Assembly: GCA_017416535.1 (NCBI GenBank)
Contig: JAFQCG010000005.1
Location: 141,708 to 205,707, forward strand
Origin: Bacilli bacterium
GTDB lineage: Bacteria > Bacillota_I > Bacilli_A > RF39 > UBA660
Direction of reading: 5' to 3'
DNA: 64,000 nucleotides
The position numbers were made by a program, and so were the translations under genes. This document shows, one piece after another, positions 1 through 64,000 of the stretch (position 1 is the stretch's first letter; the number at the start of each line of letters is the position of its first letter). The notes below the pieces were generated by a model. It saw nothing but the letters and a program-made list of their open reading frames with translations. It searched no databases and was not told the DNA's origin.

Positions 1-723
1 TATTCCTTTTTGTGTACCTACTCTTATAAATACAAATTCTACTCCGGCGTTTTTTACTTGTTCAAAATTAATATCTCCTTGCCACTTTGAAACATCCAAG
101 CCTATTTTTGTATTTTCTGTTTTATGTTTCTTTACTATATCAGAGAAGTTTTGATAAGTTGGTGGAGTTGGTGATCCTGAACCACTACCTTTGACAATTA
201 AATCGAATTCATTTTCTGATTTATTATTTGAGGAATCAGTACCTATAAATTTTAATTTATATGTTCCAGGTTTATTTCCATCATATGTACCTTCTATCTC
301 ACATTTTGGTTTGTCATCATAGTTATCTCCACAAAATAATTCTTTTGCAAGATTACTGTTGTATCCTTTTTGAACAGATAATGATTTTGATGAGAAGATT
401 ACCGGTGGAACTTGATCTACTATTTCTATTTCAAAGGAATAAGACACATCAATATTATCATCATTTGTATAGTTAAATGTAATTGGTTTTACTCCTACTT
501 TTGTTGTATTTATTTTGTAATCATCTTCTAATTTACCGTTAATTGATTTAATAAGATCTGATAGTTTTATTTCTGAAAAGACATCTATTTTTAAATTATC
601 TTGAAGTTCAACAATTATTTTAGCATTTGCAATTCTCCATTTATTATAAATAAATATTCCACCTGTTGTTAGGAGAATTACCGTAATTATAATTGTAATT
701 ATAATAATTATTTTCTTCTTCAT
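1..723 (-). CDS. GH25 family muramidase (lysozyme) with N-terminal TM anchor and DUF5011-like Ig domain; partial, C-terminus runs off the window start
   Basis: ATG at 721-723 on minus. Translation MKKKIIIIITIIIT...DQVPPVIFSSKS...GLDVSKWQGDINFEQVKNAGVEFVFIRVG matches the GH25 N-terminal signature (DVSxWQG.IDW..VK..G..F..I). Not in the ORF track because it has no stop within the window. Confidence 0.7.
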   Translation of the reverse strand, partial: MKKKIIIIITIIITVILLTTGGIFIYNKWRIANAKIIVELQDNLKIDVFSEIKLSDLIKSINGKLEDDYKINTTKVGVKPITFNYTNDDNIDVSYSFEIEIVDQVPPVIFSSKSLSVQKGYNSNLAKELFCGDNYDDKPKCEIEGTYDGNKPGTYKLKFIGTDSSNNKSENEFDLIVKGSGSGSPTPPTYQNFSDIVKKHKTENTKIGLDVSKWQGDINFEQVKNAGVEFVFIRVGTQKGI

Positions 724-764
724 AAGACACCAAAGAAGAATAAATAGTTATTCTTCCCTTTCTT

Positions 765-2591
765 TTATTTATCTAGTTTTTTCCATAGTATTGTTAGTAC
801 ATTTAAAATACATAAGAATGTAACTCCAACGTCTGCGAATACTGCCATCCAAATTGTACTTAATCCTAATGCTCCTAGTATTAGTACAACTAATTTTACT
901 AGTAATGCAAATACTATTGTTTGAATTACTTTTTTCTTTGTTATGTTAGAAATTATTATTGCTGTTTTTATTTTTGATAAGTCATCTTTCATGATAACTA
1001 CATCACTTGCTTCTATTGCAGCATCTGAACCTACTTGTCCCATTGAAACTCCAATATCAGATATCTTTAGAACTGGTGCATCATTTACTCCATCACCTGC
1101 AAATAATACTTTTCCATTTTTCTTATATTCTTTTACTTTATCTACTTTATCTTCTGGCAACATTTCTGCATAATAAGTATTTATTCCTACTTTTTTAGCA
1201 ACTTTTTGAACTACTGATTCAATATCACCAGATATAATTATTAATTCTTTTTTAATGTATTTTAGAAGTTCTGTAATACGTAGACTACTCTTTTTAATCT
1301 TATCAGATATAACTAAGTATCCAGCATATTCTTTATCAATTGCGACATGAATAACTGTTCCTGTTTCAGAAATAGGTAGTGTCATTACTTTGTTTTCTTT
1401 CATTAACATTTCATTTCCTACTAATATTTTTTTACCTTTTACTTCACAAGAAATTCCTTTACCACTCATATCTTTATATTTTTCTGCTTCTAATAATTTT
1501 TCTTCATTTTTTTCTTTAATAGCAAGTGCTATTGGATGAAGTGAATATTGTTCAGCAGATGCTGCTAGTTGTAAGAACTTATTTTCTTTCATTGCAACTG
1601 GGAACACTTTTGTTACTTCAAATACTCCTTCTGTGATTGTTCCAGTTTTATCTAATACTACATAATCTAGGCTTTGTAGATTTTCTAATTCTTTACTACC
1701 TTTAATTAGTATACCTTCTTTACTAGCACGTCCAATTCCACAGAAATATGCAAGTGGAATTGATATTACTAATGCACAAGGACATGATGTTACTAAAAAT
1801 ACTAATGCTCTATAGAACCATACTTTAAATTTTTGTCCAAATAGTACAGGTATTACTGTTAATAGAATCGCAGATATTATAACTATTGGTGTATATACTT
1901 TAGAAAACTTTGTAATAAATTTTTCTGTGTCTGCTTTTTTTGATGGAGATTTTTCTATTATTTCTAGAATTCTTGCTGCTGTTGATGTTTTATATGTAGA
2001 AGTTGCTTTTATTGTTAGTACTCCTTCTTTATTAATACATCCACTTAATACTTTATCATCTTTATTTACACTTCTTGGTTTTGACTCTCCAGTTAATGAT
2101 GATGTATCTAAATGAGATTCTCCTTCAATTACTACTCCATCTAATGGAATCTTTTCTCCTGGTTTTACAAGTAATATGTCATTTTCCTCTACATCTTTTA
2201 CTTTTACTTCTACAATCTCATTATCTACTAAAAGATTTGCTGTATCTACTCTTAAATCCATTAATTTTGTAATTGATTTTTTACTATTATGTACAGCTAA
2301 ATGTGAGAAATATTCTCCTACTTGGAATAATAACATTACCATTACAGCTTCTTCATTATTAGCAATTGCGAAAGCACATAATGTTGCGATAATCATTAGA
2401 AGATTCTCATTAAAGAAAATTTTCTTTTTAATATGATTATAAGCATTAATATAAATTCCTGTACTTATAATTGCATATGAGGTTGCAAGAAAAGCTAATT
2501 TAATTTCATTTTCTTCTATAAATAATGAAGATATAAATAGTACAATACTGATTAATATTTTTATTAAATCTTCATTAAAAAACTTTTTCAT
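765..2591 (-). CDS. heavy-metal translocating P1B-type ATPase (Cd/Zn/Co type), no N-terminal HMA domain
   Basis: SCPCAL (CPC transmembrane metal site), DKTGTIT phosphorylation motif and GDGVNDAP hinge; 608 aa. Confidence 0.85.
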   Translation of the reverse strand: MKKFFNEDLIKILISIVLFISSLFIEENEIKLAFLATSYAIISTGIYINAYNHIKKKIFFNENLLMIIATLCAFAIANNEEAVMVMLLFQVGEYFSHLAVHNSKKSITKLMDLRVDTANLLVDNEIVEVKVKDVEENDILLVKPGEKIPLDGVVIEGESHLDTSSLTGESKPRSVNKDDKVLSGCINKEGVLTIKATSTYKTSTAARILEIIEKSPSKKADTEKFITKFSKVYTPIVIISAILLTVIPVLFGQKFKVWFYRALVFLVTSCPCALVISIPLAYFCGIGRASKEGILIKGSKELENLQSLDYVVLDKTGTITEGVFEVTKVFPVAMKENKFLQLAASAEQYSLHPIALAIKEKNEEKLLEAEKYKDMSGKGISCEVKGKKILVGNEMLMKENKVMTLPISETGTVIHVAIDKEYAGYLVISDKIKKSSLRITELLKYIKKELIIISGDIESVVQKVAKKVGINTYYAEMLPEDKVDKVKEYKKNGKVLFAGDGVNDAPVLKISDIGVSMGQVGSDAAIEASDVVIMKDDLSKIKTAIIISNITKKKVIQTIVFALLVKLVVLILGALGLSTIWMAVFADVGVTFLCILNVLTILWKKLDK

Positions 2592-2605
2592 ATACTACCT
2601 CCATT

Positions 2606-4270
2606 TTATTCATCTTTAATAAATTTTTCTATATCTTCAGTGTTTGAATATACTGTTAATCCTGAAATTGAATATGAGTTTATTCCAGCTTCTTGTGTCA
2701 TAAATACTCCTGGAATTATATCCCATGGTTTTGTTGTTGATAACACAAGAGTATTTGTTCTTCCTGTTAAAAGATTTGAGAAAGCAAAGCAACATGCATT
2801 AATATGCATAAAGTTTGCTGGACGAACTGGATTGTTTAGTAATTTTTCAAATATAGTTTTCTTTTCTTCAAATTTCTTATGACATGAACCACAGAATTCA
2901 ATTGTACTTTGATTTAGTGGAACTTTGTTTCCTAAATCAATTCTTTTATGATTTAAGTATGCACCCTTACCTTTTATGGCATAGAACATTTCATCTAATT
3001 TTGGTAAGTACATTATTGAGAATTGAATTTCTCCATTATCTACAAATGCAAGTTGTATTCCCCAGAAAATTGATTTTTTCATATAATGAGCTGTTCCATC
3101 AATTGGGTCAATTATCCAAGTTCTATTTTGAATTGTATTTTCATTATTAAATTCTTCTGTTACAAAGTTATCATCTGGAAAACTATCTCTAATATGATCA
3201 ATTAGTAATTTTTCAACAATTAAGTCTGATTCTGTTACAAATGTTGAATCTTCTTTTTCTCTAAAAGTGATTTTTACTAAATTCTTTTTATTAATTGTTG
3301 ATGTTGCATCTTCAATTGCATTGTAAGCTAAATCAAATTCTCTTGAATAGTCATGATTATCAAGATAGTAATTCATCATATATTTTTCTAGTTCTTCTTC
3401 ATATGGCATTCCATCTTGAGCACCTTTTATTCTGATTTTCATACTAGACGCATATTGAGCTTTTACTACTGACTCATATAATGTAAATCCTTTGATTAAA
3501 GCAGCTGCAAAGTTACCATTAAATGTATCTCCTGCTCCTGTTGTGTCTTCTACCTTATCAACTTCTATTGCTGGTATTTTTACAATTTTTTCTCCATCAT
3601 GATAAGCTACTCCATCTGGTCCTAATGTAACGATTAATTTATTAGGATATTTTTCTAGACATGATTCAATATCTGTTGTTTCAAATATTATTTCACATTC
3701 TTTTTTATTTGCAGTTATATATGTAATTTTATCAATTAATTCTTTGTTTCCTGGTTCTGATATTGCTAACCTTTGTGGTCTACATGGAGTAAGTACTAGT
3801 GGAATGTTATTGTCATAACAGAAGTTAATTAATTCTACACTTACTTCTTTTGGTACTTTTAATTGAGCTATTACCATTTTTGATTGTAAGAAGACTTTTT
3901 TATATCTTTCAATCATTTCTGGTGTAAAACTATCTATTGCTCCAGCAAATCTTTCAATATCATTATCTTTTGTCTTTTCATCAATTACAATTTTTGCATA
4001 GTCATTACTTAGTCCATCAATTACTTCAATATTATTTGTTGTAATGTTATTGTATACTAGGTTTTCTAAAATTCTTTGTCCTATTGAGTCTTTTCCTAAT
4101 CTACTTACCATTGTTACTTTTGCTCCAGCACGTGCTGCAGCAACTGCTTGGTTTGATCCTTTTCCTCCTGGTAAAACTAGTGATGGACATTCTGGTATTT
4201 CACCTTTTTCGTTTTTATAATAGAATTGGTCTAAAGCACATCCTCCAAAGACACAAATGTCATACTTCAT
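2606..4270 (-). CDS. bifunctional fusion: PfkB/ribokinase-family sugar kinase (N-terminus) plus inositol-monophosphatase-family phosphatase (C-terminus)
   Basis: N-terminal GGKGSNQAVAAARAG and DTTGAGDTFNG (PfkB signatures 1 and 2). C-terminal FVTEE...WIIDPIDGT...KPWDIIPG (IMPase metal-binding motifs). Single 554-aa ORF. Confidence 0.75.
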   Translation of the reverse strand: MKYDICVFGGCALDQFYYKNEKGEIPECPSLVLPGGKGSNQAVAAARAGAKVTMVSRLGKDSIGQRILENLVYNNITTNNIEVIDGLSNDYAKIVIDEKTKDNDIERFAGAIDSFTPEMIERYKKVFLQSKMVIAQLKVPKEVSVELINFCYDNNIPLVLTPCRPQRLAISEPGNKELIDKITYITANKKECEIIFETTDIESCLEKYPNKLIVTLGPDGVAYHDGEKIVKIPAIEVDKVEDTTGAGDTFNGNFAAALIKGFTLYESVVKAQYASSMKIRIKGAQDGMPYEEELEKYMMNYYLDNHDYSREFDLAYNAIEDATSTINKKNLVKITFREKEDSTFVTESDLIVEKLLIDHIRDSFPDDNFVTEEFNNENTIQNRTWIIDPIDGTAHYMKKSIFWGIQLAFVDNGEIQFSIMYLPKLDEMFYAIKGKGAYLNHKRIDLGNKVPLNQSTIEFCGSCHKKFEEKKTIFEKLLNNPVRPANFMHINACCFAFSNLLTGRTNTLVLSTTKPWDIIPGVFMTQEAGINSYSISGLTVYSNTEDIEKFIKDE

Positions 4271-4341
4271 TATGTTCGCCTACCTTCTTACATTTTTCAT
4301 AATAATTATAACAGAAAAATTTATAAAACAGAATATACTTT

Positions 4342-5298
4342 TTAATTTAATAAAAAGTTCATTATTAAGTCGATAATAATTTTCTTTTCTTTAGGATTAC
4401 TTTCTGCAATTAGTAGAGTTAATGCTACTAAGGTGTTATTATCTATAACCTGTTTATTATCTATATATAATATATTATAAAATTGTAGAAAATATATAAA
4501 TAGTGTTGCAGCTATTCGTTTATTTCCATCTATAAAAACATGATTTTTTACTATCATATATAGAAAGTTTGCTGCTTTTTCTTCTGTTGAATTATATACT
4601 TCTTTATTATCATAAGTTTGATATATATTATTTATTATTGATTCTAGTCCATTATTTCTTTCCAATGCAAATAATTTGCTTTCTTCATTAAATCGAAGCT
4701 TTTTAATTATATCCATACAATTTCTATATGTTATTTTTTTAGTACTTGATTTTCCTTTTACTTTTGTTAATGTATGATGGTCATAATCGTCTAAAATATC
4801 TAATGCTTTTGAATAGTTACCTATTACTTTTAAAATTTCTTTAGCATCATTATTTTCTAGTCTTTCATCCATTCTATTAGCAATATCAATTAGTTTTACT
4901 GTTTTTTCTAAGTAATCTAATCTTTGCTTATTTACTGCATATCCTTTTAACATATAGTCTTTTAATACTTTTGTTGCCCATTTTCTAAATGCTACTCCTT
5001 GTGTTGAATTTACTCTATATCCAACACTTATAATCATATCTAAGTTATAATATTCAACCATATGCATCTGAGTTTTTCCTTTAATTGCACCGTGGTCAGT
5101 GGTGTTCGCAAATTTTGCGACAACCACTTCATTACTTAATTCCTCTTTAAGTGCATTATTTATATGCTTTCTTATTGTTTTAAAATCTCTATTAAATAAT
5201 TGAGACATTTGTTGTGTATTAAGCCACACAGTTTCATCTTGCATATTTACTTCTAGTTTTACATTTTGATCTTCAAATAATATTATTTCATTTTTCAT
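4342..5298 (-). CDS. RhuM-family protein with C-terminal Fic/Doc domain
   Basis: N-terminal region is RhuM-like (VWLNTQQMSQLF...TIRKHI). C-terminal HVFIDGNKRIAATL fits the Doc/Fic core HxFx(D/E)GNKR. RBS GAAGGAGAT upstream. Confidence 0.7.
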   Translation of the reverse strand: MKNEIILFEDQNVKLEVNMQDETVWLNTQQMSQLFNRDFKTIRKHINNALKEELSNEVVVAKFANTTDHGAIKGKTQMHMVEYYNLDMIISVGYRVNSTQGVAFRKWATKVLKDYMLKGYAVNKQRLDYLEKTVKLIDIANRMDERLENNDAKEILKVIGNYSKALDILDDYDHHTLTKVKGKSSTKKITYRNCMDIIKKLRFNEESKLFALERNNGLESIINNIYQTYDNKEVYNSTEEKAANFLYMIVKNHVFIDGNKRIAATLFIYFLQFYNILYIDNKQVIDNNTLVALTLLIAESNPKEKKIIIDLIMNFLLN

Positions 5299-5372
5299 TT
5301 TATTATCTCCTTCTTTCTTTTGTTTTTTTTAGTTAATAACTTTATTATTTTTTAATCACCTCCTTTCAAAGC

Positions 5373-5411
5373 AAAAAAAAGGGAATACCTTGCCTTTTGC
5401 AAAGTATTCCC
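5373..5411 (-). terminator. rho-independent terminator (GGGAATAC..GTATTCCC stem plus U8) downstream of the TSCPD/femAB genes
   Basis: Perfect 8-bp stem with an A8 run on plus, which is U8 on minus. Confidence 0.6.
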
Positions 5412-5528
5412 GAATAGATATATTTTTCTTACCTAAAAATATAAATTATCGTCCTAATTGTATATTTATCAACTTATGGTAAGTCGTTGATAATTTCATT
5501 ATAACATAGTTTTATTTGTTGTAAAGTG

Positions 5529-5777
5529 CTATTTTACTTTCACTTCTTCTAATGCTTTTGCTAGTTGATCTCCACATGAGGTTTTTTTAAATCCACATGT
5601 AATTCCATTTAATCTTTCAATTACTTTATCCACTTCTTGTCCTTCTACTAGTGATGAAATTGCTTTTAAATTACCATTACATCCACCTGTATATTTAACA
5701 TTATGTACTTTATCATTTTCAATATCAAATTCTATTTGAGTTGAACAAGTTCCTTTTGTTTTATAAGTGTAATGCAT
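5529..5777 (-). CDS. TSCPD-domain protein (TIGR03905-like small Cys-rich protein)
   Basis: 82 aa with GGCNGN and KKTSCGDQLAKAL motifs typical of the TSCPD domain. Overlaps the femAB-like gene by 17 nt, suggesting coupling. Confidence 0.55.
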   Translation of the reverse strand: MHYTYKTKGTCSTQIEFDIENDKVHNVKYTGGCNGNLKAISSLVEGQEVDKVIERLNGITCGFKKTSCGDQLAKALEEVKVK

Positions 5778-6999
5778 ACTTTACCTCCTTTAGTTTATGT
5801 AGAAGTTTAAATATATAATAGTTTATATTTACTGGTAGTTCATGTTCTCCAATTAGTTCTTCCACATAACCATTAAATCCTTTTTTAAATTCATATATTC
5901 CATAATTATCTGGATGTTCATTTATGTTTTCCGGTATTCCATAAAAATTATGTTTTTTAAAACCATTTTTTATTCCATATTTTATTAATTCCCATTGAAT
6001 TAAGTATTGTGAATTAAATTTCATATATTCCTCATAGTTTCCACTTGATAAATATATTACTTCTGGTTTAATTAACATAAACATTGATCCTGATAAGGTT
6101 ATTATATCATTATTTGTTTTATTTCTAATACTATTTGCTTCACTTATTTTATTTTCTAAGGATTTTATTTCTTTTAATAGTTCTTCTTTTCTAGTTATCT
6201 TTATATTTTTATTTTGTAATTTCTGTTCTTTTTCTTTCTTTTCAGTATATAATTTTTCGACATATTCTTTTAAATTAAGTTCTGTAATAAAGTATTTAAC
6301 TTCATTTTTATCATGAAATATATTATACATATCTTCATAATATTCTTTTTCTCTTGTTGTGAAGTTTCTTCTTATACCTGTTTCTTTTAATATATTATTA
6401 AATATAGGTAATTCCTCATATGATAATTCTTTTACTTTAATACCTATTTTCTCTGCTTTTTTTATAATGTTTCTTGTATTTTGTTTCATTTCTTTTAAAA
6501 TATCTTCTTCTGTTTTTCCTTCTAAATTTAGTGAAAACATCCAAGTTACTTGTTCATTTTCTTTTATTGATTTCTTTTTAAATCCTTGGTCTTTTAAAAA
6601 GTCTAATACATCTTTATTATCAATTCCATCTTTTACAACATCTCCATTTATATCTCTTTCCTTATTAATAACATAAGGATCTATTCTTAATACATAACCA
6701 TTTTTCTTTTTTATATATTCTATAGTATTTGTGATAAAAAAAGACAATAATTCCTTATTGTTGTAGTCGATTAGAAATCCTCGAGGACTATAAAATTCAT
6801 AATTATTTAAGAATCTTTTTTTACTTAATAACATTGCCGATGCGATTATTTCTTCATTATTTTTTACGCCTATATAATTTACTTTCCAACCTTTTTTACT
6901 TCTTAATTTTGCTATTTCTGGTGATGATAAAAATGTTTTTAAAGGATGATTATTCCAATGACTTTTATATTCTTCTTCTGTTAGATCAAAAAATTCCAT
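5761..6999 (-). CDS. FemAB-family peptidoglycan interpeptide-bridge aminoacyltransferase (FemA/FemB/MurM-like)
   Basis: NYIGVKNNEEIIASAMLL, RIDPYV, EELPIF, coiled-coil insert and YNFYG align closely with S. aureus FemA. Confidence 0.85.
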   Translation of the reverse strand: MEFFDLTEEEYKSHWNNHPLKTFLSSPEIAKLRSKKGWKVNYIGVKNNEEIIASAMLLSKKRFLNNYEFYSPRGFLIDYNNKELLSFFITNTIEYIKKKNGYVLRIDPYVINKERDINGDVVKDGIDNKDVLDFLKDQGFKKKSIKENEQVTWMFSLNLEGKTEEDILKEMKQNTRNIIKKAEKIGIKVKELSYEELPIFNNILKETGIRRNFTTREKEYYEDMYNIFHDKNEVKYFITELNLKEYVEKLYTEKKEKEQKLQNKNIKITRKEELLKEIKSLENKISEANSIRNKTNNDIITLSGSMFMLIKPEVIYLSSGNYEEYMKFNSQYLIQWELIKYGIKNGFKKHNFYGIPENINEHPDNYGIYEFKKGFNGYVEELIGEHELPVNINYYIFKLLHKLKEVKYALHL

Positions 7000-7041
7000 A
7001 TATTCCTCCTTTTAGTAGTATATGAGGATATATGGAATTTA

Positions 7042-7719
7042 TTATTCTTTATTTTTCTTTTTCATTTTATCTAATTTTTTTTGTATTTTTGTGACAAATT
7101 TATCTTTATCAAAGATTGTAAATATAAATAAGGCAATTACTACAAATAATAAGATTAATGTAATAAATAATATTATACTAAAGTAATCTTGTTTTTCTTT
7201 TGTTGTGTCTAAATAACTATTTGTAAGGTATGTCTCGAAATTATCTTCTGTAATAGCTATTTCATTTTCAGTTGGGACAAAATCATTTATTTTCTTTATT
7301 GCTATATTTTTTAAATCAGCTTTTATTATTTCTGGATAACCATATACTTTTTTTGCTTTTGGTTCTTCTTTTGTTCTTTCATAAGTATAGTCTATTATAT
7401 CTTTATACTTATCATAATCATCTTCATTTATAGCAATTAAATATGTATGCCATACACCTGTCTCTTCTTTTTCAATAACAAAATGAATACCTATATTTTC
7501 TTCTTCGTAGTAAGCAAACATTTCTGACATTTTAGATACTTTTATGTATGAATATTCATCAACACTTTCTACTTCTCCCCATGGTTTAGCATCGTACTTT
7601 TCTATAAATAATTTATATGAACATACAAATAATATTGTAATTACTATAAAATAAACTATACATAATACTAATTTTATTGTAAGTTTTTTTTCTGTTTTTG
7701 TTTTATTTACCTTCTTCAT
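7042..7719 (-). CDS. hypothetical membrane protein with N- and C-terminal TM segments
   Basis: ORF with TM helices at both ends; no recognisable motif. Confidence 0.4.
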   Translation of the reverse strand: MKKVNKTKTEKKLTIKLVLCIVYFIVITILFVCSYKLFIEKYDAKPWGEVESVDEYSYIKVSKMSEMFAYYEEENIGIHFVIEKEETGVWHTYLIAINEDDYDKYKDIIDYTYERTKEEPKAKKVYGYPEIIKADLKNIAIKKINDFVPTENEIAITEDNFETYLTNSYLDTTKEKQDYFSIILFITLILLFVVIALFIFTIFDKDKFVTKIQKKLDKMKKKNKE

Positions 7720-7781
7720 TTACAACTACCTCTTATTCTACTTAATATAATATCATATTTTGTAAAAAAAAAGAAATTTTG

Positions 7782-8609
7782 TTAATCTCTTTTTACTTTA
7801 GGTATCAATTTTTCTAATAATTTATATTTATCTCTATTTATTACATAGAGATATCCAAATATTGAGAAGACTATTGCACCAATGAAATTTACAAATAAAT
7901 CTTTCATCGTATCAATAACACCTAACTCTAGGTATCCATCTTCGATTACTATTTGTTCTTTATCTTTTGTATAAATAATTGTTTTTTCTATATCATCTAT
8001 TACTTTTACTTTATTTTCTTCTTTTTCATTTAATTCTACAGAAGATACAACGTCTACTACTCTATCTTTTTGCATATCAAATAGGAAATATCTATCTGCG
8101 GCAAATTCAAAGAATTCCCACATAACGCCTACAGTCATTGAGAAGCAGAATGCTACTAGAGATAAAAATAATGGAGATAATTTAATTTTAAATCTTTCCT
8201 CTCTATTAATAATATCAATTAATGAGAATCCTACTGCTGCGCATAGGAATCCATTTAAAGTATGTAGTAATGTATCCCATGTTTTAAATATTCCATAGAA
8301 ATTTTGAATTTCTCCTAATATTTCAGCTGCGAATATAAACAAATATACTATTATTTCTAATGTAGATGGAAAGTCTATTTTAAGTTTATTTTCTATTAAA
8401 GTCGGAACAGTAAACATTACTAAAGTAAGTATGCATAAAAATACATTTTCCCAGTTACCGTGCATTGCTTGCGCAACCATACATACGATTACTAATAAAC
8501 GTAATGTTAAATATACTGTAATAGTAGATTTTTCTTTTCCCTCTAATAACTTTTTAGTAAAACTTTTCTTTTTGTTTTTTTTCATATTACTCAAAATTTT
8601 CCTCTTCAA
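7782..8609 (-). CDS. polytopic membrane protein, possibly YjdF/DUF2238-like
   Basis: 5-6 predicted TM helices and a WEFFEFAADRYF motif; family assignment is tentative. Confidence 0.4.
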   Translation of the reverse strand: MKRKILSNMKKNKKKSFTKKLLEGKEKSTITVYLTLRLLVIVCMVAQAMHGNWENVFLCILTLVMFTVPTLIENKLKIDFPSTLEIIVYLFIFAAEILGEIQNFYGIFKTWDTLLHTLNGFLCAAVGFSLIDIINREERFKIKLSPLFLSLVAFCFSMTVGVMWEFFEFAADRYFLFDMQKDRVVDVVSSVELNEKEENKVKVIDDIEKTIIYTKDKEQIVIEDGYLELGVIDTMKDLFVNFIGAIVFSIFGYLYVINRDKYKLLEKLIPKVKRD

Positions 8610-9519
8610 ATAATTTTTTAATATTTTTCTTAGGCATTAACATTTTCATATCTTTTTCTACTCTGAACTTGTACTTATGGACTGGGCTAGTATATTCTTC
8701 TCCATCAATACACCATGATGTTTTTGGGGAATCTAAAAACTCAAGTTCTAAATCATTAGTTTTATAATAAGTTATTCCTGGAATATCTTTAATATCTACT
8801 GCATTCATTAAGATGAACATTCTTACAATATCTCGATAATTTTTTACATCCGCAAAGGCTACTTCAAATTTATTATCGTCTAATTTAACGTCGTAATAAA
8901 TATCTGATACACCTGCTACACGTGATGAATTTGTGATAAAGAAGAATGAATATTTCCCTTCATGTTCTTTACCATTTACTTTATATTTTATGTTATAAGA
9001 ATGAATTTTAGGTCTTAATTGTTTTAATCCATATAAAATATAAGCTAGTTTTCCATACTTTTTCTTTAATTCACGCGGTGTATTATATGCCATATCAATG
9101 TAGTCTCCTAAACAAGCTACATATACAAATGCTTTATCGTCAATATAACAAACATCTATTTTCTTTGGCTTTCCATTTAATAGAATTTCTAGATTTTGCT
9201 TAATATCTTTAGTATAACCATACATGTTTCCTACATCATTTGTTGTACCTAATGGTAGATTTGCAAGTAATAGTTTGTGTTTTCTTAACATATTACCAGT
9301 TACTACTTCATTTAGTGTTCCATCTCCACCTGCACTAATTACTAAGTCAATATTTCTATCTAGTTCTTGTACAATTTCAATAGCATGACCTTTTCTTTTC
9401 GTAAAGATTATTTCTGTTTCATAACCATATTTTCTTAGAGTGTCATAAAATATATTATAATTTTTTAATTTCTTCTTTTTTCCGCTTTCTGGATTCATGA
9501 TAATTACACATTTTCTCAT
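8587..9519 (-). CDS. diacylglycerol-kinase catalytic-domain family lipid kinase (YegS/DgkB-like)
   Basis: IIMNPESGKKK and ISAGGDGTLNEV (DAGK_cat motifs). Likely start is ATG 9519 (MRKCVII, RBS GAGGGGA); the ORF track extends to 9552. Confidence 0.8.
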   Translation of the reverse strand: MRKCVIIMNPESGKKKKLKNYNIFYDTLRKYGYETEIIFTKRKGHAIEIVQELDRNIDLVISAGGDGTLNEVVTGNMLRKHKLLLANLPLGTTNDVGNMYGYTKDIKQNLEILLNGKPKKIDVCYIDDKAFVYVACLGDYIDMAYNTPRELKKKYGKLAYILYGLKQLRPKIHSYNIKYKVNGKEHEGKYSFFFITNSSRVAGVSDIYYDVKLDDNKFEVAFADVKNYRDIVRMFILMNAVDIKDIPGITYYKTNDLELEFLDSPKTSWCIDGEEYTSPVHKYKFRVEKDMKMLMPKKNIKKLFEEENFE

Positions 9520-9620
9520 GATAACATCATCCCCTCGATATACGCTTATCATACCACAAAATAAGAAAAAATACTAGATACTATATTTTTATATAAAAAC
9601 AGAACACCAATACTGGAGTT

Positions 9621-10502
9621 CTATTTTATTTTTAGGTATTTATCTATTTTCATAAATTGTTTTTCCGCATTATACTCTTTATTTATTTCATAAAATTGTA
9701 AATTGATTTTTTTGTTCTTTTTTAAATCCTTTATATTTATAACTTTTATATTTTGATCATAACTACTTATGAAATTTTCTATCTTTTTACTATATGATAA
9801 TGCGAAGAATTTTTGGTTACTTGCCATTGCTAAAACGATAGAATGAAACCTTGAACCAATTACAAGACTACACTTTTGCCAATGATATAAAAATCTATTT
9901 ATATTTGAACTATATTTGATTACTCTAATTTTTCTTCTTTCTTTTAAATTAAATAATTTTAATAGTTCTTTAATAGCTTTTTCATCTCCTTCATCTTTAC
10001 AAAATGAAAATAATTTTATTTTATAGTTTTTTTCTAATAACTTTTTAATTTTATTTTTTAAAAATTTAAAGTACTGTTTTTTCATTTCTTTAAGTTCTTT
10101 TCTATTATCTAAGTCCATTATAGATACAGCAACTATTTTTTTCTTTTTTTGTTTATTATTATTGTGTATTGTTAAAACTATATCATCTGATAAACGTACA
10201 TTTTTTAGACTTTTGAACCTATTATATGAATCAACATCTCTAAAACAGATATCATCAAATTTTTCAAACCATTTTGCTAGATATTTTTCGTATTCTATAC
10301 TTCCAGGTCCAAAATTACATCCTATTATAAATGATGGTTTATTTCCTAATATTTCTTTTAGGATAAATCTATCATCTTTTTTCCAATTATCATGTTGAAT
10401 AAAAATAGATCCTCCTATATTTATATAAAAATCTACTTTCTTTGCTCGTTCACAAATCATTGGAAATAAGTTAATTAATCTTTCTTTCCCTATATTTGCC
10501 AT
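9621..10502 (-). CDS. polysaccharide pyruvyl transferase (CsaB/WcaK family), C-terminal main part of a frameshifted gene
   Basis: GSRFHSIVLAMA motif of PS_pyruv_trans. The N-terminal 55 codons lie in another frame at 10541..10707. Confidence 0.7.
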   Translation of the reverse strand: MANIGKERLINLFPMICERAKKVDFYINIGGSIFIQHDNWKKDDRFILKEILGNKPSFIIGCNFGPGSIEYEKYLAKWFEKFDDICFRDVDSYNRFKSLKNVRLSDDIVLTIHNNNKQKKKKIVAVSIMDLDNRKELKEMKKQYFKFLKNKIKKLLEKNYKIKLFSFCKDEGDEKAIKELLKLFNLKERRKIRVIKYSSNINRFLYHWQKCSLVIGSRFHSIVLAMASNQKFFALSYSKKIENFISSYDQNIKVINIKDLKKNKKINLQFYEINKEYNAEKQFMKIDKYLKIK

Positions 10503-10540
10503 TTTTTCTCTGATAAAGTATTTTTCTTTATCATAAAACT

Positions 10541-10707
10541 TTACATTAGAATATTTTCTATATGCTCTTTTGTATTTTTTAAGAATTCTATTGGTGGGTA
10601 CATGTAAAAATCTACATGAGGATATCTTTCAAACAATATTTTGAAGAATAAATCGTCACCGAAGTTATTTCTCATATAACCAATAACTAAACATGATTTT
10701 CTTTTCA
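10541..10707 (-). pseudogene. N-terminal fragment of the pyruvyl transferase gene; frame broken near a T6/A6 homopolymer at about 10574-10579
   Basis: MKRKSCLVIGYMRNNFGDDLFFKILFERYPHVDFYMYPP matches pyruvyl-transferase N-termini. Changing frame at the homopolymer reads straight through into the 9621..10502 ORF. Confidence 0.55.
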
Positions 10708-10854
10708 TAAGTTCTCCTATATATCTTTAAATTTCCCCTTACTTTTTATATATAATTTTAAAAAGTGTTTTATCCTTTCTTTATTGCCAACATTCTTCCG
10801 CCCGCCTATCTTTGTATATATATAATTATATCAAATAAATTTATTGTATACAAA

Positions 10855-10885
10855 CAAATAAAAAACACCATTTGGTGTTTTATAG
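10855..10885 (-). terminator. terminator (AACACCA..TGGTGTT plus U-run) after the ABC exporter genes; palindromic and possibly bidirectional
   Basis: Stem followed by T-runs on both strands immediately after the permease stop at 10880. Confidence 0.6.
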
Positions 10886-11653
10886 TTCTTCTACGAAGCT
10901 TTTTTCTAATTTTTTGAAAATTATATATCCTAATACTACTATTACTATACTTCCAAATCCCCAGATAGCTAACATCGTCATATCTGGTAGTTGATGATAG
11001 TATAGAACAGATCTATATGCTTCTACTAATTGTGCCATTGGATTTATCTTTAAGAATATTTGGAATTTTTGTGGTAACATGCTACTTAAATATACTATTG
11101 GTGTAGCATAGAATCCTAACATTAATACAACACTTACAAAGTGTGATACGTCACGTACAAACACTGTAACTGCTGATAAAACAAAAGATAATCCTAATGT
11201 TATTAAGTATTGAATTAATACTAATAATGGGAAGAATATTATATGCCATGAGAATCCTACTCCACTAAATATAATAAATACTACCATTATTAAACAAGTA
11301 ATTAAGAAATTTATTAATTGACTTGTTGTTGTAGAGATTGGAATAATTTCTCTTGGGAAATATACTTTCTTTAAAATATTACCTTCAATTACTACACTAT
11401 TTGTTCCTGTTTGAACTGCTGTTGTAAAGAAGTTCCAAGGAATAAGTGCTACAATCATGAAGATTGTATAATTATCAACATCTACTCTTAAGATGTATGG
11501 GAAAACAAATGCATATACTGCTAACATTAATAGTGGATTAAGGAATGTCCAAAGGATTCCTAACCATGACCCTTTATATTTTCCTCTAATTTCTTTTTTA
11601 ATGTTTGTTTTTAGTAACTCTCTATAATTGTATAACTCTTTAAAAACATTCAT
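10880..11653 (-). CDS. ABC-2 type polysaccharide/teichoic-acid exporter permease (Wzm/TagG/KpsM family)
   Basis: 6-TM ABC-2 permease. Likely start is MNVFKELYNY at 11653, 6 nt after the ATPase stop; the ORF-track start at 11737 overlaps the ATPase. Confidence 0.8.
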   Translation of the reverse strand: MNVFKELYNYRELLKTNIKKEIRGKYKGSWLGILWTFLNPLLMLAVYAFVFPYILRVDVDNYTIFMIVALIPWNFFTTAVQTGTNSVVIEGNILKKVYFPREIIPISTTTSQLINFLITCLIMVVFIIFSGVGFSWHIIFFPLLVLIQYLITLGLSFVLSAVTVFVRDVSHFVSVVLMLGFYATPIVYLSSMLPQKFQIFLKINPMAQLVEAYRSVLYYHQLPDMTMLAIWGFGSIVIVVLGYIIFKKLEKSFVEEL

Positions 11654-11658
11654 TCTAA

Positions 11659-12402
11659 TCACCCACAAACCTTTAAGTATTCTTTCAGAACGTCTTTTAC
11701 TTCTCCATCCATTCTGATTTGTCCTTGATATAGCCATACTGCTCTATCGCAGAATTCTTCTACTTGTTTCATATTATGAGTTACTATTACAATTGTTTTT
11801 CCTGATTTTTTTAGTTCTCTTAATTTATTAAAACATTTTTCTTGGAAATGTTGATCTCCTACGGCTAGAATTTCATCAATTAAAAGTATTTCTGCTTGTA
11901 CATTAATCGCTATTGAGAAAGCAAGTCTCATATACATTCCTGATGAATATGTTCTTACTGGATTATCAATAAAATCTCCTAGTTCAGAGAAGTTAATTAT
12001 TTCATCAATTTTTTCATCTATTTCTTTTCTTGTTAGTCCAAAGATAGATGCATTAAAATAAATATTTTCTCTTCCTGTAAAATCATTATGGAATCCTGCA
12101 CCTAACTCTAGTAATGATGTTAATTTACCGTAAGTGTGAATTTTTCCTTTTGTAGGATAAATGATTTTAGTCATTAATTTTAATAATGTTGACTTACCAG
12201 ATCCATTCGTACCAATAAGAGCAACACTTTCACCTTTTTTAATATCTAAACTGATATCTTTTAATACGTGGTGAATATCATTTTTATCTCTATTCTTTTT
12301 AGAAAAAAATAATAATTTTTCTTTTAATGTATTTGCTTTATCATAATAAAGTTTGAAGTCTTTTGATACATGATTAACTTCAATTGCTGTATTTTTTTCC
12401 AC
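11659..12402 (-). CDS. ABC exporter ATP-binding protein (Wzt/TagH/KpsT type, short form)
   Basis: Walker A GTNGSGKST, signature YSSGMYMRLAF, Walker B LLIDEILAVGD. Confidence 0.85.
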   Translation of the reverse strand: MEKNTAIEVNHVSKDFKLYYDKANTLKEKLLFFSKKNRDKNDIHHVLKDISLDIKKGESVALIGTNGSGKSTLLKLMTKIIYPTKGKIHTYGKLTSLLELGAGFHNDFTGRENIYFNASIFGLTRKEIDEKIDEIINFSELGDFIDNPVRTYSSGMYMRLAFSIAINVQAEILLIDEILAVGDQHFQEKCFNKLRELKKSGKTIVIVTHNMKQVEEFCDRAVWLYQGQIRMDGEVKDVLKEYLKVCG

Positions 12403-12487
12403 AACACTACCTCATTTCAATTTTGTATATTATTTATACATACATATCTATTATAATAAATTTAAGGTAATTTTACAACATTTAAAA

Positions 12488-12522
12488 AAACATAGAAAAA
12501 AGCAATTATATTAATTGCTTTA
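12488..12522 (-). terminator. terminator hairpin (AAAGCAATTA..TAATTGCTTT plus U-run) directly after the GT2-GT4 fusion gene
   Basis: Perfect inverted repeat overlapping the stop codon, followed by a T-rich run on minus. Confidence 0.55.
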
Positions 12523-14793
12523 TTTTTTTATTATTCTTAATAGTGTTTGTTTAATTATAGATAGTACTTTTCTTATTAGTTTTAATACTATTTTTATTAT
12601 ATTTTTTAGTAAAGGAATAATCATTATAATTGACTTTAATAATCCTTTAATAAATCCTAAGAATAGTTTTAATGTTTTAATCACTTGTCTAATCCAACTT
12701 AAAACACCAGTCATTTCTCGTTCTAAATTATATTTAAGTGCAAATGTTCTTAGTCTTCTCTTTTTAGAGATTGGGCCTGGAGTGAAATCCTCTCTTGGTG
12801 TTATATAATGATTTTCTACGAAGTATGTAAAATATTTACTTCTAAAGTCTTCTTTTAACATATTTTCATAGTATGTATATACTTCACCCATATATGATAT
12901 TTCTTCTTGTTTTTTATTTTTTGTTCCAAAAGCATCTGTTAGTTTATCAGCTAATACATCATATTTATTTGTAAGTTTTGTTAATTCTTCTTTAACATTA
13001 TTTTTATAAATACTTAGCTTTTCTAAGATTGCTAGTATTTCTTTTTCGTATGCTGCTGGTTTATTTTCTTTTTCAGATACTAATAACCCTGTCTTATCTG
13101 TAACTATTTCTTCTTGATAGTCCGCAGTTGTTGATACTACTGGAACTCCATTTAATAATGATTTATAGTTTGTTGATGATACTCCTTCTTTATAAGCACA
13201 GTTAACAACAACATCACTTACTTTATAAACATCATCATAATTTTCTTGTTCTGGAATATGGATAATATTAGTTAGTTTTTTCTTTTCAATTTTCTTTTTT
13301 AAATCCATTACCATTCTACCATTACCATTTATAATGAAGAATAATTCTTCTGGTAAGTTCTTAGCAATTTTTAAGAATAAGTCTGGTCTTCTTTCAAAGA
13401 TAACATTATCAATATATGAGATAACTATTTTATCTTTTGGAATTCCTAGTTTTTCTTTTAATTCTTCTTTATTAACTTTAACTTCTTTTAATTTCTTTTT
13501 AGATGGTTCTACTAAATTTACTTTTAATTCTTTAGCAATATCTCCATTTGTTGTGAATGAGAAATCTATGAAGTTAGTTAATTTTTCATTTCTTATACTT
13601 GGATTTGTTTCAACAATTTCAGTTACTTTTAAATTTGGATAAGTATTCTTAATTATTGGTAACATTGCATATCCATATGGTGCATGATTAATTACTAAAT
13701 TATTTACATTTCTTGAACTAATTAAATATTCAATAAATAATGGATAATCTTTTGTATCTAGGAAGTTACTTAAATCATGAACTTCACTTAAATAATCTTT
13801 AATATCTTGTCTTAGATTATTTTTTGATGGTTCAGTCATTACTAAAATACAATTATTATCTTTACTTAATCGTTTGATTGTTTCAAATGTTGCGATTGAG
13901 TTCTTATTTAAATTAACATTATCAACTAAGAACAAAATTGTATTTTGTTTTTCTTTCTTATATGTTGGTAAAGTCATTGAATCAATTCTATTATGAGTTG
14001 GGCCTTCTGCACTTACTCTTGGGAATTGAATTACTTCTACTTCATTTTTTATTTTCTTTGCAGTACTATTAATTAGCTTCATTGCTTTCTTATGATTTGA
14101 TTTAGCACGAGATAGTTCTCCTGAAAAACTAGTTCTATACCAGAATAATGGTGCGTTTAATCTTATTGGTACTTTTCCTTTTGATAAAAGTTTTAACCAT
14201 AGGTTCCAGTCTTCATACATTGCTTTTTCTTTAATTTCGAAGCATCCTACTTCTAGTAAGTCTTCTTTTTTTATCATTGAGCTGATACACATTGTATTTA
14301 AAACTAGTTCTTCTTCTAGTGTAAAGTATGGTTCCCAATAATATTCATATGCTCCGAAGTTAATCATGGCAGCATATACCCAACTTGCATTCTTGTGAGT
14401 TTCTAATGCCCAATACATTTCTTCTAACATTGTATTTTCAATTAAGTCATCGCAATCTAAGAAATAAATGTATTTTGTTGACTTTGAAGCTTTACTAATA
14501 CCGAAGTCTCTTGCTTGAGATGGTCCTCCATTTTCTTTATGGAATACTTTAATACGTGAATCCCATTTACTTACTTCATCTAATTTCTTTAAGCATGATT
14601 CTGATTTAGAACCATCATCAATTATGATCCATTCAAAATATGGATAAGTTTGTCCTAGTACTGTGTTAGCAGTTTCTTCTAGTGTTGCTCCTCCATTATA
14701 GAATGGTGTAATAATTGTAATTGTTGGTTCTTGTTTGTTTGCTAAAGTTCCAATCTTTACTAGTTCTTTTCCTGGTTTGTTTAAAAATTTCAT
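12520..14793 (-). CDS. bifunctional glycosyltransferase: N-terminal GT2 domain fused to a C-terminal GT4/GT1 domain plus an amphipathic C-tail
   Basis: N-terminus ITPFYNGGATLEETANTVLGQTYPYFEWIIIDDGS...LDCDD (GT-A/GT2). C-terminus NIIHIPEQENYDDVYKVSDVVVNCAYKEGVSSTNYKSLLNGVPVVS (GT-B/GT4 E-x7-E region). 757 aa. Confidence 0.8.
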   Translation of the reverse strand: MKFLNKPGKELVKIGTLANKQEPTITIITPFYNGGATLEETANTVLGQTYPYFEWIIIDDGSKSESCLKKLDEVSKWDSRIKVFHKENGGPSQARDFGISKASKSTKYIYFLDCDDLIENTMLEEMYWALETHKNASWVYAAMINFGAYEYYWEPYFTLEEELVLNTMCISSMIKKEDLLEVGCFEIKEKAMYEDWNLWLKLLSKGKVPIRLNAPLFWYRTSFSGELSRAKSNHKKAMKLINSTAKKIKNEVEVIQFPRVSAEGPTHNRIDSMTLPTYKKEKQNTILFLVDNVNLNKNSIATFETIKRLSKDNNCILVMTEPSKNNLRQDIKDYLSEVHDLSNFLDTKDYPLFIEYLISSRNVNNLVINHAPYGYAMLPIIKNTYPNLKVTEIVETNPSIRNEKLTNFIDFSFTTNGDIAKELKVNLVEPSKKKLKEVKVNKEELKEKLGIPKDKIVISYIDNVIFERRPDLFLKIAKNLPEELFFIINGNGRMVMDLKKKIEKKKLTNIIHIPEQENYDDVYKVSDVVVNCAYKEGVSSTNYKSLLNGVPVVSTTADYQEEIVTDKTGLLVSEKENKPAAYEKEILAILEKLSIYKNNVKEELTKLTNKYDVLADKLTDAFGTKNKKQEEISYMGEVYTYYENMLKEDFRSKYFTYFVENHYITPREDFTPGPISKKRRLRTFALKYNLEREMTGVLSWIRQVIKTLKLFLGFIKGLLKSIIMIIPLLKNIIKIVLKLIRKVLSIIKQTLLRIIKK

Positions 14794-14808
14794 TATACCT
14801 CTCCCACT

Positions 14809-16050
14809 TTATCTACTAAATATTGATTTTATTTTTCTTATTATTCTTCTAAATAAATTTATTACATATCTATATGCTTTAATTGGCCATTTACTATTAA
14901 TTCTATATATTTCTTTTGTATATCTATTAGTTGTATTAAATATATATTTATAATCACTTGTGTAATTACATTCTAGTTTATCTTTATATAGGTTATTATC
15001 AACATTATACTTTTTATTAATAAATTTATAATTATCTTCTGTAATTGATTTATATTTTTTCTTGTCTATTTTTAATAAATCTTGTAATACATTTTCATTG
15101 TCTTTTAGATTCATTCCTGAGAAGTTTTGATTACTTGCTAGTTCAATATTATTTTTGTTAACTATATTCATTGTACCTGTATAGCTACTTATAATTGATA
15201 ATCTTTTACAAGCAAGTGCTTCTAGAATACATCTATCAACTCCTATAAAAACATCTATATTTTTATAGTATTCTGGCATATTTGATACATTGCCAAGAAA
15301 TTCTACTTTGTCTTTTAATTTCTTAGAATCTACATATCTCATTATGGTTTTCTTTTCTTGTCCATCACCAGCTATTAATAGTTTTGCATTATCATTTTCT
15401 TTTATGTACTCAGCAAATAGGTCTATTCCTTTTTCTACTGATAAGACTTTTTCTTCTGATAGTCTTGCAGCTATTCCAAATATTTCTAACTTACTAGGTA
15501 TTTCTCCATCAGGGAAATCTTCCATATTTAGTGAGTTTGGAATTATTAAATATTTATCTTCTCCTAGATGATAGATATCTTCAATTTCTTGTTTTGTACT
15601 TTCGGCAATGCATACTATTTTTGATGCATTTTCAAAAAAGATTGGTAGTGCTAGTTGATATGTTGGAAATTCTTTATTAAACCATTCAATTGCTCCAGGA
15701 ACAATTGAGTGAGCATATGCTACATATGGTATATCTAATTCCATACATACTGGCAGCCAATACATTATACATGGATATTGGTGCATATGAATTTCTGATA
15801 TTTTATTTTCTTTGCAGAACTCCATTAATTCTTTCTTTTTATCTATTCTAAAATAATTTCTTATTTTATGTTCCATTCTTAATACTTTAACACCAATTTT
15901 TTCTAATTCCTTGGCATACATTCCATCTTTAGCTGCGACAAAAACATTATGACCTGCTCTTACATATCCTTTACAAAGTGTAACAACAGCAGTTTCAACT
16001 CCACCTACTCCTAAGAACTCTAAACACATTAAAATATTTCTTTTCTTCAT
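14809..16050 (-). CDS. glycosyltransferase family 4 (GT-B)
   Basis: LEFLGVGGVETAVVTLCKGYVRAGHNVFV N-terminus, plus a C-terminal GT4 fold. Confidence 0.75.
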   Translation of the reverse strand: MKKRNILMCLEFLGVGGVETAVVTLCKGYVRAGHNVFVAAKDGMYAKELEKIGVKVLRMEHKIRNYFRIDKKKELMEFCKENKISEIHMHQYPCIMYWLPVCMELDIPYVAYAHSIVPGAIEWFNKEFPTYQLALPIFFENASKIVCIAESTKQEIEDIYHLGEDKYLIIPNSLNMEDFPDGEIPSKLEIFGIAARLSEEKVLSVEKGIDLFAEYIKENDNAKLLIAGDGQEKKTIMRYVDSKKLKDKVEFLGNVSNMPEYYKNIDVFIGVDRCILEALACKRLSIISSYTGTMNIVNKNNIELASNQNFSGMNLKDNENVLQDLLKIDKKKYKSITEDNYKFINKKYNVDNNLYKDKLECNYTSDYKYIFNTTNRYTKEIYRINSKWPIKAYRYVINLFRRIIRKIKSIFSR

Positions 16051-16174
16051 ATTATCACATCTTTTCTATTCGTAATATTTAACTATTTAGTGTCTATATT
16101 TAAATTATATAATATTTTGAATACCTTGTAAACCTTGGGGAAAATTAAAAAGACTATAGAATATATCTATAATC

Positions 16175-17134
16175 TTATTTACTACCTCTTATTTTTCTAT
16201 AAATATAGCAGTATGTTTTTGTGATAAACTTATTCTTTTCTATAATACGTTTTAAGAAACTTCTATTTTCAAAATACTTATTATCTTTATAGTTTGGAAC
16301 TTCTTCTTTAAGATATTTAAATGCATTATCGATAAACTCCATACCTACTTTAATATCCTTCTGATTTCTTTGTTGTATATTATAGTTTGTAATTATTCTT
16401 ACAGTTAATTTATCTACTACCTCAGACATATATTTTTTATTCTTATAATATGTTCTTACCATATCTACTATTTTTAAAATATCAAATATCCTTTTATCTC
16501 TTACTGTAGTTTCACTATTACCATGAATTACATAGTAATTTAATTTCTTATCTAGCTTAGCAATTTTATTTGCTTTATCTAGTGCTTCAGATACGAATGG
16601 TACATCTTCATATTTTATGCCTTCTGCAAAAGATATATTATTATCTTTAATTAATTTAGTACTATATATTTTATTCCATGGTGATAAATTTATATCAATT
16701 AAAATATTTGGATTATCTTTTAATTTAGATGTCTTAAAACTTGGTAAGTTTATATCTTCTTTTGTTCCATCATCATATACTTTGTAGAAATCACATACTA
16801 CAACATCGGCTTTTTCTTCTTTTGCTTTATTGTATAAATCTTCACATGCAGTTGGTTCTATATAATCATCACTATCAATAAAGATAATATATTTCCCGGT
16901 TGCTTTTTCTATACCAAAGTTTCTAGTTTTACCAATTCCTTGATTTTTATTTTTAAAATATTTTATTCTTTTATCCTTATAAGATTTTAAGATATCATGT
17001 GTTTTATCTGTTGAACCATCATTTATTAAGATAAATTCTAATTCTTTTTTAGTTTGATTTAATAAAGAATCTACACATTTTTTTATATACTTTTCTGCAT
17101 TATATATTGGAACAATTATACTTATATCTGCCAT
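16175..17134 (-). CDS. glycosyltransferase family 2
   Basis: ISIIVPIYNAEKYIKKCVDSLLNQT...ILINDGSTDKT...DSDD. Confidence 0.8.
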   Translation of the reverse strand: MADISIIVPIYNAEKYIKKCVDSLLNQTKKELEFILINDGSTDKTHDILKSYKDKRIKYFKNKNQGIGKTRNFGIEKATGKYIIFIDSDDYIEPTACEDLYNKAKEEKADVVVCDFYKVYDDGTKEDINLPSFKTSKLKDNPNILIDINLSPWNKIYSTKLIKDNNISFAEGIKYEDVPFVSEALDKANKIAKLDKKLNYYVIHGNSETTVRDKRIFDILKIVDMVRTYYKNKKYMSEVVDKLTVRIITNYNIQQRNQKDIKVGMEFIDNAFKYLKEEVPNYKDNKYFENRSFLKRIIEKNKFITKTYCYIYRKIRGSK

Positions 17135-17142
17135 ATTTACAC

Positions 17143-18063
17143 CTACTTTCCTAAAGTCTTATGATATAACTTTGGTGATATATTTAGTAATACTTTTTTT
17201 ATCTTTCTAGCAGTTGTATCTGTTAAGATATTATCAAATACTTTTTCTTTCTTTAATTCTTTCTTATATTTTAAATAATCTTTTCCCTTTAAATATGTAA
17301 TTTTCTTAATCATACTGTTAGCGATAAAACTTTTAAAATACGAAGCATCTAAATCTGTTTTATTTACTTCTTTTATTAAATACTTATAATGGAAGAAAAA
17401 GTCATCTGTTTTTTTCTTAATCCATTCGTAATCTTCTGTATTCATTATACTATTTGAACGACGATAGTAATTATATCCTAAGAAATCTAAACAATTTACT
17501 TTTTTTGCTTTTACTATCCATAGTGGTACTGTTCCAAAGTCTTCATGTACCCTATCTTTTGCAAAAGCAAATTTTTCTTTTTCATAGAATTTTCTTTTTA
17601 CTGCATAAATACATGCTGAATCCACATAATGAAAACTTGTTATCTCTTTAAAAGCATCTACTCCAGATAAACCTTCAAATGGCTTTTCATTATAGTCTAC
17701 TGTTTCATTTTCATCATTTACAGTTCTTATTTGAAATCTAATTACATCAGCGTCATTTTTACTACTTTCATCTAATTTCTTTAGTAAATCCTTATCCCAC
17801 CAATCATCACTATCAAGTAATACTAAATAGTCTCCCTTTGCTTCTTTAATAGCAGCATTTCTTACTACACTCAATCCAGCATGCTTATGTTCTATAACTT
17901 TTACATCAAATTTCTTGGCAACTTCAACTGTTTTGTCTGTTGAACCATCGTCAATTACTATTACTTCATAATCTTTGAATGTTTGTTTCTTTACACTATC
18001 TAATGTTTTCTTAATATATTTTTCCATGTTATATGCTGGTATGATTATACTAAATTTTGGCAT
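17143..18063 (-). CDS. glycosyltransferase family 2
   Basis: FSIIIPAYNMEKYIKKTLDSVKKQT...VIVIDDGSTDKT...LDSDD. Confidence 0.8.
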   Translation of the reverse strand: MPKFSIIIPAYNMEKYIKKTLDSVKKQTFKDYEVIVIDDGSTDKTVEVAKKFDVKVIEHKHAGLSVVRNAAIKEAKGDYLVLLDSDDWWDKDLLKKLDESSKNDADVIRFQIRTVNDENETVDYNEKPFEGLSGVDAFKEITSFHYVDSACIYAVKRKFYEKEKFAFAKDRVHEDFGTVPLWIVKAKKVNCLDFLGYNYYRRSNSIMNTEDYEWIKKKTDDFFFHYKYLIKEVNKTDLDASYFKSFIANSMIKKITYLKGKDYLKYKKELKKEKVFDNILTDTTARKIKKVLLNISPKLYHKTLGK

Positions 18064-20372
18064 TATATCACCTCATCAAATATTTTTTCTAAACGCTTAA
18101 GTTTTTCTGCTTGTAATTTTTTGAAATCAACTTTTTTTAGTTTTCCTTTATCCTTTAATATTTTCTTAACTTCATTAACCATTTTAGTTTCATCTTTTGA
18201 AACTATATAGGCAAAGTCTTTTCCAATATTTAATTGTGAATCACTTACATCTATAGTAGTAATAATTTCTTTATTTAAAGTTATTGCCTCTAAATATGTT
18301 AATGGAAATCCTTCATAATCAGATGTTAATATTACATAATCAGACTGTTTCATATATGGATATGGATTTTCTTTTCCTCCAAGGAATTTAACTTTTGACT
18401 CAAGTTTATTTTTCTTAACTAAGTCTTCATACATTTTTCTATCTGGTCCATCTCCTATTATCCATAGAGCTAATTCATCTATCTTATCTACCAAATTAAT
18501 TGCTCGAGATAGTTTTTTAGCATGATCATCAAGTCTTCCTACAAATACTAAAAGTTTCTTGTTTTTTGGTTTTGTTGTATCTATTTTTTCTTCACTCTTT
18601 TTTAGAATTAAGTCTACATCAATAAAGTTTGCAAATACTTCACATTTATCTTTTATTTCTGGATAGAAATCTAAGAAGTCTTCTTTTGCTTCTTGAGCGA
18701 CAAAGACAATTTTTCTAAAATCATGAATTTTTCTTGTATTAAAGAAGTTCATTAATTCTTCTTTATTATAAATATACTTATAATTACTATGAACATAGTA
18801 AGCTGTATTTTTTGAAGAGACTCTTGCAAGGACATTTGAACTTAAGCTATATGTAGCATAGCAACATCCAAAATCATAGTTATTATAGTTAAAGATTGTA
18901 TAAATTAACTTTCTAATTAAATTTGTTAGTTTTCTTACTATTATGTTCTTATGATTTGATACTTTCACTTCTTCTACTTTTGCATTTTTATTTACTCTTG
19001 GCAAAAAGATTCCTCTTTTTTCTTCAAGTACTACTGTTACATTATACTTATTATAGTCAAATAAATTTAATAAGTTTGTTAGAGATGTTTCAATTCCTCC
19101 CATATCAAAATGTACTGTTGCGAACATTAAGTCTTTTTTACTTCTTATATGATTATCTAATATAATTATTATTGCAATTATTGATACAGCTGGTGCTGTA
19201 ATAATATGTCCTGTAAATAAAGATAATACCAGTATTAAGAATGTGCTTAATCTTATCATATAGTTTTCATAGTTAATTGGTTTTATACTCATTATTACTT
19301 TATATAATATATAGAAGTAAATTCCTGTTAAAAGGATAAAACCTATTAATCCATGACTGTAATATATATCAAAGTAGTCCATTTCTATTAATTTTGTTTT
19401 TTCTTGGTTTTCAGTATAACCAATACCAAATAATTTTTCATATGTTGATGAATTTGTATAGTCATATGCTTTATGTTCTAGGAATGTTAATCTTTGACTA
19501 AATATAAAGTGATCTACTAATTCTTTTTCTTTAAAGACATCTAATATATTATCTACTTCTAAGTAATCTAGATGTACTTTAATATTTTTATAAAAATTTG
19601 TCTTTGGCATAATTAATAATAATGATGCACATGCTACTACAATAATACTTCCTGTTATTGCAACATTCTTATATGTTTTTTTCTTTATACAATAAATAAT
19701 ATAGTAAAGATATGAAAAACCTATAGTTAATAATAGTGTAAGTAATGGTGTTTTTGTTCCAATAGTTAGAATTACTATTAAGTAGATTAATGCAAATACT
19801 ATTTTTAATATTTTATTTTTTAATTCTTTTAATATTATAAACATTACTGGTGTTAATAGAGAGATTATTCCACTTATTTCATTTGCAGCATTAAAGAATC
19901 CTAAACTTCCGCTCTTTGTTATTTTATAACTTTCAAATCCTAGTCCTAAGACATTTGGAATTAGTATTAATATTAAATAAGTTAATAATACTGTGAACAA
20001 TGTCATTTTACTTACTCTATATTCATCTTTTAAATCATAAAGAGAAACTAATACTAATGGAAAATATATTGTCTTTAATAAACCTTGTAATTCGTAGAAT
20101 ACTACTCCGTCTTTATATATAATTATTCCTATTAGATATAATAAGGAGTAAACTGTTACTGCAATATATGTATATAAAGATAATTTTTTCTTATATACAA
20201 ATGTTGTTGTGAACATTAAAAATAATAAAAACAACATTCTAATTACAATACCTATTGTTATATTTAAATCTAGTGTATGAATTGATATTCCTGTTATTAG
20301 ATCTAATATTGGTTGTAATAGAAGAAATACTATTATTATTTTATTTAAGTTGTTTTTTATAAAATTGTGCAT
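18063..20372 (-). CDS. fusion of an O-antigen-ligase/Wzy_C-like polytopic membrane domain (N-terminus) with a GT4 glycosyltransferase domain (C-terminus)
   Basis: About 400 aa with 10 or more TM helices and EMDYFDIYYSHGLIGFILL (Wzy_C-like conserved loop). C-terminal LVFVGRLDDHAKKL...FLGGKENPYPYMKQSDYVILTSDYEGFPLTYLEA (GT4 motif). Confidence 0.65.
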   Translation of the reverse strand: MHNFIKNNLNKIIIVFLLLQPILDLITGISIHTLDLNITIGIVIRMLFLLFLMFTTTFVYKKKLSLYTYIAVTVYSLLYLIGIIIYKDGVVFYELQGLLKTIYFPLVLVSLYDLKDEYRVSKMTLFTVLLTYLILILIPNVLGLGFESYKITKSGSLGFFNAANEISGIISLLTPVMFIILKELKNKILKIVFALIYLIVILTIGTKTPLLTLLLTIGFSYLYYIIYCIKKKTYKNVAITGSIIVVACASLLLIMPKTNFYKNIKVHLDYLEVDNILDVFKEKELVDHFIFSQRLTFLEHKAYDYTNSSTYEKLFGIGYTENQEKTKLIEMDYFDIYYSHGLIGFILLTGIYFYILYKVIMSIKPINYENYMIRLSTFLILVLSLFTGHIITAPAVSIIAIIIILDNHIRSKKDLMFATVHFDMGGIETSLTNLLNLFDYNKYNVTVVLEEKRGIFLPRVNKNAKVEEVKVSNHKNIIVRKLTNLIRKLIYTIFNYNNYDFGCCYATYSLSSNVLARVSSKNTAYYVHSNYKYIYNKEELMNFFNTRKIHDFRKIVFVAQEAKEDFLDFYPEIKDKCEVFANFIDVDLILKKSEEKIDTTKPKNKKLLVFVGRLDDHAKKLSRAINLVDKIDELALWIIGDGPDRKMYEDLVKKNKLESKVKFLGGKENPYPYMKQSDYVILTSDYEGFPLTYLEAITLNKEIITTIDVSDSQLNIGKDFAYIVSKDETKMVNEVKKILKDKGKLKKVDFKKLQAEKLKRLEKIFDEVI

Positions 20373-20383
20373 TTAATCACCTA

Positions 20384-22126
20384 CTATTTTTCTAATATTT
20401 GTTTACTTAATTCTTTCCAATCATTATCTTTGAATTCTTTAATTAATTCTTTATCTTCTTCGAAGAATATTATTGTTCCTTTTTGAACTTCTCTTAAATC
20501 TTCTTTTTCTCTTATAACTTTAACGTTATTACTATTTAATTTATATTTTGATAAGTATGATAAGAAGTTATAGTCTTTTTTAGGAAAAGACTCATATACG
20601 TAGTAACTTTTATTTTTTTCAAAATCTTTATAATCTTTTAAGATAATATCATATCTATTTACTTTTGAACCTTTATAACTATCATTTCCTATTAATGATT
20701 TAAAACTGCCCGGGAAAATAAATATTGTTGATAGCATTAATAATATTGATGATATTGTAATGAATTTTATATTCTTATTATTATTTTTATATCCTAGTAT
20801 ATAGAAGAATACTATTCCAATAATTATTATAATGGCTGCTGTCATATATCTTTCATAACCAGAGAAATCTATTGCTTCTGAGAATGGCATTGATGTTAAA
20901 TACATAACTCCAATTACTCCCCAGTATACTAAATATAAAATATCCACAGTTATTGTTAATAAAAGTACATTTTTCTTTTCTTTTTTATCTTTTTCAAAGA
21001 AATAGAACATTAATAATAATGCGTTAATTATTAATATATAAACATTTGATATGTTATCTTTTAGTGTAAATAAATGAAATATATAATTCTTTGTTAGTAA
21101 AAGTAATTTATCCCAACCTTTTGTTCTTAACGAAAGAATTACATTATCTGTACTTAGAGAATGTTTTGAATATAAAGACATGTCACCAAAAACTAGTTTT
21201 ACATGACTTTGCCAGATAAGTAAGAAGGCTGTTACTGTTAATAATGTAATTGCTGCGTACTTTAATCCTTTTTTTAATTCTTTATTTTGTTTTGCTAAGT
21301 ATAGTAAATAAATACAATTAAATGCGACTATTAAGAATCCTGTGTTTTTTACTAAGAAGACAAATATTGATATTGGTAATGAATAAAGGAATCCTTTTTT
21401 TATATCTTTTTTATAGTGTGTTAATATTGCTAAAGATGAAATAGCCATTGTTGATACCATTGCATCTACTAATAAGTCATTAAATCTAATTGATACTGTC
21501 ATTATAAATATATAAAAAATAGTTATTAAAATATTTTTTAGTACTTTTGTATTTGATTTTATAAAATTAAATAATGGAATTAAGAATGCAAATGTTAAAT
21601 AGTTTTGTGCTACTATCATTGATGCTTCTTGTTTACCTGTTAGAAATCCATAAAGATATGTAAAACATGCACTTCCCGGTTGATATCCTTTAAAGAATAT
21701 TACTGTATCTTCAAAATTTGGAAGTGATCCTTCTAAAAACATATTTTTTATAATTAGTCCCCAATGAGAAAAATTATCATAGTGAGTTAAATGCATATTC
21801 ATTCCAACTAAAGTTATATATGTAAATATAATTATTGGAATAAATACAGATGGTTTCTTTATATTTTCCTTTAAATCTTTAATTGTAGGTTTTTCTTTAT
21901 AAGTATAATAACCAAATAATATAATCCCTATTAGTATTAAAGATATTGTTACTAATGGAATCATATTCAAAATACCAGCTATAAAAACAATTATTCCTAA
22001 TAAAGAAAATGTTATAGGTAATAAGAATAGTTTTTCAATACTAAATTTTTTATCTAATATTTTCATATATCCTAATATAACTATCCAAAATAAAATTGTT
22101 CCTATTATTAATTGCATTACTATCAC
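20384..22126 (-). CDS. large polytopic membrane protein, possibly a GT-C-type glycosyltransferase or polymerase of the wall-polysaccharide cluster
   Basis: 580 aa with about 14 TM helices and an HYDNFSHW loop; last gene of the minus-strand cluster. Family not resolved. Confidence 0.4.
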   Translation of the reverse strand: MIVMQLIIGTILFWIVILGYMKILDKKFSIEKLFLLPITFSLLGIIVFIAGILNMIPLVTISLILIGIILFGYYTYKEKPTIKDLKENIKKPSVFIPIIIFTYITLVGMNMHLTHYDNFSHWGLIIKNMFLEGSLPNFEDTVIFFKGYQPGSACFTYLYGFLTGKQEASMIVAQNYLTFAFLIPLFNFIKSNTKVLKNILITIFYIFIMTVSIRFNDLLVDAMVSTMAISSLAILTHYKKDIKKGFLYSLPISIFVFLVKNTGFLIVAFNCIYLLYLAKQNKELKKGLKYAAITLLTVTAFLLIWQSHVKLVFGDMSLYSKHSLSTDNVILSLRTKGWDKLLLLTKNYIFHLFTLKDNISNVYILIINALLLMFYFFEKDKKEKKNVLLLTITVDILYLVYWGVIGVMYLTSMPFSEAIDFSGYERYMTAAIIIIIGIVFFYILGYKNNNKNIKFITISSILLMLSTIFIFPGSFKSLIGNDSYKGSKVNRYDIILKDYKDFEKNKSYYVYESFPKKDYNFLSYLSKYKLNSNNVKVIREKEDLREVQKGTIIFFEEDKELIKEFKDNDWKELSKQILEK

Positions 22127-22268
22127 CTTTTTTTACATTTTGTATTAATAATATTGTAACATAAGAGATTGTTGCTTGTACATTTATTTACAAAAATAGT
22201 CTCTCTATTTGTTTATATTTTTCATGATATATTATATAATGTAATATATAAGATAATGGAGGTATTTA

Positions 22269-24149
22269 ATGGCAAGAAAAAAGAAAAGTAAATCTGATGA
22301 TTTTATAAAAATAGAAGAAAAAGATAAAAAGGTTGTTATAGAAGAAGTTAAGAAGGAAGAAAAAAAGAATGTTGAGATTCCTAGAAATAAAATTTATAAA
22401 CATCCTTTAACGAACTTTGTTTTAGTTCTTGTATTACTTAGTAGTTTAGCTTTCTTTATAATTGGTCTATTTTTTGAGAAAGATTATTCTATTACTAGTA
22501 TGATAAGTAGTTTGTTGCTTGTAGTTTTCTCACTACTTTATGTTACTTTCTCAATGACAATTAATAGAAAGAATAAATCGATTATTCTACTTAGTGGTTT
22601 ATTCTTATTGGGATATTTTACTTATGGTAGTTTACTTACTCTAGAAGTTTTTAAAATTCCAAATAATAGAGTTTTAGATTTTTCTGGAATGGAACTTACA
22701 GAAGTTATTAGCTGGAGTGAAGAAAATAAAATTGATATAGTTCAAGATTATGAGTACAGTGATATGATTAGTGAATATCATATTATAAGTCAAAGTGTTA
22801 GAGCTGGTACTAAACTTAACGGTTTAAAAAGTCTTACAGTTGCAGTTAGTGAAGGACCTAACCCTTCTAAAGAAGTAGCTGTTCCAAATATGGTTAATTG
22901 GGAAAGTGAACGTGTATTAGAATTTATAAAGAATAATTATTTATCTAATGTTGATGTTGATTTTGAAGAATCTTCTAAACAAAAAGATACTGTTATTGAA
23001 CAAAATAAGAGTGGTAATATGAGAAGAAATGAAGAGTTAGAATTAGTATTCTCATATGGAGAAGAACTTGGATTTGATGAAGTTAAACTAAGAGATTTAA
23101 GTGGTATGACTGAGTTTGAAGCAAAGTTTTATTTAAAACAAAATCAATTAAAATATAAATTTGAAGAAGTTTTCTCAAGTAAAGTTAAGAAAGGTCTTGT
23201 TGTTAAACAAGATGTTAAACCTGGTACTATGGTAGCAGTTAATGATGATAGAATTACTGTTAGTATTAGTAAGGGTCCTGAAATTAAGATTCCTGATTTA
23301 AAAGGAATGAGTATGACTGATATTACTGAATGGGTAATTAAGAATAAATTAAAATTAGAATTTACTGATAAGTATGATGATTCTATTGAAGAAAATTCGG
23401 TTATTAGTGCTAATTATAAAGAAGGAGAAATTGTTGCTGAGGGTACTGAAATTGAAGTAGTAATTTCTCGAGGAAAATTAATTATGCCTGAGTTTAAGTC
23501 TTATAATGACTTTAAGGAATGGGCTGATAAGTATGATATTAGATATGAAGAAAAACATGAATTTAGTAGTTCAGTAAAAGCTGGTGAAGCTATTAAATAT
23601 TCATATAAAACTGGTGATACAATTAGAAATAATGATCCAGTAGTTGTTACTGTATCTGATGGAAAAGAATCAAGTGTTCCAAGTGTTGTAGGTCTTTCTA
23701 AAGATGCAGCTGCTTCTAAGTTAAAGAGTGCAGGGTTTGGATATGGATTTGTTTATAGTTATAGTAGTACAGTTAGTAAAGGTAAAGTTATTAGACAATC
23801 AATAAGTGCTGGTTCTAAGGTAGCTGAAGGTACAACTATTACAGTTACAATTAGTAATGGTAAGAAACCTTCAAGTAGTTCTAGTAGTTCAAGTTCATCA
23901 GGAAGTAGTTCTTCTAAGCCGACTTGTGATACATCTAAAGGTTCTGCATTAAATATTCAAAATGGCTCTTCTGGAAGCCAAACAGTATCGATGATTAAAC
24001 AACTGAATCCAAATCATAAGTTCTCATTTAATTATGTTACGTCATGTCCTAATGGAAGTATTGCCCCCGGCTCTGTATGTAATGGTGCAGAACTTGATGG
24101 TGTATGGAAAAATTATTGCAATACAATAACTATTACAATTATTAAGTAA
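22269..24149 (+). CDS. membrane-anchored multi-PASTA-domain protein without a kinase or PBP domain; Ser-rich linker and Cys-containing C-terminal domain
   Basis: N-terminal TM, then at least 4 PASTA-like repeats (for example KIPDLKGMSMTDITEWVIKNKLKLEF...GEIVAEGTEIEVVISRG), S10GSSSS, then a C-terminal 6-Cys domain. Confidence 0.65.
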   Translation: MARKKKSKSDDFIKIEEKDKKVVIEEVKKEEKKNVEIPRNKIYKHPLTNFVLVLVLLSSLAFFIIGLFFEKDYSITSMISSLLLVVFSLLYVTFSMTINRKNKSIILLSGLFLLGYFTYGSLLTLEVFKIPNNRVLDFSGMELTEVISWSEENKIDIVQDYEYSDMISEYHIISQSVRAGTKLNGLKSLTVAVSEGPNPSKEVAVPNMVNWESERVLEFIKNNYLSNVDVDFEESSKQKDTVIEQNKSGNMRRNEELELVFSYGEELGFDEVKLRDLSGMTEFEAKFYLKQNQLKYKFEEVFSSKVKKGLVVKQDVKPGTMVAVNDDRITVSISKGPEIKIPDLKGMSMTDITEWVIKNKLKLEFTDKYDDSIEENSVISANYKEGEIVAEGTEIEVVISRGKLIMPEFKSYNDFKEWADKYDIRYEEKHEFSSSVKAGEAIKYSYKTGDTIRNNDPVVVTVSDGKESSVPSVVGLSKDAAASKLKSAGFGYGFVYSYSSTVSKGKVIRQSISAGSKVAEGTTITVTISNGKKPSSSSSSSSSSGSSSSKPTCDTSKGSALNIQNGSSGSQTVSMIKQLNPNHKFSFNYVTSCPNGSIAPGSVCNGAELDGVWKNYCNTITITIIK

Positions 24150-24155
24150 AAACAA

Positions 24156-24183
24156 AAGATAAGATTTGCTCTTATCTTTTTTA
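24156..24183 (+). terminator. terminator (AAGATAAGA..TCTTATCTT plus U6) for the PASTA gene
   Basis: Stem-loop followed by TTTTTT. Confidence 0.6.
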
Positions 24184-24188
24184 TTCAT

Positions 24189-24213
24189 TAAAAAAGAGGA
24201 TTTTTAATCCTCT
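24189..24213 (-). terminator. terminator (AGAGGATT..AATCCTCT plus U6) for the autolysin gene
   Basis: Stem-loop followed by a T-run on minus; convergent with the previous terminator. Confidence 0.55.
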
Positions 24214-27200
24214 AATTTGTTACTTTCATTTCTATTCTATTTCCTTTAGACAAATTAATAGAGAATGAATAGTTCTTATTATTAATAGTTTTCTTTACTG
24301 GTTCTAAGCTTCTACCTAGTTTTTCGGTAAACTCTGAATAATCAGTTATATTAGAACTTGTTGTTATATAAATTACATACTCTCCTACCGGGATATCTGA
24401 TATATCTATTTTCTTATCAAACCAAGCTTTTGTTTTATCTAATTTATCATCTACTGGTAAGAACACTTGATAATTCCCGTCAATAATACTATCTAATGAT
24501 TTAGTATATTTTTTATATGTTGATTTATTTTCAAATACAATATTTCTTATTACATTAATGCTCTTTGATAAATCCATTCCATATGAATAACTATTACCTC
24601 TTATGTATAAATAATCATCACTAAATTCAAATTTAGTATATTTAGTATATTGATTATAAATATAAGAACTGTTTTTATCAGCAATTGCTTCATCTCTTAC
24701 TTTTAATTCTACATATGAAGTTGATGAATCATAGTTATTACTGATTGTTGCTTCATTGGTAGCGCTTTCTACTTTAGTAGATTGTGGTTTATAAGAATTA
24801 TTATTTACTAATTCCTTTACATAATATAAATCAGTTTCTGCATAAGCATAGAATTGATAATTACCTACTGGCAGATTATCTACATCTACTTCAGCATTAA
24901 ACCATGAATATGTATAATCTTTTCCATCTGGGCTATAAACACTTTTAGGAATGTCTTCTTTTTTAGTAATTCTTGTTCCTTCTACTTTTATTTCTTCATT
25001 TGTATCAATATTTAAAAATATTAAAGTATAGTTAATGTCTATATTTAAATTATTATCTATACCGTAAATTGCTTCATATCCTTGAATTAGAAGTTTATTA
25101 TCTTTTGTTTTTATATAATTTAAATTAAATAATCCTTTTGTTTCTTCTTTTACAATTTCTTCTACTGAAATCTTAATAGTTTTTTCTACTGTGTGGTTGT
25201 ATGAATCTGTTACTTGATATGTTACTTCATATGTTCCTAATTCTTCTGTATTTACAGTATTTTTAATTACTTTGATGTTTTTTGTAATATCTCCATCTTC
25301 TTTGTCAGTAGCTGTTACTCCATTTAATTCATTAAATGTACTTCCAATGTTTACTTTTTTATCATTTGCATTAATTACTGGTTTTTCATCTTCAACAACT
25401 GTAACTGTAATTATTTTTGTTGTGGTGTGATTATTGTTATCTGTTACTTCATATGTAACTTTATATGTACCAGGTGTATCTGTTTTAACTGTGTTTTCTT
25501 TTACTGTTACTTTTCCAGTAATTGAACCATCTTCTGCATCTGTTGCAGTTACACCTTCTAATTCTTTAAATTCTTTACCTTGAGTAATTGTTTTATCTTT
25601 TGCATTAATTACTGGTGCTTGATTTTCTGCATAGTAATTATATTTTGTTATTTTAACATCTGGTGCTTTAGCAAGTGTCCAACCATATATATTACTTGAA
25701 CCACTTAAGTTAACTGGTACTTTGTACCAAAGTTCACCAGATACTGTTTTTTCTTCAAGTATTGGCGTATATGCATAATGATATAGTCCACTGATATGAC
25801 CATCTAGTTTATCAATTGTTGTTGGGGTAACTATTGTATAAGTATTTACTCCATCAACTGTTACGCTTGCTTGTCCGTATGCAGAAGTTATAAATTTGAT
25901 TGAATCTGCACTTACCCAGTGTTTTTGATCATATTTATAATCTGATGTTACTAAGTAAGCTACTGGTTTTTTATTTTCATCATAAGCAGTTGTGAATACC
26001 ATTACATATCTATTATTTAATAATGTTTGTCCTTTTTTAGATATTAATGTTGGGTCATAATAATATGGTGTATCTTTTACTGATACTGCAACTTTTGGTT
26101 TGATTGTTGCATTTTTTATATATAAATCATATGTATAATTTTTATCTTTATGTTCTGGTACATCATTTGGTGATATGTATCCATTTTCCCCTGTATTTGT
26201 TTTTAATACATAAGCAGCTGGAATATAAACATACGAATCCCAGTTATAATATCCTGATGTTTTCTTATTAAAGTTTGCATCTATATTCATATCTGATACA
26301 ACTTTGTACCAAATTTTATTTCCATTTACTTCTTCACCTTCTACTTCTTCTAGTAGGACTAATCCGACTTCTGATGAAGGATAAGTAAATACTGATTTAG
26401 CACTTGTTTTAGGAGCTGCTTTTGCTGCTGTTGAACGTGTTGTTATTCCTGTTTGATAGAAGTTATAATCTTGTAGTCCATATGCTTTATCTAGGAAATA
26501 ATAGTTAGAAGCCATTTTTTCTCCCCAATAAACATCTGAGGCATACTTAACATTCATCCCTACTCTTTTATCTCCATTTTGGGATCCAAAGTATCGCCAA
26601 TCTTCTGGGTTAGAGTATCCATATGTTACCCATGAATTACTATAATCATAAATACTTTGAGCAAAAGTTGGGAACCAATTAGCTGCTTGGGTTGGATTAG
26701 AATCGACTGCATTTAATCCAAAACCATTATTTTTATTTATTGATAAATTACTTGTACCATTACCCGATTCATTTCTACTTACACCAAATGATAATAATGC
26801 ATTTGCTCCATACAATTCTTGGGCATTATAGAAGAACGCTCCTTTTCCGTACAAACGCGATGAATTGATATTTTGATGTGTTGCACTAGCTGTACCATAT
26901 ACATCTCTTCCCTTTTTCAATGATGTTCTAACATATTCATCAATATTAATACTTGAATACGTTGTTCTTGTATGTTGAGGTAGGAATTGATAATAATTAT
27001 AATATGGTTTATCTGGATTTACTGAATTTGCATAAGTATTATTCTTATAATCAGTAACCATTGTATATCTATCTTTATAGAAATAGTGTCCATCATAACT
27101 ATAATAAGTTCCTTTTGATAACATTTCTGGTTTTGGACCAATTGTAGATCCTTGACTTCCTGAATATGTATTTTGAATTTTATTAACATAATTATGACGT

Positions 27201-27751
27201 ATTGATGAATCAGAAACAGTATAACTACTTGATGACTTTACCCATACTAATGGTACAATTTCATGAGCACTTAATTTTACCCATCCTTTATATCCATTAA
27301 TTTTTATCTTCATAACAAATGTTCCTGCTTTACTTGAATATGTAATTGATAAAAGTGCTGCATCTACTCCACCATATCCACTTTCACCTACCATATATGT
27401 ATGAGCATTACTAAGACTCGCTGAATCAAATATATCAAATGTTCCAGAGGGATGAGTTAAGTCTACTAATGCAGACATAGCATTAAATATTTTTACTTTT
27501 CCACTTTGAGTTCCAAGAACGGCTAAGTCTTTACGTCCATCTGCTTTCATCGCAGCATTTGCTTTATCATATGTATCGTGACAACTTACTTTTTCTATTG
27601 AACCATCTGATTTAAATAAAGCTAGTTCATAAGTTCCACATAGTTTTCTACTAGCATAAGTACTCTTGTCATATGCATATGTATCTTTTATGCTAAACAA
27701 ACTTAATAATGTTAATATTGAAAAAAATAATAATTTCTTCTTCATATGCAT
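24212..27751 (-). CDS. large secreted cell-wall hydrolase: GH73 N-acetylglucosaminidase (LytD/AcmA-like) with SH3b-like and two tandem DUF5011 Ig-like domains
   Basis: Signal peptide MHMKKKLLFFSILTLLSLFS. GH73-like block YGANALLSFGVSRNESGNG...NNGFGLNAVDS...YASDVYWGEKMAS. Two Ig-like repeats (TPGTYKVTYEVTDNNNHTTTKIITVTV and ELGTYEVTYQVTDSYNHTVEKTIKISV). 1179 aa. Confidence 0.7.
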   Translation of the reverse strand: MHMKKKLLFFSILTLLSLFSIKDTYAYDKSTYASRKLCGTYELALFKSDGSIEKVSCHDTYDKANAAMKADGRKDLAVLGTQSGKVKIFNAMSALVDLTHPSGTFDIFDSASLSNAHTYMVGESGYGGVDAALLSITYSSKAGTFVMKIKINGYKGWVKLSAHEIVPLVWVKSSSSYTVSDSSIRHNYVNKIQNTYSGSQGSTIGPKPEMLSKGTYYSYDGHYFYKDRYTMVTDYKNNTYANSVNPDKPYYNYYQFLPQHTRTTYSSINIDEYVRTSLKKGRDVYGTASATHQNINSSRLYGKGAFFYNAQELYGANALLSFGVSRNESGNGTSNLSINKNNGFGLNAVDSNPTQAANWFPTFAQSIYDYSNSWVTYGYSNPEDWRYFGSQNGDKRVGMNVKYASDVYWGEKMASNYYFLDKAYGLQDYNFYQTGITTRSTAAKAAPKTSAKSVFTYPSSEVGLVLLEEVEGEEVNGNKIWYKVVSDMNIDANFNKKTSGYYNWDSYVYIPAAYVLKTNTGENGYISPNDVPEHKDKNYTYDLYIKNATIKPKVAVSVKDTPYYYDPTLISKKGQTLLNNRYVMVFTTAYDENKKPVAYLVTSDYKYDQKHWVSADSIKFITSAYGQASVTVDGVNTYTIVTPTTIDKLDGHISGLYHYAYTPILEEKTVSGELWYKVPVNLSGSSNIYGWTLAKAPDVKITKYNYYAENQAPVINAKDKTITQGKEFKELEGVTATDAEDGSITGKVTVKENTVKTDTPGTYKVTYEVTDNNNHTTTKIITVTVVEDEKPVINANDKKVNIGSTFNELNGVTATDKEDGDITKNIKVIKNTVNTEELGTYEVTYQVTDSYNHTVEKTIKISVEEIVKEETKGLFNLNYIKTKDNKLLIQGYEAIYGIDNNLNIDINYTLIFLNIDTNEEIKVEGTRITKKEDIPKSVYSPDGKDYTYSWFNAEVDVDNLPVGNYQFYAYAETDLYYVKELVNNNSYKPQSTKVESATNEATISNNYDSSTSYVELKVRDEAIADKNSSYIYNQYTKYTKFEFSDDYLYIRGNSYSYGMDLSKSINVIRNIVFENKSTYKKYTKSLDSIIDGNYQVFLPVDDKLDKTKAWFDKKIDISDIPVGEYVIYITTSSNITDYSEFTEKLGRSLEPVKKTINNKNYSFSINLSKGNRIEMKVTN

Positions 27752-27945
27752 AGACCTCCATCTTATTATTCAATTATATTATAACAAATATATATTTTCA
27801 TTTAAAATATTAGATTGTTTTTTCACATTATTTTACATATTTTTTACAAGAGAATTATTTTATTTAAATTGGTCTTTTTCCAACCTTGAAAAATTAACAT
27901 AAATTAGATATAATTTATTATAGAATTGCAGATGGGAGGTTACTT

Positions 27946-30045
27946 ATGTTTAAAAAGAAAGAACCTAAAGAAAAGAAAGAGAAAAAAGTTAAAGAAAAAA
28001 AAGTAAAAGAAAAGAAAATTAAAAAAGAAGAAGAAACTGAAAAAGAAGTAAAAGTTAAGAAGTTCTCTTTTGGTATATTTATATTTACAATACTATTGTT
28101 ATTAGCAATTGGTTGTAGTGGATTTTGTATATATCAAATTTTATTACTTAGTGGTATTGAAAATCTAATTAGATATATAGTTATTGGACTTATTGCTTTA
28201 ATTGATTTAGTTTTTATTATTAAACTTCTTTTAATAAAAAGTAATAGAAAGAAGAATAAGAAAAAGAAAAAACATATTGGATATGGTATTGCGATGTTCT
28301 TATTTGCAGGATTATGCTTTGCAGCAGGTTTTGTAATTAATTACTTTTATAGTAAAGTTGCTAATATGAATAGTGATTTAGTTACTTACTCTTCTAGTTT
28401 ACTTGTAATGTCTGATGATAAGGCTACTAAGATTGAAGATATTGTTGATTATGAAATTGGTATTTTAGAAGATGATAAATCACCTGAAGGATATATTATT
28501 CCACAAGAAATTGTTAAGGAACATTCACTTCATGATACAAATGTAATTAAATCGTATGATAATTACTCATCTATGTTAGTTGATATGTATGCTGGTGAAC
28601 TTGATGCAATGTTTATTACTAGTGATTATGTTGATTTATATTCAGATATTACTGGTTATGAAGATATTGCTACTGATACAAAAGTTATTATTAGTAAAGA
28701 TAAAGAAATGAAGAAGTCGGAAACATCTAAAGTTGAAGTTGCTTCTGCTAAGAAGTCAGTTACTGAACCATTTACCATATTGTTAATGGGAATTGATTCT
28801 ACCGCTGAGGTATTATCTAAGAAAGCGGTTGCTAATGGGGATACATTAATATTAGTTACATTTAATCCCAAAACATTAAACGCTACAATGTTATCTATTC
28901 CTAGAGATAGTTATGTACCTATTGCTTGTTGGGCAAATAAAGCAGAAAATAAAATTACACATGCTGCAGGTTATGGTAATGATTGTATGATTAATACAAT
29001 TCAAAATTACTTTGGTATTAAAATTGATTATTATGCAAAGATTAATTTTAAAGGATTAGTTAAATTAGTTAATGCTGTTGGTGGCGTTGAGGTAGATGTA
29101 CCTACTAAGTTATGTACTGATAACTCATCTCGTGGTGGAAAAATTTGTATTAAAGCTGGTCGTCAAACACTTAACGGTGAACAAGCATTAGTATTCGCAA
29201 GAAATAGAAAACAACTTGTTAATGGTGATTTTGGTAGAGCTCAACATCAACAAGAAATTATTATGGCATTAATTAATAAGATGAAAACAATTACTAAGGT
29301 TAGTCAATTTACTTCTATCCTTGATACAGTATCAAAGAGTTTAGACACTAACTTAACTACTAAACAAATATTAGAATTTTATAACGTTGGTAAAGATATT
29401 ATAAAGAAGAGTTCAAGTGCTGAACATTCTAACTTAATTAATATTCAACAATTATATTTACAAGGAAATAGTCAAATGATTTATGATGAAGGTATGAGAA
29501 TGGTTTTATATAACTATGTGCCTAATAAATCTAGTAAAGCTGATATAGTTAAGGCTATGAAACAAAATCTTGAATTAACTGGTCATTCTGATGTTAAGAC
29601 ATTTAGTTTCTCTGTTAATTCTAAATATGAAAAGAACGTTATTGGAAAAGGGCCTTATAGAACTGGTTCTGGATTATATAGATTATTACCTAGCTTTATA
29701 GGAATGTCTGCTAGTGCTGCAGAAGCTAAGGCTAAGAGTTTAGGTTTATCTGTTATATTTATTGGTGAAGAAGGAAAAGTAAAAGAACAAAATTATCCAG
29801 CTAATAAGAGAATGGATAAGATTGGTGGACCTTTATATTTAACATTATCTGGTCCTACTAAAGTTGAAACTCCTGAAGTTGTTGATCCTGGTACTGGAGA
29901 AGGTACTGGAGATGCTACTGGTGGAGATAATACTACTCCTGGTGGCACAACGACTGATAATAATACAAATCCTACACCTACAGAGCCAACACCAAGTACT
30001 CCTACACCAGATAATAGTGGAGAAAATACAAATGGAGCTTCTTAG
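27946..30045 (+). CDS. LytR-CpsA-Psr (LCP) family cell-wall polymer phosphotransferase with K/E-rich cytoplasmic N-terminus and Pro/Thr-rich C-tail
   Basis: FTILLMGIDST...SIPRDSYVPI...HAAGYG...FKGLVKLVNAVGGVEVDVP (LCP core). N-terminal KEKKEKKVKEKKVKEKK repeats then a TM helix. C-terminal TPTEPTPSTPTP. Confidence 0.85.
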   Translation: MFKKKEPKEKKEKKVKEKKVKEKKIKKEEETEKEVKVKKFSFGIFIFTILLLLAIGCSGFCIYQILLLSGIENLIRYIVIGLIALIDLVFIIKLLLIKSNRKKNKKKKKHIGYGIAMFLFAGLCFAAGFVINYFYSKVANMNSDLVTYSSSLLVMSDDKATKIEDIVDYEIGILEDDKSPEGYIIPQEIVKEHSLHDTNVIKSYDNYSSMLVDMYAGELDAMFITSDYVDLYSDITGYEDIATDTKVIISKDKEMKKSETSKVEVASAKKSVTEPFTILLMGIDSTAEVLSKKAVANGDTLILVTFNPKTLNATMLSIPRDSYVPIACWANKAENKITHAAGYGNDCMINTIQNYFGIKIDYYAKINFKGLVKLVNAVGGVEVDVPTKLCTDNSSRGGKICIKAGRQTLNGEQALVFARNRKQLVNGDFGRAQHQQEIIMALINKMKTITKVSQFTSILDTVSKSLDTNLTTKQILEFYNVGKDIIKKSSSAEHSNLINIQQLYLQGNSQMIYDEGMRMVLYNYVPNKSSKADIVKAMKQNLELTGHSDVKTFSFSVNSKYEKNVIGKGPYRTGSGLYRLLPSFIGMSASAAEAKAKSLGLSVIFIGEEGKVKEQNYPANKRMDKIGGPLYLTLSGPTKVETPEVVDPGTGEGTGDATGGDNTTPGGTTTDNNTNPTPTEPTPSTPTPDNSGENTNGAS

Positions 30046-30062
30046 GAAGCTTCTTTTTTTTG

Positions 30063-30090
30063 CATAAAAAAAGAAGACTAAGTCTTCTTT
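30063..30090. terminator. bidirectional terminator (AAAGAAGACT.AGTCTTCTTT) between convergent genes
   Basis: Palindrome flanked by A-runs and T-runs on both strands. Confidence 0.5.
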
Positions 30091-30710
30091 TATATTTCTA
30101 CTACGTAGTATTTAATATCTTTTTTAATTAGAACAACTACTGCACTCTTTTGATAACTTGAGAACTTTTCTTTGGTATATGTCCAATTAACTTTTACTTC
30201 ATAACCTTCGTGTTTTTCTTTTTTATAAGCAAATTCTGTTGGTGTGATACTTTCTACTGTAATTGTATCTACTGCAGGTAATTCTTGTTTTCTTTCGCCA
30301 TATATATTACTTTCTATATACTTATAATAAGTATCTTCTGCATTTAGTAGGAAGTTATCTAGTGCATCTGGATGAACAAAATCTACTCCACCAACATCTG
30401 TCTTAGCAACTTTATCTTCTAATGAATAGAAGTCATATACAAACATTTCAGCTACTTTTTTAGCATATTCTTCTTGATTAACTTCGTCTTCACGAAGAAT
30501 ATCTTCTAGTTCTTTAAACATTTCTTTATACTTTTTTGTTTTATTATCTTTTAATTCGTAACCATATTCATCAATTGACTTTAAGACCTTAATTTCTTTT
30601 ACTTTTTCTTTCTTTGGCATAAAGTTAATTACTATAATAGCAGCAAGGGCAATAATTAAAATTAATGCTACTCCTATTATTGTTAATTTGGCTTTCTTTT
30701 TTAATTTCAT
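30090..30710 (-). CDS. hypothetical membrane-anchored protein
   Basis: N-terminal TM helix with extracytoplasmic domain; no motif recognised. Sits 14 nt downstream of ltaS. Confidence 0.4.
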   Translation of the reverse strand: MKLKKKAKLTIIGVALILIIALAAIIVINFMPKKEKVKEIKVLKSIDEYGYELKDNKTKKYKEMFKELEDILREDEVNQEEYAKKVAEMFVYDFYSLEDKVAKTDVGGVDFVHPDALDNFLLNAEDTYYKYIESNIYGERKQELPAVDTITVESITPTEFAYKKEKHEGYEVKVNWTYTKEKFSSYQKSAVVVLIKKDIKYYVVEI

Positions 30711-30724
30711 ATTATTCCACCTTC

Positions 30725-32779
30725 CTACTCTTCTATTTCTTTTGGTTTTAATAAATCAAAGACAATTATATCATTTGAAACATCTAATAATTTATTAGCA
30801 TATTCATTATTATTTTTTATTTCTTCTTCACTTACTGCTTCATTTACAAGTGATAGGTATTCACCTTTTTGACTATTATAATATATTTTATTAGTTACCC
30901 AATTTCCATTAGGGAAAACTACTATATTTTTATCTTTTATGTTAAAGATATCATTTCCTAATGAATATTCATTATATATACCTAACATATTACCTAATGT
31001 TGGAGCTGCATCATACATTCCCATAACATTTGATATTTTCTTATTTAGTGATGTTCCTTTCATATCTTTTGTCCAGATAATAAATGGAACTTTTCTTCCT
31101 AATTCATATTGATATGAATCATATTCAACATATCTTTCATCATCTTTATCTAGAAGTTCATCTTCTTCTTTATCATAATTTTTTTCTAAATTATATTCTT
31201 TTTTAGATAATCTAGCATCATGGTCTCCATAAATTACTAGTACTGTATCTTCTAACAATCCAGCTTCATCTAATCCATTTACTAAATCTCCTAATGCTGA
31301 ATCTGCATAATGAAGTGATTTATAATAGTTACCTAGTTTTGTTCCCTCTAAGTATGGATATGATACTTCTTGTGTTGTACCATTTATTTTAACATTTTCT
31401 TTAATATCTACATCAAAGTCTCCATATTTATCTGTATCAGAGAATGGTGTGTGATTTGATAACATAATCATTAATCCATACCAATTGTCGTGTTTCTTAT
31501 CAATTTTCTTTAATTTTTCTACTGATTGAGCAAAGAATTCTTTGTCATTTAATCCTAAACCGATAATATTTTCATCTGTGATTGTATAGTCTTCTTTACT
31601 ATAGAACCTTTTAAATCCAAAATTATTATGCATTATACGTCTATTCCAGAAGTCTGCATTATTTGCATGCATACTAAAGGTATAATAACCTTTTTCTTGT
31701 AGTAATAACGGTGTTGTGATATAAGTTCTATCCGGATAAGATACAAATGCTGTACCACTCTTTGTTGGCATTAATGATGTATTAAATGTTAATTCTGCAT
31801 CTGATGATGTTCCAACACTTACTTGAGAATAGAAATTTGAAAAATACATTCCTTCACTTGATAGTTTATTAAGAGTTGGTGTTACTGGTTGACCATTAAA
31901 TTTCTTGTTAATGGCATTTGTTTGCATACTTTCGGCATGAATTACTAGTACATTTTTACCTTCAAATATATTTGTATATTTATTTGTTTTAACTTTTTTA
32001 TTATCTTCAAAGTATTCTGTAAAGTTTTTATATGCTTTATCATATCCAAACATGGAGTTTATTGTTGGTTGAATTGTTGCAACAACGTCGTTTCCTTGAT
32101 ATACATAAATACCAAAGCATTGAACTATATATTCTTTATTCCATTGTTTTAATAATCTACTTATATCTGTAGGAGTTAATGTTAGTAGGAATACACCAGC
32201 AACTACTGCTCCTGTAATTAATGTTGTAAAAGTTTTCTTTTTACGTTCTGACTTAACTTCTATTCTTTTATAATAATTTTGTTTTTTTAGTTTGTAGTGA
32301 GCAATAAACATAATAATTGGTCCTAGTGCATAGATTAAATCTTTTAATTGAATTACATTTTCTGTTACTGCATCTCCTACTTCTCCTACATATTGTGTAA
32401 GTGATAACATCGATATAGAAGCAAATGATGTATAGTATGTATAATATACTGAGTTAATCATACATATTGCAGTTAAAAATATATTTAATCCTATGTAATA
32501 AGTAAAACGATGTTTTGGTTTAAATAAATAACCAAATGATCCTAATAATATAACTACTGCTGTATCAGCTAATATTGCTTGAATTGAGAAGATACTTTTT
32601 ACTGTAGGCATACAGAATCCTCTTAATAAGGTTGCATTTAAAATTCCTGTTGCGACAAATAGTAAAAACAATACATTATCTTTCATATATTTAGCAATTA
32701 AATGTTCTGTCTTGATTTTTTTGAATACTTTTTTCGTTTGACTTACAAGTTTTTTCAGTCCATGTTTTATTCTTTTCAT
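30725..32779 (-). CDS. lipoteichoic acid synthase family protein (LtaS-type sulfatase-fold phosphoglycerol transferase)
   Basis: 5-TM N-terminal domain plus extracellular sulfatase domain with NVLVIHAESMQ and SQVSVGTSSDAELTFNTSLMP motifs. Confidence 0.85.
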   Translation of the reverse strand: MKRIKHGLKKLVSQTKKVFKKIKTEHLIAKYMKDNVLFLLFVATGILNATLLRGFCMPTVKSIFSIQAILADTAVVILLGSFGYLFKPKHRFTYYIGLNIFLTAICMINSVYYTYYTSFASISMLSLTQYVGEVGDAVTENVIQLKDLIYALGPIIMFIAHYKLKKQNYYKRIEVKSERKKKTFTTLITGAVVAGVFLLTLTPTDISRLLKQWNKEYIVQCFGIYVYQGNDVVATIQPTINSMFGYDKAYKNFTEYFEDNKKVKTNKYTNIFEGKNVLVIHAESMQTNAINKKFNGQPVTPTLNKLSSEGMYFSNFYSQVSVGTSSDAELTFNTSLMPTKSGTAFVSYPDRTYITTPLLLQEKGYYTFSMHANNADFWNRRIMHNNFGFKRFYSKEDYTITDENIIGLGLNDKEFFAQSVEKLKKIDKKHDNWYGLMIMLSNHTPFSDTDKYGDFDVDIKENVKINGTTQEVSYPYLEGTKLGNYYKSLHYADSALGDLVNGLDEAGLLEDTVLVIYGDHDARLSKKEYNLEKNYDKEEDELLDKDDERYVEYDSYQYELGRKVPFIIWTKDMKGTSLNKKISNVMGMYDAAPTLGNMLGIYNEYSLGNDIFNIKDKNIVVFPNGNWVTNKIYYNSQKGEYLSLVNEAVSEEEIKNNNEYANKLLDVSNDIIVFDLLKPKEIEE

Positions 32780-32930
32780 ATCTTTACCTCGCTTATATAA
32801 TTATAACACTCTATTAGTATTTTTTCAATCTACTAAGATATTGATGTTTAGGCATATTATTGACACTTTTTCATAAGTTTGTTGGGTGCTTTTAAAGACA
32901 ACTATGATACAATATTTCTGAAGATAAGGA

Positions 32931-34130
32931 GTGGGTATTATGTTTGAGTATAAAGAGTCTAATATTTTACTAATGATAGAAGCTTTGAAAAAGATAATTA
33001 AGATATTCTTAGGGCCATTCCTTACTGCTTATTTTATTAGGGTTTCAGCAGAATCTTTAGTTGATATTTCATTTTATTATATATTAAATTATGCTGTTTT
33101 AGGTATTGGTTCATTTATTCTAGGATGGATATTAAAAAAAAGATTTCATTTAGAGACATTTAGAACAGGTATTATTATTAACTTTATTTATATCTTAGTA
33201 ATTGTTTTATTACAGGAAAAGATTATTAATTATATTCCTTTAATTGCTTTGTTATATGGATTATCTTCCTGTTCTTACTATTTTCCATATAATTTATTTG
33301 CTTCACTAAAGGTTAAAAATGTAGATAGAGATTCATATGAGATGAAAAGACAAATATTAATGACTACTGTTAATATTGTTATTCCAGTATTACTTGGAAG
33401 TATTATTTCTACTACTAACTTTCAGTTGACTGCAATTATTATTTTAATTGTTTCTATACTTCAAATTATTTTATCTTTATTAATTGAACCTATTGAAATG
33501 AAAAATAGTAAATATACTCCTTTTTCATCAATTAAAACATTATTTAAAAATAAAGATATTAGAAATATGTTGTGGGTTGATTTTTTTAGGGGTATGAATG
33601 TTGCTGATAGCCCATTAGATATTTTAATGGTTGTATTAATAGTTGGAGCATTAAAAAGTGATTTTGGTTTAGGTTTACTTACTTCTTTTGCTTCTGTATT
33701 GGTTATATTTATTCAATATCTATATACAAAGAAGTTTAATAAGAAGCATGATAAAACTTTAGTATTTGTTAGTACTTTAGTTCCATTAGCTACACTTACT
33801 TTAATGTTATTATGGAAAAATGAAATTACTCTTATCTTATATTATTTTAGTTATATGGTTATAATTAATTTATTAGCGCTTATATATGATGTTAGATTGT
33901 TTAATATTTCTAATTGTAAGATTATTAAAGAAAATCATTTCTTAGAATTTTGGTCTATTAGGGAAATGGTTCTAAATATTGGAAGAGTTTCAGGTTTCTT
34001 ACTTGTACTTATAGCCGGAATTATTAATAATAGAATTTTGTCATATATATTATTAATTGTATTTACAATGACTATTCTATTTGCGGGATTATTTGCCGGA
34101 AGAGTAAAAAGATACGATAGTATAAAATAA
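32931..34130 (+). CDS. 12-TM transporter, probably MFS superfamily
   Basis: About 12 hydrophobic helices arranged 6+6 with a central loop; no specific signature. Confidence 0.45.
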   Translation: MGIMFEYKESNILLMIEALKKIIKIFLGPFLTAYFIRVSAESLVDISFYYILNYAVLGIGSFILGWILKKRFHLETFRTGIIINFIYILVIVLLQEKIINYIPLIALLYGLSSCSYYFPYNLFASLKVKNVDRDSYEMKRQILMTTVNIVIPVLLGSIISTTNFQLTAIIILIVSILQIILSLLIEPIEMKNSKYTPFSSIKTLFKNKDIRNMLWVDFFRGMNVADSPLDILMVVLIVGALKSDFGLGLLTSFASVLVIFIQYLYTKKFNKKHDKTLVFVSTLVPLATLTLMLLWKNEITLILYYFSYMVIINLLALIYDVRLFNISNCKIIKENHFLEFWSIREMVLNIGRVSGFLLVLIAGIINNRILSYILLIVFTMTILFAGLFAGRVKRYDSIK

Positions 34131-34139
34131 AAAAACTAC

Positions 34140-34970
34140 TTATTGTAGTTTTTCTTTTTTTGTATTAGGAAGTGAACTTCCAGCGTTTATAATCATTCCG
34201 AGTACAAATATATATGCTAGTATGTATACCCACAATAGTAATATTACTACGTTAGAAATACTTCCATAAAATATATTATAATTTGAGAATGTTGAAATAT
34301 ATATTGAATATATTTCAGAAGCAAGAATCCATCCTATTGTAGTAAACCAAGCTCCTTTTGTTGCAGATTTACTTTCTATTTTTTCATCTGGTGCAATTAC
34401 ATACATTAATTTTATATTGAAGTATAAAACTAATATTGTAATCGGATATTGTAATAGTTTAAATAATCTATATATAAAGTCGATTGGGACTTTTTTTGAT
34501 GCGGATAATTTAATAATATCAAAGATTGTATCTCCCCAAATAGGTACAACTAATAGGAAAAAGAATAGACCTACTAATGATAGTGTCATTAGTATCGCTT
34601 TAATTCTTCTTCTGAAGAATCCTTCTGTTTTTATTTTGTATATTTCATTTGAGGTAATTATCATTGAATTTGTTCCATTAGATGCTAAAACGAATGCTGC
34701 TACAAAGAAAGCTATTGCATTAAAGTTTAATCCTTTAGCAGACATAACACTTACAATTATATCACTTACTGCATCAGGAACGGCACCGTCTATTACACTT
34801 CTGATTGTTCCTACTGGAATTGATAATGCTGATGCTATTGTTCCAATAAGAGCTATTAATGGTATTAAGGACAAAACAAGAAAAAAAGCAAGTTGCCCAG
34901 GTAATATCCTAAGCTCTGGCTTTTTCATTAGCTCGATAAATTTACTAAAGAACCCTCTTGCTTTTTCCAT
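34140..34970 (-). CDS. YihY/BrkB family membrane protein
   Basis: 276 aa with 6 TM helices and family-typical LPGQLAFFLVLSLIPLI and NAGSS regions. Confidence 0.7.
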   Translation of the reverse strand: MEKARGFFSKFIELMKKPELRILPGQLAFFLVLSLIPLIALIGTIASALSIPVGTIRSVIDGAVPDAVSDIIVSVMSAKGLNFNAIAFFVAAFVLASNGTNSMIITSNEIYKIKTEGFFRRRIKAILMTLSLVGLFFFLLVVPIWGDTIFDIIKLSASKKVPIDFIYRLFKLLQYPITILVLYFNIKLMYVIAPDEKIESKSATKGAWFTTIGWILASEIYSIYISTFSNYNIFYGSISNVVILLLWVYILAYIFVLGMIINAGSSLPNTKKEKLQ

Positions 34971-34982
34971 ATTCTACTTCCT

Positions 34983-37025
34983 TTATTTGTATTCTTCTTT
35001 ATTTGTTATCATTTCTAGTGTTGCTTCGTTAATAGCATCATCTAATGTCTTAATTTCATCAGTAATCATACTATATCCTACTGCAGCTCCAAATTCATGT
35101 GGTAATGATTTCATTTCTTTTTCTAGTTTTTTAGTATATGTGGAAATTTGTCTATCACTATATCCTACTAGATAAATTAAGAATTCGTTTCCATCTGTTC
35201 TGATAACTTCACTGTTTTCTAATTGTGTATTAACTAATATTCCAGCTGCCTTAATAATTAATTGGTCTCCTTCTTCATGACCATAATTATCATTAACATA
35301 CTTAACATTATTTAAGTCTACCATGACAATTGATTGTGGGAATACTTTTGAATCTTCCCATTCAGCCATTTTAGCATTTAAATAATTTCTATTTTTTAAT
35401 GATGTCAACATATCGGTATATTTATGACGATCTGTTGCTTTTATTTTCTTAACTTCTTTTTTCTTCTTAATAATTAAGTAAGTAATTCCAATTGTAATTA
35501 ATGGAATAAATATAATCATTAAGATAATTGTATATACTTGTTCAAATGTTGAATCTTCAAGAATTGATGCATGTAGATTTTCAATTCCTGTATTACGATA
35601 ATTATAATAAGAATTTGTGTTTATTATATAATTAAATAAATCGTAGAACTCTTTATTATCTTGATGAACCATAAATTTATAATCATTCATCATTGTATCT
35701 TTATATAATAGTTTATAATTTTTAAATTTATTATTTTGATAATATGAATAAATTTCGTAATCTACTACAACTAAGTTAGATCCTGCTTTTTTAAGCATTT
35801 TATCTAAATTATCGTATGTTTTTATTTTAGCTTTTGAATTACTTTCAAAGTAATTATGTAATGCATCTCCTGATAGCATTAATACTTTTTTATCTTTTAA
35901 ACTTTCAAATGAGTTAATTACATGATTGTCTTTTTGTTTTCCTAATACAACATAATCTTCTATAAATGTTGATACTGTTGGAGAATAATTCTCATTTGTA
36001 TAGTTATAGTAATCAAAGTATAGATCTACTTCATCTTTATCAATAGCTTTTTCTAACGCCTTTTTAGAAGGATATTTTTTATATTTAAATTCAATATCTC
36101 CCAAACGTGACATTCTATTAACATATTCTCCAGCAATTCCTGCTAGTTTACTATGTACTTTTAATTCATATGGTTCATTTTCTACGTAACCGTATATATA
36201 TGTTTTTGAAACTAATGCTGATTTTTGTTTTCCTGTTAAATTATTTTTTTCTAGATAATAATTTAAGTATGATGCATTATATTCTTCTACATATTTTGTA
36301 TAGCGCCATTTATTATAATATTTTTCAACTATTGTATCTAATTTATCATCTGTTCCAGATAATGTTAAAACAATTTGTTTTTCATATTCTGTAAAGAAAT
36401 AGTTAATTGAATATTTATCTTTTTCAATTATGTAGTCTAAGTACATAATATTTGGAATAACAATCATTTCTACTGAGCCTGAATCTAATGCGTTATATAA
36501 TTCTTTGATTGTATTAAATGTTTTATATGATAAGTTACTTCCTCCTTTTAGGTAATAACTTATATCTTCACTATCTTCTTTAAAGACTCCTATTGTCATA
36601 TCTTTCATATCTTTAATATGATTTATTCTTTGATATGTTTTACCGACAGCTATATAGTTGTCTTTAAATAATGGTAAGTCATTATCAGTTAATTTTTCAT
36701 CTCCATCAAGTATTCTTATTCTTGTACCTGATGTTGTACTTCCAGTTTCTTTTAAATATGGAATTTTGTTAAATTGTAATCCTATTGCAGTTTCAAAATC
36801 TTCAATAAAGTTAAAGATTACTCCTTCTCCATCTGTTCCGTATAAAGGATAGTCATTAACAACTTCAAAGTCAAATGCTTGTTCTTTATTATCTTCTACC
36901 CATCTTTTTTCTGTTACTGTTAGTGTTGTTGTTTTATCTTCCTTATTATAGTAACGATATACACCCACAAATGCTAGTAGGGCTATTATAACAGGAATAA
37001 TAATTATTAGTGATTTTTTCTTCAT
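34983..37025 (-). CDS. membrane sensor protein with two periplasmic solute-binding-like domains and a degenerate C-terminal GGDEF domain (RTDGNEF)
   Basis: N-terminal TM, about 450-aa extracytoplasmic region, second TM, then GGDEF-domain motifs DLNNVKYVNDNYGHEEGD and a degenerate RTDGNEF where R(Y/x)GG(D/E)EF is expected. Confidence 0.7.
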   Translation of the reverse strand: MKKKSLIIIIPVIIALLAFVGVYRYYNKEDKTTTLTVTEKRWVEDNKEQAFDFEVVNDYPLYGTDGEGVIFNFIEDFETAIGLQFNKIPYLKETGSTTSGTRIRILDGDEKLTDNDLPLFKDNYIAVGKTYQRINHIKDMKDMTIGVFKEDSEDISYYLKGGSNLSYKTFNTIKELYNALDSGSVEMIVIPNIMYLDYIIEKDKYSINYFFTEYEKQIVLTLSGTDDKLDTIVEKYYNKWRYTKYVEEYNASYLNYYLEKNNLTGKQKSALVSKTYIYGYVENEPYELKVHSKLAGIAGEYVNRMSRLGDIEFKYKKYPSKKALEKAIDKDEVDLYFDYYNYTNENYSPTVSTFIEDYVVLGKQKDNHVINSFESLKDKKVLMLSGDALHNYFESNSKAKIKTYDNLDKMLKKAGSNLVVVDYEIYSYYQNNKFKNYKLLYKDTMMNDYKFMVHQDNKEFYDLFNYIINTNSYYNYRNTGIENLHASILEDSTFEQVYTIILMIIFIPLITIGITYLIIKKKKEVKKIKATDRHKYTDMLTSLKNRNYLNAKMAEWEDSKVFPQSIVMVDLNNVKYVNDNYGHEEGDQLIIKAAGILVNTQLENSEVIRTDGNEFLIYLVGYSDRQISTYTKKLEKEMKSLPHEFGAAVGYSMITDEIKTLDDAINEATLEMITNKEEYK

Positions 37026-37036
37026 TATATCTACCC

Positions 37037-37477
37037 CTATCTATCTTTTGTCCATGTAATATTTTCTGCTGTTGGTATTTTATAACCAATTATTGGAAAA
37101 TCTTTTGTTTCTTTTTCTTTAACCATGAAGAATTGGACATCATAAAATTTTTTTTCTTCATCATTTAATGATGCTAGTGCTTTTTTTGCATAACTTTTAG
37201 CATTACTTTTTGATACATTATCTTCTAATGTAATAGTTATATTAATAATTCTTCCAGATACTCTTGATTTAACTTTTTTAACTCCTGTTGTTAAATCTTT
37301 TTTAATATCTTTATCTAGATTCTTATTTAATTCCACTTTTCCTTCTAATCTATTACCATATACAGCAAGCCCATCGTTTGGGAATAATATGTTTTTTACT
37401 TGTACACAAAGTAGTATTAATATAAAGAATACTACTAATGATAAAATTATATTTTTATTTCTTCTTATAAATCTCAT
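37037..37477 (-). CDS. hypothetical membrane-anchored protein
   Basis: 146 aa with N-terminal TM; no motif. Confidence 0.4.
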   Translation of the reverse strand: MRFIRRNKNIILSLVVFFILILLCVQVKNILFPNDGLAVYGNRLEGKVELNKNLDKDIKKDLTTGVKKVKSRVSGRIINITITLEDNVSKSNAKSYAKKALASLNDEEKKFYDVQFFMVKEKETKDFPIIGYKIPTAENITWTKDR

Positions 37478-37547
37478 ATGCTCACATCCTAGTACTATAA
37501 TTATACACTATGCCATATTGTTTTTCAATTTACAATTTATTTGTAAA

Positions 37548-38969
37548 TTATTGAAGTTCTTCAACTAAAATATCCATTGCTATCTTAGGATTTGCTGAAC
37601 CCTTTGATGCTTTCATTACTTGTCCCATTAGATATTTAATTGCTCTATCATGTCCGGCTTTGTAGTCTTCAACTGAACCTGGGTTTTCGGCAATTACTGA
37701 TTTAACTACATCTCTGATTGCTGAGTCATCTGTAATATTTTCAATTCCAGATGTTTTAATTATTTCTTCAATAGATACTGTTTCTTCTAGAATTTTATCT
37801 AAAATATCTTTTAAGTTTTTACTTGTTAATGTATTATCTTCCATCCTATTAATTAATTCTAGGAATCTCTCTTTTGTTAATGTTGTTTCTGTAATTGTTT
37901 TTTCATTTTTATTTAGATATCCTGAAATATCTCCTAATAAAAGATTACTTGCGATTTTTAAGTTAGTGTTTTCATTTAATAATTCATTAAAATAATCACT
38001 TAATGCTCTATTTTGAACTAGCTTATTGGCATTTACTTCTGATACTCCTTTTTCTACGTATACTTTTCTTCTTTCATCAGGTAACATAGGAATAGTCTTT
38101 ACTACGTTTTCAATCATTTCATCTGTTACATATACAAATGGAATATCTGGTTCTGGGAAATAACGATAATCATTTCCAGTTTCTTTAACACGCATTAAAA
38201 CTGTATCTCCAAGTTTGTCATCATAACGTCTTGTTTGGGGTTTAAATGTTTCTCCGCTATCGTAGATTTTTGTTTGACGTTCGATTTCTTTATTAATACT
38301 GATTGCTACATTTGTAATTGAACCAATATTTTTTATTTCTGCTTTTGTTCCAAATGGATCAGATTCATTTTTTCTAATTGATACATTTGCATCAGCTCTC
38401 ATTGAACCTTCTTCAATTTTACAATCAGATACGTCTGTATAGAATAATAATTCTCTTAATTTTTCTAAGTAGGCTTTTGCTTCTTCTCCACTATTCATGC
38501 ATGGTTTTGTAACTATTTCTATTAGTGGTACTCCTGCTCTATTGAAATCTAATAAAGTCTTTGTTCCTCTATGTGTTGACTTACATGTATCTTCTTCAAT
38601 ATGCATTTCTTCAATTTCTATTTTTTTCTTTACTCCATTTACTTCTACTTCAACATATCCATCATATCCAATTGGAGTTCTACTTTGTGTAATTTGATAG
38701 TTTTTTGGATTATCTGGGTAGAAATAGTTTTTTCTATCAAAGTGCATTTCTCTTCTGATTTTACAATTTAAAACAGTTGCTGCTTTAATTGCTAAATTTA
38801 ATACTTCTTTATTTAATGTAGGAAGTGTTCCTGGATAACCTAAATCAATAACATTAGTTAGTGAGTTTGCCATTTCTCCATAACCATTAATTGAGTTTGA
38901 AAATATTTTTGTATTTGTTTTTAACTCTACATGTACTTCTACACCTATTGTTGGTATGTATTTTGACAT
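37548..38969 (-). CDS. gatB: aspartyl/glutamyl-tRNA(Asn/Gln) amidotransferase subunit B
   Basis: MSKYIPTIGVEVHVELKT... GatB N-terminus and C-terminal YqeY-like domain; follows gatA. Confidence 0.9.
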   Translation of the reverse strand: MSKYIPTIGVEVHVELKTNTKIFSNSINGYGEMANSLTNVIDLGYPGTLPTLNKEVLNLAIKAATVLNCKIRREMHFDRKNYFYPDNPKNYQITQSRTPIGYDGYVEVEVNGVKKKIEIEEMHIEEDTCKSTHRGTKTLLDFNRAGVPLIEIVTKPCMNSGEEAKAYLEKLRELLFYTDVSDCKIEEGSMRADANVSIRKNESDPFGTKAEIKNIGSITNVAISINKEIERQTKIYDSGETFKPQTRRYDDKLGDTVLMRVKETGNDYRYFPEPDIPFVYVTDEMIENVVKTIPMLPDERRKVYVEKGVSEVNANKLVQNRALSDYFNELLNENTNLKIASNLLLGDISGYLNKNEKTITETTLTKERFLELINRMEDNTLTSKNLKDILDKILEETVSIEEIIKTSGIENITDDSAIRDVVKSVIAENPGSVEDYKAGHDRAIKYLMGQVMKASKGSANPKIAMDILVEELQ

Positions 38970-40417
38970 TATTTCTCACCTCCTGGTGTTAAATCTAAGT
39001 TAAGCTCTTTTTCAATAAAGCTAGCTAGTTGATAAATTTTTGCTTCTTCGAAATCATTTCCAATAATATGCATTCCAATTGGCATATGGTCATTATCAAA
39101 TCCTACTGGAACATTTAGTCCTGGTAGACCTGACATATTTGCTGGATTTACTAAAACGTCATCTAAGAAACTCTTCAATGGGTCATCTAATGAATCAGTT
39201 TGGTTATATGCTGTTGTTGTTGCAGTTGGTCCTATAATTAAATCATAATCTTTATAGATTCGTTTGAACTCTTGGCGCATTGCTGCACGTACTGCCATTG
39301 CTTTATCATAGTAGATTTTTGCATTTTCTCCACTTAAGATGTGTGCTCCTACCATAATACGTCTTTTTACTTCTGTTCCAAATCCCTCTTGTCTTGTTTT
39401 AAAATATACATCTTTTATACTTTCAGGATTTTCTTTTGAGAATCCATATCTAATTCCATCAAATCTTGCAAGGTTTGAACTTGCTTCTCCTAATGCTATT
39501 ACTTGATATAATGTAACTGCTTGATCTAAGTATTTCATATCAACATAGTCAACTATTGCTCCAGCATTTTTTAATACTTCTATTGTATTTTTTATTGCGG
39601 ATTTTACTTCTTCGTTAACAATATCACTCATAAAGTAGTTTGGTACTGCTATTTTCATATCTTTAACGTCTTTTCCAATTAATCTTGTAAAGTCTTCTGT
39701 TTCTTTTTCTGCTGATGTTAAATCTCTTTCATCTTTTCCTACTATTGCATTTAATAATAGTGCATTTTCATAAACATTTTTTGTCATCGGTCCAATTTGA
39801 TCCATACTTGACGCGAATGCTACTAGACCAAACCTTGATACTCTTCCGTATGTTGGTTTCATTCCAACTATTCCACAGTAACTTGCTGGTTGTCTAATTG
39901 ATCCACCAGTGTCTGAACCTAAGGCAAATGGTAAGTCGCGTGCTGATATTGTTACCGCAGAACCTCCTGATGAACCTCCAGAAATCTTAGTTTTATTCCA
40001 TGGATTTAATGGTGCTCCAAAGTAGCTTGTTCTACTTGTAGAACCCATTGCAAATTCATCCATGTTTGTTTTACCAATAATAATCATATTTTTAGATTTA
40101 ATTTTTTCAACTACTGTTGCATCGTATAAAGGAATAAAATTTTCTAACATATGTGATGCACATGTTGTAAGTAAGTCTTTTGTAATAATATTATCTTTTA
40201 TTGCTATCGGCATACCAAATAATATATTATCTACTTCTTTATCTTCTAATTCTTTTGCTTGTTTAATTGCTTCTTCTTTATTTAAAGTTATATATGCATT
40301 TAATTCTTTATTATTTTCAATGTTTTCAAAAGCTTCTTCTACTAAGTCAATTGGCTTAATCTTTTTTTCTTTTAATAATTCATGTATTTCTAAGACACTT
40401 TTATTTAGATATTTCAT
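38969..40417 (-). CDS. gatA: aspartyl/glutamyl-tRNA(Asn/Gln) amidotransferase subunit A (amidase)
   Basis: Amidase signature GGSSGGSAVTISARDLPFALGSDTGGSIRQPASYCG. Likely start is ATG 40417 (MKYLNKS), 1 nt after the gatC stop; the ORF-track TTG at 40441 is too long. Confidence 0.9.
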   Translation of the reverse strand: MKYLNKSVLEIHELLKEKKIKPIDLVEEAFENIENNKELNAYITLNKEEAIKQAKELEDKEVDNILFGMPIAIKDNIITKDLLTTCASHMLENFIPLYDATVVEKIKSKNMIIIGKTNMDEFAMGSTSRTSYFGAPLNPWNKTKISGGSSGGSAVTISARDLPFALGSDTGGSIRQPASYCGIVGMKPTYGRVSRFGLVAFASSMDQIGPMTKNVYENALLLNAIVGKDERDLTSAEKETEDFTRLIGKDVKDMKIAVPNYFMSDIVNEEVKSAIKNTIEVLKNAGAIVDYVDMKYLDQAVTLYQVIALGEASSNLARFDGIRYGFSKENPESIKDVYFKTRQEGFGTEVKRRIMVGAHILSGENAKIYYDKAMAVRAAMRQEFKRIYKDYDLIIGPTATTTAYNQTDSLDDPLKSFLDDVLVNPANMSGLPGLNVPVGFDNDHMPIGMHIIGNDFEEAKIYQLASFIEKELNLDLTPGGEK

Positions 40418-40418
40418 A

Positions 40419-40721
40419 TTAAGCCTCCTCTCCAATAACAACTGGTACTTCTATGTAATTACCACTATGACGTGGTGCATTGTTAATTACTTCTTTTGGA
40501 CTTAACATTTTCCCTTCAACATCTTCTCTTAATTTTGTTGGAGCACTCCAATTAGCAATTAACATTTGGTCATCATCTACTTCTACTTCTTTAATTTTAT
40601 CTACACTATCCATAATTTGTTTTAATTGGATTTGATACTTTTCTAATTCACTTTCACTAATCGCAATTCTTGCTAATTCTGCTACATGTAAAACTTCTTC
40701 TTTTGATAATCTGTCATCCAT
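40419..40721 (-). CDS. gatC: aspartyl/glutamyl-tRNA(Asn/Gln) amidotransferase subunit C
   Basis: 100-aa GatC-like protein (VLHVAELARIAISESELEKY) immediately upstream of gatA. Confidence 0.85.
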   Translation of the reverse strand: MDDRLSKEEVLHVAELARIAISESELEKYQIQLKQIMDSVDKIKEVEVDDDQMLIANWSAPTKLREDVEGKMLSPKEVINNAPRHSGNYIEVPVVIGEEA

Positions 40722-40796
40722 CGCGGACTCCTCCTTTAACTTTACTTATTATATCACGTTATATATTCATTGTAAATTAATCAATACCCTTATTTA

Positions 40797-40827
40797 GCAT
40801 AAAAAACACACTGTTTTTTAGTGTGTT
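40797..40827 (-). terminator. terminator (ACACACT..AGTGTGT plus U-run), possibly bidirectional
   Basis: Hairpin plus T-runs just after the stop at 40828; separates gatCAB from the ligA operon. Confidence 0.6.
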
Positions 40828-41643
40828 TTATTCTACAAAACAATTTGATAATGTTACTGAATTTGAATCATCATCTTCTCGTACTGAGAATTTATAAATT
40901 GTACCTTTAAGTGATACTTTTTCTTTTACTTTATAGTTTTCTAGCAATGAAATATCTGATGCCATTTCACAATCTATTTCTAGAGTATATTTATTATCAG
41001 GATCAGTATATTCTAATACTATTTCATTATCTTCTTTATCTATTTCTTTGATAGTTGATGAGATTAAAACATATTGTTTATAATATTTGTTTGCTGTTTC
41101 TTCTGGCTTGTTTTGAAATTCTATTGCAAGGTCAACATCTTCGATGGCAATTGGTTCTGTTGTATATTTCATACTCCAAAATCCTAATTGGGTATCTTGT
41201 CTTCCTTCTATTTCTTTATATTTAATTACTTTATATCCTAAACCATAATATTCTTTTGTACCACCATCATTGTATTCTTTTGTCTTTATCGCAAAGATTG
41301 GTCCAACATTATATTTTGTTACACAAATTACATCTACACAAATTATTAACATAACTGCCATAATTATAATAAACACTATATTAAATATTTTCATGAAGTT
41401 TTCTGATTTTGCTCTTCTAAATGTTTTTTTTGCATCTTCATAGTCTTCTTCATCATCGTTTTCTTCTACTGCTTTAAAAGTATTTGGTGATTCTTCTTCA
41501 ATTACTTCTTCATTTTCAGTTTCATCTTCGTAATAATCATCTTCTACTTCTTCATCTTCTTGTTCTACGATTTCTTCTTCAAATTCGAATTCTTGTGTAT
41601 CATCAAATTTTTCTGCTTTAATTGGTTTTAATTTTTTTGCCAT
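40828..41643 (-). CDS. hypothetical membrane protein with acidic N-terminal region
   Basis: RBS GAGGTGATAAA before ATG 41643 (MAKKLKP). D/E-rich N-terminus, one TM, then a 150-aa C-terminal domain. Confidence 0.45.
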   Translation of the reverse strand: MAKKLKPIKAEKFDDTQEFEFEEEIVEQEDEEVEDDYYEDETENEEVIEEESPNTFKAVEENDDEEDYEDAKKTFRRAKSENFMKIFNIVFIIIMAVMLIICVDVICVTKYNVGPIFAIKTKEYNDGGTKEYYGLGYKVIKYKEIEGRQDTQLGFWSMKYTTEPIAIEDVDLAIEFQNKPEETANKYYKQYVLISSTIKEIDKEDNEIVLEYTDPDNKYTLEIDCEMASDISLLENYKVKEKVSLKGTIYKFSVREDDDSNSVTLSNCFVE

Positions 41644-41700
41644 TTTATCACCTCGGCTACGCATATTATACCATTACTTAGTATTTGTGTAAACTTTTCT

Positions 41701-44653
<2,953 letters not shown>

Positions 44654-44683
44654 ATTATCATCTCCTTTTAATTTTGAATCAAT

Positions 44684-46780
44684 TTATACTTTAGATAATT
44701 TTTTGTGATTTTTCATTAATTTCTTGATTCCATGTGGGTGTTTAAAAGCTACGCTAACAAGTGTATTTGTAACTTCTGTTACTCTACCAGTTCCAAATGT
44801 TTCATGGTATACATAATCTCCAACTTGATAGTCAACTTCTTCTTCTCTAAACATTTCTCCAACTTGAATCTTTTCTTCGTGTTGTGGAAGTTCTTCTTTA
44901 GCATTAGACTCTAGTAAGTCTTTTGGAATTTCACTTAGGAAACGACTCACTGGATTAATTTGTTCTTTACCAAACAAAGTTCTTCGTCTGGCATTTACTA
45001 AATGAAGATCATCTTTTGCACGAGTTATTGCTACATAGCATAAACGTCTTTCTTCTTCTAGTTCAGAATTTTCCATTAATGAGTTCATATGTGGGAAAAT
45101 TCCTTCTTCCATACCAACTACAAAAACATGATTATATTCAAGTCCTTTTACAGAGTGAACTGTCATTAAACTTACTCTGTTTGGATCATCTTTATATTCT
45201 TCAACATCACTAATTAAACTTATTTCTAATAAGAAATCTTCTAGAGAGATTAAACCTTCTCTTTCTTCAAAAGATTTAGTAATTGATTTAAATTCTTCTA
45301 GGTTTTCTAAACGAACTTCTGCTTCTAGTGTTTTTTCACTTTCCAAATCTGCTCTTAAGCCTGAAGCGTCTAATACTTTATCAATTAATTCTGTTAGAGT
45401 TAAGTCGTTAGAAATGGCTTTTAATTTTTCAATCGTATTTTTAAAATCCATTTCTTTTCCTCCGGAAATTGCGTCATAGATGCTTGTTCCTTCAAGATCT
45501 GCTTTTTCTTGTAGATTTTCAATTGTTTTTAAACCTATTCCTCTTTTTGGAGTATTAATTGCACGAAGTAAGCTAATGTTATCTTTTGAGTTGTGTATTA
45601 ATCTTAAGTATGCGATCAAGTCCTTAATTTCTTTTCTTGCATAGAAGTATAAACTTCCTACTACTCTATATGGTAGGTTTTCTTTTAAGAATTCATCTTC
45701 TATAACACGAGATTGTGCATTAGTTCTATAAAGAACTACTATATCTTGATATTCTACGCCTCTATTTATTAATTCTTTTACTTTTCTTATTACATACTGA
45801 GCTTCATCTTTTTCATTATATGCTCTATAGTATTTGATTTTATCCCCTACACCTCTTGCAGTCCAAAGGTTTTTATCTTTACGCATTTTATTATTTTTTA
45901 TAACTTGGTTTGCTGCATCAAGAATTGTACTTGTTGAACGATAATTTTCTTCTAGTAAAATTGTTTTTGCATCTTTATAGTCATTTTCAAAGTTTAATAT
46001 GTTTTTATAATTCGCTCCACGGAAACTATAAATACTTTGAGAATCATCTCCTACACAAGTAATTCGTCTATTTTTTGCACATAATAGTTTAGTTAAAATA
46101 TATTGTGCTTCATTTGTATCTTGATACTCATCTATTAATAAATACTGATATAAGTCTTGATACTTTTCTAATGTTTCCGGATACTTTTTAAATAACTCAA
46201 TTGGTAATAATAATAAATCATCAAAATCTACTGAGTTATTTCTTTGTAATTTTGTTTCGTATTTTGCATATACTTGTTGGACTACTTTTTCATAATCACT
46301 TACAGCATATTTTTCATAGTCTTCAGGAGAAGTCATTTCATTCTTACAACTACTGATCTTATTTCGAATTGCACGTGGATTATATATCTTTGGATCATAT
46401 CCCATGTCTTTTATGATTTTTTTTACTACAGTTAATGAATCATCACTATCCATAATTACAAAGTTTTTATCATATCCTAATGCATCATAGTTTTCTCTTA
46501 GTAGCTTAAGTCCAAAACTATGGAAAGTTGATACCTGTAATTTCTTTGCTAGATCTCCTACTAATAAAAACAATCTATCTTTCATTTCTTTTGCAGCTTT
46601 ATTTGTAAATGTAATTGCCAATATATTATGAGGATTTACATTTTCTTCTTCAATTAAATAAGCTATCTTTGTGGTAAGTGTTTTTGTTTTACCAGCTCCA
46701 GCTCCTGCGATAATAAGAAGTGGCCCTTCATTATATAGTACGGCTTCTTTTTGTCTGTCATTTAAACTTGTTATGTCCAT
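44684..46780 (-). CDS. pcrA: ATP-dependent DNA helicase PcrA (UvrD family)
   Basis: AGAGAGKTKTLT Walker A, DEYQDTN, conserved UvrD/PcrA motifs; upstream of ligA as in Bacillus. Confidence 0.9.
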   Translation of the reverse strand: MDITSLNDRQKEAVLYNEGPLLIIAGAGAGKTKTLTTKIAYLIEEENVNPHNILAITFTNKAAKEMKDRLFLLVGDLAKKLQVSTFHSFGLKLLRENYDALGYDKNFVIMDSDDSLTVVKKIIKDMGYDPKIYNPRAIRNKISSCKNEMTSPEDYEKYAVSDYEKVVQQVYAKYETKLQRNNSVDFDDLLLLPIELFKKYPETLEKYQDLYQYLLIDEYQDTNEAQYILTKLLCAKNRRITCVGDDSQSIYSFRGANYKNILNFENDYKDAKTILLEENYRSTSTILDAANQVIKNNKMRKDKNLWTARGVGDKIKYYRAYNEKDEAQYVIRKVKELINRGVEYQDIVVLYRTNAQSRVIEDEFLKENLPYRVVGSLYFYARKEIKDLIAYLRLIHNSKDNISLLRAINTPKRGIGLKTIENLQEKADLEGTSIYDAISGGKEMDFKNTIEKLKAISNDLTLTELIDKVLDASGLRADLESEKTLEAEVRLENLEEFKSITKSFEEREGLISLEDFLLEISLISDVEEYKDDPNRVSLMTVHSVKGLEYNHVFVVGMEEGIFPHMNSLMENSELEEERRLCYVAITRAKDDLHLVNARRRTLFGKEQINPVSRFLSEIPKDLLESNAKEELPQHEEKIQVGEMFREEEVDYQVGDYVYHETFGTGRVTEVTNTLVSVAFKHPHGIKKLMKNHKKLSKV

Positions 46781-46834
46781 TATTTCTACCTACTTCCTAA
46801 TATCATTATATCTTATTTTCATACTATAAGCAAA

Positions 46835-46862
46835 ATAAAAAAGTGTAAGACTATCTTACACT
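46835..46862 (-). terminator. terminator (AAAGTGTAAGA..TCTTACACTTT plus U-run)
   Basis: Hairpin overlapping the stop of the 46851..48065 gene, followed by a T-run on minus. Confidence 0.55.
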
Positions 46863-48065
46863 TTTATAAGCTTCATGTAATTGGGCGAACTTTAATTGTT
46901 CTTGTTTTCTAATTTCTGATTTTAATTTTTGTTCATTTTTCTTTTTTTGTTTTTCTTTAAGAAGCGTTGCTAAAACTTTATAATCTTCTAGAGTGAACAT
47001 ATTATCTAAGTTTTTCATAATTTCTACTGTCTTATCTAACTTAGGCTCTTCTTTTACGTCAAGTACTTCAACCTTTGATTCTTGTAGTTTTTGATTTTCT
47101 TTTTGTAGTCTTGCTTTTTCTTGTTGTAATTTTATTTTTTCTTGTTGTAGTTCAAGTTGTTCAAATTGTAGTGACACTTGTTCTTCTTCTAGTTTATAGT
47201 TTTCTTCTTCTTTTAATTTTATTGTATCTTCATGGATTCTTATTTGCTCTTCAGCTAATTTTAATTTTGAATTAGCTTCAGCAAGTTGTTTTTCTAGGTT
47301 TTCTTTTTCTATTTTGTGTTCATCTACTAATTCGGCAATAATTACGGGTTCTTCATTTACTTTTACTGCTTCTTGTTTTTTAGGTTGTGCTTTTACAAAT
47401 AATGGCACATCTACTTCTTTTATTCCTTCTGGTAAGGCTCTTACTTTTTTTACAATAACTTTTCTTTTTACTGGTACTACATCTTTCTTTTGATATTTTC
47501 TTATTATCTTGTAGAATATTAAGAATATTATCCATACAATAAATATAGCACTTGAGAATTCAATTATTGCTTGAGCATCTTTATTTCCATAAACTGATGT
47601 TTGTGAAAATATATCTAAATTATTTTTTGATATAACATTTAAAACTAATGCTAATAAGTAGTGAATTATACCATATACTGTAATGTTTATATTTCTTACT
47701 AATTTTGCTGTTTTAAAATTAAATACACTTATTAGTAAAATAATATTTGTAATTATTATTGCCACCAAGTAGACTGCCACATTAGGGAAATATAAGACTA
47801 TAAAGAAGTTATTCATCATATAGTCAAACATTTTTCCTAGTGATTCGTGATAGAACACTAATATTGCTATTAGGATTAAACTATATGTTAATCCATATAT
47901 TAGTTTACCTCTCTTAACATTTTTTTTGTTTGTTTTGAGAGCAACTACAGCTAATAAGATTATGAATGCAATAACGGCTATGAATAGTTTTGATGACATT
48001 GATACATCAAATACTATTTTTAATTTTTCTAGTATCGTTGTTTGTGTCATAACCTTCACCCCCAT
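46851..48065 (-). CDS. membrane protein with long C-terminal coiled-coil (E/K/Q-rich heptads), downstream of sortase
   Basis: 5-6 N-terminal TM helices then about 180 aa of coiled-coil sequence (LEKQLAEANSKLKLAEEQIRIHEDTIKLKEEE...). Confidence 0.45.
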   Translation of the reverse strand: MGVKVMTQTTILEKLKIVFDVSMSSKLFIAVIAFIILLAVVALKTNKKNVKRGKLIYGLTYSLILIAILVFYHESLGKMFDYMMNNFFIVLYFPNVAVYLVAIIITNIILLISVFNFKTAKLVRNINITVYGIIHYLLALVLNVISKNNLDIFSQTSVYGNKDAQAIIEFSSAIFIVWIIFLIFYKIIRKYQKKDVVPVKRKVIVKKVRALPEGIKEVDVPLFVKAQPKKQEAVKVNEEPVIIAELVDEHKIEKENLEKQLAEANSKLKLAEEQIRIHEDTIKLKEEENYKLEEEQVSLQFEQLELQQEKIKLQQEKARLQKENQKLQESKVEVLDVKEEPKLDKTVEIMKNLDNMFTLEDYKVLATLLKEKQKKKNEQKLKSEIRKQEQLKFAQLHEAYKSVR

Positions 48066-48076
48066 GAAGTTCTTTT

Positions 48077-48751
48077 TTATTCTTCTACAACACTTTGTAA
48101 TTCTGCAACATAAATTGTTTGTGTTGCTTTATCAAAATTTGTACATGTAATTAATGTTAATGTTGTTTTATCGTAGTTTCTATATATTGCTATTGTTCCT
48201 GTTTTTTGTTGCTTATAGATGTTTACGATTTTATATGTGTATTTTTTTCCTTTATATGATATTTCTGCTTTGTCTCCTGTTGATAATTTGTATAAATCAT
48301 TAAAGAATGCTTTCCATCCTGATCCAGAGTGTGCGGCAATTATTAAGTTTCCTTTCTCCTTATCAGGATAAGAAGAACCTTCTATTACCGTAATATTTTG
48401 TTCAATATTGTTTAACTTGGATCTCATATCTAAGAAACCTTTTTTTAGGTTAATCTTTGGTATTGTTAAATAACCAATATATTCATTAGTTACTTCCCCT
48501 AGTTCTTCTTCCTTTTGTTCTTCTTGTAATTCTCCGTCGTGTTCTAATATTTCAACTTCTTCAGCTTGATAGAAGACGTTAGCCATATAATCATAGGCCA
48601 TTACTCTTTTAGATTGAACATAATTATATGAAAGAAAGAATCCTCCTATTAAGATTATAACTGAACCGATGACAGCTATCGTACTAGAAGAGATTCTTTT
48701 TTCTTGTTTTCTATTATCTTGCTTTACCATTCTTGTATACGTAACTAACAC
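48077..48751 (-). CDS. sortase (class B/D-like transpeptidase)
   Basis: N-terminal TM anchor, catalytic IAAHSG (His) and TLTLITC (Cys). Overlaps the adhesin stop. An internal ATG at 48730 is an alternative start. Confidence 0.8.
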   Translation of the reverse strand: MLVTYTRMVKQDNRKQEKRISSSTIAVIGSVIILIGGFFLSYNYVQSKRVMAYDYMANVFYQAEEVEILEHDGELQEEQKEEELGEVTNEYIGYLTIPKINLKKGFLDMRSKLNNIEQNITVIEGSSYPDKEKGNLIIAAHSGSGWKAFFNDLYKLSTGDKAEISYKGKKYTYKIVNIYKQQKTGTIAIYRNYDKTTLTLITCTNFDKATQTIYVAELQSVVEE

Positions 48752-50231
48752 CTGCAGCGATTATTACAATACCTAATAATGTGATAATTAATGAAGAAGA
48801 TGCAGTGTCTGGCACTGGTACTTCTGGATGGTTTTCAAATGTTATTTGATGTGATAATTCAGTATCTGAGATTATAAATTTCTTAACTTCAGAACTGTGT
48901 TTATATCCATTTGGTGCACTTACTTCTTCAACTGTATATGTACCATTTGCTAAATCTGTTAATACATATGGTTCAGTTGTTGATGTAAATTGTGCAACTG
49001 TATTTCCTGCAGAATCTTTTACTAATAGAACTGCTCCTGCTAAAGCATTTCCTGTTGAAGCATCAACTTTTACGATATTAACAACTGTTTTTCTTGGTGT
49101 ATTTTCAACTTTGATTTTAATATCTCTATTTGTATTTGTAATTGTAAATTTAATTGGAGTCTTATTTAATAAGTATCCAACTGGTGCTTTAGTTTCTTCA
49201 ACTGTATAAGTACCATTTGGTAAATTTCTAATTACGTGATAGTTTGTTGTTGATGTCCAAGAAGTTTTTATATTTCCGTTAGCATCTTTTACAACTAATG
49301 TTGCTCCTGCTAATGAATTTCCTGTTGTTGCATCAACTTTAACTATACTTACTTTTGATGATTCAATTTCTAATGATAGTTTTGCAGTTACATTTACTGT
49401 TTCTTTTTCTGGAATTGAAACTGTAACTGGTTGCATACTATCATCTGTTGGTTTATATTCATATGCTTTGTATACTACTCCTGTAGCACTTGCAGATATA
49501 TTAATTTTTAATGATGTTCCACTTACTGAACTTACTGGAACTTTTACTTTAAATTTTTCTTTAACACCAAAAGATGTTTTTGCATTACCATTTGCATCTA
49601 CTAATTGAATGTTGTTTGCACCAGTTGCTGATACTTTATAAGATGAGATATTGCTATATGATTTAGCATAAATATCTTCTGAAACGTAGTAGTTTCCTTC
49701 TAATTTCATATCAAAATTTGATGCTGTTAATGCTAATGATGTTTTTGCATATCCTGCTTTTTTAGCAGCTTCTGCTTTAGCAACTAAATCTTTGATTGTT
49801 GATCTTAAGTTGTAATCGTCTGATCCTGTTACTTTGAATTTTTGACTTAAGTTTGACCCACCTGCTGTATTATCTAAATACCACCAAAGAGCTGTTTGAG
49901 TGATATAGTAGTCTTTCATTTTATCTCCTGTGAAAGACTTATTTGGATAACCGTTAGTTATGATATACGCAACTCCGGCATCTTTTTCACCTACTAAGTT
50001 AGCAGTGATATTTTTTGCTGTCTTTTTATTCATATTAAGACAGTATAATAATGTACCATCAGTTTTTGTTTTAGTAGTAAATTTTACTCCTGCAACATAT
50101 CCAGGTACGATTTCTGCTCCACCTAATTTAATAGATGAGGCTACTGCACTAGTATTAAGAGATGTAAATAAAATTGCAGCACTAATTAATACTAATAAAA
50201 GTTTTTTTGTTAATTGTGTTAACTTTTTCAT
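48714..50231 (-). CDS. thioester-domain (TED) surface adhesin with two CnaB/SpaA-type Ig domains and a C-terminal sorting signal (VPDTA, TM, KNGKAR)
   Basis: Signal peptide. TED motifs LLYCLN (Cys) and ITQTALWWY (TQxA[IV]W). Two tandem about 85-aa repeats (VKVDATTGN.LAGA.L.VKD..GN). C-terminus PVPDTASSS plus hydrophobic stretch plus KNGKAR. Confidence 0.8.
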   Translation of the reverse strand: MKKLTQLTKKLLLVLISAAILFTSLNTSAVASSIKLGGAEIVPGYVAGVKFTTKTKTDGTLLYCLNMNKKTAKNITANLVGEKDAGVAYIITNGYPNKSFTGDKMKDYYITQTALWWYLDNTAGGSNLSQKFKVTGSDDYNLRSTIKDLVAKAEAAKKAGYAKTSLALTASNFDMKLEGNYYVSEDIYAKSYSNISSYKVSATGANNIQLVDANGNAKTSFGVKEKFKVKVPVSSVSGTSLKINISASATGVVYKAYEYKPTDDSMQPVTVSIPEKETVNVTAKLSLEIESSKVSIVKVDATTGNSLAGATLVVKDANGNIKTSWTSTTNYHVIRNLPNGTYTVEETKAPVGYLLNKTPIKFTITNTNRDIKIKVENTPRKTVVNIVKVDASTGNALAGAVLLVKDSAGNTVAQFTSTTEPYVLTDLANGTYTVEEVSAPNGYKHSSEVKKFIISDTELSHQITFENHPEVPVPDTASSSLIITLLGIVIIAAGVSYVYKNGKAR

Positions 50232-50260
50232 AATTTTCCCCCTTCACTAAATGTGGCTAT

Positions 50261-50290
50261 ATTATAACACAAAAGTTTGATTTTGGCAAG
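50261..50290 (-). promoter_or_regulatory. consensus sigma-A promoter (TTGCCA, 17 nt, TATAAT) for the adhesin-sortase operon
   Basis: Minus-strand reading TTGCCAaaatcaaacttttgtgtTATAAT about 35 nt upstream of RBS GAAGGGGGAAAATTATG. Confidence 0.55.
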
Positions 50291-50311
50291 TTTTATCTGC
50301 CTCGACACACT

Positions 50312-50345
50312 ATTATAATCAAAAAAAGGTTCTTTTTGAACCTTT
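50312..50345 (-). terminator. terminator (AAAGGTTC..GAACCTTT plus U-run)
   Basis: Palindrome with T-runs, downstream of the 50359 gene end. Confidence 0.55.
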
Positions 50346-50358
50346 TTTACTGTTTTTT

Positions 50359-50901
50359 TTACATTTTTATTGTTTTTTTGAAAATTATATTGTCGTTTAT
50401 ATCATAAATAATAAAATCTTCTTCATTATAGTACAAATACGTTGGTCCTACATCTGATTTTGGAAGTGATATTGAACCAGGATTTATATAAGTATTTGTC
50501 TCAATTTCTTTAATAAATGGTATATGCAAATGTCCATATATTAAATATGAATTTGTTTTATTCCAGTTGGATTCATTATATATATGTCCATGAGTTAAAT
50601 ATAGATCTTCATTTATTGTTGATATTAGACCTAATTCTGAAACAATAGGAAAGTTTGATACCATTTTATCAACTTCTGAATCACAATTTCCTTTTATACA
50701 AATTAATTTATCATTAAATGATTCTAAAAATTCTTTTACATAATTTATATCATATCCATCTATCATAGTATTTCTTGGACCAATATAATATAAATCACCT
50801 AATACAACTAATTTATCACATTCTAATTCTTTAAATCTTTCTTTTATTTTAGGAAGATTTGTCTTAATTCCATGTATATCTGATATAAATAGTATCTTCA
50901 T
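50359..50901 (-). CDS. YfcE-like metallophosphoesterase
   Basis: MKILFISDIHG...VVLGDLY...GNCD...YGHLH metallophosphatase motifs; 180 aa. Confidence 0.8.
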   Translation of the reverse strand: MKILFISDIHGIKTNLPKIKERFKELECDKLVVLGDLYYIGPRNTMIDGYDINYVKEFLESFNDKLICIKGNCDSEVDKMVSNFPIVSELGLISTINEDLYLTHGHIYNESNWNKTNSYLIYGHLHIPFIKEIETNTYINPGSISLPKSDVGPTYLYYNEEDFIIYDINDNIIFKKTIKM

Positions 50902-50972
50902 ATTTCCACCTCTAGTTTAGTATAACATATTTTCTTATTATTCATATAATACTTTAGTTAGAAAGGAGATTT

Positions 50973-51559
50973 ATGAAAAAGAAATTTATATTAGTTAGTT
51001 TATGTGTAATATTATTATTTGTTATTGCATGTAGTGTGTTATTTGACTTTAGAAAAGAAGATAATAACCTAAAGAAAATTACTGTTGCGGAGGTTGCTCA
51101 TACTATTTTTTATGCGCCTCAATATGTAGCACTTGAACTTGGTTATTTTGAAGATGAAGGTCTTGATGTAGAACTTATGCTTGCAAATGGAGCTGATAAA
51201 GTTACTGCGGCTGTGTTATCTGGAGATGCAGAGATTGGATTTTCTGGAAGCGAGGCAACAATTTATGTGTACAATGGTGGAGAAAAAGACTACTTACAAA
51301 CTTTTGCTCAATTAACACAAAAAGATGGTTCTTTTCTAGTATCTAGAAAAAAGATTGATAATTTTACATTGGATGATTTAAAAGGAAAAAGAATTATTGC
51401 TGGTAGAGCTTATGGTATGCCAGAAATGACATTAAAATATGCTATTAAGAAAAATGGTATTGATCCTGATAAAGAACTTGAATTAGACACATCTGTTGCT
51501 TTTGCAGCAATGAGTGGTACATTCATTGCTGGTGAGGGAGATTTTGTTTCATTATTTGA
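50973..51559 (+). pseudogene. 5' part of an NMT1/ThiY-type ABC substrate-binding lipoprotein gene (sulfonate/nitrate/thiamine-precursor class), interrupted by a mobile element
   Basis: Lipobox LLFVIAC; ...AGEGDFVSLFE, then the sequence enters the element. The ORF-track product from 51560..51677 (HNVTKRMYFCTFLF...) is junk read-through. Confidence 0.7.
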
Positions 51560-51560
51560 A

Positions 51561-51577
51561 CATAATGTAACAAAAAG
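51561..51577. repeat. left terminal inverted repeat of the element
   Basis: CATAATGTAACAAAAAG; reverse complement present at 57547-57563. Confidence 0.7.
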
Positions 51578-51601
51578 AATGTACTTTTGTACATTCTTAT
51601 T
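51578..51601 (-). terminator. perfect palindrome AAGAATGTAC tttt GTACATTCTT just inside the left element end, probable terminator for the first cargo gene
   Basis: 10-bp perfect stem with 4-nt loop; on the minus strand it is followed by TTTTTGTT, which is the TIR. Confidence 0.5.
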
Positions 51602-52394
51602 TCATTACTTTTTTTATTACTTTTTCTATATGTCCTTTTTTACTTGCTTCAAAGTGATTTGTATTTTCTTCTTCTAACATATAATTTATTCCTAACTGTT
51701 CAAGTAAATCTGGTTCAAATACTACTATTCCATCACTTCTACTTGATGTTACTTTTTTAATCATATCATCAAGCTCTAATACTAAGGAATTATTTTCTTT
51801 TTCTCTATCAATGTAACTTCCTACTACTAGCAATTTATTTAAATCTACTTTAGTTAAGTCTATGCCTTTAAAATTATCTTGTTCAAATCCGTATTTTGGA
51901 TTAACTATTAGTTTTAGCATTTCTACGATTAGTTTTTGTCTTTGTGTAAAAAATCTTTTAAAATCTTCTAGATAATATGGATTTGCTAGAGGAGTTCCGA
52001 CAATCGATGGATGTATAGCTATTACTTTATCTACTCTTTCTGAGGTGGTTGCTAGTGATGCAATTATTCCACCGAAACTTTCTGTTACAAATATAACATC
52101 ATTTAGATTAGATTCTTCTAATGATTTTATTAAATTATCGGTAAAGTTCTCTGCATTATATTGTTCTTTATTTTTAGAAGATAGTGGATAATCATAGAAC
52201 CAAGAGCCTGTAAACATATTATGTCCAGGATCAAATGTATAACCGGTTTGCTCTAAAGCATGAAATCTATGTTCCATTTGCCCGCCAATATAAATTATTG
52301 GTTGTTCATTTTTATTTAATTTCTTTTCATCAATATATAAACTACCAAGTTCATTAGGTTTATATCTTTTCTTTTCATTACGATAGTTAATCAT
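51597..52394 (-). CDS. hypothetical protein, possibly alpha/beta-hydrolase fold (VTESFGG nucleophile-elbow-like motif)
   Basis: 265-aa ORF inside the element. The [ST]xSxG-like motif is tentative. An 8-nt overlap with the upstream ORF suggests coupling. Confidence 0.4.
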   Translation of the reverse strand: MINYRNEKKRYKPNELGSLYIDEKKLNKNEQPIIYIGGQMEHRFHALEQTGYTFDPGHNMFTGSWFYDYPLSSKNKEQYNAENFTDNLIKSLEESNLNDVIFVTESFGGIIASLATTSERVDKVIAIHPSIVGTPLANPYYLEDFKRFFTQRQKLIVEMLKLIVNPKYGFEQDNFKGIDLTKVDLNKLLVVGSYIDREKENNSLVLELDDMIKKVTSSRSDGIVVFEPDLLEQLGINYMLEEENTNHFEASKKGHIEKVIKKVMK

Positions 52395-53256
52395 TCTTTT
52401 CTCCAGAATTATTGTTTCTTTTTTTAGAAAACATAAGCGGACTTATACCTCTGAATGTTTCCATCTCTTTCTTTAAATATTCAGCTTCTTGCCATGCTTC
52501 TGGAAAATATTCTTTTGTTTTTTCAAATTCATAACGATATTCTGCGAAAGATGGACTTTCTACGTCTATTAGTGGTTCTAATAGTAAAATCATATCCGCT
52601 AAAGCATTTGATTCACTTATCATTTCTTTATATTTTTCTTTTTGTTCTTCTGTTCCTTCGCTTATTTTTATAGAATGTTTTGTTTCCATATTATATGTTT
52701 CTTTAAACCAATCACTTCTTAATATTCTTTTTGTTAATACATCTACTAAATAATCTACACCATTAATATTTACTTCAACAAATGGTCTAGTTTCTTCTAG
52801 TCTTACACCTTCTCTTGTAGGTGAATCATATATTGCATCTATAAATGTTGCGTCATCAAATATTGCTGATACAGCATAGTTAGGGTCATATACACAACTA
52901 CGTCCTACTTTTACTGGTGGTCTTGTTAATCTTAACGAGATTGGAACACTTCCAGTAATATAGATTGATTTTTTTCTAAATTCTTCTTTCATCCATAATG
53001 GTATTCCACATATTCTTGGATGTTCTTCATAACAATAATGATTTGTGTCATCAACTATTTCTAATTTATCTAAATCAAGTGATTGTTTTGTTGGATCAAT
53101 TAATTTCTTTGAAACTAATGCTTCCATTATTGTTGCTTCTATTGATTCTCTTTCTAGTGGCGGCATATCAGGATGAGCCTCAATATAATCTAGAATATGC
53201 CAGCATCTATAAAAGACATCATTTGTTAATAATTCATAATCTACTAAACTTGCCAT
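52387..53256 (-). CDS. hypothetical protein (cargo of the mobile element)
   Basis: 289 aa with its own RBS AAGGGGGAA; no recognisable motif. Confidence 0.4.
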   Translation of the reverse strand: MASLVDYELLTNDVFYRCWHILDYIEAHPDMPPLERESIEATIMEALVSKKLIDPTKQSLDLDKLEIVDDTNHYCYEEHPRICGIPLWMKEEFRKKSIYITGSVPISLRLTRPPVKVGRSCVYDPNYAVSAIFDDATFIDAIYDSPTREGVRLEETRPFVEVNINGVDYLVDVLTKRILRSDWFKETYNMETKHSIKISEGTEEQKEKYKEMISESNALADMILLLEPLIDVESPSFAEYRYEFEKTKEYFPEAWQEAEYLKKEMETFRGISPLMFSKKRNNNSGEKND

Positions 53257-53277
53257 AGTAATTCCCCCTTAAGTGCC

Positions 53278-54210
53278 TCATATTATAACAAATCTATTGT
53301 TTTTAGTCAATTTGTTAAGTCTTTTATTAGCTTTATTCCAAAGATATTCACTTATTATTGGTGGGAATTTTTCATAATCTTTATACATTATCCACTTATT
53401 TTTAGGAATCAACTTTACTTTTTTAGTCATATAGTCAATTACTTCACATTTTCCTCCAACATAATATCCTTTATATTTTGGATTTCTTATTAATCTTGAA
53501 AGTGCTGTTGCACTAAAGTGTTTATTATTAGTAGTTTTTATATTTTTGGATTTTAAAATCCTGGCTATTTCGTGAAGAGATTTATTTTTTGTTGCATATA
53601 ACTTATATATTTCATTTATTATATTTGCTTGTTGATTATTTATTATATACTTATCATTTATTTTTTTATAACCATATATTTTTTGATTTCCTAAGATAGT
53701 TCCTTTTTTTATTGATTCTTTCATTCCAAACTTTACTCGTTCTGATAGCTTTCTTATTTCATCTTGAGCAAGGGAAGACATTATTGTTAATCTTAATTCA
53801 CTATCAGGTAATATTGTATTTATATTATCATTTATAAATAATACTCCTACTCCATTTTTTAAAAGTTCTCTTGTGTATTTTATACTATCTAGTGTATTTC
53901 TTGAAAAACGGGATATTTCTTTAGTAATAATTAAATCAAATTTATTTTCTTTAGCATCATTAATCATTTTCATAAAACTTGTTCTTTTTATATCTGATGT
54001 TCCTGTTATACCATTATCTATATATCCTTTACTATAAATCCAATTTTTATTTTTATTAATTATTTCTTCAAAATAACTTTGTTGATTTTTAAGAGAAGTC
54101 TTTTGTTCTTCGCTTGTTGTTGAGACTCGTGAATAATATGTTACTCTTAGAGGTATATTTGTTAGGGGAATTCCTATACTTAGTTCTTGTCTAACTTTAT
54201 ATAAGTCCAT
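53278..54210 (-). CDS. serine recombinase (resolvase catalytic domain plus recombinase domain, lacks zinc-ribbon/coiled-coil)
   Basis: YYSRVSTTSEEQKTSLKNQ (catalytic Ser region), DLIITKEISRFSRN, C-terminal recombinase-domain-like YGYKK...IARILKSKNIKT...NPKYKGYYV; 310 aa. Confidence 0.8.
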   Translation of the reverse strand: MDLYKVRQELSIGIPLTNIPLRVTYYSRVSTTSEEQKTSLKNQQSYFEEIINKNKNWIYSKGYIDNGITGTSDIKRTSFMKMINDAKENKFDLIITKEISRFSRNTLDSIKYTRELLKNGVGVLFINDNINTILPDSELRLTIMSSLAQDEIRKLSERVKFGMKESIKKGTILGNQKIYGYKKINDKYIINNQQANIINEIYKLYATKNKSLHEIARILKSKNIKTTNNKHFSATALSRLIRNPKYKGYYVGGKCEVIDYMTKKVKLIPKNKWIMYKDYEKFPPIISEYLWNKANKRLNKLTKNNRFVII

Positions 54211-54280
54211 TTTATATACTCTTTCTATTCATAAAAAAATCACATCCTAATTTAGGATATGATTTATTTTGTTATTTATT

Positions 54281-55624
54281 CTAATCTTGTTTTTGTTCTA
54301 AATCTACTGACTTGATAGTTAATAAATATAAGTCATCATTATGTTTAATATAGAAACAGCATTTTGTATGTTTTGTTACTACATAGTACATAATTGGTAA
54401 TTTTAAATTATCTCTTACGTCTAGTAATTCTTCGAACTTTGATATTTTAATCACATTTGTATTACTTGTATCTGGACCTGTTCCATTTTCAACAATTAAT
54501 CTATCATATTCATTTAGAATTTTTTCTACGTATTTATCATAGATTGATTTTTTTCCTCTTAATAAGATTAGTAATCTTAAAGTTTTAATTCCAAATACTA
54601 ACATAGCAATTAGAGATATTATTGATAAAATGCCAAATATAATATTATCTGTTTTTGTATCGATGTTTTGAATTACATAATTAGAATTATTAATATCTTG
54701 ATAGTTTAATTCAATATTAATTGCCTTTTCAGATAATGGTATTTTAACAAACATAGTACTATTTTCAACTGCATTAGAGGCATTTTCAATATTAGTATTT
54801 TTATTTACTCTTAAATATACAGTTAAGTAACTTGTTGTATCTAATCCAAATTGTTGTTTAAAACTGTTAGCTAAATTATTATAGTATGCATAATCAATTT
54901 TAACTTTTTCATTTAAATTATAATTTGTACCAGATTTTATACTTTTTCTTTGATTATTTAATAAAACGTATTCTTTTTCAAAGTAATTATTTTTTGATGA
55001 GCCATCATCTATTGTTAGTTTAGCTACAATACTATAATTGAAATCTACATTTGAAGGTTTTTCAATATTATAATTATATCTAAAATTAATTTCTATATTA
55101 TCAATTAAGTTAGCTATGTATACTTTGTTTTTTCCTAAATAATCTGATTCATAGAAATTATTTTCTTTTAAGTATACTTTGTAGTCAAGATTACTCATTT
55201 CATTATAGTTAATCATTTGATTAGTTGTTTTACTAAAAGCTCCTTGAAGAAAGATGATTGTGATTATGAATAATGCTATGAAAGTTAGAGAGTTTGCTAA
55301 TAATCTTGTTTTATAATCTACGTAATGTTCACTTTTATTAGTTACATTATTTAAAAAACTTTTCTTTTCAGTTTTTTCTTCTATTGCTTCGCTTTCATCA
55401 TATACAAAAATATCATTTTCATATGTTTCTTCATATTGAGGTAACTCTTCATTTTCAGTTTTTATTACTCTTTCTTCATGAGTAATTTCTTCTACTTGTT
55501 CTTCTGTTTGTTCTTCATTATTTAATTCTTTGTTTTCATCAGCAATTTCTTCACCAATTATTTCTTCATCAAATAATTCTTCTATATTTTCACTCATAGT
55601 CAACCTCCTATTTTTACATTTCAT
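54281..55624 (-). CDS. two-TM membrane protein with acidic N-terminus and N/Y-rich extracytoplasmic domain; possibly a DUF5305-like SipW/TasA-operon partner
   Basis: 447 aa. Located immediately downstream of the sipW-like gene with an 11-nt overlap. Confidence 0.45.
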   Translation of the reverse strand: MKCKNRRLTMSENIEELFDEEIIGEEIADENKELNNEEQTEEQVEEITHEERVIKTENEELPQYEETYENDIFVYDESEAIEEKTEKKSFLNNVTNKSEHYVDYKTRLLANSLTFIALFIITIIFLQGAFSKTTNQMINYNEMSNLDYKVYLKENNFYESDYLGKNKVYIANLIDNIEINFRYNYNIEKPSNVDFNYSIVAKLTIDDGSSKNNYFEKEYVLLNNQRKSIKSGTNYNLNEKVKIDYAYYNNLANSFKQQFGLDTTSYLTVYLRVNKNTNIENASNAVENSTMFVKIPLSEKAINIELNYQDINNSNYVIQNIDTKTDNIIFGILSIISLIAMLVFGIKTLRLLILLRGKKSIYDKYVEKILNEYDRLIVENGTGPDTSNTNVIKISKFEELLDVRDNLKLPIMYYVVTKHTKCCFYIKHNDDLYLLTIKSVDLEQKQD

Positions 55625-56741
55625 TTAACCATACTGTAGGTAAACCAAGATATGGTATAACAAATTCTACTGTTCCAATAATTGTATCTTGTTCTACTAC
55701 GTAGTTATCTTCTTTTGCATTAGCATCTCCTTTTGTATATACATAATACTCACCTTTTTCTTCTATTATGTTTACAATTCTATGAACTACTAATACTCCA
55801 TGATATGTATAAGCAATTACTTGCCCTTTTTCTAATTTATCATATTGCTTATCTATTTTTTCAATTACTACTATATCACCTTTTGAAATTGCTTTTTCCA
55901 TACTACCACTTGCAATTGCGACTGCATAGTAATGGAAATATCCAGATGTAAAATATACTAATATTGTTACTAATACTGTAGGTATAATTAAAGACCAGGC
56001 AGATGTTTTATTATAATTTCTATCTACTTCTTGATCTGCTGTTAGATTGAAAAATCCACTTAATTTATATCCTAATAATATTGGTAATAAAAACCTTATA
56101 ATTGATGCAATATACTCATTTGGATTTGGTACTAAAGGTAATAAGTATTGATATAAATTCATTACTAGTAAATATAATATGTTTGGTTTATATCCAACTT
56201 TAAATGTTAAATATGAACATACTATATTTGTGCTAATTGCAGGTAATAATGTTAATGCAAAGAAAATAAATGTATCATACTTTGATGAAAACCCATTATA
56301 AAATATCGGATTTGTTACATCTAAAAAGATAAATAATATACATGATAATATCATTAGTATTTTATTACCTTCTGATTTCATAATAACTTGATATCTTAAA
56401 AATTCTTTTAATATTATTGTTATTATGATTGGTATTATAAATGTTTTTATACCATTTAAAGTATAGTAATTATCAGTTCTTGCAAAACCTATTATTAATC
56501 CTGATAAATAGTATATTAAGAAAAAGATTAACAGAAAAATTATTACATCAAATATAATATCTTTTGTAAAACGATGTCGATCTTTTTCAATTCCAAAAAA
56601 CAACTTAAATATAATTATTGTTAATATTAAAAATACTATTGTTGTGTAATTTCCTAATATGTTATGAATAAAACTATTTAGGATTAGTATGAAAAACATG
56701 ATAAGTTGAAATATTAATAATTTTTTGTACCCTCTTTTCAT
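55614..56741 (-). CDS. SipW-type (ER/archaeal-type, Ser/His) signal peptidase I fused to an N-terminal about 250-aa polytopic membrane domain
   Basis: C-terminal IASGSMEKAISKGDIVVIEK...VLVVHRIV...YTKGDANAKED matches the SipW SGSMEP / HRI / KGDAN motifs. Preceded by about 8 TM helices. Confidence 0.75.
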   Translation of the reverse strand: MKRGYKKLLIFQLIMFFILILNSFIHNILGNYTTIVFLILTIIIFKLFFGIEKDRHRFTKDIIFDVIIFLLIFFLIYYLSGLIIGFARTDNYYTLNGIKTFIIPIIITIILKEFLRYQVIMKSEGNKILMILSCILFIFLDVTNPIFYNGFSSKYDTFIFFALTLLPAISTNIVCSYLTFKVGYKPNILYLLVMNLYQYLLPLVPNPNEYIASIIRFLLPILLGYKLSGFFNLTADQEVDRNYNKTSAWSLIIPTVLVTILVYFTSGYFHYYAVAIASGSMEKAISKGDIVVIEKIDKQYDKLEKGQVIAYTYHGVLVVHRIVNIIEEKGEYYVYTKGDANAKEDNYVVEQDTIIGTVEFVIPYLGLPTVWLNEM

Positions 56742-56798
56742 CCTTTCCCTCCTATATTCTATATACTAGGAAAGACACAATTTTTTTGTGTCTACATT

Positions 56799-57455
56799 TT
56801 AATCTACTGTGTCGTATTTAAGTGTAATGTCACCAAATGAAACATTGAAGTTTCCGTCTGCTCTATTTCCACCAGCAGCATATGATATTTTAACTACAAC
56901 TTTTTCTTTTGTATTTTTTTCTAATTTATGATTGCTGATAGTTGCTTGCGATCCAGATACTGCTGCATCATCTCCAACCTTAACTGTTACTGATATTGAT
57001 TCACAAGCTGCACTAACTAATGAGGCAGTTGTTGTAGCAGGATTTGTTGCTGCACAATATCTAGGTGCTGATTGTCCCTCTACATTTGCAAAGACAATTG
57101 AATTTAAATATGCATCATATTCTCCTTCATTGTGTACATAGAAAGTATATGATACTTCTTGTCCTGGCTGTGTAACGTTTGCTTTTAAACCAGAGATTCT
57201 TGCTCCTGATACTGTTGCTTGAGATGCATAGTATCCTAAATTGTCAGATTGTGCAGGTGTTCCAACAACACTTGTTGTGATTCCTGATTCACTTCCTGAT
57301 AAGTTAATTTTGAAATTTTCACTACTTGGACTTACATATGCACTTGATGATATTGTTAAAGTGTTTGAGAAAGCTGCAAATCCTAAAGTTAAACCAAATA
57401 CAGCAACTACTAGTGCTACTACTGCAATAATTTTTGAACTTCTATTCTTTTCCAT
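56799..57455 (-). CDS. TasA/camelysin (peptidase M73) family secreted fibre protein with SipW-cognate-type signal peptide
   Basis: Signal VVALVVAVFGLTLGFAAFSN (compare TasA GGGTWAAFND). NVTQPGQEVSYTFYVHNEGEY resembles the TasA beta-sandwich core. Confidence 0.75.
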   Translation of the reverse strand: MEKNRSSKIIAVVALVVAVFGLTLGFAAFSNTLTISSSAYVSPSSENFKINLSGSESGITTSVVGTPAQSDNLGYYASQATVSGARISGLKANVTQPGQEVSYTFYVHNEGEYDAYLNSIVFANVEGQSAPRYCAATNPATTTASLVSAACESISVTVKVGDDAAVSGSQATISNHKLEKNTKEKVVVKISYAAGGNRADGNFNVSFGDITLKYDTVD

Positions 57456-57546
57456 ATTATTTTTTCCTTTCTCTATATGACTCCTATCATATTATATACA
57501 TTATAATTATAACAAAATAAATTGTTTATTAAAATACTAAATTTAA

Positions 57547-57563
57547 CTTTTTGTTACATTAAG
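57547..57563. repeat. right terminal inverted repeat of the element
   Basis: CTTTTTGTTACATTAAG; inverted copy of 51561-51577. Confidence 0.7.
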
Positions 57564-57564
57564 A

Positions 57565-57969
57565 GAACCTAATGCATTAGAAATTGAAAAAAATGGATAT
57601 GGCTATGTTGTTGCAAGTGTTGGCGAAATTGGAGGGATTGTTCCTTATACCTCTTATTCAGCAAGAAAAAGTTATATAGAAAATAATAATGATGAAATAA
57701 ATAAGTTTACTAGAGCAATCCAAAAAGGTTTGGATTATGTTCATAATCATAGTGATAAGGAAGTTGCAGAGGCAATACTTGATCAATTTCCAGATACATC
57801 TTTAAATGATTTAGAAAAAGTAGTAAAAAGATATCGAGAAATAGATGCTTGGCCTAAAACAACTAGTTTTAGTAAAAAATCCTTTGACCATTTACAAGAT
57901 ATAATGGTTGACTATGGAGCAATTAATGAAAAAGTTAATTATGATAAGTTGATTTACAATGAAAAATAA
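57565..57969 (+). pseudogene. 3' part of the interrupted NMT1-type ABC substrate-binding protein gene
   Basis: In-frame continuation (E)PNALEIEKNGYGYVVASVGEIGG...KLIYNEK*; overlaps the downstream ABC ATPase start by 11 nt. Confidence 0.7.
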
Positions 57970-58708
57970 ATTATTAAGTATAGTAAATTTAAAAAAAATA
58001 TATCACACAAAAAATGATGATGTATTGGCACTAGAGGATATAAGTTTTGATGTCTACGAAAACGAGTTTATTTCTATAGTTGGACCAAGTGGCTGTGGTA
58101 AATCCACAATTCTCTCAATACTTGCTAGATTAGAAGATAAAACTAGCGGAATTATTAGTTTTAAAGATAATTTAAGTGTTGGCTATATGTTACAAGATGA
58201 TTGTTTATTTGAATGGAAAAGTATTTTAGATAATTGTTTAGTTGGACTTGAAATTTCTAAAAAGAAAACCGATGAAGGTATTGAATATGTTCTGAATCTT
58301 TTAAGGACTTATGGGTTATATGAGTTTAAAGATATGTACCCTTCTAGTTTGTCAGGTGGAATGAGACAAAGAGTTGCATTAATTAGAACCCTTGCACTAA
58401 ATCCAGATGTTTTACTTTTAGATGAACCTATGTCAGCGCTTGATTCTCAATCGAGAATGGCTATTGGAGAAGACATTTATAATATAATTAAAAATGAAGG
58501 TAAAACAGCTATTATGGTAACTCATGATCTTAATGAGGCCATTAGTATGTCAGATAAAGTCATTGTTTTATCAAAAAGACCTGCTACTATAAAAAATATT
58601 TATGAAATAAATTTAGATAGTAAAACAACTCCTATAAAAAATCGTAGTGATGATAAATTTTCTTTTTACTATGATAATATTTGGAGGGATTTAGATGTTC
58701 ATATCTGA
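57959..58708 (+). CDS. ABC transporter ATP-binding protein (nitrate/sulfonate/bicarbonate, SsuB/TauB-like)
   Basis: GPSGCGKST, LSGGMRQRVALIRTL, LLLDEP. Confidence 0.85.
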   Translation: MKNKLLSIVNLKKIYHTKNDDVLALEDISFDVYENEFISIVGPSGCGKSTILSILARLEDKTSGIISFKDNLSVGYMLQDDCLFEWKSILDNCLVGLEISKKKTDEGIEYVLNLLRTYGLYEFKDMYPSSLSGGMRQRVALIRTLALNPDVLLLDEPMSALDSQSRMAIGEDIYNIIKNEGKTAIMVTHDLNEAISMSDKVIVLSKRPATIKNIYEINLDSKTTPIKNRSDDKFSFYYDNIWRDLDVHI

Positions 58709-59486
58709 AGAAAGAAAAAGATATTTATCTAAAATTAAAAGAGAAAAGCTCTTTGTAAGTTTTTTTAGATTTCTAATTATATTTATTTTTATAATTGGAT
58801 GGGAAGTTTTAGCAAGATTTGATATTATTAATACTTTTACATTTTCTTCTCCAAGTTTAATTATAAAAACATTTGCTGAGTTATTAAGAAATGGTTCTTT
58901 ATTTTCACATATTGGAATAACTTCATATGAAGTAATACTCTGCTTTCTTTTAGCAACTATTATAGGTTTATTATTTGCTGTTTTATTATGGTTTGTTCCA
59001 ATTTTTTCTAAAATTGTAGACCCCTATTTAACTGTATTAAACTCATTACCTAAGGTATCTCTAGGACCACTTATTATTATTTGGGTTGGAGCAAGTATTA
59101 ATTCTATAATACTTATGTCTCTTCTTATAAGTACATTTATTACAATAATTAATATTTATAATGGTTTTACTTCTACTAATAAAAACTATATTATTTTATT
59201 AAAAAGTTTTGGTGCGAATAAATGGCAAATATTTAAATATGTTGTCTTCCCAAGTAATATGCAGGTAATAATTAGTGCTTTAAAAATTAATGTTTCAATG
59301 AATTTAATTGGTGTTATTATGGGGGAATTATTGGTATCAAAAAAAGGTATTGGCTACTTAATCATGTATGGGTCACAAGTATTTAATATTAATTTGGTAA
59401 TTACTGGGGTTGTAATACTGGGAATAATTTCTTATTTAATGTATTTTATAATAGATACGTTTGAAAAGAACTTTAATAATAAATAA
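58695..59486 (+). CDS. ABC transporter permease (SsuC/TauC-like binding-protein-dependent inner-membrane component)
   Basis: 6-TM permease; overlaps the ATPase gene by 14 nt. Confidence 0.8.
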   Translation: MFISEERKRYLSKIKREKLFVSFFRFLIIFIFIIGWEVLARFDIINTFTFSSPSLIIKTFAELLRNGSLFSHIGITSYEVILCFLLATIIGLLFAVLLWFVPIFSKIVDPYLTVLNSLPKVSLGPLIIIWVGASINSIILMSLLISTFITIINIYNGFTSTNKNYIILLKSFGANKWQIFKYVVFPSNMQVIISALKINVSMNLIGVIMGELLVSKKGIGYLIMYGSQVFNINLVITGVVILGIISYLMYFIIDTFEKNFNNK

Positions 59487-59489
59487 AGA

Positions 59490-59516
59490 GACTTATTTGT
59501 ATAAGTCTCTTTTGTG
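59490..59516 (+). terminator. terminator (AGAGACTTAT..ATAAGTCTCT plus U-run) after the ABC operon
   Basis: 10-bp stem followed by TTTTGTGTG. Confidence 0.6.
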
Positions 59517-59537
59517 TGTGAGTTTTTAAATCTTATT

Positions 59538-60506
59538 TTATAATAATTTTAAATCTTTTAATTCTTCTAATGTTTTTTCTTCCCAACTAGAAGCTTGTAC
59601 TTCAGCAATATGAGATTTTTCAAGTAAAAGCATTAAGATTCTTGATTGTCCAATTCCTCCACCTATTGTGTATGGAAGATCTTTTTCTGCTATTTTTTTA
59701 TGATATGGTAATTCTAATCTATCTAAAGCATCGGCTTTCTTTAATTGTTCTAATAATGATTTTTCATCTACTCTAATTCCCATTGATGAAAGTTCAATTG
59801 CTTTATCAATGGTTTTATCATAAATAAGTAAATCTCCATCTAATGACCAATCGTCATAGTCTGGACTTCTTAAGTCATGCTCAATACCTGATTTTAATTT
59901 ATCACCAATACCAATAATAAATACTGCTTTCTTTTCTTTTGTAATTAAATCTTCTCTTTCTTTAGGTGTTTTATCTGGATACATATCTTCTAATTCTTGA
60001 GATGTAATAAAGAAGATTGATTTTGGTAAATCTAAAGTTAAGAATCTATATTTAGTTTTTAAATAAACTGATGTTTGTCTAATTGCTTTATATATTGACT
60101 TAACTGTTTCTTTTAAATAATCTATTGTTCTATCTTCTTTAGTAATTACTTTTTCCCAGTCCCATTGTTCTACATATAAAGAGTGAACTGCATCAACTTC
60201 CTCATGTTTTCTAATTGCTTTCATATCAGTATATAATCCTGTATGAACTGGGAAACCATATTTTCCTAATGCTTCTCTTTTCCATTTTGCTAAAGAGTGA
60301 ACAATTTCGAATCTTTCTTTTCCTTTTGTAAATCCTACTGCTTTTTCTACACCAGTTAATCCATCTTGTAATCCTGATGATGTTTTTACAAATAATGGAC
60401 TTGGTACTTTTGTTAAACTTAATCTTGTTTCTAATTGGCTTTCAAAATATTTTTTTGTTTCAGCGATCATTGTGATCGTTTCATAATACGTTAATTCTTT
60501 TTTCAT
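59538..60506 (-). CDS. asnA: aspartate--ammonia ligase (asparagine synthetase A)
   Basis: VHSLAKWKR, HSLYVEQWDWE, PDYDDWS, SSMGIRVD and TIGGGIGQSR align along the full length with E. coli AsnA. Confidence 0.85.
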   Translation of the reverse strand: MKKELTYYETITMIAETKKYFESQLETRLSLTKVPSPLFVKTSSGLQDGLTGVEKAVGFTKGKERFEIVHSLAKWKREALGKYGFPVHTGLYTDMKAIRKHEEVDAVHSLYVEQWDWEKVITKEDRTIDYLKETVKSIYKAIRQTSVYLKTKYRFLTLDLPKSIFFITSQELEDMYPDKTPKEREDLITKEKKAVFIIGIGDKLKSGIEHDLRSPDYDDWSLDGDLLIYDKTIDKAIELSSMGIRVDEKSLLEQLKKADALDRLELPYHKKIAEKDLPYTIGGGIGQSRILMLLLEKSHIAEVQASSWEEKTLEELKDLKLL

Positions 60507-60695
60507 TTTAATTTTCCTTCTTTCTTAATTTAATTTTTTGATTTTATTTTTTTATTTTGTTTTTTTAAATAAACTAAGATATTTGTAGGAATATCTATTT
60601 TATTTGTATTCATAAAATAGATTTAAAATGAAATTTAATATCTATTTTATGAAGCGTTGTTGTTATTATTGTCTTCTGACATAATCATCACTTCC

Positions 60696-61547
60696 TTATT
60701 TTTTTTGTTTTAGTTTTGGTGTATCTTTATCATCTAATCTTTTTTGAATACTACCTAAAAATTCTTGTTTAGTAAATGTTGTTTCAATTGTTCTTGTTCC
60801 ATTGATTAAGTATGCAGGTTGTTCTGGGTAACAATCTAATCCATCACCTACTGCTAAACTTTCAATCATTTGATAACTAATTGGATGACAGCATCCCATA
60901 AAAATTCTTGTTTGTGTAGAGATATCTATTAGTTGTTGTCTATCTTTTTCAATTAGTTCTTTACATGGTAGTGCTTTTTCAATTTCACTTGCAGAGATAT
61001 GCTGACTTTTTATAATGTATTGTAAATGTTTAATTAATTGTTCACCATACTCTCCTTTGTATTTATCTAAACTTTTTGCGTCTTCTTCAAATCTTACACC
61101 GTACTCATCAGCTTTTCTATCAACAAAATCTAGATAAGCTTTTAGTGCATCATCAGTTTGTCCGTGTAGTTCTAAATATTTTCCTAACATTTCGTCCAGA
61201 GCATATTCTTCAAATAAATCTTGAATGTATACGAACCATATTTCTTCTAATGCATCAGGTGCTAAAAATGGATATTTTTCTGAAATATCATATATTCCTT
61301 TAATAGTTTCTTTCTTAGTTCTTACATCGTATCTTCCACCGAAACTTTGAAATTGTCCAATGAATAGTTTATATTTTTCTACATCCATTTCTACATCTCC
61401 AAGAATTTCCATAATATATTTTGTTCTTGGAATTCTTCTACCAGTATCACATAACATATATTTGAAATCACTATCTTGATATTCCAAATATTCACTTAAT
61501 CGATGCTTTGGTAATTCTTCTTTTTTAAAATACTCTGTTTTTCGCAT
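60696..61547 (-). CDS. hypothetical protein (contains FMGCCHP motif) controlled by a T-box leader
   Basis: RBS AAGGAGGTGAAA 8 nt before ATG 61547 (MRKTEYF). The ORF-track GTG start at 61556 would overlap the RBS. Confidence 0.5.
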   Translation of the reverse strand: MRKTEYFKKEELPKHRLSEYLEYQDSDFKYMLCDTGRRIPRTKYIMEILGDVEMDVEKYKLFIGQFQSFGGRYDVRTKKETIKGIYDISEKYPFLAPDALEEIWFVYIQDLFEEYALDEMLGKYLELHGQTDDALKAYLDFVDRKADEYGVRFEEDAKSLDKYKGEYGEQLIKHLQYIIKSQHISASEIEKALPCKELIEKDRQQLIDISTQTRIFMGCCHPISYQMIESLAVGDGLDCYPEQPAYLINGTRTIETTFTKQEFLGSIQKRLDDKDTPKLKQKK

Positions 61548-61556
61548 TGGTTTCAC

Positions 61557-61860
61557 CTCCTTATTACTAAAATAAAAATACCCGTATCATCCTACAAATA
61601 AGGACGAATACGGGTATCCGCGGTGCCACCTTAATTTATTACTAAAAGTTATTTTAACTTTTTAAATCAGTAATCTCTTTTTCTGCTCTAACAAGCATAG
61701 CAATCTGATAACGGTTTGCTTTCCGAACTAGTCTACTAAGATTTCTCTTTTCGGTAGTTTGCTCCGAGGTGTTCTTTCTCAATAATCTTATAATCGGTTC
61801 ACACTATACCCGACTCACTGTTATAAGCATTAAAGGTACTTTTCCTCATCAATGCAAGCT
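61557..61860 (-). ncRNA. T-box riboswitch leader (probable Asn specifier AAC) with terminator/antiterminator
   Basis: T-box sequence AAGGTGGCACCGCGG (61618-61632 on minus). Terminator ATACCCGTAT..ATACGGGTAT plus U-run (61578-61616). Candidate specifier GAAAG-AAC-A (AAC is rc of 61771-61773). Confidence 0.7.
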
Positions 61861-61861
61861 A

Positions 61862-61890
61862 ATTATAGCATATTTGAGATAATTTGTCAA
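61862..61890 (-). promoter_or_regulatory. consensus sigma-A promoter TTGACA, 17 nt, TATAAT driving the T-box leader
   Basis: Minus-strand reading TTGACAaattatctcaaatatgcTATAAT. Confidence 0.65.
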
Positions 61891-61942
61891 ATATTTGTTT
61901 GACTATTACTTTATAACATAGAAAAAAGATGTATAAAACATC

Positions 61943-62767
61943 TTAATATCCTTCTTTTAATCCAGCACTATCATAGAATAAACTTCTTCCACCTTCTTGA
62001 TATTTTTTAGTATATCTAAAGTAGACAAAAATAGGTTTTCCGGTAGAAGTTATATACACGTAATTATCACATGTACAACGATCTTGATCAGCCATCTTTT
62101 TTGTTAACATAAATTCATCATCAAATTCATTAACAATATCTTTGTAGTTTATAAAGTTATCTTTTGTATACTCATTTACTTGCATCATTGATATAAATCC
62201 AACCTGATTTATTTGAGTATCATTTAAACTTTCTAAGAAATTAATTACTTCTTTTTTACTATCAATATAATCTTTTATTAGTAAACAATTTATTCGTAAG
62301 TCCGCTTTGCTCTTTAGTTGTTTTATTTTATCAAGTGTGATTGTTTTAGTTTGAAATACTTCATTATTTTTTTCATCTAAATAATGATGTCTACTTAATT
62401 GAATTGATTCAATTGGATACTTATTTAACATTGGAAGTGTTTTTTCTAATAATATACCATTGGTATTAAGTGTAATTCTGGGATCGTATTTTTTTAGTAG
62501 TTTTAATAAATCTTCCAAGTTTTCACAGTTTAGTAGAGTTTCTCCTCCGCTAATTGAAAATCTGCTTATTTTTTTATGTACTATGTCTATTATACTTTCC
62601 AACTCATTTAGATCTAATTTTCCAAAGTTCTTATTACATTCATTTGAACAAAATTTACATTTGGCATTACAAATATTTGTTACATTAATATAAAATGGAA
62701 ATTCATTACATGGTGAACATGCATATTCTTTTATATTATATTTTTTACCATTAACATCTAATTCCAC
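61943..62767 (-). CDS. radical SAM enzyme (small, 274 aa, no SPASM domain)
   Basis: CX3CX2C NICNAKCKFC, SISGGETLL (GGE motif). GTG start preceded by TAGGAAAT. Overlaps the 3' end of the repeat-peptide gene by 17 nt. Confidence 0.75.
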   Translation of the reverse strand: MELDVNGKKYNIKEYACSPCNEFPFYINVTNICNAKCKFCSNECNKNFGKLDLNELESIIDIVHKKISRFSISGGETLLNCENLEDLLKLLKKYDPRITLNTNGILLEKTLPMLNKYPIESIQLSRHHYLDEKNNEVFQTKTITLDKIKQLKSKADLRINCLLIKDYIDSKKEVINFLESLNDTQINQVGFISMMQVNEYTKDNFINYKDIVNEFDDEFMLTKKMADQDRCTCDNYVYITSTGKPIFVYFRYTKKYQEGGRSLFYDSAGLKEGY

Positions 62768-63188
62768 TTTGATTTCCTACTTCTTTATTTATTGGTAAAA
62801 TCATTTTTGAATAAGGTTTCTTACTTGAGAATGAGCTTCCACATGACGGATGTCCTCCAATGTTTCTATTATTTGAACTTCCACATGAAGGATGTCCTCC
62901 TCCATATCCCCAACCGCGACTCGAACCACAAGATGGGTGTCCTCCTCCATATCCATAATCATCATTTGATGTTCCACATGATGGATGTGCCATCATTGTA
63001 ATTTGATCACTTTCTTGAAAATAATTTTCATTAATTTCATATCCATGTTTTCTTAATGCTTTATTAAACACCTCTCTTGATTGTGGTGTTGCGAATAGGA
63101 ACGGACATAAATTTCCTAAATCTTCAACCGATTGAACTGGATTTTCTGAACGTCTAAATATTTTTTCAATTAATTGTTCTTGTTTCAT
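62751..63188 (-). CDS. 145-aa peptide with four tandem G-G-H-P-S-C-G-[ST]-S repeats; candidate radical-SAM-modified precursor or metal-binding repeat protein
   Basis: RBS GGAGGGAAAC before ATG 63188. About 67-aa N-terminal region, then AHPSCGTS...GGGHPSCGSS...GGGHPSCGSS...GGHPSCGSS, and a C-terminal Cys. DNA shows 4 copies of CCACATGA(A/T)GGATGTCC on plus. Confidence 0.6.
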   Translation of the reverse strand: MKQEQLIEKIFRRSENPVQSVEDLGNLCPFLFATPQSREVFNKALRKHGYEINENYFQESDQITMMAHPSCGTSNDDYGYGGGHPSCGSSRGWGYGGGHPSCGSSNNRNIGGHPSCGSSFSSKKPYSKMILPINKEVGNQSGIRC

Positions 63189-63212
63189 AAGTTTCCCTCC
63201 TGCTTTTATAAT

Positions 63213-63249
63213 AACACAAAAACTGATAAAAACAAAATGTTTTTATCAG
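63213..63249 (-). terminator. terminator (CTGATAAAAAC..GTTTTTATCAG plus U-run) separating the upstream membrane-protein gene from the repeat-peptide/rSAM unit
   Basis: 11-bp perfect stem with 4-nt loop, followed on minus by TTTTTGTGTT. Confidence 0.6.
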
Positions 63250-63265
63250 TTTGTTATAATTTTAT

Positions 63266-63982
63266 TTATTCGACTGTTTTATCTTCAATTATTGTATCGC
63301 AATATTCACATCTTACCTTGCTTCCTCTGTTAACATCATTGATTGCTCCACAATTTTCACATCTAATTGATATAAAGTCTTTTTCTTTTTTTGTCTTTTC
63401 TACTGTATAATATAAAATTTCTTTATCAACCTCATTAAGCTTGATACCATTAATTAAATCTTTATCATATAAATTTTTTAAGTCGTTAAACACTTTTTCT
63501 TTATATTTATCTAAATTTTTAATAGATGCACCTGGCATTCTAGCTGCCATTTCTTTTATAGTTAGGTGATTTTGATAGATAAATGGTTTGTATTTAATTA
63601 ATAATTCATTATCTTCTGGGCTACATGGTAGTAACATTCCATTAATGTGATCTATATGCAAATCACCAATTTGTCTTTTATTTTTTAAATATCTTATTTT
63701 TAAAATACATTCATCGTATGAACATCCTGCTTTTGCGGCAATCTTTTTAATATCTTTTTTCTTTTCAACTACGATTGCTTGATAAATTATGTTCATTTTC
63801 TTTTCAAATAATATATCTGCAGGAATAGAATGTTCATAAAACTTGGCATATCTTTGATATGACTCTTCATTTATGTTTTCACTATTTTTCAGATTGTTAT
63901 ATTTCTTTTTTACTTTGATTCTATTATCTATTGAAATTATTACTATTATTAAAATTAAAGCAATTATAAATACATTTTCCAT
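63266..63982 (-). CDS. membrane-anchored protein with C-terminal zinc-ribbon (CxxC...CxxC)
   Basis: N-terminal TM FIIALILIIVIISI; C-terminal CENCGAINDVNRGSKVRCEYCDT. Confidence 0.45.
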   Translation of the reverse strand: MENVFIIALILIIVIISIDNRIKVKKKYNNLKNSENINEESYQRYAKFYEHSIPADILFEKKMNIIYQAIVVEKKKDIKKIAAKAGCSYDECILKIRYLKNKRQIGDLHIDHINGMLLPCSPEDNELLIKYKPFIYQNHLTIKEMAARMPGASIKNLDKYKEKVFNDLKNLYDKDLINGIKLNEVDKEILYYTVEKTKKEKDFISIRCENCGAINDVNRGSKVRCEYCDTIIEDKTVE

Positions 63983-64000
63983 ACTCTACTCCTTATTTAT

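Follow-up and report, generated by a model that had tools for sequence, protein, structure and literature searches.

The window, the whole 64,000-nucleotide stretch of DNA analysed here, carries on its minus strand a gene for a single polypeptide that joins a PfkB sugar kinase to a phosphatase of the inositol monophosphatase (IMPase) family. The gene and its parts lie as follows:

2606 to 4270, minus strand: complete coding sequence of the 554-residue kinase-phosphatase fusion, with the stop codon at 2606-2608
4299 to 4327, minus strand: promoter-like hexamer pair TTTATA-17-TATTAT, a weak match in the 71-nt gap upstream of the coding sequence
3371 to 4270, minus strand: PfkB (ribokinase-like) kinase domain, residues 1-300 (Pfam PF00294, E 2.6e-46)
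3341 to 3370, minus strand: interdomain junction, residues 301-310, flanked by helices 291-302 and 309-329 in an AlphaFold2 model
2609 to 3340, minus strand: IMPase-family phosphatase domain, residues 311-554 (Pfam PF00459, E 8.4e-35)

The open reading frame starts with ATG and encodes 554 amino acids plus a stop codon, with no internal stops, in agreement with an earlier note on this DNA that had described one uninterrupted frame at 2606-4270 and left the strand unstated. All five motifs quoted in that note are found in the translation, namely GGKGSNQAVAAARAG (residues 35-49), DTTGAGDTFNG (242-252), FVTEE (369-373), WIIDPIDGT (385-393), and KPWDIIPG (514-521). A Shine-Dalgarno-like GAAGGTAGG precedes the start codon; promoter-like sites in the region occur in the number expected from shuffling, and thus the hexamer pair is no evidence of function. 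Nucleoside or pentose genes were not found elsewhere in the 64 kb window, where translations were inspected by eye and nine ORFs were compared with Pfam. The rest of the window contains cell-wall and teichoic-acid genes, gatCAB, ligA, pcrA, a sortase gene, and similar genes.

The PfkB plus IMPase architecture proposed from the letters alone is confirmed by profile matches to PF00294 at residues 4-289 (158.8 bits against a cut-off of 25.8) and to PF00459 at residues 314-531 (121 bits against a cut-off of 27), and both active sites appear intact in homologue alignments, with the catalytic residues kept. Full-length two-domain homologues occur on many independent contigs, which rules out an artefact of sequencing or assembly. 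Proteins of full length (548-578 amino acids, 50-99% identical) with both domains make up more than 120 clusters, and in gut and rumen metagenomes the architecture is common to at least 145 sequence clusters; a single-protein query of the genome collection returned only three close relatives. In the AlphaFold2 model (34 homologues; mean pLDDT 91, pTM 0.84), there is no disordered break between the halves, and the junction block has a pLDDT of 84-94. PDB sequence and fold searches found no solved structure covering both halves; the fold search matched the N-terminal half to ribokinases only and gave no match across two domains. The literature searched for a PfkB-IMPase fusion yielded no paper on it, and the NCBI label is 'hypothetical protein', which bears out the view that the enzyme is uncharacterised. 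The earlier note had also raised the prospect of a fusion that is common and already annotated with a defined activity; its named members are labelled hypothetical proteins. The PfkB and IMPase families are textbook enzymes; their fusion is unannotated.

The kinase half is, judging from its sequence, a ribokinase derivative that belongs to a distinct clade and is not an ordinary ribokinase. Within the PDB, it is closest in sequence to E. coli ribokinase 1gqt and in fold to B. subtilis RbsK 9a6b_A (38% identity). The following elements of its active site were located:

4148 to 4168, minus strand: GGKGSNQ motif, residues 35-41, invariant or nearly so among 34 homologues
3527 to 3538, minus strand: GAGD anion hole and catalytic base, residues 245-248, invariant, with D248 aligned to E. 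coli D255
3950 to 3952, minus strand: Arg107 on the lid strand, a clade signature in place of the hydrophobic Ile112 of E. coli ribokinase
3857 to 3859, minus strand: Lys138, a clade signature in place of the ribose-binding Glu143 of E. coli ribokinase, from the 1gqt alignment
3779 to 3781, minus strand: Arg164 in TPCRP (canonical NPAP), the third cationic signature residue, from residue counts

Both PfkB motifs, GG-K-G-x-N-Q (35-41) and DT-x-GAGD (242-248), are present. In E. coli ribokinase, ribose is hydrogen-bonded by N14, D16, G42, K43, N46, E143, and D255, the role of Asp255 has been described, and A98, I100, and I110 form a hydrophobic lid (PMC9604405). The fusion kinase keeps the contacts D16, G42, K43, N46, and D255 together with the lid; in the alignment to 1gqt, its G36, K37, and N40 match the ligands G42, K43, and N46, and D14, G36, K37, N40, and the GAGD aspartate D248 are invariant across 34 homologues of 50-88% identity. 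The ligand set of ribokinase is nevertheless incomplete. The position of Glu143, itself a ribose ligand in the E. coli enzyme (PMC9604405), is Lys in all 146 sequences with both domains and Glu in all 77 canonical ribokinases, and at position 12, which we take as the equivalent of N14 (GSINAD versus GGCALD), the residue is Ser or Ala. At the Ile112 position, Arg is found in 145 of the 146 fusions and in 58 of the 65 clade members that stand alone, against V, I, Y, or L in the canonical ribokinases (n = 77); the Arg164 position is Arg in 144 of 146 fusions and Pro in 72 of the 77 ribokinases. Further clade-wide changes are Asn117 to Ile and T95/G96 to N/D.

Alignment together with published structures of relatives would place Lys138, Arg107, and Arg164 near C1 of the sugar. 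The pseudouridine kinase of E. coli has the N14/D16/D256 numbering in common and binds the C1' substituent through residues 97, 114, 143, 166, 167, and 170 (PMC9247573), and by residue number the clade signature positions coincide with or adjoin these. The PfkB phosphosugar kinase Pfk-2 uses arginines of its lid to bind phosphates of the substrate or product (PMC6429617). Arg107 is not the equivalent of Pfk-2 Arg105, since the alignment puts them on the same strand with an offset of two residues, and Pfk-2 serves as a precedent only. The kinase half scores below the ribokinase equivalog cut-offs (TIGR02152, 210.4 bits against 299.65; NF008353, 150 against 341) and below those of the ATP-dependent (NF053626, 54.7 bits against 330) and ADP-dependent (NF041134, 52.8 against 500) ribose-1-phosphate kinases. 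With 53-55 bits to the archaeal ribose-1-phosphate kinase models and 210 to ribokinase, any function shared with the former would be convergent; our claim is that the kinase half may work like a ribose-1-phosphate kinase, not that it is a member of that family.

The top PDB sequence match of the phosphatase half is the Thermotoga maritima IMPase 2p3n (TM1415; E 2e-25), and its metal site comprises the following elements:

3092 to 3109, minus strand: DPIDGT metal-binding motif, residues 388-393, aligned to 2p3n and SuhB
3155 to 3157, minus strand: Glu372 in FVTEE, metal and water ligand, invariant
2720 to 2725, minus strand: Trp516-Asp517 (WD motif), with the Asp a metal ligand, invariant and aligned to the WD of 2p3n and SuhB

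The metal-binding residues of the family (E372, D388, D391, T393, and D517) are all present. Across the 34 homologues (50-88% identity), D349, E372, D388, D391, T393, and W516-D517 are invariant, as are P389 and G392 within the DPIDGT motif, where I390 is at least 90% conserved. We take Glu372 and Asp517 to correspond to Glu70 and Asp220 of human IMPase, respectively; Asn491, likewise invariant in the 34 homologues, presumably occupies the position of Gly-Thr in the human enzyme. The scores fall short of the cut-offs for HisN (TIGR02067, 113.7 bits against 275.15), SuhB-type inositol-1-monophosphatase (NF008027, 81 against 332), CysQ 3'(2'),5'-bisphosphate nucleotidase (TIGR01331, 77.1 against 228.8), and bifunctional FBPase/IMPase (NF009321, 60 against 264); this half is closest to the generic IMPase and HisN models and to no bisphosphatase. 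The inositol monophosphatase fold of the C-terminal half, and the fact that some PfkB proteins are myo-inositol kinases, could suggest a kinase/phosphatase acting on inositol or another polyol, one of the examples given in the earlier note. This suggestion finds no support, as the kinase is a ribokinase derivative with the ribose-ring contacts kept: it is 38% identical to B. subtilis ribokinase and retains the ribose-specific lid. Moreover, inositol genes lie near the fusion in none of seven lineages, and phosphorylating and dephosphorylating one and the same position would achieve nothing. We consider an inositol or polyol enzyme highly improbable.

The kinase clade, here termed the Lys/Arg clade, is linked to phosphatases beyond the fusion itself. 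The earlier note had proposed a survey of fused versus split gene pairs, and split forms do exist: at L107, and also at L109, the stop codon of the kinase gene overlaps the start of a stand-alone IMPase gene, and the IMPase P0134, which pairs with the kinase P0279 at L107, is 48% identical to the phosphatase half encoded in the window. In three other proteins (P0124, P0133, and P0137) the clade kinase is fused to a PHP-fold domain, and at L103 its gene overlaps a stand-alone PHP gene. The best family matches of the PHP partner are RNase RNM, 3',5'-nucleoside bisphosphate phosphatase, and phosphoribosyl-1,2-cyclic-phosphate diphosphodiesterase; it scores 91 bits against NF041577 (a PHP/COG0613 family), and its PHP scores are far below the cut-offs. 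By their names, the second and third matches may act on ribose groups that carry a 5-phosphate and a second phosphate. Histidinol-phosphatases exist in both folds, as HisN (IMPase) and HisK (PHP); a histidinol-phosphatase reading was rejected, the PHP partner being of the COG0613 type (RNase RNM, bisphosphate phosphatase) and not of the HisK type. In total, 27 of 33 Lys/Arg loci have a fused or adjacent phosphatase. A phosphatase partner within 7 kb was found at 0 of 77 canonical ribokinase loci; these controls come from the metagenome scan, which generic ribokinases entered via a shared ANQAVAA motif. At two loci with stand-alone clade members (L105 and L023), a phosphatase was not found nearby. 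An unusual genetic code considered for L023 was rejected, the apparent downstream ORF gap being one long ORF that runs off the contig end.

The functional coupling of the two halves, suggested earlier from the fusion itself, gains support from the split IMPase genes, the PHP fusions and adjacency, and the ribokinase controls, and we regard it as well supported. As the same kinase is paired with a different phosphatase in relatives, the halves probably move phosphate on a ribose sugar. Under the alternative of two unrelated activities, the chain would carry an ordinary ribokinase and a housekeeping phosphatase resembling IMPase, HisN, or SuhB, and no intermediate would pass between them. The best-scoring models are indeed those of ribokinase (210 bits) and histidinol-phosphatase (114 bits), and no pathway neighbourhood is conserved; however, neither score reaches its equivalog cut-off (299.65 and 275.15 bits, respectively), the whole clade has another residue in place of the ribose ligand Glu143, and pairing with a phosphatase is seen again in overlapping split genes and with a fold not homologous to IMPase, while being absent from all 77 canonical ribokinase loci. 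In addition, L015 has a second, separate PfkB gene near the fusion. Two independent activities on one chain thus appear improbable.

The same phosphatase folds bear on an end-swap of nucleotide phosphates, in which a 3'- (or 2'-) NMP would be 5'-phosphorylated and the 3'-phosphate then removed from the resulting nucleoside 3',5'-bisphosphate, so that RNase-derived 3'-NMP would become 5'-NMP. Both the IMPase and the PHP folds include known 3',5'-bisphosphate nucleotidases, with the fusion at 77 bits to IMPase-family CysQ and the PHP partner at 91 bits to PHP/COG0613 NF041577, but these scores are far below the curated cut-offs. The kinase pocket also argues against a 3'-phosphate, since the residues that contact O2'/O3' in ribokinase (Asp14, Lys37, and Asn40) are kept, an aspartate beside a 3'-phosphate would be unfavourable, and the clade-specific changes surround C1, not C3. 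We consider this end-swap rather unlikely.

The genomic context of the fusion is variable. Seven fusion-bearing lineages show seven different neighbourhoods, and no conserved operon partner was found among them; thus, the context says little on the pathway, and the inositol or ribose utilisation neighbourhood that the earlier note had offered as an example is not conserved in these lineages. A P-type ATPase, a PMT_2 glycosyltransferase, a NUDIX protein, and a mechanosensitive channel recur as neighbours, too inconsistently to be of use. Nucleoside-catabolism genes are loosely associated with the clade: a pyrimidine-nucleoside phosphorylase gene is located 3-6 kb from the fusion in L004 and L013, deoC lies 4 kb away at L109, and cdd is found near the clade kinase at L101. 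Two other clues could point to a kinase for nucleosides whose base is acidic (nicotinate riboside or orotidine, for example), in which case the phosphatase would serve as a nucleotidase on a related compound: in L011 a PnuC-type transporter gene is located two genes downstream, and the stand-alone clade member of L023 precedes pyrB-pyrI. The correspondence of the remodelled pocket to the base-binding pocket of pseudouridine kinase fits such a substrate; however, each context clue was seen once, and the repeated association with phosphatases of two kinds and with a phosphomutase would be left unexplained, which makes an acidic-base nucleoside very improbable as the substrate.

The phosphomutase in question is encoded at L101, where a stand-alone clade kinase gene lies 16 nt upstream of a gene for a PGM/PMM-family mutase with a TASHNP active-site loop. 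PGM/PMM-family enzymes need a sugar bisphosphate activator. The fusion could thus control such a cofactor, the kinase making a phosphomutase-priming ribose-1,5-bisphosphate (or hexose-1,6-bisphosphate) and the fused phosphatase destroying it, so that the protein would adjust the amount of a regulatory bisphosphate, in the manner of PFK-2/FBPase-2 and fructose-2,6-bisphosphate. The fusion gene has housekeeping neighbours and is not part of a catabolic operon, which is consistent with this possibility, and as its chemistry is the same as that of our main explanation, the sequence evidence does not separate the two. On the other hand, the mutase adjacency was seen only once, and opposing activities would cycle futilely in a protein lacking an evident regulatory domain; we regard cofactor control as unlikely.

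Our main explanation is a bifunctional enzyme whose halves would act successively on one small ribose phosphate, converting ribose-1-phosphate via ribose-1,5-bisphosphate to ribose-5-phosphate; this scheme, derived from comparative sequence data, is in our judgement plausible though short of probable. The N-terminal domain would grip the furanose ring and phosphorylate its 5-hydroxyl. With the pocket around C1 apparently rebuilt by the cationic Lys138, Arg107, and Arg164, the substrate of the kinase is most likely a ribose with an anionic group already in place at C1. Nucleoside phosphorylases produce such a compound, alpha-D-ribose-1-phosphate, which is the best candidate; the kinase product would be ribose-1,5-bisphosphate, from which the C-terminal IMPase-family domain would hydrolyse the C1 phosphate to release ribose-5-phosphate. 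The net reaction, ribose-1-phosphate + ATP + H2O to ribose-5-phosphate + ADP + Pi, would be an irreversible, ATP-driven equivalent of that of phosphopentomutase. The substrate, the phosphate removed, and the physiological role are what we infer for the fusion. More broadly, it is possible, and we propose it with reserve, that in gut Firmicutes a clade of PfkB ribose-1-phosphate 5-kinases with a dedicated 1-phosphatase forms an unrecognised route from ribose-1-phosphate to ribose-5-phosphate that acts in place of phosphopentomutase or alongside it and consumes one ATP. As the IMPase and PHP folds are unrelated, the 1-phosphatase would have been recruited at least two times, and its fusion to the kinase would have occurred repeatedly. 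A bypass that consumes ATP would be hard to explain in a host that has deoB.

If the proposed chemistry is true, it would add a new step to pentose/nucleoside metabolism in abundant uncultured gut and rumen bacteria, provide the first bacterial ribose-1-phosphate kinase and the first dedicated ribose-1,5-bisphosphate phosphatase, and correct the automatic labels ('ribokinase', 'hypothetical protein') of clade members. Even with another substrate, the Lys138/Arg107 signature is a simple rule for separating the clade from true ribokinases, and the comparative data define a distinct kinase clade that has its specificity pocket rebuilt and has recruited phosphatases of two unrelated folds.

Among known systems, ribokinase RbsK (EC 2.7.1.15; E. 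coli 1RKD, B. subtilis RbsK) has the same fold and ATP site as the kinase half but is not fused to a phosphatase. The IMPase/FBPase-type enzymes (2p3n, SuhB, HisN, and CysQ) share the fold and metal-binding motifs of the phosphatase half, which differs from the usual WDxAAG of the family in its WDxxPG and, unlike these inositol monophosphatases, is fused to a kinase. The COG0613 PHP phosphoesterases (Cv1693 2yb1; RNase AM 7ug9; PhnPP), with which this kinase clade is paired instead in relatives, are absent from the window and differ in fold from the IMPase half. Archaeal PfkB proteins annotated as ribokinases are proven ribose-1-phosphate kinases of pentose bisphosphate pathways, ADP-dependent in Thermococcales and ATP-dependent in haloarchaea, and in the halophile pathway a phosphatase acts at a later step (PMC9700705). 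These kinases convert ribose-1-phosphate to ribose-1,5-bisphosphate, the first step proposed for the fusion; in archaea, however, the bisphosphate passes to an isomerase and then to Rubisco or a HAD-family RuBP phosphatase and is not hydrolysed directly. We know of no fusion of an archaeal ribose-1-phosphate kinase. In ADP-heptose synthesis, HldE/HldA and GmhB convert heptose 7-phosphate via the 1,7-bisphosphate to the 1-phosphate: a PfkB kinase adds a second phosphate and a phosphatase takes the first, a relocation such as that proposed here, but the sugar is different, the phosphatase is of the HAD family, and the kinase is fused to a nucleotidyltransferase instead of a phosphatase. Kinase and phosphatase for the same compound occur on one chain in MJ0917, an NAD kinase/IMPase-like NADP phosphatase, and in the eukaryotic fusion PFK-2/FBPase-2. 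The phosphatase of MJ0917 is IMPase-fold; the kinase folds (NAD kinase in MJ0917, P-loop in PFK-2) are unrelated to the PfkB half, and both proteins interconvert one pair of compounds for regulation, with no phosphate relocation. Finally, phosphopentomutase DeoB performs the same net conversion as that proposed for the fusion, from ribose-1-phosphate to ribose-5-phosphate via the 1,5-bisphosphate, but with an unrelated alkaline-phosphatase fold, reversibly, and without ATP.

The kinase-phosphatase fusion is encoded by a single gene of the window, whose G+C content is 26.7%:

4270 down to 2606, minus strand: fusion gene, an uninterrupted ORF that opens with ATG and has 554 codons plus a stop codon

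The earlier note placed this gene correctly at 2606-4270 and omitted its strand, and all motifs quoted there were found in the translated ORF at the residue ranges it gave. Its claim of two domains in one ORF also holds, as the Pfam models PfkB and Inositol_P match residues 4-289 (E 2.6e-46) and 314-531 (E 8.4e-35), respectively. The start codon is preceded by the Shine-Dalgarno-like sequence GAAGGTAGG. The next downstream gene, which encodes a P-type ATPase and has its own ribosome-binding site, starts 14 nt past the fusion stop, and a strong terminator-like hairpin is located further upstream of the fusion at 5411-5381; thus, the fusion may be co-transcribed with the preceding Fic/RhuM gene and the following ATPase gene. 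The RhuM/Fic-family gene (4342-5298, minus strand) lies immediately upstream of the fusion. A RhuM/Fic-like gene was also observed at 15578-16516 in locus L004 from a 68%-identical lineage, about 6 kb from the fusion, and the presence of such genes near two fusions may reflect a synteny remnant or a mobile element.

The single-chain architecture is real and conserved: a search of 5.8 billion proteins turned up over 120 clusters in which full-length proteins carry both domains, nearly all from gut and rumen metagenomes. These relatives have 548-578 aa and are 50-99% identical; where NCBI has named one, the name is "hypothetical protein," and the nearest genome records, from the colon of goat and water deer, are MAGs with the label "Bacilli bacterium." No structure spanning both halves was found by PDB sequence and Foldseek searches, and full-text literature searches yielded no publication that describes the fusion or a comparable bacterial module. 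The AlphaFold2 model built with 34 homologues (mean pLDDT 91, pTM 0.84) fits two domains with a fixed relative position. The folds are known; their combination and the kinase clade are new, and the reaction is probably new as well. In another fusion-bearing genome (L015), a second PfkB gene of ordinary length (10881-11777, 298 aa) is located three genes downstream of the fusion, which is therefore not the sole PfkB-family kinase in that genome.

The top family model for the kinase half is ribokinase (210 bits), below the equivalog cut-off of 299.65 bits; among solved structures, E. coli ribokinase is closest in sequence and B. subtilis RbsK (38% identity) in fold. In E. coli ribokinase, ribose is hydrogen-bonded by N14, D16, G42, K43, N46, E143, and D255, and the lid residues A98, I100, and I110 pack against its 2'/3' hydrogens (PMC9604405). 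We compared the pockets using a residue-by-residue alignment, a 34-sequence family alignment, and a survey that covered 305 kinase domains. The fusion kinases retain D16, G42, K43, N46, D255, I100, and I110, and have Ser or Ala at the A98 position; however, Glu143 is replaced by Lys in 146 of 146 fusions, Ile112 by Arg in 145 of 146, Asn117 by Ile, T95/G96 by N/D, and NPAP by TPCRP. In the same survey, Glu occupies the Glu143 position in all 77 canonical ribokinases, and almost all of them carry the canonical residues at the other signature positions (a hydrophobic residue, Asn, (T/S)G, and NPAP); the Lys/Arg pair therefore marks a separate kinase clade.

In E. coli pseudouridine kinase, whose N14/D16/D256 numbering is shared, the C1' group is held by residues 97, 114, 143, 166, 167, and 170 (PMC9247573); matched by residue number only, these would lie at or next to the positions changed in the clade. 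Since the ring contacts are retained and the C1'-group positions are changed, the ring-binding part of the pocket appears to be preserved, with three cationic side chains added to its C1-facing part. Lid arginines hold phosphate groups in Pfk-2, another PfkB phosphosugar kinase (PMC6429617); because of this analogy and the cationic residues on the C1 side, we propose that the substrate is a ribofuranose bearing an anionic group on C1. That this half phosphorylates nucleosides with an acidic base is highly improbable. By family models, the kinase half falls outside the archaeal ribose-1-phosphate kinase families.

The phosphatase half appears to be active. In the homologue alignment, D349 and the metal-binding residues E372, D388, D391, T393, and W516-D517 are invariant, and the E372, DPIDGT, and WD positions are identical in the aligned Thermotoga IMPase (2p3n, E 2e-25) and SuhB. 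This half scores below the cut-offs of the HisN (114 vs. 275 bits), SuhB-type IMPase (81 vs. 332), CysQ (77 vs. 229), and FBPase/IMPase (60 vs. 264) models. The fusion belongs to the PfkB and IMPase families and, by these models, lies outside the ribokinase, HisN, SuhB, CysQ, and FBPase/IMPase groups. A role as an inositol or polyol enzyme is extremely improbable. In the distant full-length relative P0122 (566 aa, 38% identity), Lys138 and the kinase motifs are retained; the IMPase half has lost the metal motif (INAVDNVT for DPIDGT) and so may be an inactive phosphatase.

In an exhaustive HMMER search against 1.84 billion cluster representatives, and in follow-up searches, the Lys/Arg clade kinases occurred in several arrangements besides the fusion to an IMPase domain that is found in the window. 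In the Oscillospiraceae MAG locus L107, the kinase gene (7001-7924; 60% identity to the window kinase half) runs past the start of a separate IMPase gene (7905-8663), whose product P0134 is 48% identical to the window phosphatase half, and the kinase-IMPase gene order is the same in L109. Three other proteins (P0124, P0133, and P0137; 603-616 aa) are fusions to a PHP domain, and in a Clostridiales MAG (L103) the kinase gene overlaps a stand-alone PHP gene. The best models for the PHP partner belong to the COG0613 group; its scores with RNase RNM (95 bits), 3',5'-nucleoside bisphosphate phosphatase (91 bits), and phosphoribosyl-1,2-cyclic-phosphate diphosphodiesterase (37 bits) are all below cut-off, and the most similar solved structures are 9etk, 2yb1, and 7ug9. 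Conversion of 3'-NMP to 5'-NMP via pNp would agree with known activities of the CysQ and COG0613 families; however, it clashes with the unchanged O2'/O3' ligands, and we consider it quite unlikely.

A stand-alone clade kinase in L101 is encoded 16 nt upstream of a PGM/PMM-family mutase gene. Control of a bisphosphate cofactor for phosphomutases, which agrees with this neighbour and with the housekeeping context, is an unlikely role for the fusion. The L101 mutase (7970-9385) has a TASHNP phosphoserine loop and a probable sugar-binding loop GAESNG, presumably unlike the loops of GlmM, PMM, and PGM; archaeal-type GlmM is the top-scoring model (270 bits, with a cut-off of 439 bits), and the protein could be a pentose mutase. 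The clade kinases in L105 and L023 have no partner. In L023 (652-3091), the 342-aa Lys/Arg kinase is encoded directly upstream of ORFs named by eye as pyrB-/pyrI-like, and no phosphatase gene was found in 8.6 kb of the locus. The clade kinase gene in L022 (2672-3841) runs into about 70 residues resembling the start of the IMPase half and then a stop, with no ORF of at least 60 aa for 750 nt past it, and could be a decayed or chimeric fusion copy. P0154 (523 aa) has the reverse order, with a good N-terminal IMPase domain followed by a PfkB domain without the GAGD catalytic motif, which suggests a fusion of separate origin whose kinase has degenerated.

As a control, HMMs built from the IMPase and PHP partners were run against all collected loci. 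A partner was found within 7 kb in 0 of 77 canonical Glu-type ribokinase loci, and fused or adjacent in 27 of 33 Lys/Arg loci, many of which are near-duplicates; by distinct lineage, about 10 are fused, 3 adjacent, and 4 neither. The strongest evidence that the kinase and phosphatase serve one pathway is the swapping of the phosphatase fold (IMPase/PHP), together with the split genes with overlapping stop and start. The partner swap and the canonical-ribokinase control oppose two unrelated activities on one chain, which we regard as very unlikely. The two halves probably act sequentially on one phosphorylated ribose compound.

Based on family membership, the kinase would phosphorylate the 5-OH with Asp248 as the base, and the phosphatase would catalyze metal-dependent monoester hydrolysis. 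The intermediate shared by both should be a ribose phosphorylated at the 5 position and at one further position. Ribokinase binds the alpha-furanose form of ribose, which would match alpha-D-ribose-1-phosphate, and some IMPase-family enzymes, such as L-galactose-1-P phosphatase, hydrolyse anomeric sugar 1-phosphates. We tentatively favour the route from ribose-1-P via ribose-1,5-bisphosphate to ribose-5-P, a possibility that falls somewhat short of an even chance, because the pocket faces C1, the alpha-furanose form fits, and archaeal PfkB "ribokinases" are proven ribose-1-phosphate kinases (PMC9700705). Genes for pyrimidine-nucleoside phosphorylase (3-6 kb from the fusion in relatives' loci), deoC (4 kb from the clade kinase in L109), and cytidine deaminase (near the L101 kinase) weakly hint at nucleoside catabolism. 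No informative metabolic neighbours were found within the window, where ORFs were inspected by eye and nine were checked against Pfam.

Elsewhere in the window, a 145-aa ORF without a Pfam match (62751-63188, minus strand) has four GGHPSCG(S/T)S copies in its C-terminal half, and its 3' end extends into the beginning of a radical-SAM gene (61943-62767, minus strand; PF04055, CxxxCxxC); the two look like a precursor peptide with its maturase. A 238-aa ORF without a Pfam match lies upstream (region 61943-63982, minus strand). The long ORF run at 9600-32800 resembles cell-envelope genes by eye, including glycosyltransferases, a TagG/TagH-like ABC transporter, an LCP-family protein, an LtaS-like sulfatase-domain protein, and a large surface protein with repeats, and a Pfam-confirmed FemAB gene (5761-6999) lies upstream of it. 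Given these genes, we conclude that the organism has a cell wall despite its low G+C content and probably small genome.

Among known systems, HldE/GmhB, MJ0917, and PFK-2/FBPase-2 all differ from the window fusion in fold combination and probable substrate; however, HldE/GmhB of heptose synthesis relocates a phosphate by the same logic as proposed here, and MJ0917 and PFK-2/FBPase-2 are kinase-phosphatase fusions that resemble the window protein in logic.

Follow-up and report, generated by a model that had tools for sequence, protein, structure and literature searches.

A predicted surface-display cassette of uncultured gut Bacilli pairs a thioester-domain adhesin with a sortase carrying glutamine at the catalytic-arginine position

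Can a sortase function without its active-site arginine and, if so, on what signal? The literature describes the His-Cys-Arg triad as universal among sortases, and the role of its Arg is disputed between oxyanion stabilisation and substrate positioning. The question is raised by a locus within the stretch of DNA analysed here (64,000 nucleotides, hereafter the window), for which a first-pass annotation had described a thioester-domain (TED) adhesin ending in VPDTA beside a sortase without an evident catalytic Arg, and had proposed a dedicated enzyme of xPxTA-type specificity with a possibly unusual triad. The host belongs to an abundant, uncultured lineage of gut Bacilli that is often mislabelled as Mycoplasma or Tenericutes. 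The observation on the adhesin/sortase pair is confirmed and is broader than first noted: in our best reading, the pair belongs to a chromosomal three-gene surface-display unit of this lineage, which has a cell wall and a low GC content, and its sortase represents a distinct, previously unclassified subfamily.

The unit occupies positions 46839–50289 on the reverse strand and comprises a promoter, the TED adhesin, the overlapping sortase gene, a gene for a protein with five transmembrane (TM) segments and a coiled coil, and a terminator (Table 1). The span first annotated (48077–50231) covers the adhesin and sortase but leaves the third gene outside. The accompanying assignment of a membrane protein and a TTGCCA-17-TATAAT promoter to the same operon holds: the promoter is the top match in the region 46600–50500, lying some 30 nt before the adhesin start, and the third gene is co-conserved downstream of the sortase. 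A strong ribosome-binding site (AAGGGGGA) stands ahead of the adhesin ATG, and another site (GGGGGTGA) precedes M6 of the third ORF. The adhesin and sortase ORFs overlap as first described, by 38 nt if the sortase is read from GTG and by 17 nt if translation begins at the ATG (48730). Across 80 related species genomes that were inspected (511 matched in the scan), this overlap is universal, being found for 79/79 adjacent adhesins.

Table 1. Coordinates of the cassette features within the window.
Feature	Position	Strand	Details
Sigma-70-type promoter	50261..50289	(-)	TTGCCA-17-TATAAT, TG-extended -10; 11/12 matches
Secreted adhesin	48714..50231	(-)	505 aa; TED, two SpaA domains, C-terminal sorting signal
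TED domain	49770..50048	(-)	Residues 62-154; Pfam PF08341, 43.3 bits vs cut-off 22
TED Cys64 codon	50040-50042	(-)	LLYCLN
TED Gln112 codon	49896-49898	(-)	TQTALWW
Two SpaA/CnaB-type prealbumin-fold domains	48831..49355	(-)	Residues 293-378 and 384-467
Cell-wall sorting signal	48717..48815	(-)	VPDTA 48801-48815; hydrophobic segment 48735-48800; basic tail KNGKAR 48717-48734
Sortase ORF	48077..48751	(-)	224 aa from GTG; likely start ATG 48730 (M8, 217 aa), used by most homologues
His141 codon, catalytic His	48329..48331	(-)	IAAHSG; invariant in 136/136 representatives
β6/β7-loop family features	48179..48205	(-)	K183-T-G185 48197-48205; R191 48179-48181
Thr202-Cys203, catalytic Cys	48143..48148	(-)	TLITC; Cys: C in 135/136; Thr202: T in 133/136, S in 3
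Gln211 codon CAA, canonical catalytic-Arg position	48119..48121	(-)	Start of strand β8, Cys+8; Q in 133/136
Conserved partner membrane protein	46851..48050	(-)	Likely start ATG 48050; ORF runs to 48065
Terminator-like hairpin	46839..46865	(-)	12-pair stem and T-run, end of third gene

The adhesin begins with a signal peptide and, to judge from its domain match, its predicted bond-forming Cys and a TQXA-type motif with its Gln, fits the TED family. Both residues align with the Cys and Gln of the solved Bacillus anthracis TED protein 6fwv (E = 3.9e-29), in which SpaA/CnaB repeats likewise follow; TIE/TED adhesins such as 6fwv differ from the cassette protein in sorting signal and in the type of cognate sortase. 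A close homologue carries the NCBI name "Cys-Gln thioester bond-forming surface protein", and in the NCBIfam scan the TQXA_dom model scored 20.9 bits on the adhesin, under its cut-off of 30.4. PF17802 matches over two stretches with 118 bits, the second repeat reaching 60 bits. The TED with its LLYCLN Cys and TQTALWW Gln and the two CnaB/SpaA-type repeats had thus been correctly recognised from the start.

At its C-terminus, the adhesin carries the sorting tail originally reported—VPDTA (residues 473–477), a 22-residue hydrophobic stretch and KNGKAR—and this tripartite architecture is kept in 79/79 orthologous adhesins. The core V-P-[D/N]-T is invariant in all 79 orthologues, and the fifth position varies (A in 40, S in 14, N in 10, G in 9, D in 3 and K in 3), so the proposed xPxTA-type specificity must be replaced by one defined by the constant core. 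Adjacent signals at distant loci of the sortase family read VPNTS (L081 and L085), VPDTG (L087) and VPNTG (L084). A second family of candidate substrates, some without Pro, carries VDNT, VENT, VIDT and IP[DN]TG, which suggests a wider candidate-substrate consensus of [VI]-x-[DN]-T. The description of the sortase as dedicated is therefore supported by the universal gene overlap, but is qualified by these other candidate substrates in relatives. The adhesin signal departs from the canonical LPXTG pentapeptide in its V at P4, its fixed D/N at P2 and its variable P1', and the LPXTG-anchor-domain model gave no adhesin match in the NCBIfam scan. LPXTG proteins, which the first-pass annotation had named as evidence that would count against its proposal, did not turn up in either the window or the 1.1 Mb of related loci examined. 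There is one sortase match in the window and one per related locus; a second sortase nearby was accordingly rejected.

Turning to the enzyme, the second gene encodes a member of the sortase superfamily (Pfam PF04203/MEROPS C60) with an N-terminal TM anchor at residues 23–42, in addition to the IAAHSG and TLITC motifs that had already been noted. An AF2 model based on a 144-sequence alignment (pLDDT 90.3; a shallow 28-sequence alignment gave 46 and was discarded) has the eight-stranded β-barrel of the superfamily, with His141 after β4 and Cys203 at the end of β7. Where β8 begins and the superfamily places the catalytic Arg of its His-Cys-Arg triad, the enzyme has Gln211 instead. In S. pyogenes SrtA, the Thr before the Cys and backbone amides form the oxyanion hole, and the Arg binds the P4/P3 carbonyls (PMC9520033); by analogy, Thr202 is the proposed oxyanion-hole residue here. 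The β6/β7 loop comprises residues 183–196 in the model and carries K-T-G...R in the stretch where the aligned PDB sortases have xPxD/E. Among 136 cluster representatives of the sortase, which diverge down to about 33% identity, K183 is present in 132, G185 in 134 and R191 in 110, with K in 10 more at the last position; a basic residue occupies position 183 in 134 representatives and position 191 in 120.

The earlier statement that no Arg occurs in the 25 residues after the catalytic Cys is right as to the Arg, but only 21 residues follow Cys203. The absence of Arg from 21 residues is not significant alone, because it has a chance of P = 0.56 at the window Arg frequency of 2.7%. The significant point is the conserved Gln at the aligned position of the catalytic Arg. 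Because the β7/β8 loop of S. aureus SrtA (SaSrtA) is longer, the hhalign alignment to that enzyme ended at residue 207, before Gln211, and is silent on Gln versus Arg; short-loop class A sortases were therefore used for the comparison. An ungapped alignment (TCTNFDKATQTIYVAEL / TCTDPEATERIIVHAEL) places Gln211 on the Arg of the group B Streptococcus (GBS) SrtA, a profile alignment places it on the Arg of B. anthracis SrtA, and its Cys+8 spacing equals that of C208/R216 in S. pyogenes SrtA. With phmmer and hmmsearch against Clostridium perfringens SrtD and class C sortases, the Arg falls one residue off the Gln in ungapped alignments, or the alignment ends before β8, so that the register is ambiguous. 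Alignment to reference sortases was the test that the first-pass annotation had set for its unusual triad, and it yielded no Arg. Gln211 is conserved family-wide: beyond the divergent representatives (Table 1), it is present in 118/118 close homologues with a readable C-terminal motif (of 120 sampled) and in all of the inspected species loci (80/80; 511 matched in the scan).

None of the NCBIfam sortase class models reached its cut-off on the cassette enzyme. The class C model scored 70.3 bits against 160, the class D and SrtD models 43.9 against 165 and 55.8 against 140, class E 41.5 against 160, class F 27.1 against 166 and GN 23.7 against 158; the class A and B models gave no match at E <= 0.01. 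Assignment to class C or to class D (LPxTA) is thus not supported, and a class-D-like specificity is contradicted both by these scores and by the unfixed fifth residue. Short-β7/β8-loop class A sortases (S. pyogenes SrtA, GBS SrtA 3rcc and B. anthracis SrtA 2kw8) resemble the cassette enzyme in fold, N-terminal anchor, His, TLxTC, Thr before Cys and Cys+8 spacing to the β8 residue, and the β8 "AEL" aligns gap-free. They differ in having Arg where it has the β8 Gln, xPxD/E where it has K-T-G...R, and an LPXTG signal as opposed to VP[DN]T-x. Class C enzymes (S. pneumoniae SrtC-3 and the Ebp sortase 24rr) give the best sequence scores and share a TED/SpaA-type substrate, and the signal of the pilus subunit RrgC, VPDTG, has the same VPDT core. 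Unlike class C, however, the cassette sortase has neither the N-terminal DP[FWY] lid motif nor the C-terminal TM segment usual in that class—the lid motif occurs in none of 144 family members, and a median of only 21 residues follows the Cys—and it carries Gln for Arg, has a P1' not fixed as Gly and is accompanied by a single substrate gene in the operon. From C. perfringens SrtD (class D5, 4d70) and the LPxTA-type class D, the cassette differs in its variable P1', its unconserved L-P and its lack of the Arg.

Two precedents bear on the missing Arg. One is the Arg→Asn replacement in actinobacterial class F sortases, for which we know of no VP[DN]T signal or three-gene cassette. These enzymes retain His and Cys and naturally bear an amide side chain in place of the "invariant" Arg, but they belong to another class and another phylum and carry Asn rather than Gln (an in-silico observation by Malik & Kim 2019, as cited in PMC6998099). 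The other is an evolved SaSrtA (LMVGG specificity, Arg197→Ser), an efficient transpeptidase without Arg once its specificity had changed, although this enzyme is engineered, not natural, and carries Ser, not Gln (PMC9520033). In the literature found on Arg-less sortases, no paper describes the present family; the in-silico class F case is the closest and only precedent that we found for this Gln-for-Arg variant.

The third gene encodes a protein with about five TM segments between residues 25 and 187 of its ORF, followed by a coiled-coil tail that the positive-inside rule would place in the cytoplasm. It belongs to no Pfam or NCBIfam family and contains the conserved motif MFDYMMNNFFIxIYFPN. 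A homologue lies downstream of the sortase in 78/80 loci, the window protein being detected in all of these by blastp, which also finds the partner at the distant loci L081 and L083. As to the envelope, the window encodes FemAB, PASTA-domain, LCP, LtaS-like and glucosaminidase proteins; a wall-less host was rejected on these grounds, and peptidoglycan anchoring of the adhesin is plausible because FemAB, LCP and PASTA functions are encoded in the genome.

Together, these proteins probably form a three-gene display cassette whose sortase is active and belongs to a subfamily not described before; its signal recognition would be retuned by Arg→Gln and by remodelling of the β6/β7 loop. After secretion, the TED-SpaA-SpaA adhesin would stay in the membrane by virtue of the hydrophobic segment and basic tail at its C-terminus. 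The membrane-anchored sortase would then cleave the V-P-(D/N)-T signal on the C-terminal side of its Thr, forming a thioacyl intermediate on Cys203 with the participation of His141, and pass the adhesin to the cross-bridge of a peptidoglycan precursor. The chemistry is likely unchanged, since the enzyme has lost neither Cys nor His nor the Thr202/backbone oxyanion hole, and the exchange of Arg for Gln with the remodelled loop may retune recognition of the P4–P2 residues; the invariant V/I at P4, the D/N-T at P2–P1 and the relaxed P1' are in accord with this. The five-TM/coiled-coil protein could serve as an accessory factor for localisation or scaffolding. Since replacing the Arg by Ala inactivates canonical sortases (PMC9520033, PMC13257024), we assume activity without Arg from conservation alone.

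A different solution to the missing Arg would be its relocation, with one of two β6/β7-loop residues, K183 or R191, doing its job in three dimensions in a His-Cys-Lys/Arg triad and Gln211 acting as filler. Both residues are family-specific, lie in the loop lining the signal-binding groove and occupy positions at which a basic residue is widely conserved. R191 is not invariant, however, whereas Gln211 is kept in all but three representatives, and the alignments suggest that the two loop positions map to the wall of the P4/P3 pocket in canonical sortases and not to the catalytic centre; we regard such a relocated base as improbable. The acceptor, too, might be other than the one proposed: the adhesin could be joined to a protein amine in the style of class C, by polymerisation or onto the five-TM partner, and not to lipid II. 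The sequence similarity to class C and pilus sortases, the signal shared with RrgC, the fact that pilus-tip adhesins are typically TED-SpaA proteins and the co-conserved third gene would all fit this idea. Against it stand the missing lid and C-terminal TM segment, the low class C score, a single substrate gene with no obvious pilin motif seen, the predicted cytoplasmic location of the partner's coiled coil and the cross-bridge machinery in the window, and we think it quite unlikely.

An impaired enzyme, in which loss of the Arg has left a pseudo-sortase acting as a chaperone or retention factor, or a protease releasing the adhesin, would agree with the effect of Arg→Ala in the sortases studied. 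It is very unlikely here, given that the catalytic Cys and His, the Thr preceding the Cys and the TLITC motif show little or no variation, that Gln itself is kept, that adjacent adhesins strictly conserve a cleavable-type signal and that the evolved SaSrtA with Arg→Ser performs transpeptidation efficiently (PMC9520033); it is from this joint conservation of Cys, His, Thr, Gln and signal that we read a working active site. Loss of the Arg as an artefact of sequencing, assembly or frameshift was rejected and has a negligible probability, as the same sortase C-terminus recurs in assemblies made independently in many studies and from many hosts.

Under the preferred reading of an active, retuned sortase, the Gln family provides a natural test of the "essential" Arg, since Cys, His and the Thr/backbone oxyanion hole remain in place and the sorting signal has altered in parallel with the exchange. 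The cassette also points to how an uncultured gut Bacilli lineage may display a predicted covalent-binding adhesin, and VP[DN]T with its relaxed P1' suggests an orthogonal motif for sortase-mediated protein ligation. More speculatively, the family might constitute a seventh distinct sortase class: a natural His-Cys-Gln enzyme, promiscuous at P1', that acts on [V/I]-x-[D/N]-T in an obligate module with a dedicated five-TM/coiled-coil partner and is perhaps the sole sortase in a large clade of gut Bacilli that are uncultured and have reduced genomes. We put this forward tentatively and expect that it will more readily fail than hold; were it true, the "catalytic" Arg of sortases would be a specificity determinant outside the chemistry, and the partner might position sorting at a defined site of the envelope or present the acceptor. 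The family itself spans no fewer than 136 divergent clusters and the 80 species genomes that were inspected, with 511 matched in the scan.

The sortase of the cassette carries a glutamine, Gln211, where sortases have their catalytic arginine. The first-pass annotation had remarked on a missing Arg after the catalytic Cys, and Arg is indeed absent downstream of Cys203, but the count itself is unremarkable (P = 0.56 for 21 Arg-free residues at 2.7% Arg). The decisive fact is position: in alignments, Gln211 stands at the catalytic-Arg site. With phmmer, GBS SrtA (3rcc) aligns without gaps, TCTNFDKATQTIYVAEL versus TCTDPEATERIIVHAEL, and Gln211 falls on the catalytic Arg; the family profile likewise places it on Arg of B. 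anthracis SrtA (KQTVYIAEL/KRYVVAGDL), and the Cys+8 spacing of Cys203/Gln211 is that of Cys208/Arg216 in S. pyogenes SrtA. Alignments to C. perfringens SrtD and class C enzymes were off by one residue or ended early, and hhalign against SaSrtA stopped short of the Gln/Arg position; we treat all of these as uninformative.

Gln at the Arg position is a family trait. The T/S-Q-T motif was present in 118/118 close homologues with a readable C-terminal motif (of 120; 73-100% identity). Among 1.84 billion cluster representatives searched, 150 relatives came up at E <= 1e-28 (down to ~33% identity), and among 136 aligned rows, comprising the query and 135 near-full-length representatives, Gln211 was conserved in 133. 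His141, Cys203 (135/136), Asn114, Pro129, Gly143 and Phe150 were invariant or almost so; residue 202 was T in 133 rows and S in 3, and K183 (132/136), G185 (134/136) and R191 (110/136, with K in a further 10) were also widely kept. Gln lay at Cys+8 in 98 sequences and at Cys+7 in 32. A one-genome-per-species scan gave 511 matching stretches, and all 80 loci retrieved from these encode Gln. The hosts are without exception uncultured gut or rumen MAGs, labeled Bacilli bacterium, Tenericutes, Mycoplasma sp. CAG:877 or Candidatus Faecimonas (Bacilli incertae sedis).

The protein matches PF04203 (67 bits) and falls far below every NCBIfam class cut-off (class C 70/160, SrtD 56/140, class D 44/165, class E 42/160, class F 27/166, GN 24/158), with no match to the class A and class B models. 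An AlphaFold2 model (pLDDT 90.3, 144-sequence alignment) has an N-terminal helix (22-63), β7 (197-203) ending at Cys203, and β8 (210-223). The DP[FWY] lid is absent from all 144 family members examined, and there is no C-terminal TM, since the chain stops ~21 residues past Cys. Recent papers still present the His-Cys-Arg triad as shared by every sortase (PMC13257024). The only exception found in a limited literature search is a remark that Asn replaces Arg in actinobacterial class F sortases (Malik & Kim 2019, cited in PMC6998099). VPDTG is already known as the pilus signal of RrgC; the same limited literature search found no description of conserved Gln for Arg combined with a VP[DN]T signal of variable P1', no lid or class, and a fixed membrane partner. 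The Gln-sortase lacks one defining feature of the sortase triad, is otherwise sortase-like, and is arguably a new class.

The cassette lies on the minus strand of a genome of 27% GC and spans 46839-50289, because the promoter and the two hairpins bound it there (see table). The promoter had been correctly recognized in the first-pass annotation, whose extent of 48077-50231 lies inside this unit but is too narrow. A strong RBS precedes the adhesin gene, GGGGGTGA stands before an ATG at 48050 of the membrane-protein gene, and an ATG at 48730 would give the sortase the 217-aa form of most homologues.

Features of the cassette, the surrounding window and related loci (L numbers)
Feature	Position	Strand	Remark
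Sigma-70-type promoter, TTGCCA-17-TATAAT, TG-extended -10	50289-50261	-	11/12, top match in region
Secreted protein, 505 aa (adhesin)	50231-48714	-	
Sortase ORF from GTG	48751-48077	-	overlaps adhesin gene
Membrane-protein ORF	48065-46851	-	
Hairpin and T-run	46865-46839	-	downstream end of operon
Terminator-like hairpin, bidirectional	50322-50348		between operon and upstream metallophosphoesterase gene
FemAB-family protein	5761-6999	-	
Five-PASTA protein	22269-24149	+	
Glucosaminidase/Ig-like surface protein, 1179 aa	24212-27751	-	
LCP-PASTA fusion	27946-30045	+	
LtaS-like sulfatase-domain protein	30725-32779	-	
DUF5305 protein	54281-55624	-	in insertion
S26/S24 signal-peptidase-like protein, N-terminal membrane region	55614-56741	-	in insertion
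Secreted protein, 218 aa, no Pfam match	56799-57455	-	in insertion
Second-family secreted proteins, ~330-370 aa	L069:12984-13964		
	L080:9676-10719		
	L025:14530-16659		
	L050:15338-16444		
	L070:12843-13925		
	L074:12137-13246		

The adhesin contains a thioester domain (PF08341, 43.3 bits against a cut-off of 22) and two SpaA prealbumin-fold domains (residues 293-378 and 384-467; Pfam). Among solved structures, 6fwv, a TED protein of B. anthracis, comes closest (E = 3.9e-29), and Cys64 (LLYCLN) and Gln112 (TQTALWW) align with its Cys and Gln. NCBI gives one close homologue the name 'Cys-Gln thioester bond-forming surface protein'. The C-terminus comprises VPDTA (473-477), 22 hydrophobic residues and KNGKAR.

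A ~505-aa protein is encoded directly upstream of the sortase in 79/79 loci having upstream DNA, its gene overlapping that of the sortase by 7-67 nt. The sorting signal of these proteins is V-P-[D/N]-T, with V, P and T in all 79 and D in 45 or N in 34, followed past the fifth residue by a Ser/Ala/Thr-rich stretch and a TM. The earlier 'xPxTA' label is wrong: the fifth position is not conserved, since A (40), S (14), N (10), G (9), D (3) or K (3) occurs there, and the unusual constant is the D/N where 'X' is normally free to vary. Distant members (33-40% identity) have the same pattern, with VPNTS in L081 and L085, VPNTG in L084, and VPDTG on a TED-like protein in L087; L083 has VGDTY. In seven loci, a second family of ~340-aa secreted proteins, with no Pfam domains, lies a few kb from the cassette. 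Ahead of a TM and a basic tail, these proteins carry VDNTA, VDNTS, VENTA, VIDTA, VPNTA, IPDTG or IPNTG, a [VI]-x-[DN]-T-[AGS] pattern. This suggests that the signal is broader, [VI]-x-[DN]-T, and that the enzyme has several substrates; the second family may comprise further Gln-sortase substrates, with Pro dispensable. The window and 1.1 Mb of related loci showed neither an LPXTG-type C-terminus nor a second sortase. Signal and cassette co-vary with the enzyme.

A single 486-aa ORF (L084:1790-3250) joins a TED/SpaA substrate ending in EVPNTG straight to a Gln-sortase domain, with no TM or basic tail between them. This could be a genuine fusion or, on a contig of 3.5 kb, the product of misassembly or a frameshift.

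The third gene's membrane protein was called downstream of the sortase in 78/80 loci and matched by blastp in 80/80; it also occurs in distant L081 (E = 2e-19) and L083, with an Amidase_3 gene in its place in L087. Conservation falls on the first ~190 residues, which include about five hydrophobic stretches and an MFDYMMNNFFIxIYFPN motif; they are followed by a coiled-coil tail of variable length that would be cytoplasmic by the positive-inside rule. Pfam and NCBIfam hold no family for it.

In SpySrtA-peptide structures, Arg makes hydrogen bonds to the backbone carbonyls of P4 and P3 without contacting the P1 carbonyl, and the oxyanion hole consists of the Thr before Cys and backbone amides; an evolved Arg→Ser variant of SaSrtA works efficiently with a new specificity (PMC9520033). 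The Gln-sortase family keeps the Thr-Cys pair and the His. Both elements that contact P4-P2 in canonical enzymes have changed: the β8 Arg is replaced, and the β6/β7 loop opens with K-T-G where others have xPxD/E and gains an R downstream. The signal departs from the canonical one exactly at P4-P2. On these grounds, we propose that the Gln-sortase is an active transpeptidase, with Gln211 a shorter, neutral hydrogen-bond donor in a re-tuned recognition groove; that the enzyme is active, where it cleaves, what its acceptor is and what Gln does are all inferred. The papain oxyanion hole employs a Gln side chain, and neutral citrulline can reportedly replace Arg197 in SaSrtA.

The host clearly has a Gram-positive-type wall, despite the public 'Mycoplasma' and 'Tenericutes' labels. 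The window encodes FemAB, PASTA, LCP, LtaS-like and glucosaminidase proteins; the host therefore has peptidoglycan with a cross-bridge, and the usual sortase acceptor is available. The C-terminal end of an ORF at the window start seems to resemble a GH25 muramidase. The cassette adjoins pcrA and an NTP-transferase gene, and also what we take, from their translations, to be ligA and gatCAB. Because the pcrA neighbourhood recurs in related locus L044, the cassette occupies a conserved chromosomal position and is not an island.

On the minus strand, 10880-22126 holds a long block of glycosyltransferases, an O-antigen-ligase-like/GT1 fusion (18063-20372) and a gene whose C-terminal sequence makes it a likely permease of a transporter (10880-11737); together they suggest a locus for teichoic acid or a cell-surface polysaccharide. 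In 50973-59486, an ABC substrate-binding gene of the NMT1 type (50973-~51600, plus strand) covers only profile positions 5-145 of 216 and is separated by ~6 kb of minus-strand genes from its ATPase (57959-58708) and permease (58695-59486). Since the permease lies only ~3.5 kb from the adhesin gene in related genomes, the intervening stretch looks like an element integrated into the transporter operon. This putative insertion carries four genes within 53278-57455 (minus strand), one of them a serine recombinase of only 310 aa with Resolvase and Recombinase domains; the arrangement presumably resembles SipW-type clusters of dedicated signal peptidase and substrate. A radical SAM protein (61943-62767, minus strand) and an adjoining 145-aa ORF (62751-63188, minus strand), whose ends overlap, could be a peptide-modification pair.

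Follow-up and report, generated by a model that had tools for sequence, protein, structure and literature searches.

A 6-kb element with a short serine recombinase splits an ABC transporter binding-protein gene in gut Bacilli and may still excise

The window analyzed here is a stretch of 64,000 nucleotides from an uncultured gut bacterium (Bacilli bacterium), in which a segment at 51560-57566 (6,007 bp including one GA, at most 2 nt off the coordinates of a preliminary description) splits the gene for the substrate-binding protein (SBP) of an ABC transporter. We favor, at a probability of roughly 0.55, the explanation that this segment is a vertically inherited gene-intervening element, of large serine recombinase (LSR) descent and still excising, a case of "regulated gene integrity". 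Two observations are those by which gene-intervening elements are recognized: removal of the segment restores the reading frame precisely, and the same integrase clade resides in the same retained gene in more than 15 lineages. Because both gene halves have been kept in working order, the element most likely excises and so switches the SBP gene back on.

The interrupted gene, its operon, and the two junctions comprise the following features.

50973..51559, plus strand: SBP gene 5′ part, codons 1-196, with the signal peptide and lobe 1 (Pfam NMT1, 3e-19)
51540..51557, no strand: B half-site of attB (host side of attL), reading outward from the crossover AAATAATGAAACAAAATC, which resembles the element arms
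51558..51559, no strand: GA crossover dinucleotide of attL, the center of the dyad in rebuilt attB and attP
51560..51577, plus strand: P′ arm, the left terminal inverted repeat, ACATAATGTAACAAAAAG
57547..57564, no strand: P arm, the right terminal inverted repeat, reverse complement TCTTAATGTAACAAAAAG
57565..57566, no strand: GA crossover dinucleotide of attR, placed by junction comparison with sister lineages
57567..57969, plus strand: SBP gene 3′ part, codons 197-329
57959..59486, plus strand: cognate ABC ATPase (249 aa) and permease (263 aa), both intact in the window

The open reading frame that starts at 50973 matches the NMT1/THI5-like family (Pfam PF09084) over profile positions 5-145 until codon E196 (51558-51560); beyond it the translation is junk, and the fragment from 57568 picks up the same profile at positions 177-214. 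The 3′ part, whose first 18 nt are the B′ half-site ACCTAATGCATTAGAAAT, lacks a start codon that could be used, a ribosome-binding site, and a signal peptide. When 6,007 bp were deleted in silico at the common GA (51558-59 and 57565-66), a single 329-aa SBP ORF resulted, so the preliminary description was right to place a ∼6-kb element precisely inside the gene, which it splits after codon 196. Uninterrupted SBP homologs of 328-332 aa exist at 72-80% identity, and the insertion codon lies within a motif of the SsuA/TauA-family ABC binding-protein gene, between GDFV(S/A)LFE and PNA. A comparison of the rebuilt empty site with related genomes, as had been proposed, returned an exact match: the predicted sequence, TTATTTGAACCTAATGC, is identical to one in two syntenic related genomes, L018 and L019, which is far beyond chance. 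The SBP gene is the first gene of the operon it shares with the ATPase and permease genes. In sister lineages, the ATPase gene of this operon is interrupted too.

Recombination at a central GA has produced the two junctions, which are its attL and attR. The inverted repeats proposed earlier stand, with 16 of 17 positions identical (51561-51577 and 57547-57563), whereas the accompanying "short flanking repeat" is really the crossover, GA. GAAC is common to both junctions in the window, and GA alone is common in L013, L015, L016, and L065. At 0-1 mismatch, the inverted-repeat 16-mer occurs at both element ends and at one further 1-mismatch site, 37206. Rebuilt attP (38 bp) and attB (18 bp) are each dyad-symmetric around GA; TAATG is found at positions 4-8 from the center in all four half-sites, which have the inner motif TAATGYAACA in common. 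Across 11 arms from six lineages, there is no variation at arm positions 4-8 and 10-13, and position 9 covaries between the two arms (T/T or C/C). The junction sequences thus agree with the initial view of a serine-recombinase element with a GA crossover and imperfect inverted-repeat ends. The conserved ends have shrunk to ∼13 bp, and arm symmetry extends over 9-18 nt with short recombinases versus 20-22 nt with long ones (six versus three elements). Since the zinc-domain motif of a Listeria integrase lies at half-site positions 16-24 (PMC3783163), this shorter symmetry fits the loss of that motif.

The element encodes its own recombinase.

53278..54210, minus strand: 310-aa serine recombinase (Pfam PF00239 and PF07508 over residues 25-299)

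The catalytic domain (PF00239, 1.3e-29) is closest in the PDB to 3G13 (1.8e-41), a Clostridium difficile conjugative-transposon recombinase, and the recombinase domain (PF07508, 1.4e-20, residues 193-299) follows the αE helix. Compared with full-length integrases, a model of the protein corresponds to their first ∼310 residues, and the alignment takes in the recombinase domains of 4KIS, 4BQQ, and the SPbeta integrase. The catalytic residues R28, S30, Q36, R101, and R104 are invariant among 23 short forms. The protein ends 11 residues past the recombinase domain and has no PF13408 match for a zinc ribbon or coiled-coil; a tblastn search of the window and sister loci in any frame found no zinc-domain remnant. 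The nearest relatives outside the short forms, at 70% identity or less, are 460-546 aa long, contain the zinc ribbon, and are inserted at the same site. The short recombinases form one monophyletic, diversified clade (302-317 aa, dN/dS 0.05-0.19), and the short form has arisen independently at least twice more, in L020 and L024. The recombinase is therefore as unusually short as had been remarked, and the idea of an undescribed small family is better replaced: judged by domain content and phylogeny, the protein is a truncated derivative nested in the 460-546-aa LSR clade, with its zinc ribbon and coiled-coil removed, and not a canonical LSR member.

Against excision by the short form, site binding and synapsis in the LSRs studied to date depend on the zinc-ribbon/coiled-coil module, and we know of no natural enzyme with an architecture truncated like this one that has been demonstrated to work. 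An integrase deprived of the coiled-coil alone kept weak activity and carried out some attL × attR deletion without a directionality factor (PMC5499577). We suggest, tentatively, that LSRs stripped of the zinc ribbon and coiled-coil may be active, each of at least three independent truncations having fallen at one domain boundary, and may use ∼13-bp half-sites for factor-independent excision, and perhaps re-insertion, of vertically inherited elements. If so, they would give non-sporulating gut Bacilli a heritable means of turning an ABC transporter operon on and off, and the operon of the sister lineages would hold a second such element, in the ATPase gene.

As first described, the recombinase and five cargo genes lie on one strand: the element carries six ORFs, all on the minus strand. 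Its cargo genes and small sites are listed below.

51575..51598, minus strand: terminator-like hairpin after the 265-aa gene, abutting the left arm; also in L013 and L067
51597..52394, minus strand: 265-aa cargo protein, weakly alpha/beta-hydrolase/esterase-like (esterase E=2e-4, far below the cut-off)
52387..53256, minus strand: 289-aa cargo protein with a weak transglutaminase/papain-like fold and no function label
53282..53310, minus strand: promoter-like site TTGACT-17-TGnTATAAT, called solely from its consensus match (11 of 12)
54237..54265, minus strand: terminator-like hairpin between the DUF5305 and recombinase genes, with a 13-pair stem and a T run
54281..55624, minus strand: 447-aa membrane protein with DUF5305 (Pfam PF17231, 3.3e-12)
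55614..56741, minus strand: 375-aa protein with a ∼250-aa polytopic membrane domain fused to a SipW/archaeal-type signal peptidase I (TIGR02228, 1.9e-22)
56799..57455, minus strand: 218-aa secreted protein whose N-terminus resembles, by alignment, a SipW-dependent signal peptide (...GLTLGFAAFSNTLTISS)

From these assignments, the cargo is a predicted SipW-type signal peptidase/DUF5305/secreted-protein operon. The 375-aa peptidase scores above the TIGR02228 cut-off, matches the SipW model at 1.5e-16, and has a dN/dS of 0.08-0.12. The 218-aa protein, which may be TasA/camelysin-like by its context alone, has no Pfam or PDB sequence match and none to TasA or camelysin. Cargo varies between lineages; the 265-aa protein is missing from L015 and L016, and the 289-aa protein, which has chromosomal homologs elsewhere, is the only conserved neighbor of the recombinase. 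The promoter-like site precedes the 289-aa gene and lies inside the 3′ end of the recombinase gene. Searches of the six ORFs against Pfam, NCBIfam, and PHROG revealed no mobilization, conjugation, or resistance genes, and no replication, phage structural, or lysis genes; no candidate for a directionality factor or regulator was identified. A prophage or phage satellite was rejected, as the integrase is the sole PHROG match and has no close relatives in IMG/VR (the nearest recombinase in phage records is 52% identical). A staphylococcal-type cassette chromosome was also rejected, since the NCBIfam models CcrC and CcrB score 100 and 96 bits against cut-offs of 900 and the target is the SBP gene, not the 3′ end of rlmH.

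All 18 contigs of the host species carry the insert, and at least 15 diverged "Bacilli bacterium" lineages have an insert at the same SBP codon 196, among them L013, L015, L016, L065/66, and L067 as well as L020-L026, L028, and L029. Every recombinase relative at 54% identity or more with a readable target is at this codon; L027 and L030, for which no flanking SBP could be read, were left out of the target reading. Element proteins share 67-84% identity across lineages in which the flanking proteins share 86-96%, and element dS values are 0.5-1.4, near saturation. Recombinase and host distances correlate (Mantel r=0.75, p=1e-4), and the base composition of the element is indistinguishable from that of its flanks. 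Element and host have diverged together, and we infer that the element is old and vertically inherited at one site.

All rebuilt SBPs in the occupied lineages are intact. Overall, they give a dN/dS of 0.10-0.15, no different from the 0.116 of the empty-versus-empty comparison. Taken separately between occupied lineages, the N and C halves have a dN/dS of 0.08-0.25 (0.10-0.25 for the C half), and the SBP halves, ATPase, and permease together span 0.08-0.25 with zero stop codons over a dS of ∼1; the neutral probability of a stop-free SBP is ∼0.001 per lineage. These substitution patterns indicate purifying selection on both SBP halves and the short recombinase, as does arm conservation for ∼13 bp of each element end. 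Since the SBP is under purifying selection, the transporter gene is not simply "inactivated", and the idea of a recent inactivating insertion is not supported for an element that has diverged with its hosts.

An intact SBP would also be expected if an active, strictly site-specific mobile element re-entered a conserved attB and was lost again, such that the gene was uninterrupted over most of its evolution. In keeping with this, conservation of the attB sequence extends to 57% protein identity, the element is patchily distributed (the empty L018 and L019 are as near to the window as the occupied L020 and L021), cargo differs by lineage, and strain L003 has recombined homologously across the 5′ half of the SBP gene. 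We nonetheless consider such an element rather unlikely, given the complete lack of transfer, replication, or phage genes, an occupied clade in which every contig and every species is occupied and no close intact allele is found, an element at least as diverged as its hosts with correlated distance matrices, and a recombinase that without its zinc ribbon and coiled-coil is a poor candidate for attP × attB integration. It is improbable that the element is a fossil, in which an ancestral insertion killed the transporter and the truncated, immobile recombinase kept its ORF for another role or by chance. The recombinase does lack domains thought essential, the ATPase gene is also interrupted in sister lineages, and the excision product was not found: no intact SBP at >86% identity to any occupied-clade member is present among 5.8 billion proteins, and no attP junction in metagenome or viral collections. 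A fossil would not, however, account for the constraint on the stop-free SBP halves, ATPase, and permease, for a strongly constrained recombinase with its catalytic residues intact, or for non-coding arms that are conserved and covarying; moreover, the C-terminal half of the SBP cannot be made or exported alone.

The preliminary description had likened the element to Tn5397/Tn4451. With Tn4451 (TnpX) and Tn5397 (TndX) of clostridia it does share a serine recombinase, a GA crossover, imperfect inverted-repeat ends, and a likeness between the target half-sites and its own ends; the closeness of its catalytic domain to 3G13 also speaks for this comparison. Those transposons, however, are mobilizable or conjugative, carry resistance genes, have many targets, and encode full-length recombinases. 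Because attP and attB are dyad-symmetric, one codon is occupied in at least 15 lineages, recombinase and host distances correlate, and phage and transfer genes are absent, the element classifies as a site-specific integrative element of LSR lineage and not as a transposon of that type. That a mobilizable or conjugative transposon landed in the SBP gene by chance is very improbable for an element with a single target site in every lineage examined, vertical inheritance, a shortened recombinase, and neither a mobilization/conjugation module nor resistance cargo. Hardly credible is an SBP that is natively two polypeptides with 6 kb of ordinary chromosome between them. The two-part arrangement is indeed present in all strains of the species and in sister species, as this would predict, but the outgroups L018 and L019 have in the same gene neighborhood one uninterrupted SBP gene with exactly the predicted junction, the 3′ part lacks the signals for separate translation and export, and the interval is flanked by recombination sites and encodes a recombinase.

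For the favored gene-intervening element, we envisage that in some cells or conditions the 310-aa recombinase would pair attL with attR and cut both at GA. Strand rotation and rejoining would release a 6-kb circle and leave an intact 329-aa SBP gene before the ATPase and permease genes. As only the catalytic and recombinase domains are kept, the enzyme would read the inner TAATGYAACA of all four half-sites. A coiled-coil lock makes ordinary LSRs need a directionality factor; with this lock missing, the short form could act without one, as a simple deletion (possibly also re-insertion) enzyme. In the integrated state, the cargo operon (SipW-type peptidase, DUF5305, secreted protein) would be expressed, and in the excised state, the transporter would be restored. 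We know of no terminal differentiation in these bacteria, which counts against excision, as selection would have to feed back to element-carrying cells.

Several serine-recombinase-excised gene-intervening elements are established under the collective name "regulated gene integrity": skin in sigK (SpoIVCA), SPbeta in spsM (SprA/SprB), gin in gerE (GirC/GirX), and the fdxN element (XisF) (PMC7192596, PMC5595907, PMC4191935). Like these, the element described here splits a coding sequence that precise recombination restores, encodes its own serine recombinase, and shows vertical inheritance at a fixed site and a patchy distribution; as gin demonstrates, such an element need not be a prophage. 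Unlike these, its recombinase has no zinc ribbon or coiled-coil, a directionality factor is not evident, and excision is a prediction from sequence. The target is an ABC binding-protein gene rather than a sporulation or heterocyst gene, and the hosts are uncultured gut Bacilli with, to our knowledge, no terminal differentiation. With canonical LSRs (phiC31, Bxb1, A118/LI, SPbeta SprA) it shares the catalytic domain, αE helix, and recombinase domain, a 2-bp crossover that centers dyad-symmetric att sites, and an attB inside a conserved gene. In contrast to their 20-25 bp, the conserved half-site is ∼13 bp, and the protein, which stops shortly past the recombinase domain, lacks the structural parts on which attP/attB discrimination and directionality are based. 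A possible gene switch by reversible excision with the element kept also recalls active lysogeny (phi10403S in Listeria comK and Sa3int phages in S. aureus hlb), although those elements are whole prophages whose integrases are of the tyrosine or full-length serine type, and phage genes are absent here. Finally, as in the heterocyst nif/fdx/hup genes, several elements can occupy one functional unit, the ATPase gene of this operon also being split in sister lineages.

That the 6,007-bp insert at 51560-57566 is a site-specific element derived from the large serine recombinases (LSRs), which crosses over at a GA dinucleotide inside a natively single ABC substrate-binding protein (SBP) gene, is very well supported. 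The ORF from 50973 encodes an NMT1/THI5-type SBP that matches Pfam profile positions 5-145 and whose reading frame turns to nonsense past codon E196 (51558-51560). Profile positions 177-214 are matched by a stretch from 57568, the end of this 3' part overlaps the start of the ABC ATPase gene, and the permease gene comes next. Joining the 5' and 3' parts in silico gives a single 329-aa ORF, and full-length SBP homologues of 328-332 aa with 72-80% identity are abundant. The preliminary description of the split gene, the inverted repeats, and the ORFs was correct to within 2 nt. In L018 and L019 (GCA_965350605.1), loci of two related species with the same synteny, the SBP gene is uninterrupted and the site, ...TTATTTGAACCTAATGC..., is the exact in silico excision product, which bears out the earlier proposal that excision restores the ORF. 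Because these syntenic loci are uninterrupted and equal to the excision product, the SBP gene is natively single; the alternative of two native genes, also raised in the preliminary description, was examined, and both outgroup loci show one gene. The SBP falls below every NCBIfam cut-off, with the SsuA family as its top match, and the Rfam search of the window returned no riboswitch that would name the transporter substrate, the sole match being an unrelated T-box.

The interval contains six ORFs, and six of six lie on the minus strand:
218 aa, minus strand: secreted protein (from alignment)
375 aa, 55614-56741, minus strand: signal peptidase I of the SipW/archaeal type (TIGR02228, above cut-off) with a fused polytopic membrane domain
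447 aa, minus strand: DUF5305 membrane protein
310 aa, 53278-54210, minus strand: serine recombinase with Resolvase and Recombinase domains
289 aa, minus strand: protein without a family match
265 aa, minus strand: protein without a family match

The SipW-type peptidase fusion is the best-conserved cargo protein (81-84% identity, dN/dS ~0.09). Its N-terminal membrane part of ~250 aa has many predicted transmembrane helices, and related elements in L022 and L024 carry the same fusion. No TasA/camelysin sequence match was found for the 218-aa protein, and PADLOC returned no defence-system matches among the cargo. Three putative regulatory sites were located by consensus match only:
54237-54265: terminator-like hairpin between the secreted-protein/SipW/DUF5305 operon and the recombinase gene
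53282-53310: strong promoter-like site ahead of the 289-aa gene
51575-51598: hairpin that abuts the left arm

The hairpins and the promoter-like site suggest that recombinase expression may be low and dependent on read-through.

An exact-protein look-up placed the insert at the same position in 18 of the 18 contigs that carry this species' ATPase. Further occupied loci encode recombinases that are 75% (L013), 75% (L015), 72% (L016), 73-75% (L065/L066), and 87% (L067) identical to that of the window. These five groups of loci share a neighbourhood (sortase, TED/SpaA adhesin, metallophosphatase, and SBP) and an element core, which consists of the secreted protein, the SipW-like peptidase, the DUF5305 protein, the short recombinase, and the 289-aa gene. 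The cargo on the attL side differs between lineages: the 265-aa gene is present or absent, and a WXG100/C39-peptidase cluster in L015 and L065 brings the element to 9.2-10.1 kb. Scanning species-representative genomes and then running tblastn showed that this codon is also occupied in MAGs of 'Bacilli bacterium' and Candidatus Coprovivens (L020-L026, L028, and L029), where a related recombinase (58-69% identity) directly adjoins the 3' gene half and GA is present at every readable junction.

The recombinase itself is unusually built. Pfam domains span residues 25-299 of the 310 aa, no zinc ribbon was matched by Pfam, and no remnant of one occurs in any frame of the window or the sister loci. 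Three integrases can be superposed on its AlphaFold model (pLDDT 86.7): the 535-aa SPbeta enzyme over its first ~310 residues, phiC31 as the 'N-terminal plus recombinase domain' fragment, and the CTD of the Listeria enzyme over its recombinase-domain part. Homologues at 72-99% identity are all 302-317 aa long, and those at ≤70% identity are mostly 460-546 aa with a zinc ribbon. The short forms of the window clade are monophyletic and well diversified in a neighbour-joining tree, and separate short forms appear among the long ones (L020/P0146/P0149, L024, P0163, and P0171, P-numbers being recombinase homologues); all short forms end no more than a few residues from one shared linker (...WNKANKRL...). 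Given a dN/dS of 0.05-0.19 and the invariance of R28, S30, Q36, R101, and R104 in 23 of 23 short sequences, the short recombinase is not a pseudogene. Because the LSR-defining zinc ribbon/coiled-coil was looked for and is missing, we file the enzyme as a truncated derivative of the LSR lineage and not as a canonical member.

The inverted repeats at 51561-51577 and 57547-57563 match at 16 of 17 positions. Read from the sequence, with slashes marking junctions, attL is CATTATTTGA/ACATAATGTAACAAAAAG and attR is CTTTTTGTTACATTAAGAGA/ACCTAATG; the in silico junctions are ...GATTTTGTTTCATTATTTGA/ACCTAATGCATTAGAAATTG... for attB and ...CTTTTTGTTACATTAAGAGA/ACATAATGTAACAAAAAG... for attP. With the arms exchanged, attP is the 38-bp CTTTTTGTTACATTAAGA-GA-ACATAATGTAACAAAAAG and attB is CATTATTT-GA-ACCTAATG. 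Both rebuilt sites are dyad-symmetric about an exact GA centre, TAATG occupies positions 4-8 from the centre in all four half-sites, and the B arm (AAATAATGAAACAAAATC) is similar to the P arms across 13-15 positions. GAAC is common to both window junctions. Since the junctions of sister lineages have only GA in common (TTCGA/TGTT and GAGA/GCCT in L013), the crossover is pinned to a 2-bp overlap that is not palindromic, in keeping with a serine recombinase.

The 11 arms compared, which come from six lineages, are invariant at positions 4-8 (TAATG) and 10-13 (AACA) and mostly A at positions 14-17, with no conservation further out. At position 9, both arms of the window element have T, and four other elements have C in both. 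P/P' symmetry extends over 9-18 nt in short-recombinase elements and 20-22 nt in long-recombinase elements, a comparison drawn from a small sample (n = 6 versus n = 3). The structure of the Listeria integrase on attP has the zinc domain reading positions 16-24, with the inner part read by the recombinase domain (PMC3783163). The trend in our small sample runs in the direction that a loss of all but inner-motif reading would predict. Because this motif is present in all four half-sites, an enzyme that reads it alone would not tell attP, attB, attL, and attR apart. The short enzyme would also be without the coiled-coil lock that blocks attL x attR recombination in normal integrases; a Listeria enzyme without its coiled-coil carries out some L x R deletion in the absence of a directionality factor, albeit inefficiently (PMC5499577). 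The 13-nt inner arm motif (TTAATGTAACAAA) recurs a third time at 62673-62688 (minus strand) within a radical-SAM gene, 5 kb from attR. This copy is kept in all strains, and the chance expectation is ~0.04 such matches. TA and not GA would be at its centre, and it has no partner half-site; thus, the copy is probably fortuitous.

The 289-aa neighbour was considered as a replacement DNA-binding module or directionality factor, and both roles were rejected. Its model is confident (pLDDT 90.9) with only a weak papain/transglutaminase-like match, its gene is missing from the other short-recombinase elements (L020 and L024), and a homologue with 53% identity is encoded by an ordinary chromosomal gene that sits between ldh and ftsW. 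In other Bacilli (L068-L070) the family is present on the chromosome as one copy, flanked by the lactate dehydrogenase gene and ftsW/mraY. The 289-aa gene seems to be a host gene captured by the element. At 53257-53280 (minus strand), the recombinase stop and the 289-aa ATG share a frame, 7 codons apart. A fusion by stop-codon read-through or frameshift was rejected since the frame is not shared consistently: by their coordinates, the two genes have a common frame in L015, L067, and the window and different frames in L013, L016, and L065, so that the shared frame is probably a coincidence.

When the window is compared with L013/L015/L016, identity is 86-96% for flanking proteins and only 67-84% for element proteins. 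The dS of element genes (0.5-1.4) is at least that of flanking genes (0.3-1.5), values that are near saturation. Element GC content does not differ from that of the flanks, and across 13 occupied lineages recombinase identity follows host identity, taken from the SBP 3' half and the ATPase 5' half (Mantel r = 0.75, p = 1e-4). The element ORFs include no phage, replication, conjugation, or mobilisation genes, and the phage and viral collections hold no close relatives of the element. Because of this co-divergence, the flank-like GC content, and the lack of phage or transfer genes and close viral relatives, the pattern is one of long residence and essentially vertical inheritance, with loss from time to time, and is not that of a recently spreading transposon. 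A phage origin was also rejected, as PHROGs match the integrase alone. The closest recombinase in the phage collection (52% identity) is that of MT837325.1 (L057), an unannotated 7.1-kb 'Bacteriophage sp.' record from human faeces with no other similarity to the element and no terminal repeat.

The rebuilt SBP is a full-length ORF in every case, and a composition-matched neutral simulation puts the chance of remaining stop-free at ~0.001 per lineage.

Pairwise dN/dS (NG86) in the interrupted operon
Whole SBP, occupied versus occupied: 0.10-0.15 (dS 0.8-1.1)
SBP, empty versus empty (L018-L019): 0.116
SBP N-terminal half, occupied versus occupied: 0.08-0.13
SBP C-terminal half, occupied versus occupied: 0.10-0.25
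ATPase and permease: 0.14-0.20

The interrupted SBP gene is still under selection. Its C-terminal half lacks a start codon, a ribosome-binding site, and a signal peptide and can matter only within the rejoined gene. It follows that one of two histories must be true: either the SBP is periodically reconstituted in cells that feed the gene pool or benefit kin, or it has been uninterrupted for much of its history. We favour, at a probability of roughly 0.55, an element that is vertically inherited and still excises. Excision products were sought directly. Exact ATPase and recombinase look-ups returned occupied loci only, no intact SBP is >86% identical to any occupied lineage, the attP-junction pattern had 0 matches in JGI metagenomes and IMG/VR, and the attB/attR pattern matched distant empty sites only. 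Alongside these null results stand the selection on both the SBP gene and the recombinase, and a fossil element seems improbable. A mobile but strictly site-specific element with turnover at the population level is somewhat less doubtful, although still unlikely; the empty sites of L018 and L019 speak for it and the co-divergence of recombinase and host against it. By their coordinates, Logan contig ends near attR reflect gaps in coverage and not graph branches, and so give no sign of excision.

The preliminary description had drawn an analogy to Tn4451/Tn5397-type transposons, which did not hold: the element failed the tests for this class, as it did those for SCC-type cassettes and prophages. 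Intervening elements that restore genes are known mainly from sporulation and heterocyst genes and a few prophage switches. The nearest known counterparts are gene-intervening elements, also called 'regulated gene integrity' systems, exemplified by skin, SPbeta, gin, and the fdxN element (PMC7192596, PMC5595907, PMC4191935). Unlike in these systems, a transporter gene is interrupted here and the hosts belong to uncultured gut Bacilli; co-divergence is deep, the recombinase is truncated, and no directionality factor is evident. A vertically inherited, still excising element would add a nutrient-transporter operon to the targets of gene-intervening elements and, to their hosts, uncultured low-GC gut Bacilli in which element and host have long diverged together. 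The enzyme would represent a natural minimal LSR of 310 aa, without zinc ribbon or coiled-coil, with ~13-bp half-sites, and kept by selection. If active, it bears on LSR site recognition and directionality and is a possible compact, factor-independent deletion tool. As the att sites, the protein, and a full-length same-site relative (476 aa, from L021) are all defined, the idea is directly testable.

Two further features flank the interrupted operon:
46851-50231, minus strand: pilus-like adhesin cluster just upstream, kept in all related loci
61597-61861, minus strand: T-box leader (106 bits) upstream of a 283-aa gene at 60696-61547

The adhesin cluster is made up of a sortase (217 aa), a 404-aa protein, and a C-terminally anchored TED (thioester)/SpaA-domain protein of 505 aa. 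Within the SBP operon, the ABC ATPase gene is split in sister and more distant lineages (L013, L016, L065/L066, L022, L023, L025, and L060), right after the signature motif LSGGMRQRV/A (codon ~142). The second element responsible is unrelated and encodes a serine recombinase of 494-502 aa (25-27% identity). Past the ATPase break, L065 has GtrA/glycosyltransferase/PMT_2 genes and pieces of transposase genes, CAAAGAGTTGCT is repeated at both ATPase junctions in L023, and several assemblies end exactly at the split point; the window ATPase is uninterrupted (corresponding site 58367-58378). In L033, L034, and L035 (Erysipelotrichaceae-like and other MAGs), the SBP is split elsewhere, around residue 93-99, by elements with 362-377-aa recombinases (48-50% identity), and in L035 the ATPase is also split, near residue 195. 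Several serine-recombinase elements thus seem to target this operon recurrently. In L003 (ERZ1767641 NODE_1220, positions 1-3100), a strain of the window's species, the first ~90 SBP codons and everything upstream are replaced by an NTP-transferase and a 326-aa DUF5305 gene, and the remainder, element included, has 98-100% identity; either recombination with a breakpoint within the 5' gene half or a chimeric assembly accounts for this. A DUF5305 gene lies upstream of the SBP in the distant empty loci L058 and L064 as well.

Follow-up and report, generated by a model that had tools for sequence, protein, structure and literature searches.

A short serine recombinase without zinc ribbon or coiled coil, derived by deletion from a large serine integrase, in an island that splits a transporter gene of gut Bacilli

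Introduction

Current models hold that large serine integrases need both a zinc-ribbon domain (ZD) and a coiled coil (CC) for site recognition, synapsis and directionality. In the integrases that have been studied, much of the DNA affinity comes from the ZD and the synapse is stabilised by the CC, and no enzyme without the entire ZD is known to recombine DNA. The crossover dinucleotide of TnpX and TndX is GA. In the structure of the Listeria integrase bound to attP, the recombinase domain (RD) covers positions 1-12, its recognition helix reads positions 9-11 and the ZD motif lies at positions 16-24 (PMC3783163). The Listeria Int-deltaCC construct relaxes DNA and, with PxB as well as LxR substrates, yields small amounts of deletion product (PMC5499577). 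The known gene-intervening elements encode a full-length enzyme and a small factor, such as GirC (58 kDa) and GirX (6.5 kDa) (PMC5595907). The literature searched contained neither an experiment on a ZD-less enzyme nor a natural, selected lineage with the catalytic domain and RD only. Such a lineage would be a natural experiment on what these two domains can do alone.

Here we describe a serine recombinase of this architecture, encoded in a 64-kb stretch of DNA (the window; 26.7% GC) that was analysed as a whole. The hosts of this recombinase and its relatives are uncultured, low-GC Bacilli of gut metagenomes, and all the loci compared below are metagenome contigs.

Results

Architecture of the short recombinase

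The gene (53278..54210, minus strand) encodes a protein of 310 aa that consists of an N-terminal catalytic domain, an alphaE helix and an RD, with no ZD and no CC. The catalytic (resolvase) domain and alphaE occupy residues 21-170 (53701..54150, minus strand; Pfam PF00239), and the RD occupies residues 181-303 (53302..53670, minus strand; Pfam PF07508), its last helix being residues 288-303. Pfam searches matched residues 25-170 to Resolvase PF00239 (E 1e-29) and residues 193-299 to Recombinase PF07508 (E 1e-20), and gave no match in the 310-aa protein to Zn_ribbon_recom (PF13408) or to HTH models, including those of the HTH_7 type. In NCBIfam, the protein aligned to the CcrA/B/C and XisF models (440-560 positions) over no more than their first ~285 positions, fell far under the cut-offs for YneB and Mpi, and scored 27 bits against a cut-off of 110 for NF033518 (IS607-type). 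The catalytic domain begins at residue 21 with no N-terminal MerR-like domain ahead of it, unlike the IS607-type serine transposase.

The AlphaFold2 model of the protein (pLDDT 85.7) comprised the catalytic domain, a long alphaE helix, the RD (residues 181-303, pLDDT >90) and a disordered tail (residues 304-310). The model superposed over ~300 columns on the N-terminal and RD part of the SPbeta, Bxb1 and phiC31 integrases, and also on the engineered phiC31 NTD-RD fragment 4bqq. PDB entry 3g13 aligned to the catalytic domain with an E value of 2e-41, and residues R28, S30, D92, R101 and R104 were invariant among 21 short and 67 mixed homologues. A preliminary description of this DNA had proposed an intermediate-size, 310-aa recombinase without zinc ribbon or coiled coil, citing the motifs YYSRVSTTSEEQ and YGYKK...NPKYKGYYV, both of which are present in the protein. 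The Pfam, NCBIfam and AlphaFold2 results bear this proposal out, and the domain models that it had named as a check gave the expected pattern (PF00239 and PF07508 matched, PF13408 not) with no indication of a canonical small resolvase with an HTH.

With large serine recombinases the short protein shares a catalytic domain with the Ser and Arg residues, a PF07508 RD, its placement in the tree and the layout of its att sites; it has neither the zinc ribbon with four Cys nor the coiled coil embedded in the ZD. It also does not resemble the small serine recombinases, which have a C-terminal HTH and ~180-210 aa, since PF07508 makes up its C-terminal half. The protein stops seven residues past the last RD helix, where its sister proteins carry the ZD. 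A hidden or frameshifted C-terminus was rejected, as tblastn found no ZD or CC remnant in any frame of the 64-kb window. The downstream ORF is not the displaced C-terminus of the recombinase, a possibility that the preliminary description had named as a refutation and itself considered unsupported. The architecture of catalytic domain and RD is real, derived and conserved, and among known enzymes the protein fits best as a variant form of large serine recombinase.

The island and its junctions

The recombinase gene belongs to an integrated island of 6007 bp (51560..57566), in which every gene is on the minus strand. The island interrupts a gene for an NMT1/SsuA-type ABC substrate-binding protein (SBP), whose N-terminal part (50973..51559, plus strand; Pfam NMT1) lies on one side and whose C-terminal part (57567..57969, plus strand), with no conserved start codon of its own, lies on the other. 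The insertion point is TTT|GA|ACC, and joining of the flanks at GA gives TCATTATTTGAACCTAATGCATTAG, which is the sequence of the uninterrupted gene to the nucleotide. The protein encoded by the gene joined in silico reads ...DFVSLF|EPNALE..., in register with 82 uninterrupted orthologues (...DFV(S/T)LF|EPNALE...). In 82 related genomes (80 species representatives and two closer relatives, L091 and L092) the SBP gene was whole and the island genes were absent within 10 kb.

At attL (51538..51579, plus strand) the host B half-site GTTTCATTATTT is followed by GA (51558-51559) and the element P' half-site ACATAATGTAACAAAAAG; at attR (57545..57586, plus strand) the element P half-site CTTTTTGTTACATTAAGA is followed by GA (57565-57566) and the host B' half-site ACCTAATGCATTAG. 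The attB expected from the joined flanks is GGAGATTTTGTTTCATTATTTGAACCTAATGCATTAGAAATTG, with strain-specific sequence on either side, and the attP expected from the joined element ends is AACTTTTTGTTACATTAAGAGAACATAATGTAACAAAAAGAATGTAC. GA was present at both junctions in 13/13 loci examined. The element ends are inverted half-sites of 18 bp, symmetric about GA and identical at positions 4-18 in the window, and the host site is likewise symmetric, with TAATG at positions 4-8 on either side. TAATG at these positions is common to all four half-sites, and TAATGNAACAAAA is common to three of them. The sequence TAATGTAACAAAA has two perfect copies and no others in the 64-kb window. A search of viral contigs yielded no attP junction.

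A crossover at the centre of a 15-bp inverted repeat (GC; GT/AC in the window), which had hinted at an invertible segment, was considered and rejected. This model needed 18 extra host bases and mismatched central dinucleotides, and it was dropped because the extra bases are positions 1-9 of P and P', the dyad axis falls on GA and the empty sites are reproduced. A scan of metagenome contigs with the rejected 18-nt model had returned a single chance match, in a histidine kinase gene.

Comparison of the half-sites among loci revealed that positions 4-13 of P and P' were identical inside each short-form element and that every change was mirrored in the other arm. At position 9 both arms had C in L001, L003 and L008, T in the window and in L093, and A in L009, and at position 12 both had T in L093. 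These changes lie in the stretch contacted by the RD in the Listeria integrase structure. At the outer positions 16-24, which correspond to the ZD motif, the two arms agreed at 3-4/9 positions in short forms versus 6-7/9 in the loci with a long enzyme, L006 and L105, a comparison that involves two long-form loci only and AT-rich, low-complexity DNA. In the short forms, arm symmetry has been kept in the RD part only (positions 4-13, up to 18).

A hairpin with a perfect 10-bp stem (AAGAATGTAC TTTT GTACATTCTT; 51575..51598) lies just inside attL and overlaps P' from position 16 onward. This hairpin probably terminates transcription of the island's last gene, and it may explain why the outer P' sequence has been kept while the outer P sequence drifts.

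Origin of the short form

A search of 5.8 billion proteins identified 18 clusters of 302-317 aa with 72-99% identity to the window recombinase. The next relatives were of 464-476 aa, with 67-70% identity and, for most, PF13408 on record; the window protein nests within enzymes of 460-540 aa at 60-70% identity. No named phage was among the close relatives, the best being 52% identical and in unannotated faecal contigs. In a neighbour-joining (NJ) tree built on the 298 residues common to short and long forms, the window protein and P0001-P0018 (19 short forms) formed one clade, whose sister comprised P0022 (464 aa) and P0019-21 (473 aa).

The short genes are without ~490 bp (~163 residues) between the last RD helix and TTGACT. 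The same sequence, TTGACTAA, closes long and short recombinase genes alike and is followed by 17 nt, TATAAT and the ribosome-binding site of the next gene, so that the two forms share the 3' DNA context TTGACTAA-N-TATAAT. Because the short clade is monophyletic and this context is the same in long and short genes, the reconstruction shows the ZD and CC to have been lost by one deletion of ~490 bp in the ancestor of the 19 short forms. The short recombinase arose in nature, by deletion, from a large serine integrase of ~470 aa, and its architecture is neither a frameshift nor an assembly artefact.

The TTGACT at the edge of the deletion is the -35 box of a promoter of the neighbouring 289-aa protein gene (TTGACT-17-TGnTATAAT; 53282..53310, minus strand; 11/12 match, the best in the region). 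The box marks the downstream limit of the ZD/CC deletion and in relatives provides the ...KFD/...KID stop context. Relatives with 87-99% identity stop at ...NKID, after 302 aa. Compared with these, the window copy has lost 1 nt, and the last 8 residues of its product (LTKNNRFVII) are read-through from the resulting frame shift. The non-conserved tail (residues 304-310 and stop; 53278..53301, minus strand) is accordingly the translated promoter of the neighbour gene, and since the 310 aa of the window protein are for this reason atypical, the typical length in the short family is 302-307 aa.

Other short forms were scattered in the NJ tree, namely P0026 and P0029 (locus L009), P0043, and P0051/P0088. 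These look like independent truncations, P0026/P0029 being the clearest case. The L009 recombinase, an apparently independent short form of 305 aa, ends in an A-run.

The same island at the same site was found with a short enzyme in L001-L004, L007, L008 and L093-L104, and with a full-length enzyme of 464-473 aa that has the zinc ribbon in L006 and L105. Other cargo occupied the same site in L005, with a long enzyme, and in L009, with a short one. In identity matrices the element genes grouped like the flanking spaA, metallophosphatase and SBP genes, which fits co-divergence of the island with its hosts from a shared ancestor in which the recombinase gene had already undergone the deletion. 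The preliminary description had proposed a truncated or minimal architecture that apparently still accounts for the integration. The architecture is indeed intermediate; integration, though, needs no short enzyme, as L006 and L105 have the full-length one. As L006 and L105 have the same site and cargo and the short clade is nested inside long forms, integration is most likely to be credited to the full-length ancestor, with the deletion having come later.

A small ORF upstream of the recombinase gene

An intrinsic terminator (54237..54265, minus strand), kept in all loci, separates the recombinase gene from the DUF5305 protein gene ahead of it, and no clear promoter was recognised before the recombinase gene. 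Between this terminator and the long-form gene there is an ORF of 45-48 aa (M.EYISLEKLYYEVALIINDELY...) in L005 (3932-4069), L006 (4154-4294) and L105 (5754-5900). The whole ORF is thus kept upstream of full-length enzymes. In short-form loci it is cut to 29 aa (L001) or to an ATG and <7 codons (all others); the window has a 6-codon remnant, ATGAATAGAAAGAGTATATAA (54212..54232, minus strand). By position and size, the 45-48-aa ORF is a candidate directionality factor that would have been lost in the short-form loci along with the ZD and CC. Its decay indicates that useless island sequence does decay over the same time span in which the truncated recombinase gene has stayed open.

The 289-aa neighbour and other cargo

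The gene that follows the recombinase gene (52387..53256, minus strand) encodes a 289-aa protein of a narrow family (139 homologues) that occurs with long and short recombinases. As the preliminary description had noted, this ORF has its own ribosome-binding site and no recombinase similarity. The ribosome-binding site reads AAGGGGG, and the ORF also has the near-consensus promoter described above. The protein has a weak papain/transglutaminase-like fold with no zinc ribbon and no coiled coil.

These data bear on the proposal that the short protein needs a partner for activity. Either the 289-aa neighbour or a full-length serine integrase from elsewhere in the genome could be that partner, by way of mixed tetramers or an accessory synapse. 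Throughout the main clade the 289-aa gene adjoins the recombinase gene; purifying selection acts on it, and its promoter, which is strong and conserved, is fused to the stop of the recombinase gene. The directionality factors of serine integrases are described as structurally diverse (PMC11795197, PMC12286644). However, the same protein accompanies a full-length enzyme in L006, is missing from the independent short-form locus L009 and from the long-form locus L105, and lacks the folds that were deleted; moreover, no second serine recombinase was found within the 64-kb window. We therefore consider dependence on a partner quite improbable. The preliminary description had listed as a check whether the 289-aa protein supplies the missing function; the protein is no stand-in for the lost ZD and CC.

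On the other side of the recombinase gene is a cargo operon (54281..57455, minus strand) that encodes a secreted protein of 218 aa whose signal peptide is of the SipW type, a 375-aa protein in which a SipW-type signal peptidase is fused to a polytopic membrane domain, and a 447-aa DUF5305 protein. The order secreted protein, SipW-type peptidase, DUF5305 protein and then recombinase was common to the loci with the same island, and the three-gene set resembles fibre operons of the TasA/SipW type in its arrangement.

Between the 289-aa gene and attL, the cargo differed from lineage to lineage. A 265-aa gene with a weak alpha/beta-hydrolase signal (51597..52394, minus strand) was present in the window, L001, L007 and L093, and nothing was present in this position in L003. 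L006 had a short-chain dehydrogenase here (6722-7642), and L008 (9988-13734) and L098 (10974-14781) each had two WXG100 and two C39-like peptidase genes. At the same GA site, L009 had genes for a 457-aa protein and a TPM-phosphatase-like protein (1448-4700), and L005 had xanthine permease, UPRTase and DUF4153 genes (3860 onward). Elsewhere in the window (61943..63188, minus strand), a radical-SAM-like protein gene (CNAKCKFC motif) adjoins the gene for a 145-aa protein with repeated GGGHPSCGSS, which looks like a modified-peptide (RiPP) gene pair.

Selection on the recombinase gene

Within the short clade, at dS 0.6 to >2, the catalytic domain had dN/dS values (Nei-Gojobori) of 0.05-0.2 and the RD values of 0.07-0.44. 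Long forms gave 0.23-0.40 in the RD and 0.35-0.58 in the ZD-CC. These values are rough, with dS near saturation for many pairs. By this measure the dN/dS of the short clade appears no higher than in the full-length relatives. A ~300-codon open frame has been kept in 19 clusters (90% identity) in a 27% GC genome.

One explanation to weigh here is that the integrase was inactivated by the deletion, which would have left the island locked in place, and that the ORF is a slowly decaying pseudogene that is open by chance. Domains considered essential were deleted, the window copy has suffered its further 1-nt deletion at the 3' end, and the recombinase gene is broken in L094 and L095. These two loci are from one species, L094 is also frameshifted in a neighbouring gene, and the breaks may be assembly errors. 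A decaying relic would be difficult to reconcile with 19 clusters that have an open frame and a dN/dS of ~0.1 at dS 0.6 to >2, with the decay of the small neighbouring ORF in the meantime, and with half-site substitutions that are mirrored between the arms. An inactive relic is hence disfavoured and, in our estimation, very unlikely. Together, the selection analysis and the covariation of the att sites indicate continued use of the truncated enzyme.

The split SBP gene and its operon

The two halves of the split SBP gene had dN/dS values of 0.08-0.15 (N part) and 0.10-0.30 (C part), and the medians for intact SBP orthologues were 0.15 and 0.17, respectively. The split halves thus appear to be as constrained as their intact counterparts. 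Separate translation of the C-terminal half was rejected as an explanation, as neither a start codon nor a ribosome-binding site is conserved there. No reconstituted or full-length SBP with >79% identity was found among 5.8 billion proteins, on which ground we also rejected the idea that element-free strains of the same species account for the conservation.

As a further alternative, the short recombinase could be a domesticated DNA-binding protein that binds RD half-sites at the island ends or elsewhere as a repressor, insulator or site-blocker, the island being fixed. Loss of the ZD and CC should cripple synapsis, the conserved and covarying RD and inner half-sites require binding only, and no excised form was found among the 5.8 billion proteins or in viral contigs. 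Yet the catalytic residues, and the catalytic domain as a whole, are constrained at least as much as the RD, and the constraint on both SBP halves, the C-terminal one startless, is hard to explain without reconstitution of the gene. On this evidence we regard a pure DNA-binding role as unlikely, though less so than the two alternatives considered above.

In the same operon, an ABC ATPase gene (intact in the window at 57959..58708) was interrupted by another element in L001 (~784), L003 (~127), L093 (~4807) and L100 (~4821). The ATPase is cut directly after its LSGGMRQRV signature motif (...CAAAGAGTT|CTACGAATACTGTATACACAC...), and the inserted end is near-identical across species whose neighbouring genes differ by 15-20%. 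L098, which is 99.1% identical to L100 elsewhere, is without this insertion, as is the window. The first gene inside the insertion encodes a conserved 132-aa protein, and GtrA, PMT_2 and glycosyltransferase genes lie further in in L100. No Rfam family was found in the island or around this second insertion. In the four loci with an interrupted ATPase, restoration of the SBP gene alone would not restore transport.

Discussion

A model for the short recombinase

Based on these observations, we incline, with some reserve, to the reading that the short protein is an active recombinase without ZD and CC that would excise the island unaided by any directionality factor. Integration at GA would have been the work of the full-length ancestor. 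The short protein, as a dimer, would bind each junction by its RD alone, and it would be blind to the differences between attP, attB, attL and attR, because TAATG is common to the four half-sites and TAATGNAACAAAA to three. Normally attL and attR are locked by the coiled coil; in its absence the directly repeated junctions could synapse, and the enzyme would then cut at GA, delete the island and restore the SBP (transporter) gene, with no need for a directionality factor. Such deletion would be infrequent, or would occur when read-through of the upstream terminator raises the enzyme level. In its working mode the enzyme would be like a small resolvase or invertase in which the helix-turn-helix has been swapped for the larger RD. 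Several results weigh against this reading: the searches described above yielded neither a reconstituted SBP gene with >79% identity nor an attP junction, the recombinase gene has no clear promoter before it, and the ATPase gene of the same operon is interrupted in L001, L003, L093 and L100.

More tentatively, and with rather less confidence than in excision itself, we suggest that these proteins may form a natural class of "medium" serine recombinases (catalytic domain and RD) in which ZD and CC were lost on one occasion in the main clade and, it appears, on another in the L009 lineage, at the same site, and whose members would be active, excise factor-free and gate an ABC-transporter gene. 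If such a class exists, RD-only site recognition would be enough for site-specific recombination.

If the short enzyme is active, it would represent a path from a unidirectional integrase to a simple excision/deletion enzyme, would extend "regulated gene integrity" switches to a transporter gene, beyond the known examples in sporulation genes, and would be a small scaffold for recombinases, of ~300 aa and with a half-site of 18 bp. An inactive enzyme would instead clearly exemplify the conversion of an integrase to a DNA-binding role.

Comparison with known systems

With the serine integrases (phiC31, Bxb1, A118/Listeria, SPbeta SprA and TP901-1) the short protein has in common its descent, the catalytic domain, alphaE and the RD fold, as well as an att layout with a dyad about a 2-bp non-palindromic crossover and RD contact at positions 1-12. 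It differs from these enzymes in being without the ZD and CC, which define attP/attB discrimination, synapsis and directionality, in its length (302-310 aa in short forms versus at least 440 aa), and in the loss of both the half-site symmetry in the ZD motif and the candidate factor ORF. Two laboratory constructs from this group come near to the natural protein. The phiC31 NTD-RD fragment 4bqq has the same domain content, and Listeria Int-deltaCC, the nearest laboratory precedent for the mechanism proposed here, has lost directionality and has low-level deletion activity on PxB and LxR.

TnpX and TndX have in common with the island the GA crossover and a non-phage cargo element in low-GC Firmicutes. 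The catalytic domain of TnpX (2mhc) aligned weakly to the short protein. They are, in contrast, proteins of 530-700 aa with full C-terminal domains that are only distantly related in sequence, and the island is not of the Tn4451/Tn5397 type.

The small serine recombinases (gamma-delta/Tn3 resolvase and the Hin and Gin invertases) have catalytic domains that align with that of the short protein, and the working mode proposed here would be like theirs, with one DNA-binding domain, identical half-sites and no attP/attB distinction. Their DNA-binding domain is a helix-turn-helix of ~45 aa, however, rather than an RD of ~120 aa, and there is no recent common descent. No accessory sites or enhancer of the small-recombinase kind were recognised at the island.

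The gene-intervening elements (skin/SpoIVCA, SPbeta/SprA-SprB, and gin/GirC-GirX in gerE) likewise combine a non-phage island in a coding sequence with a serine recombinase, exact restoration of the gene (in silico for the island described here) and an interrupted gene that is under selection. Those elements are in sporulation genes of spore formers, whereas the island reported here is in a transporter gene of uncultured low-GC gut Bacilli. In the latter, the enzyme is truncated and the candidate factor is gone, and excision was reproduced in silico only.
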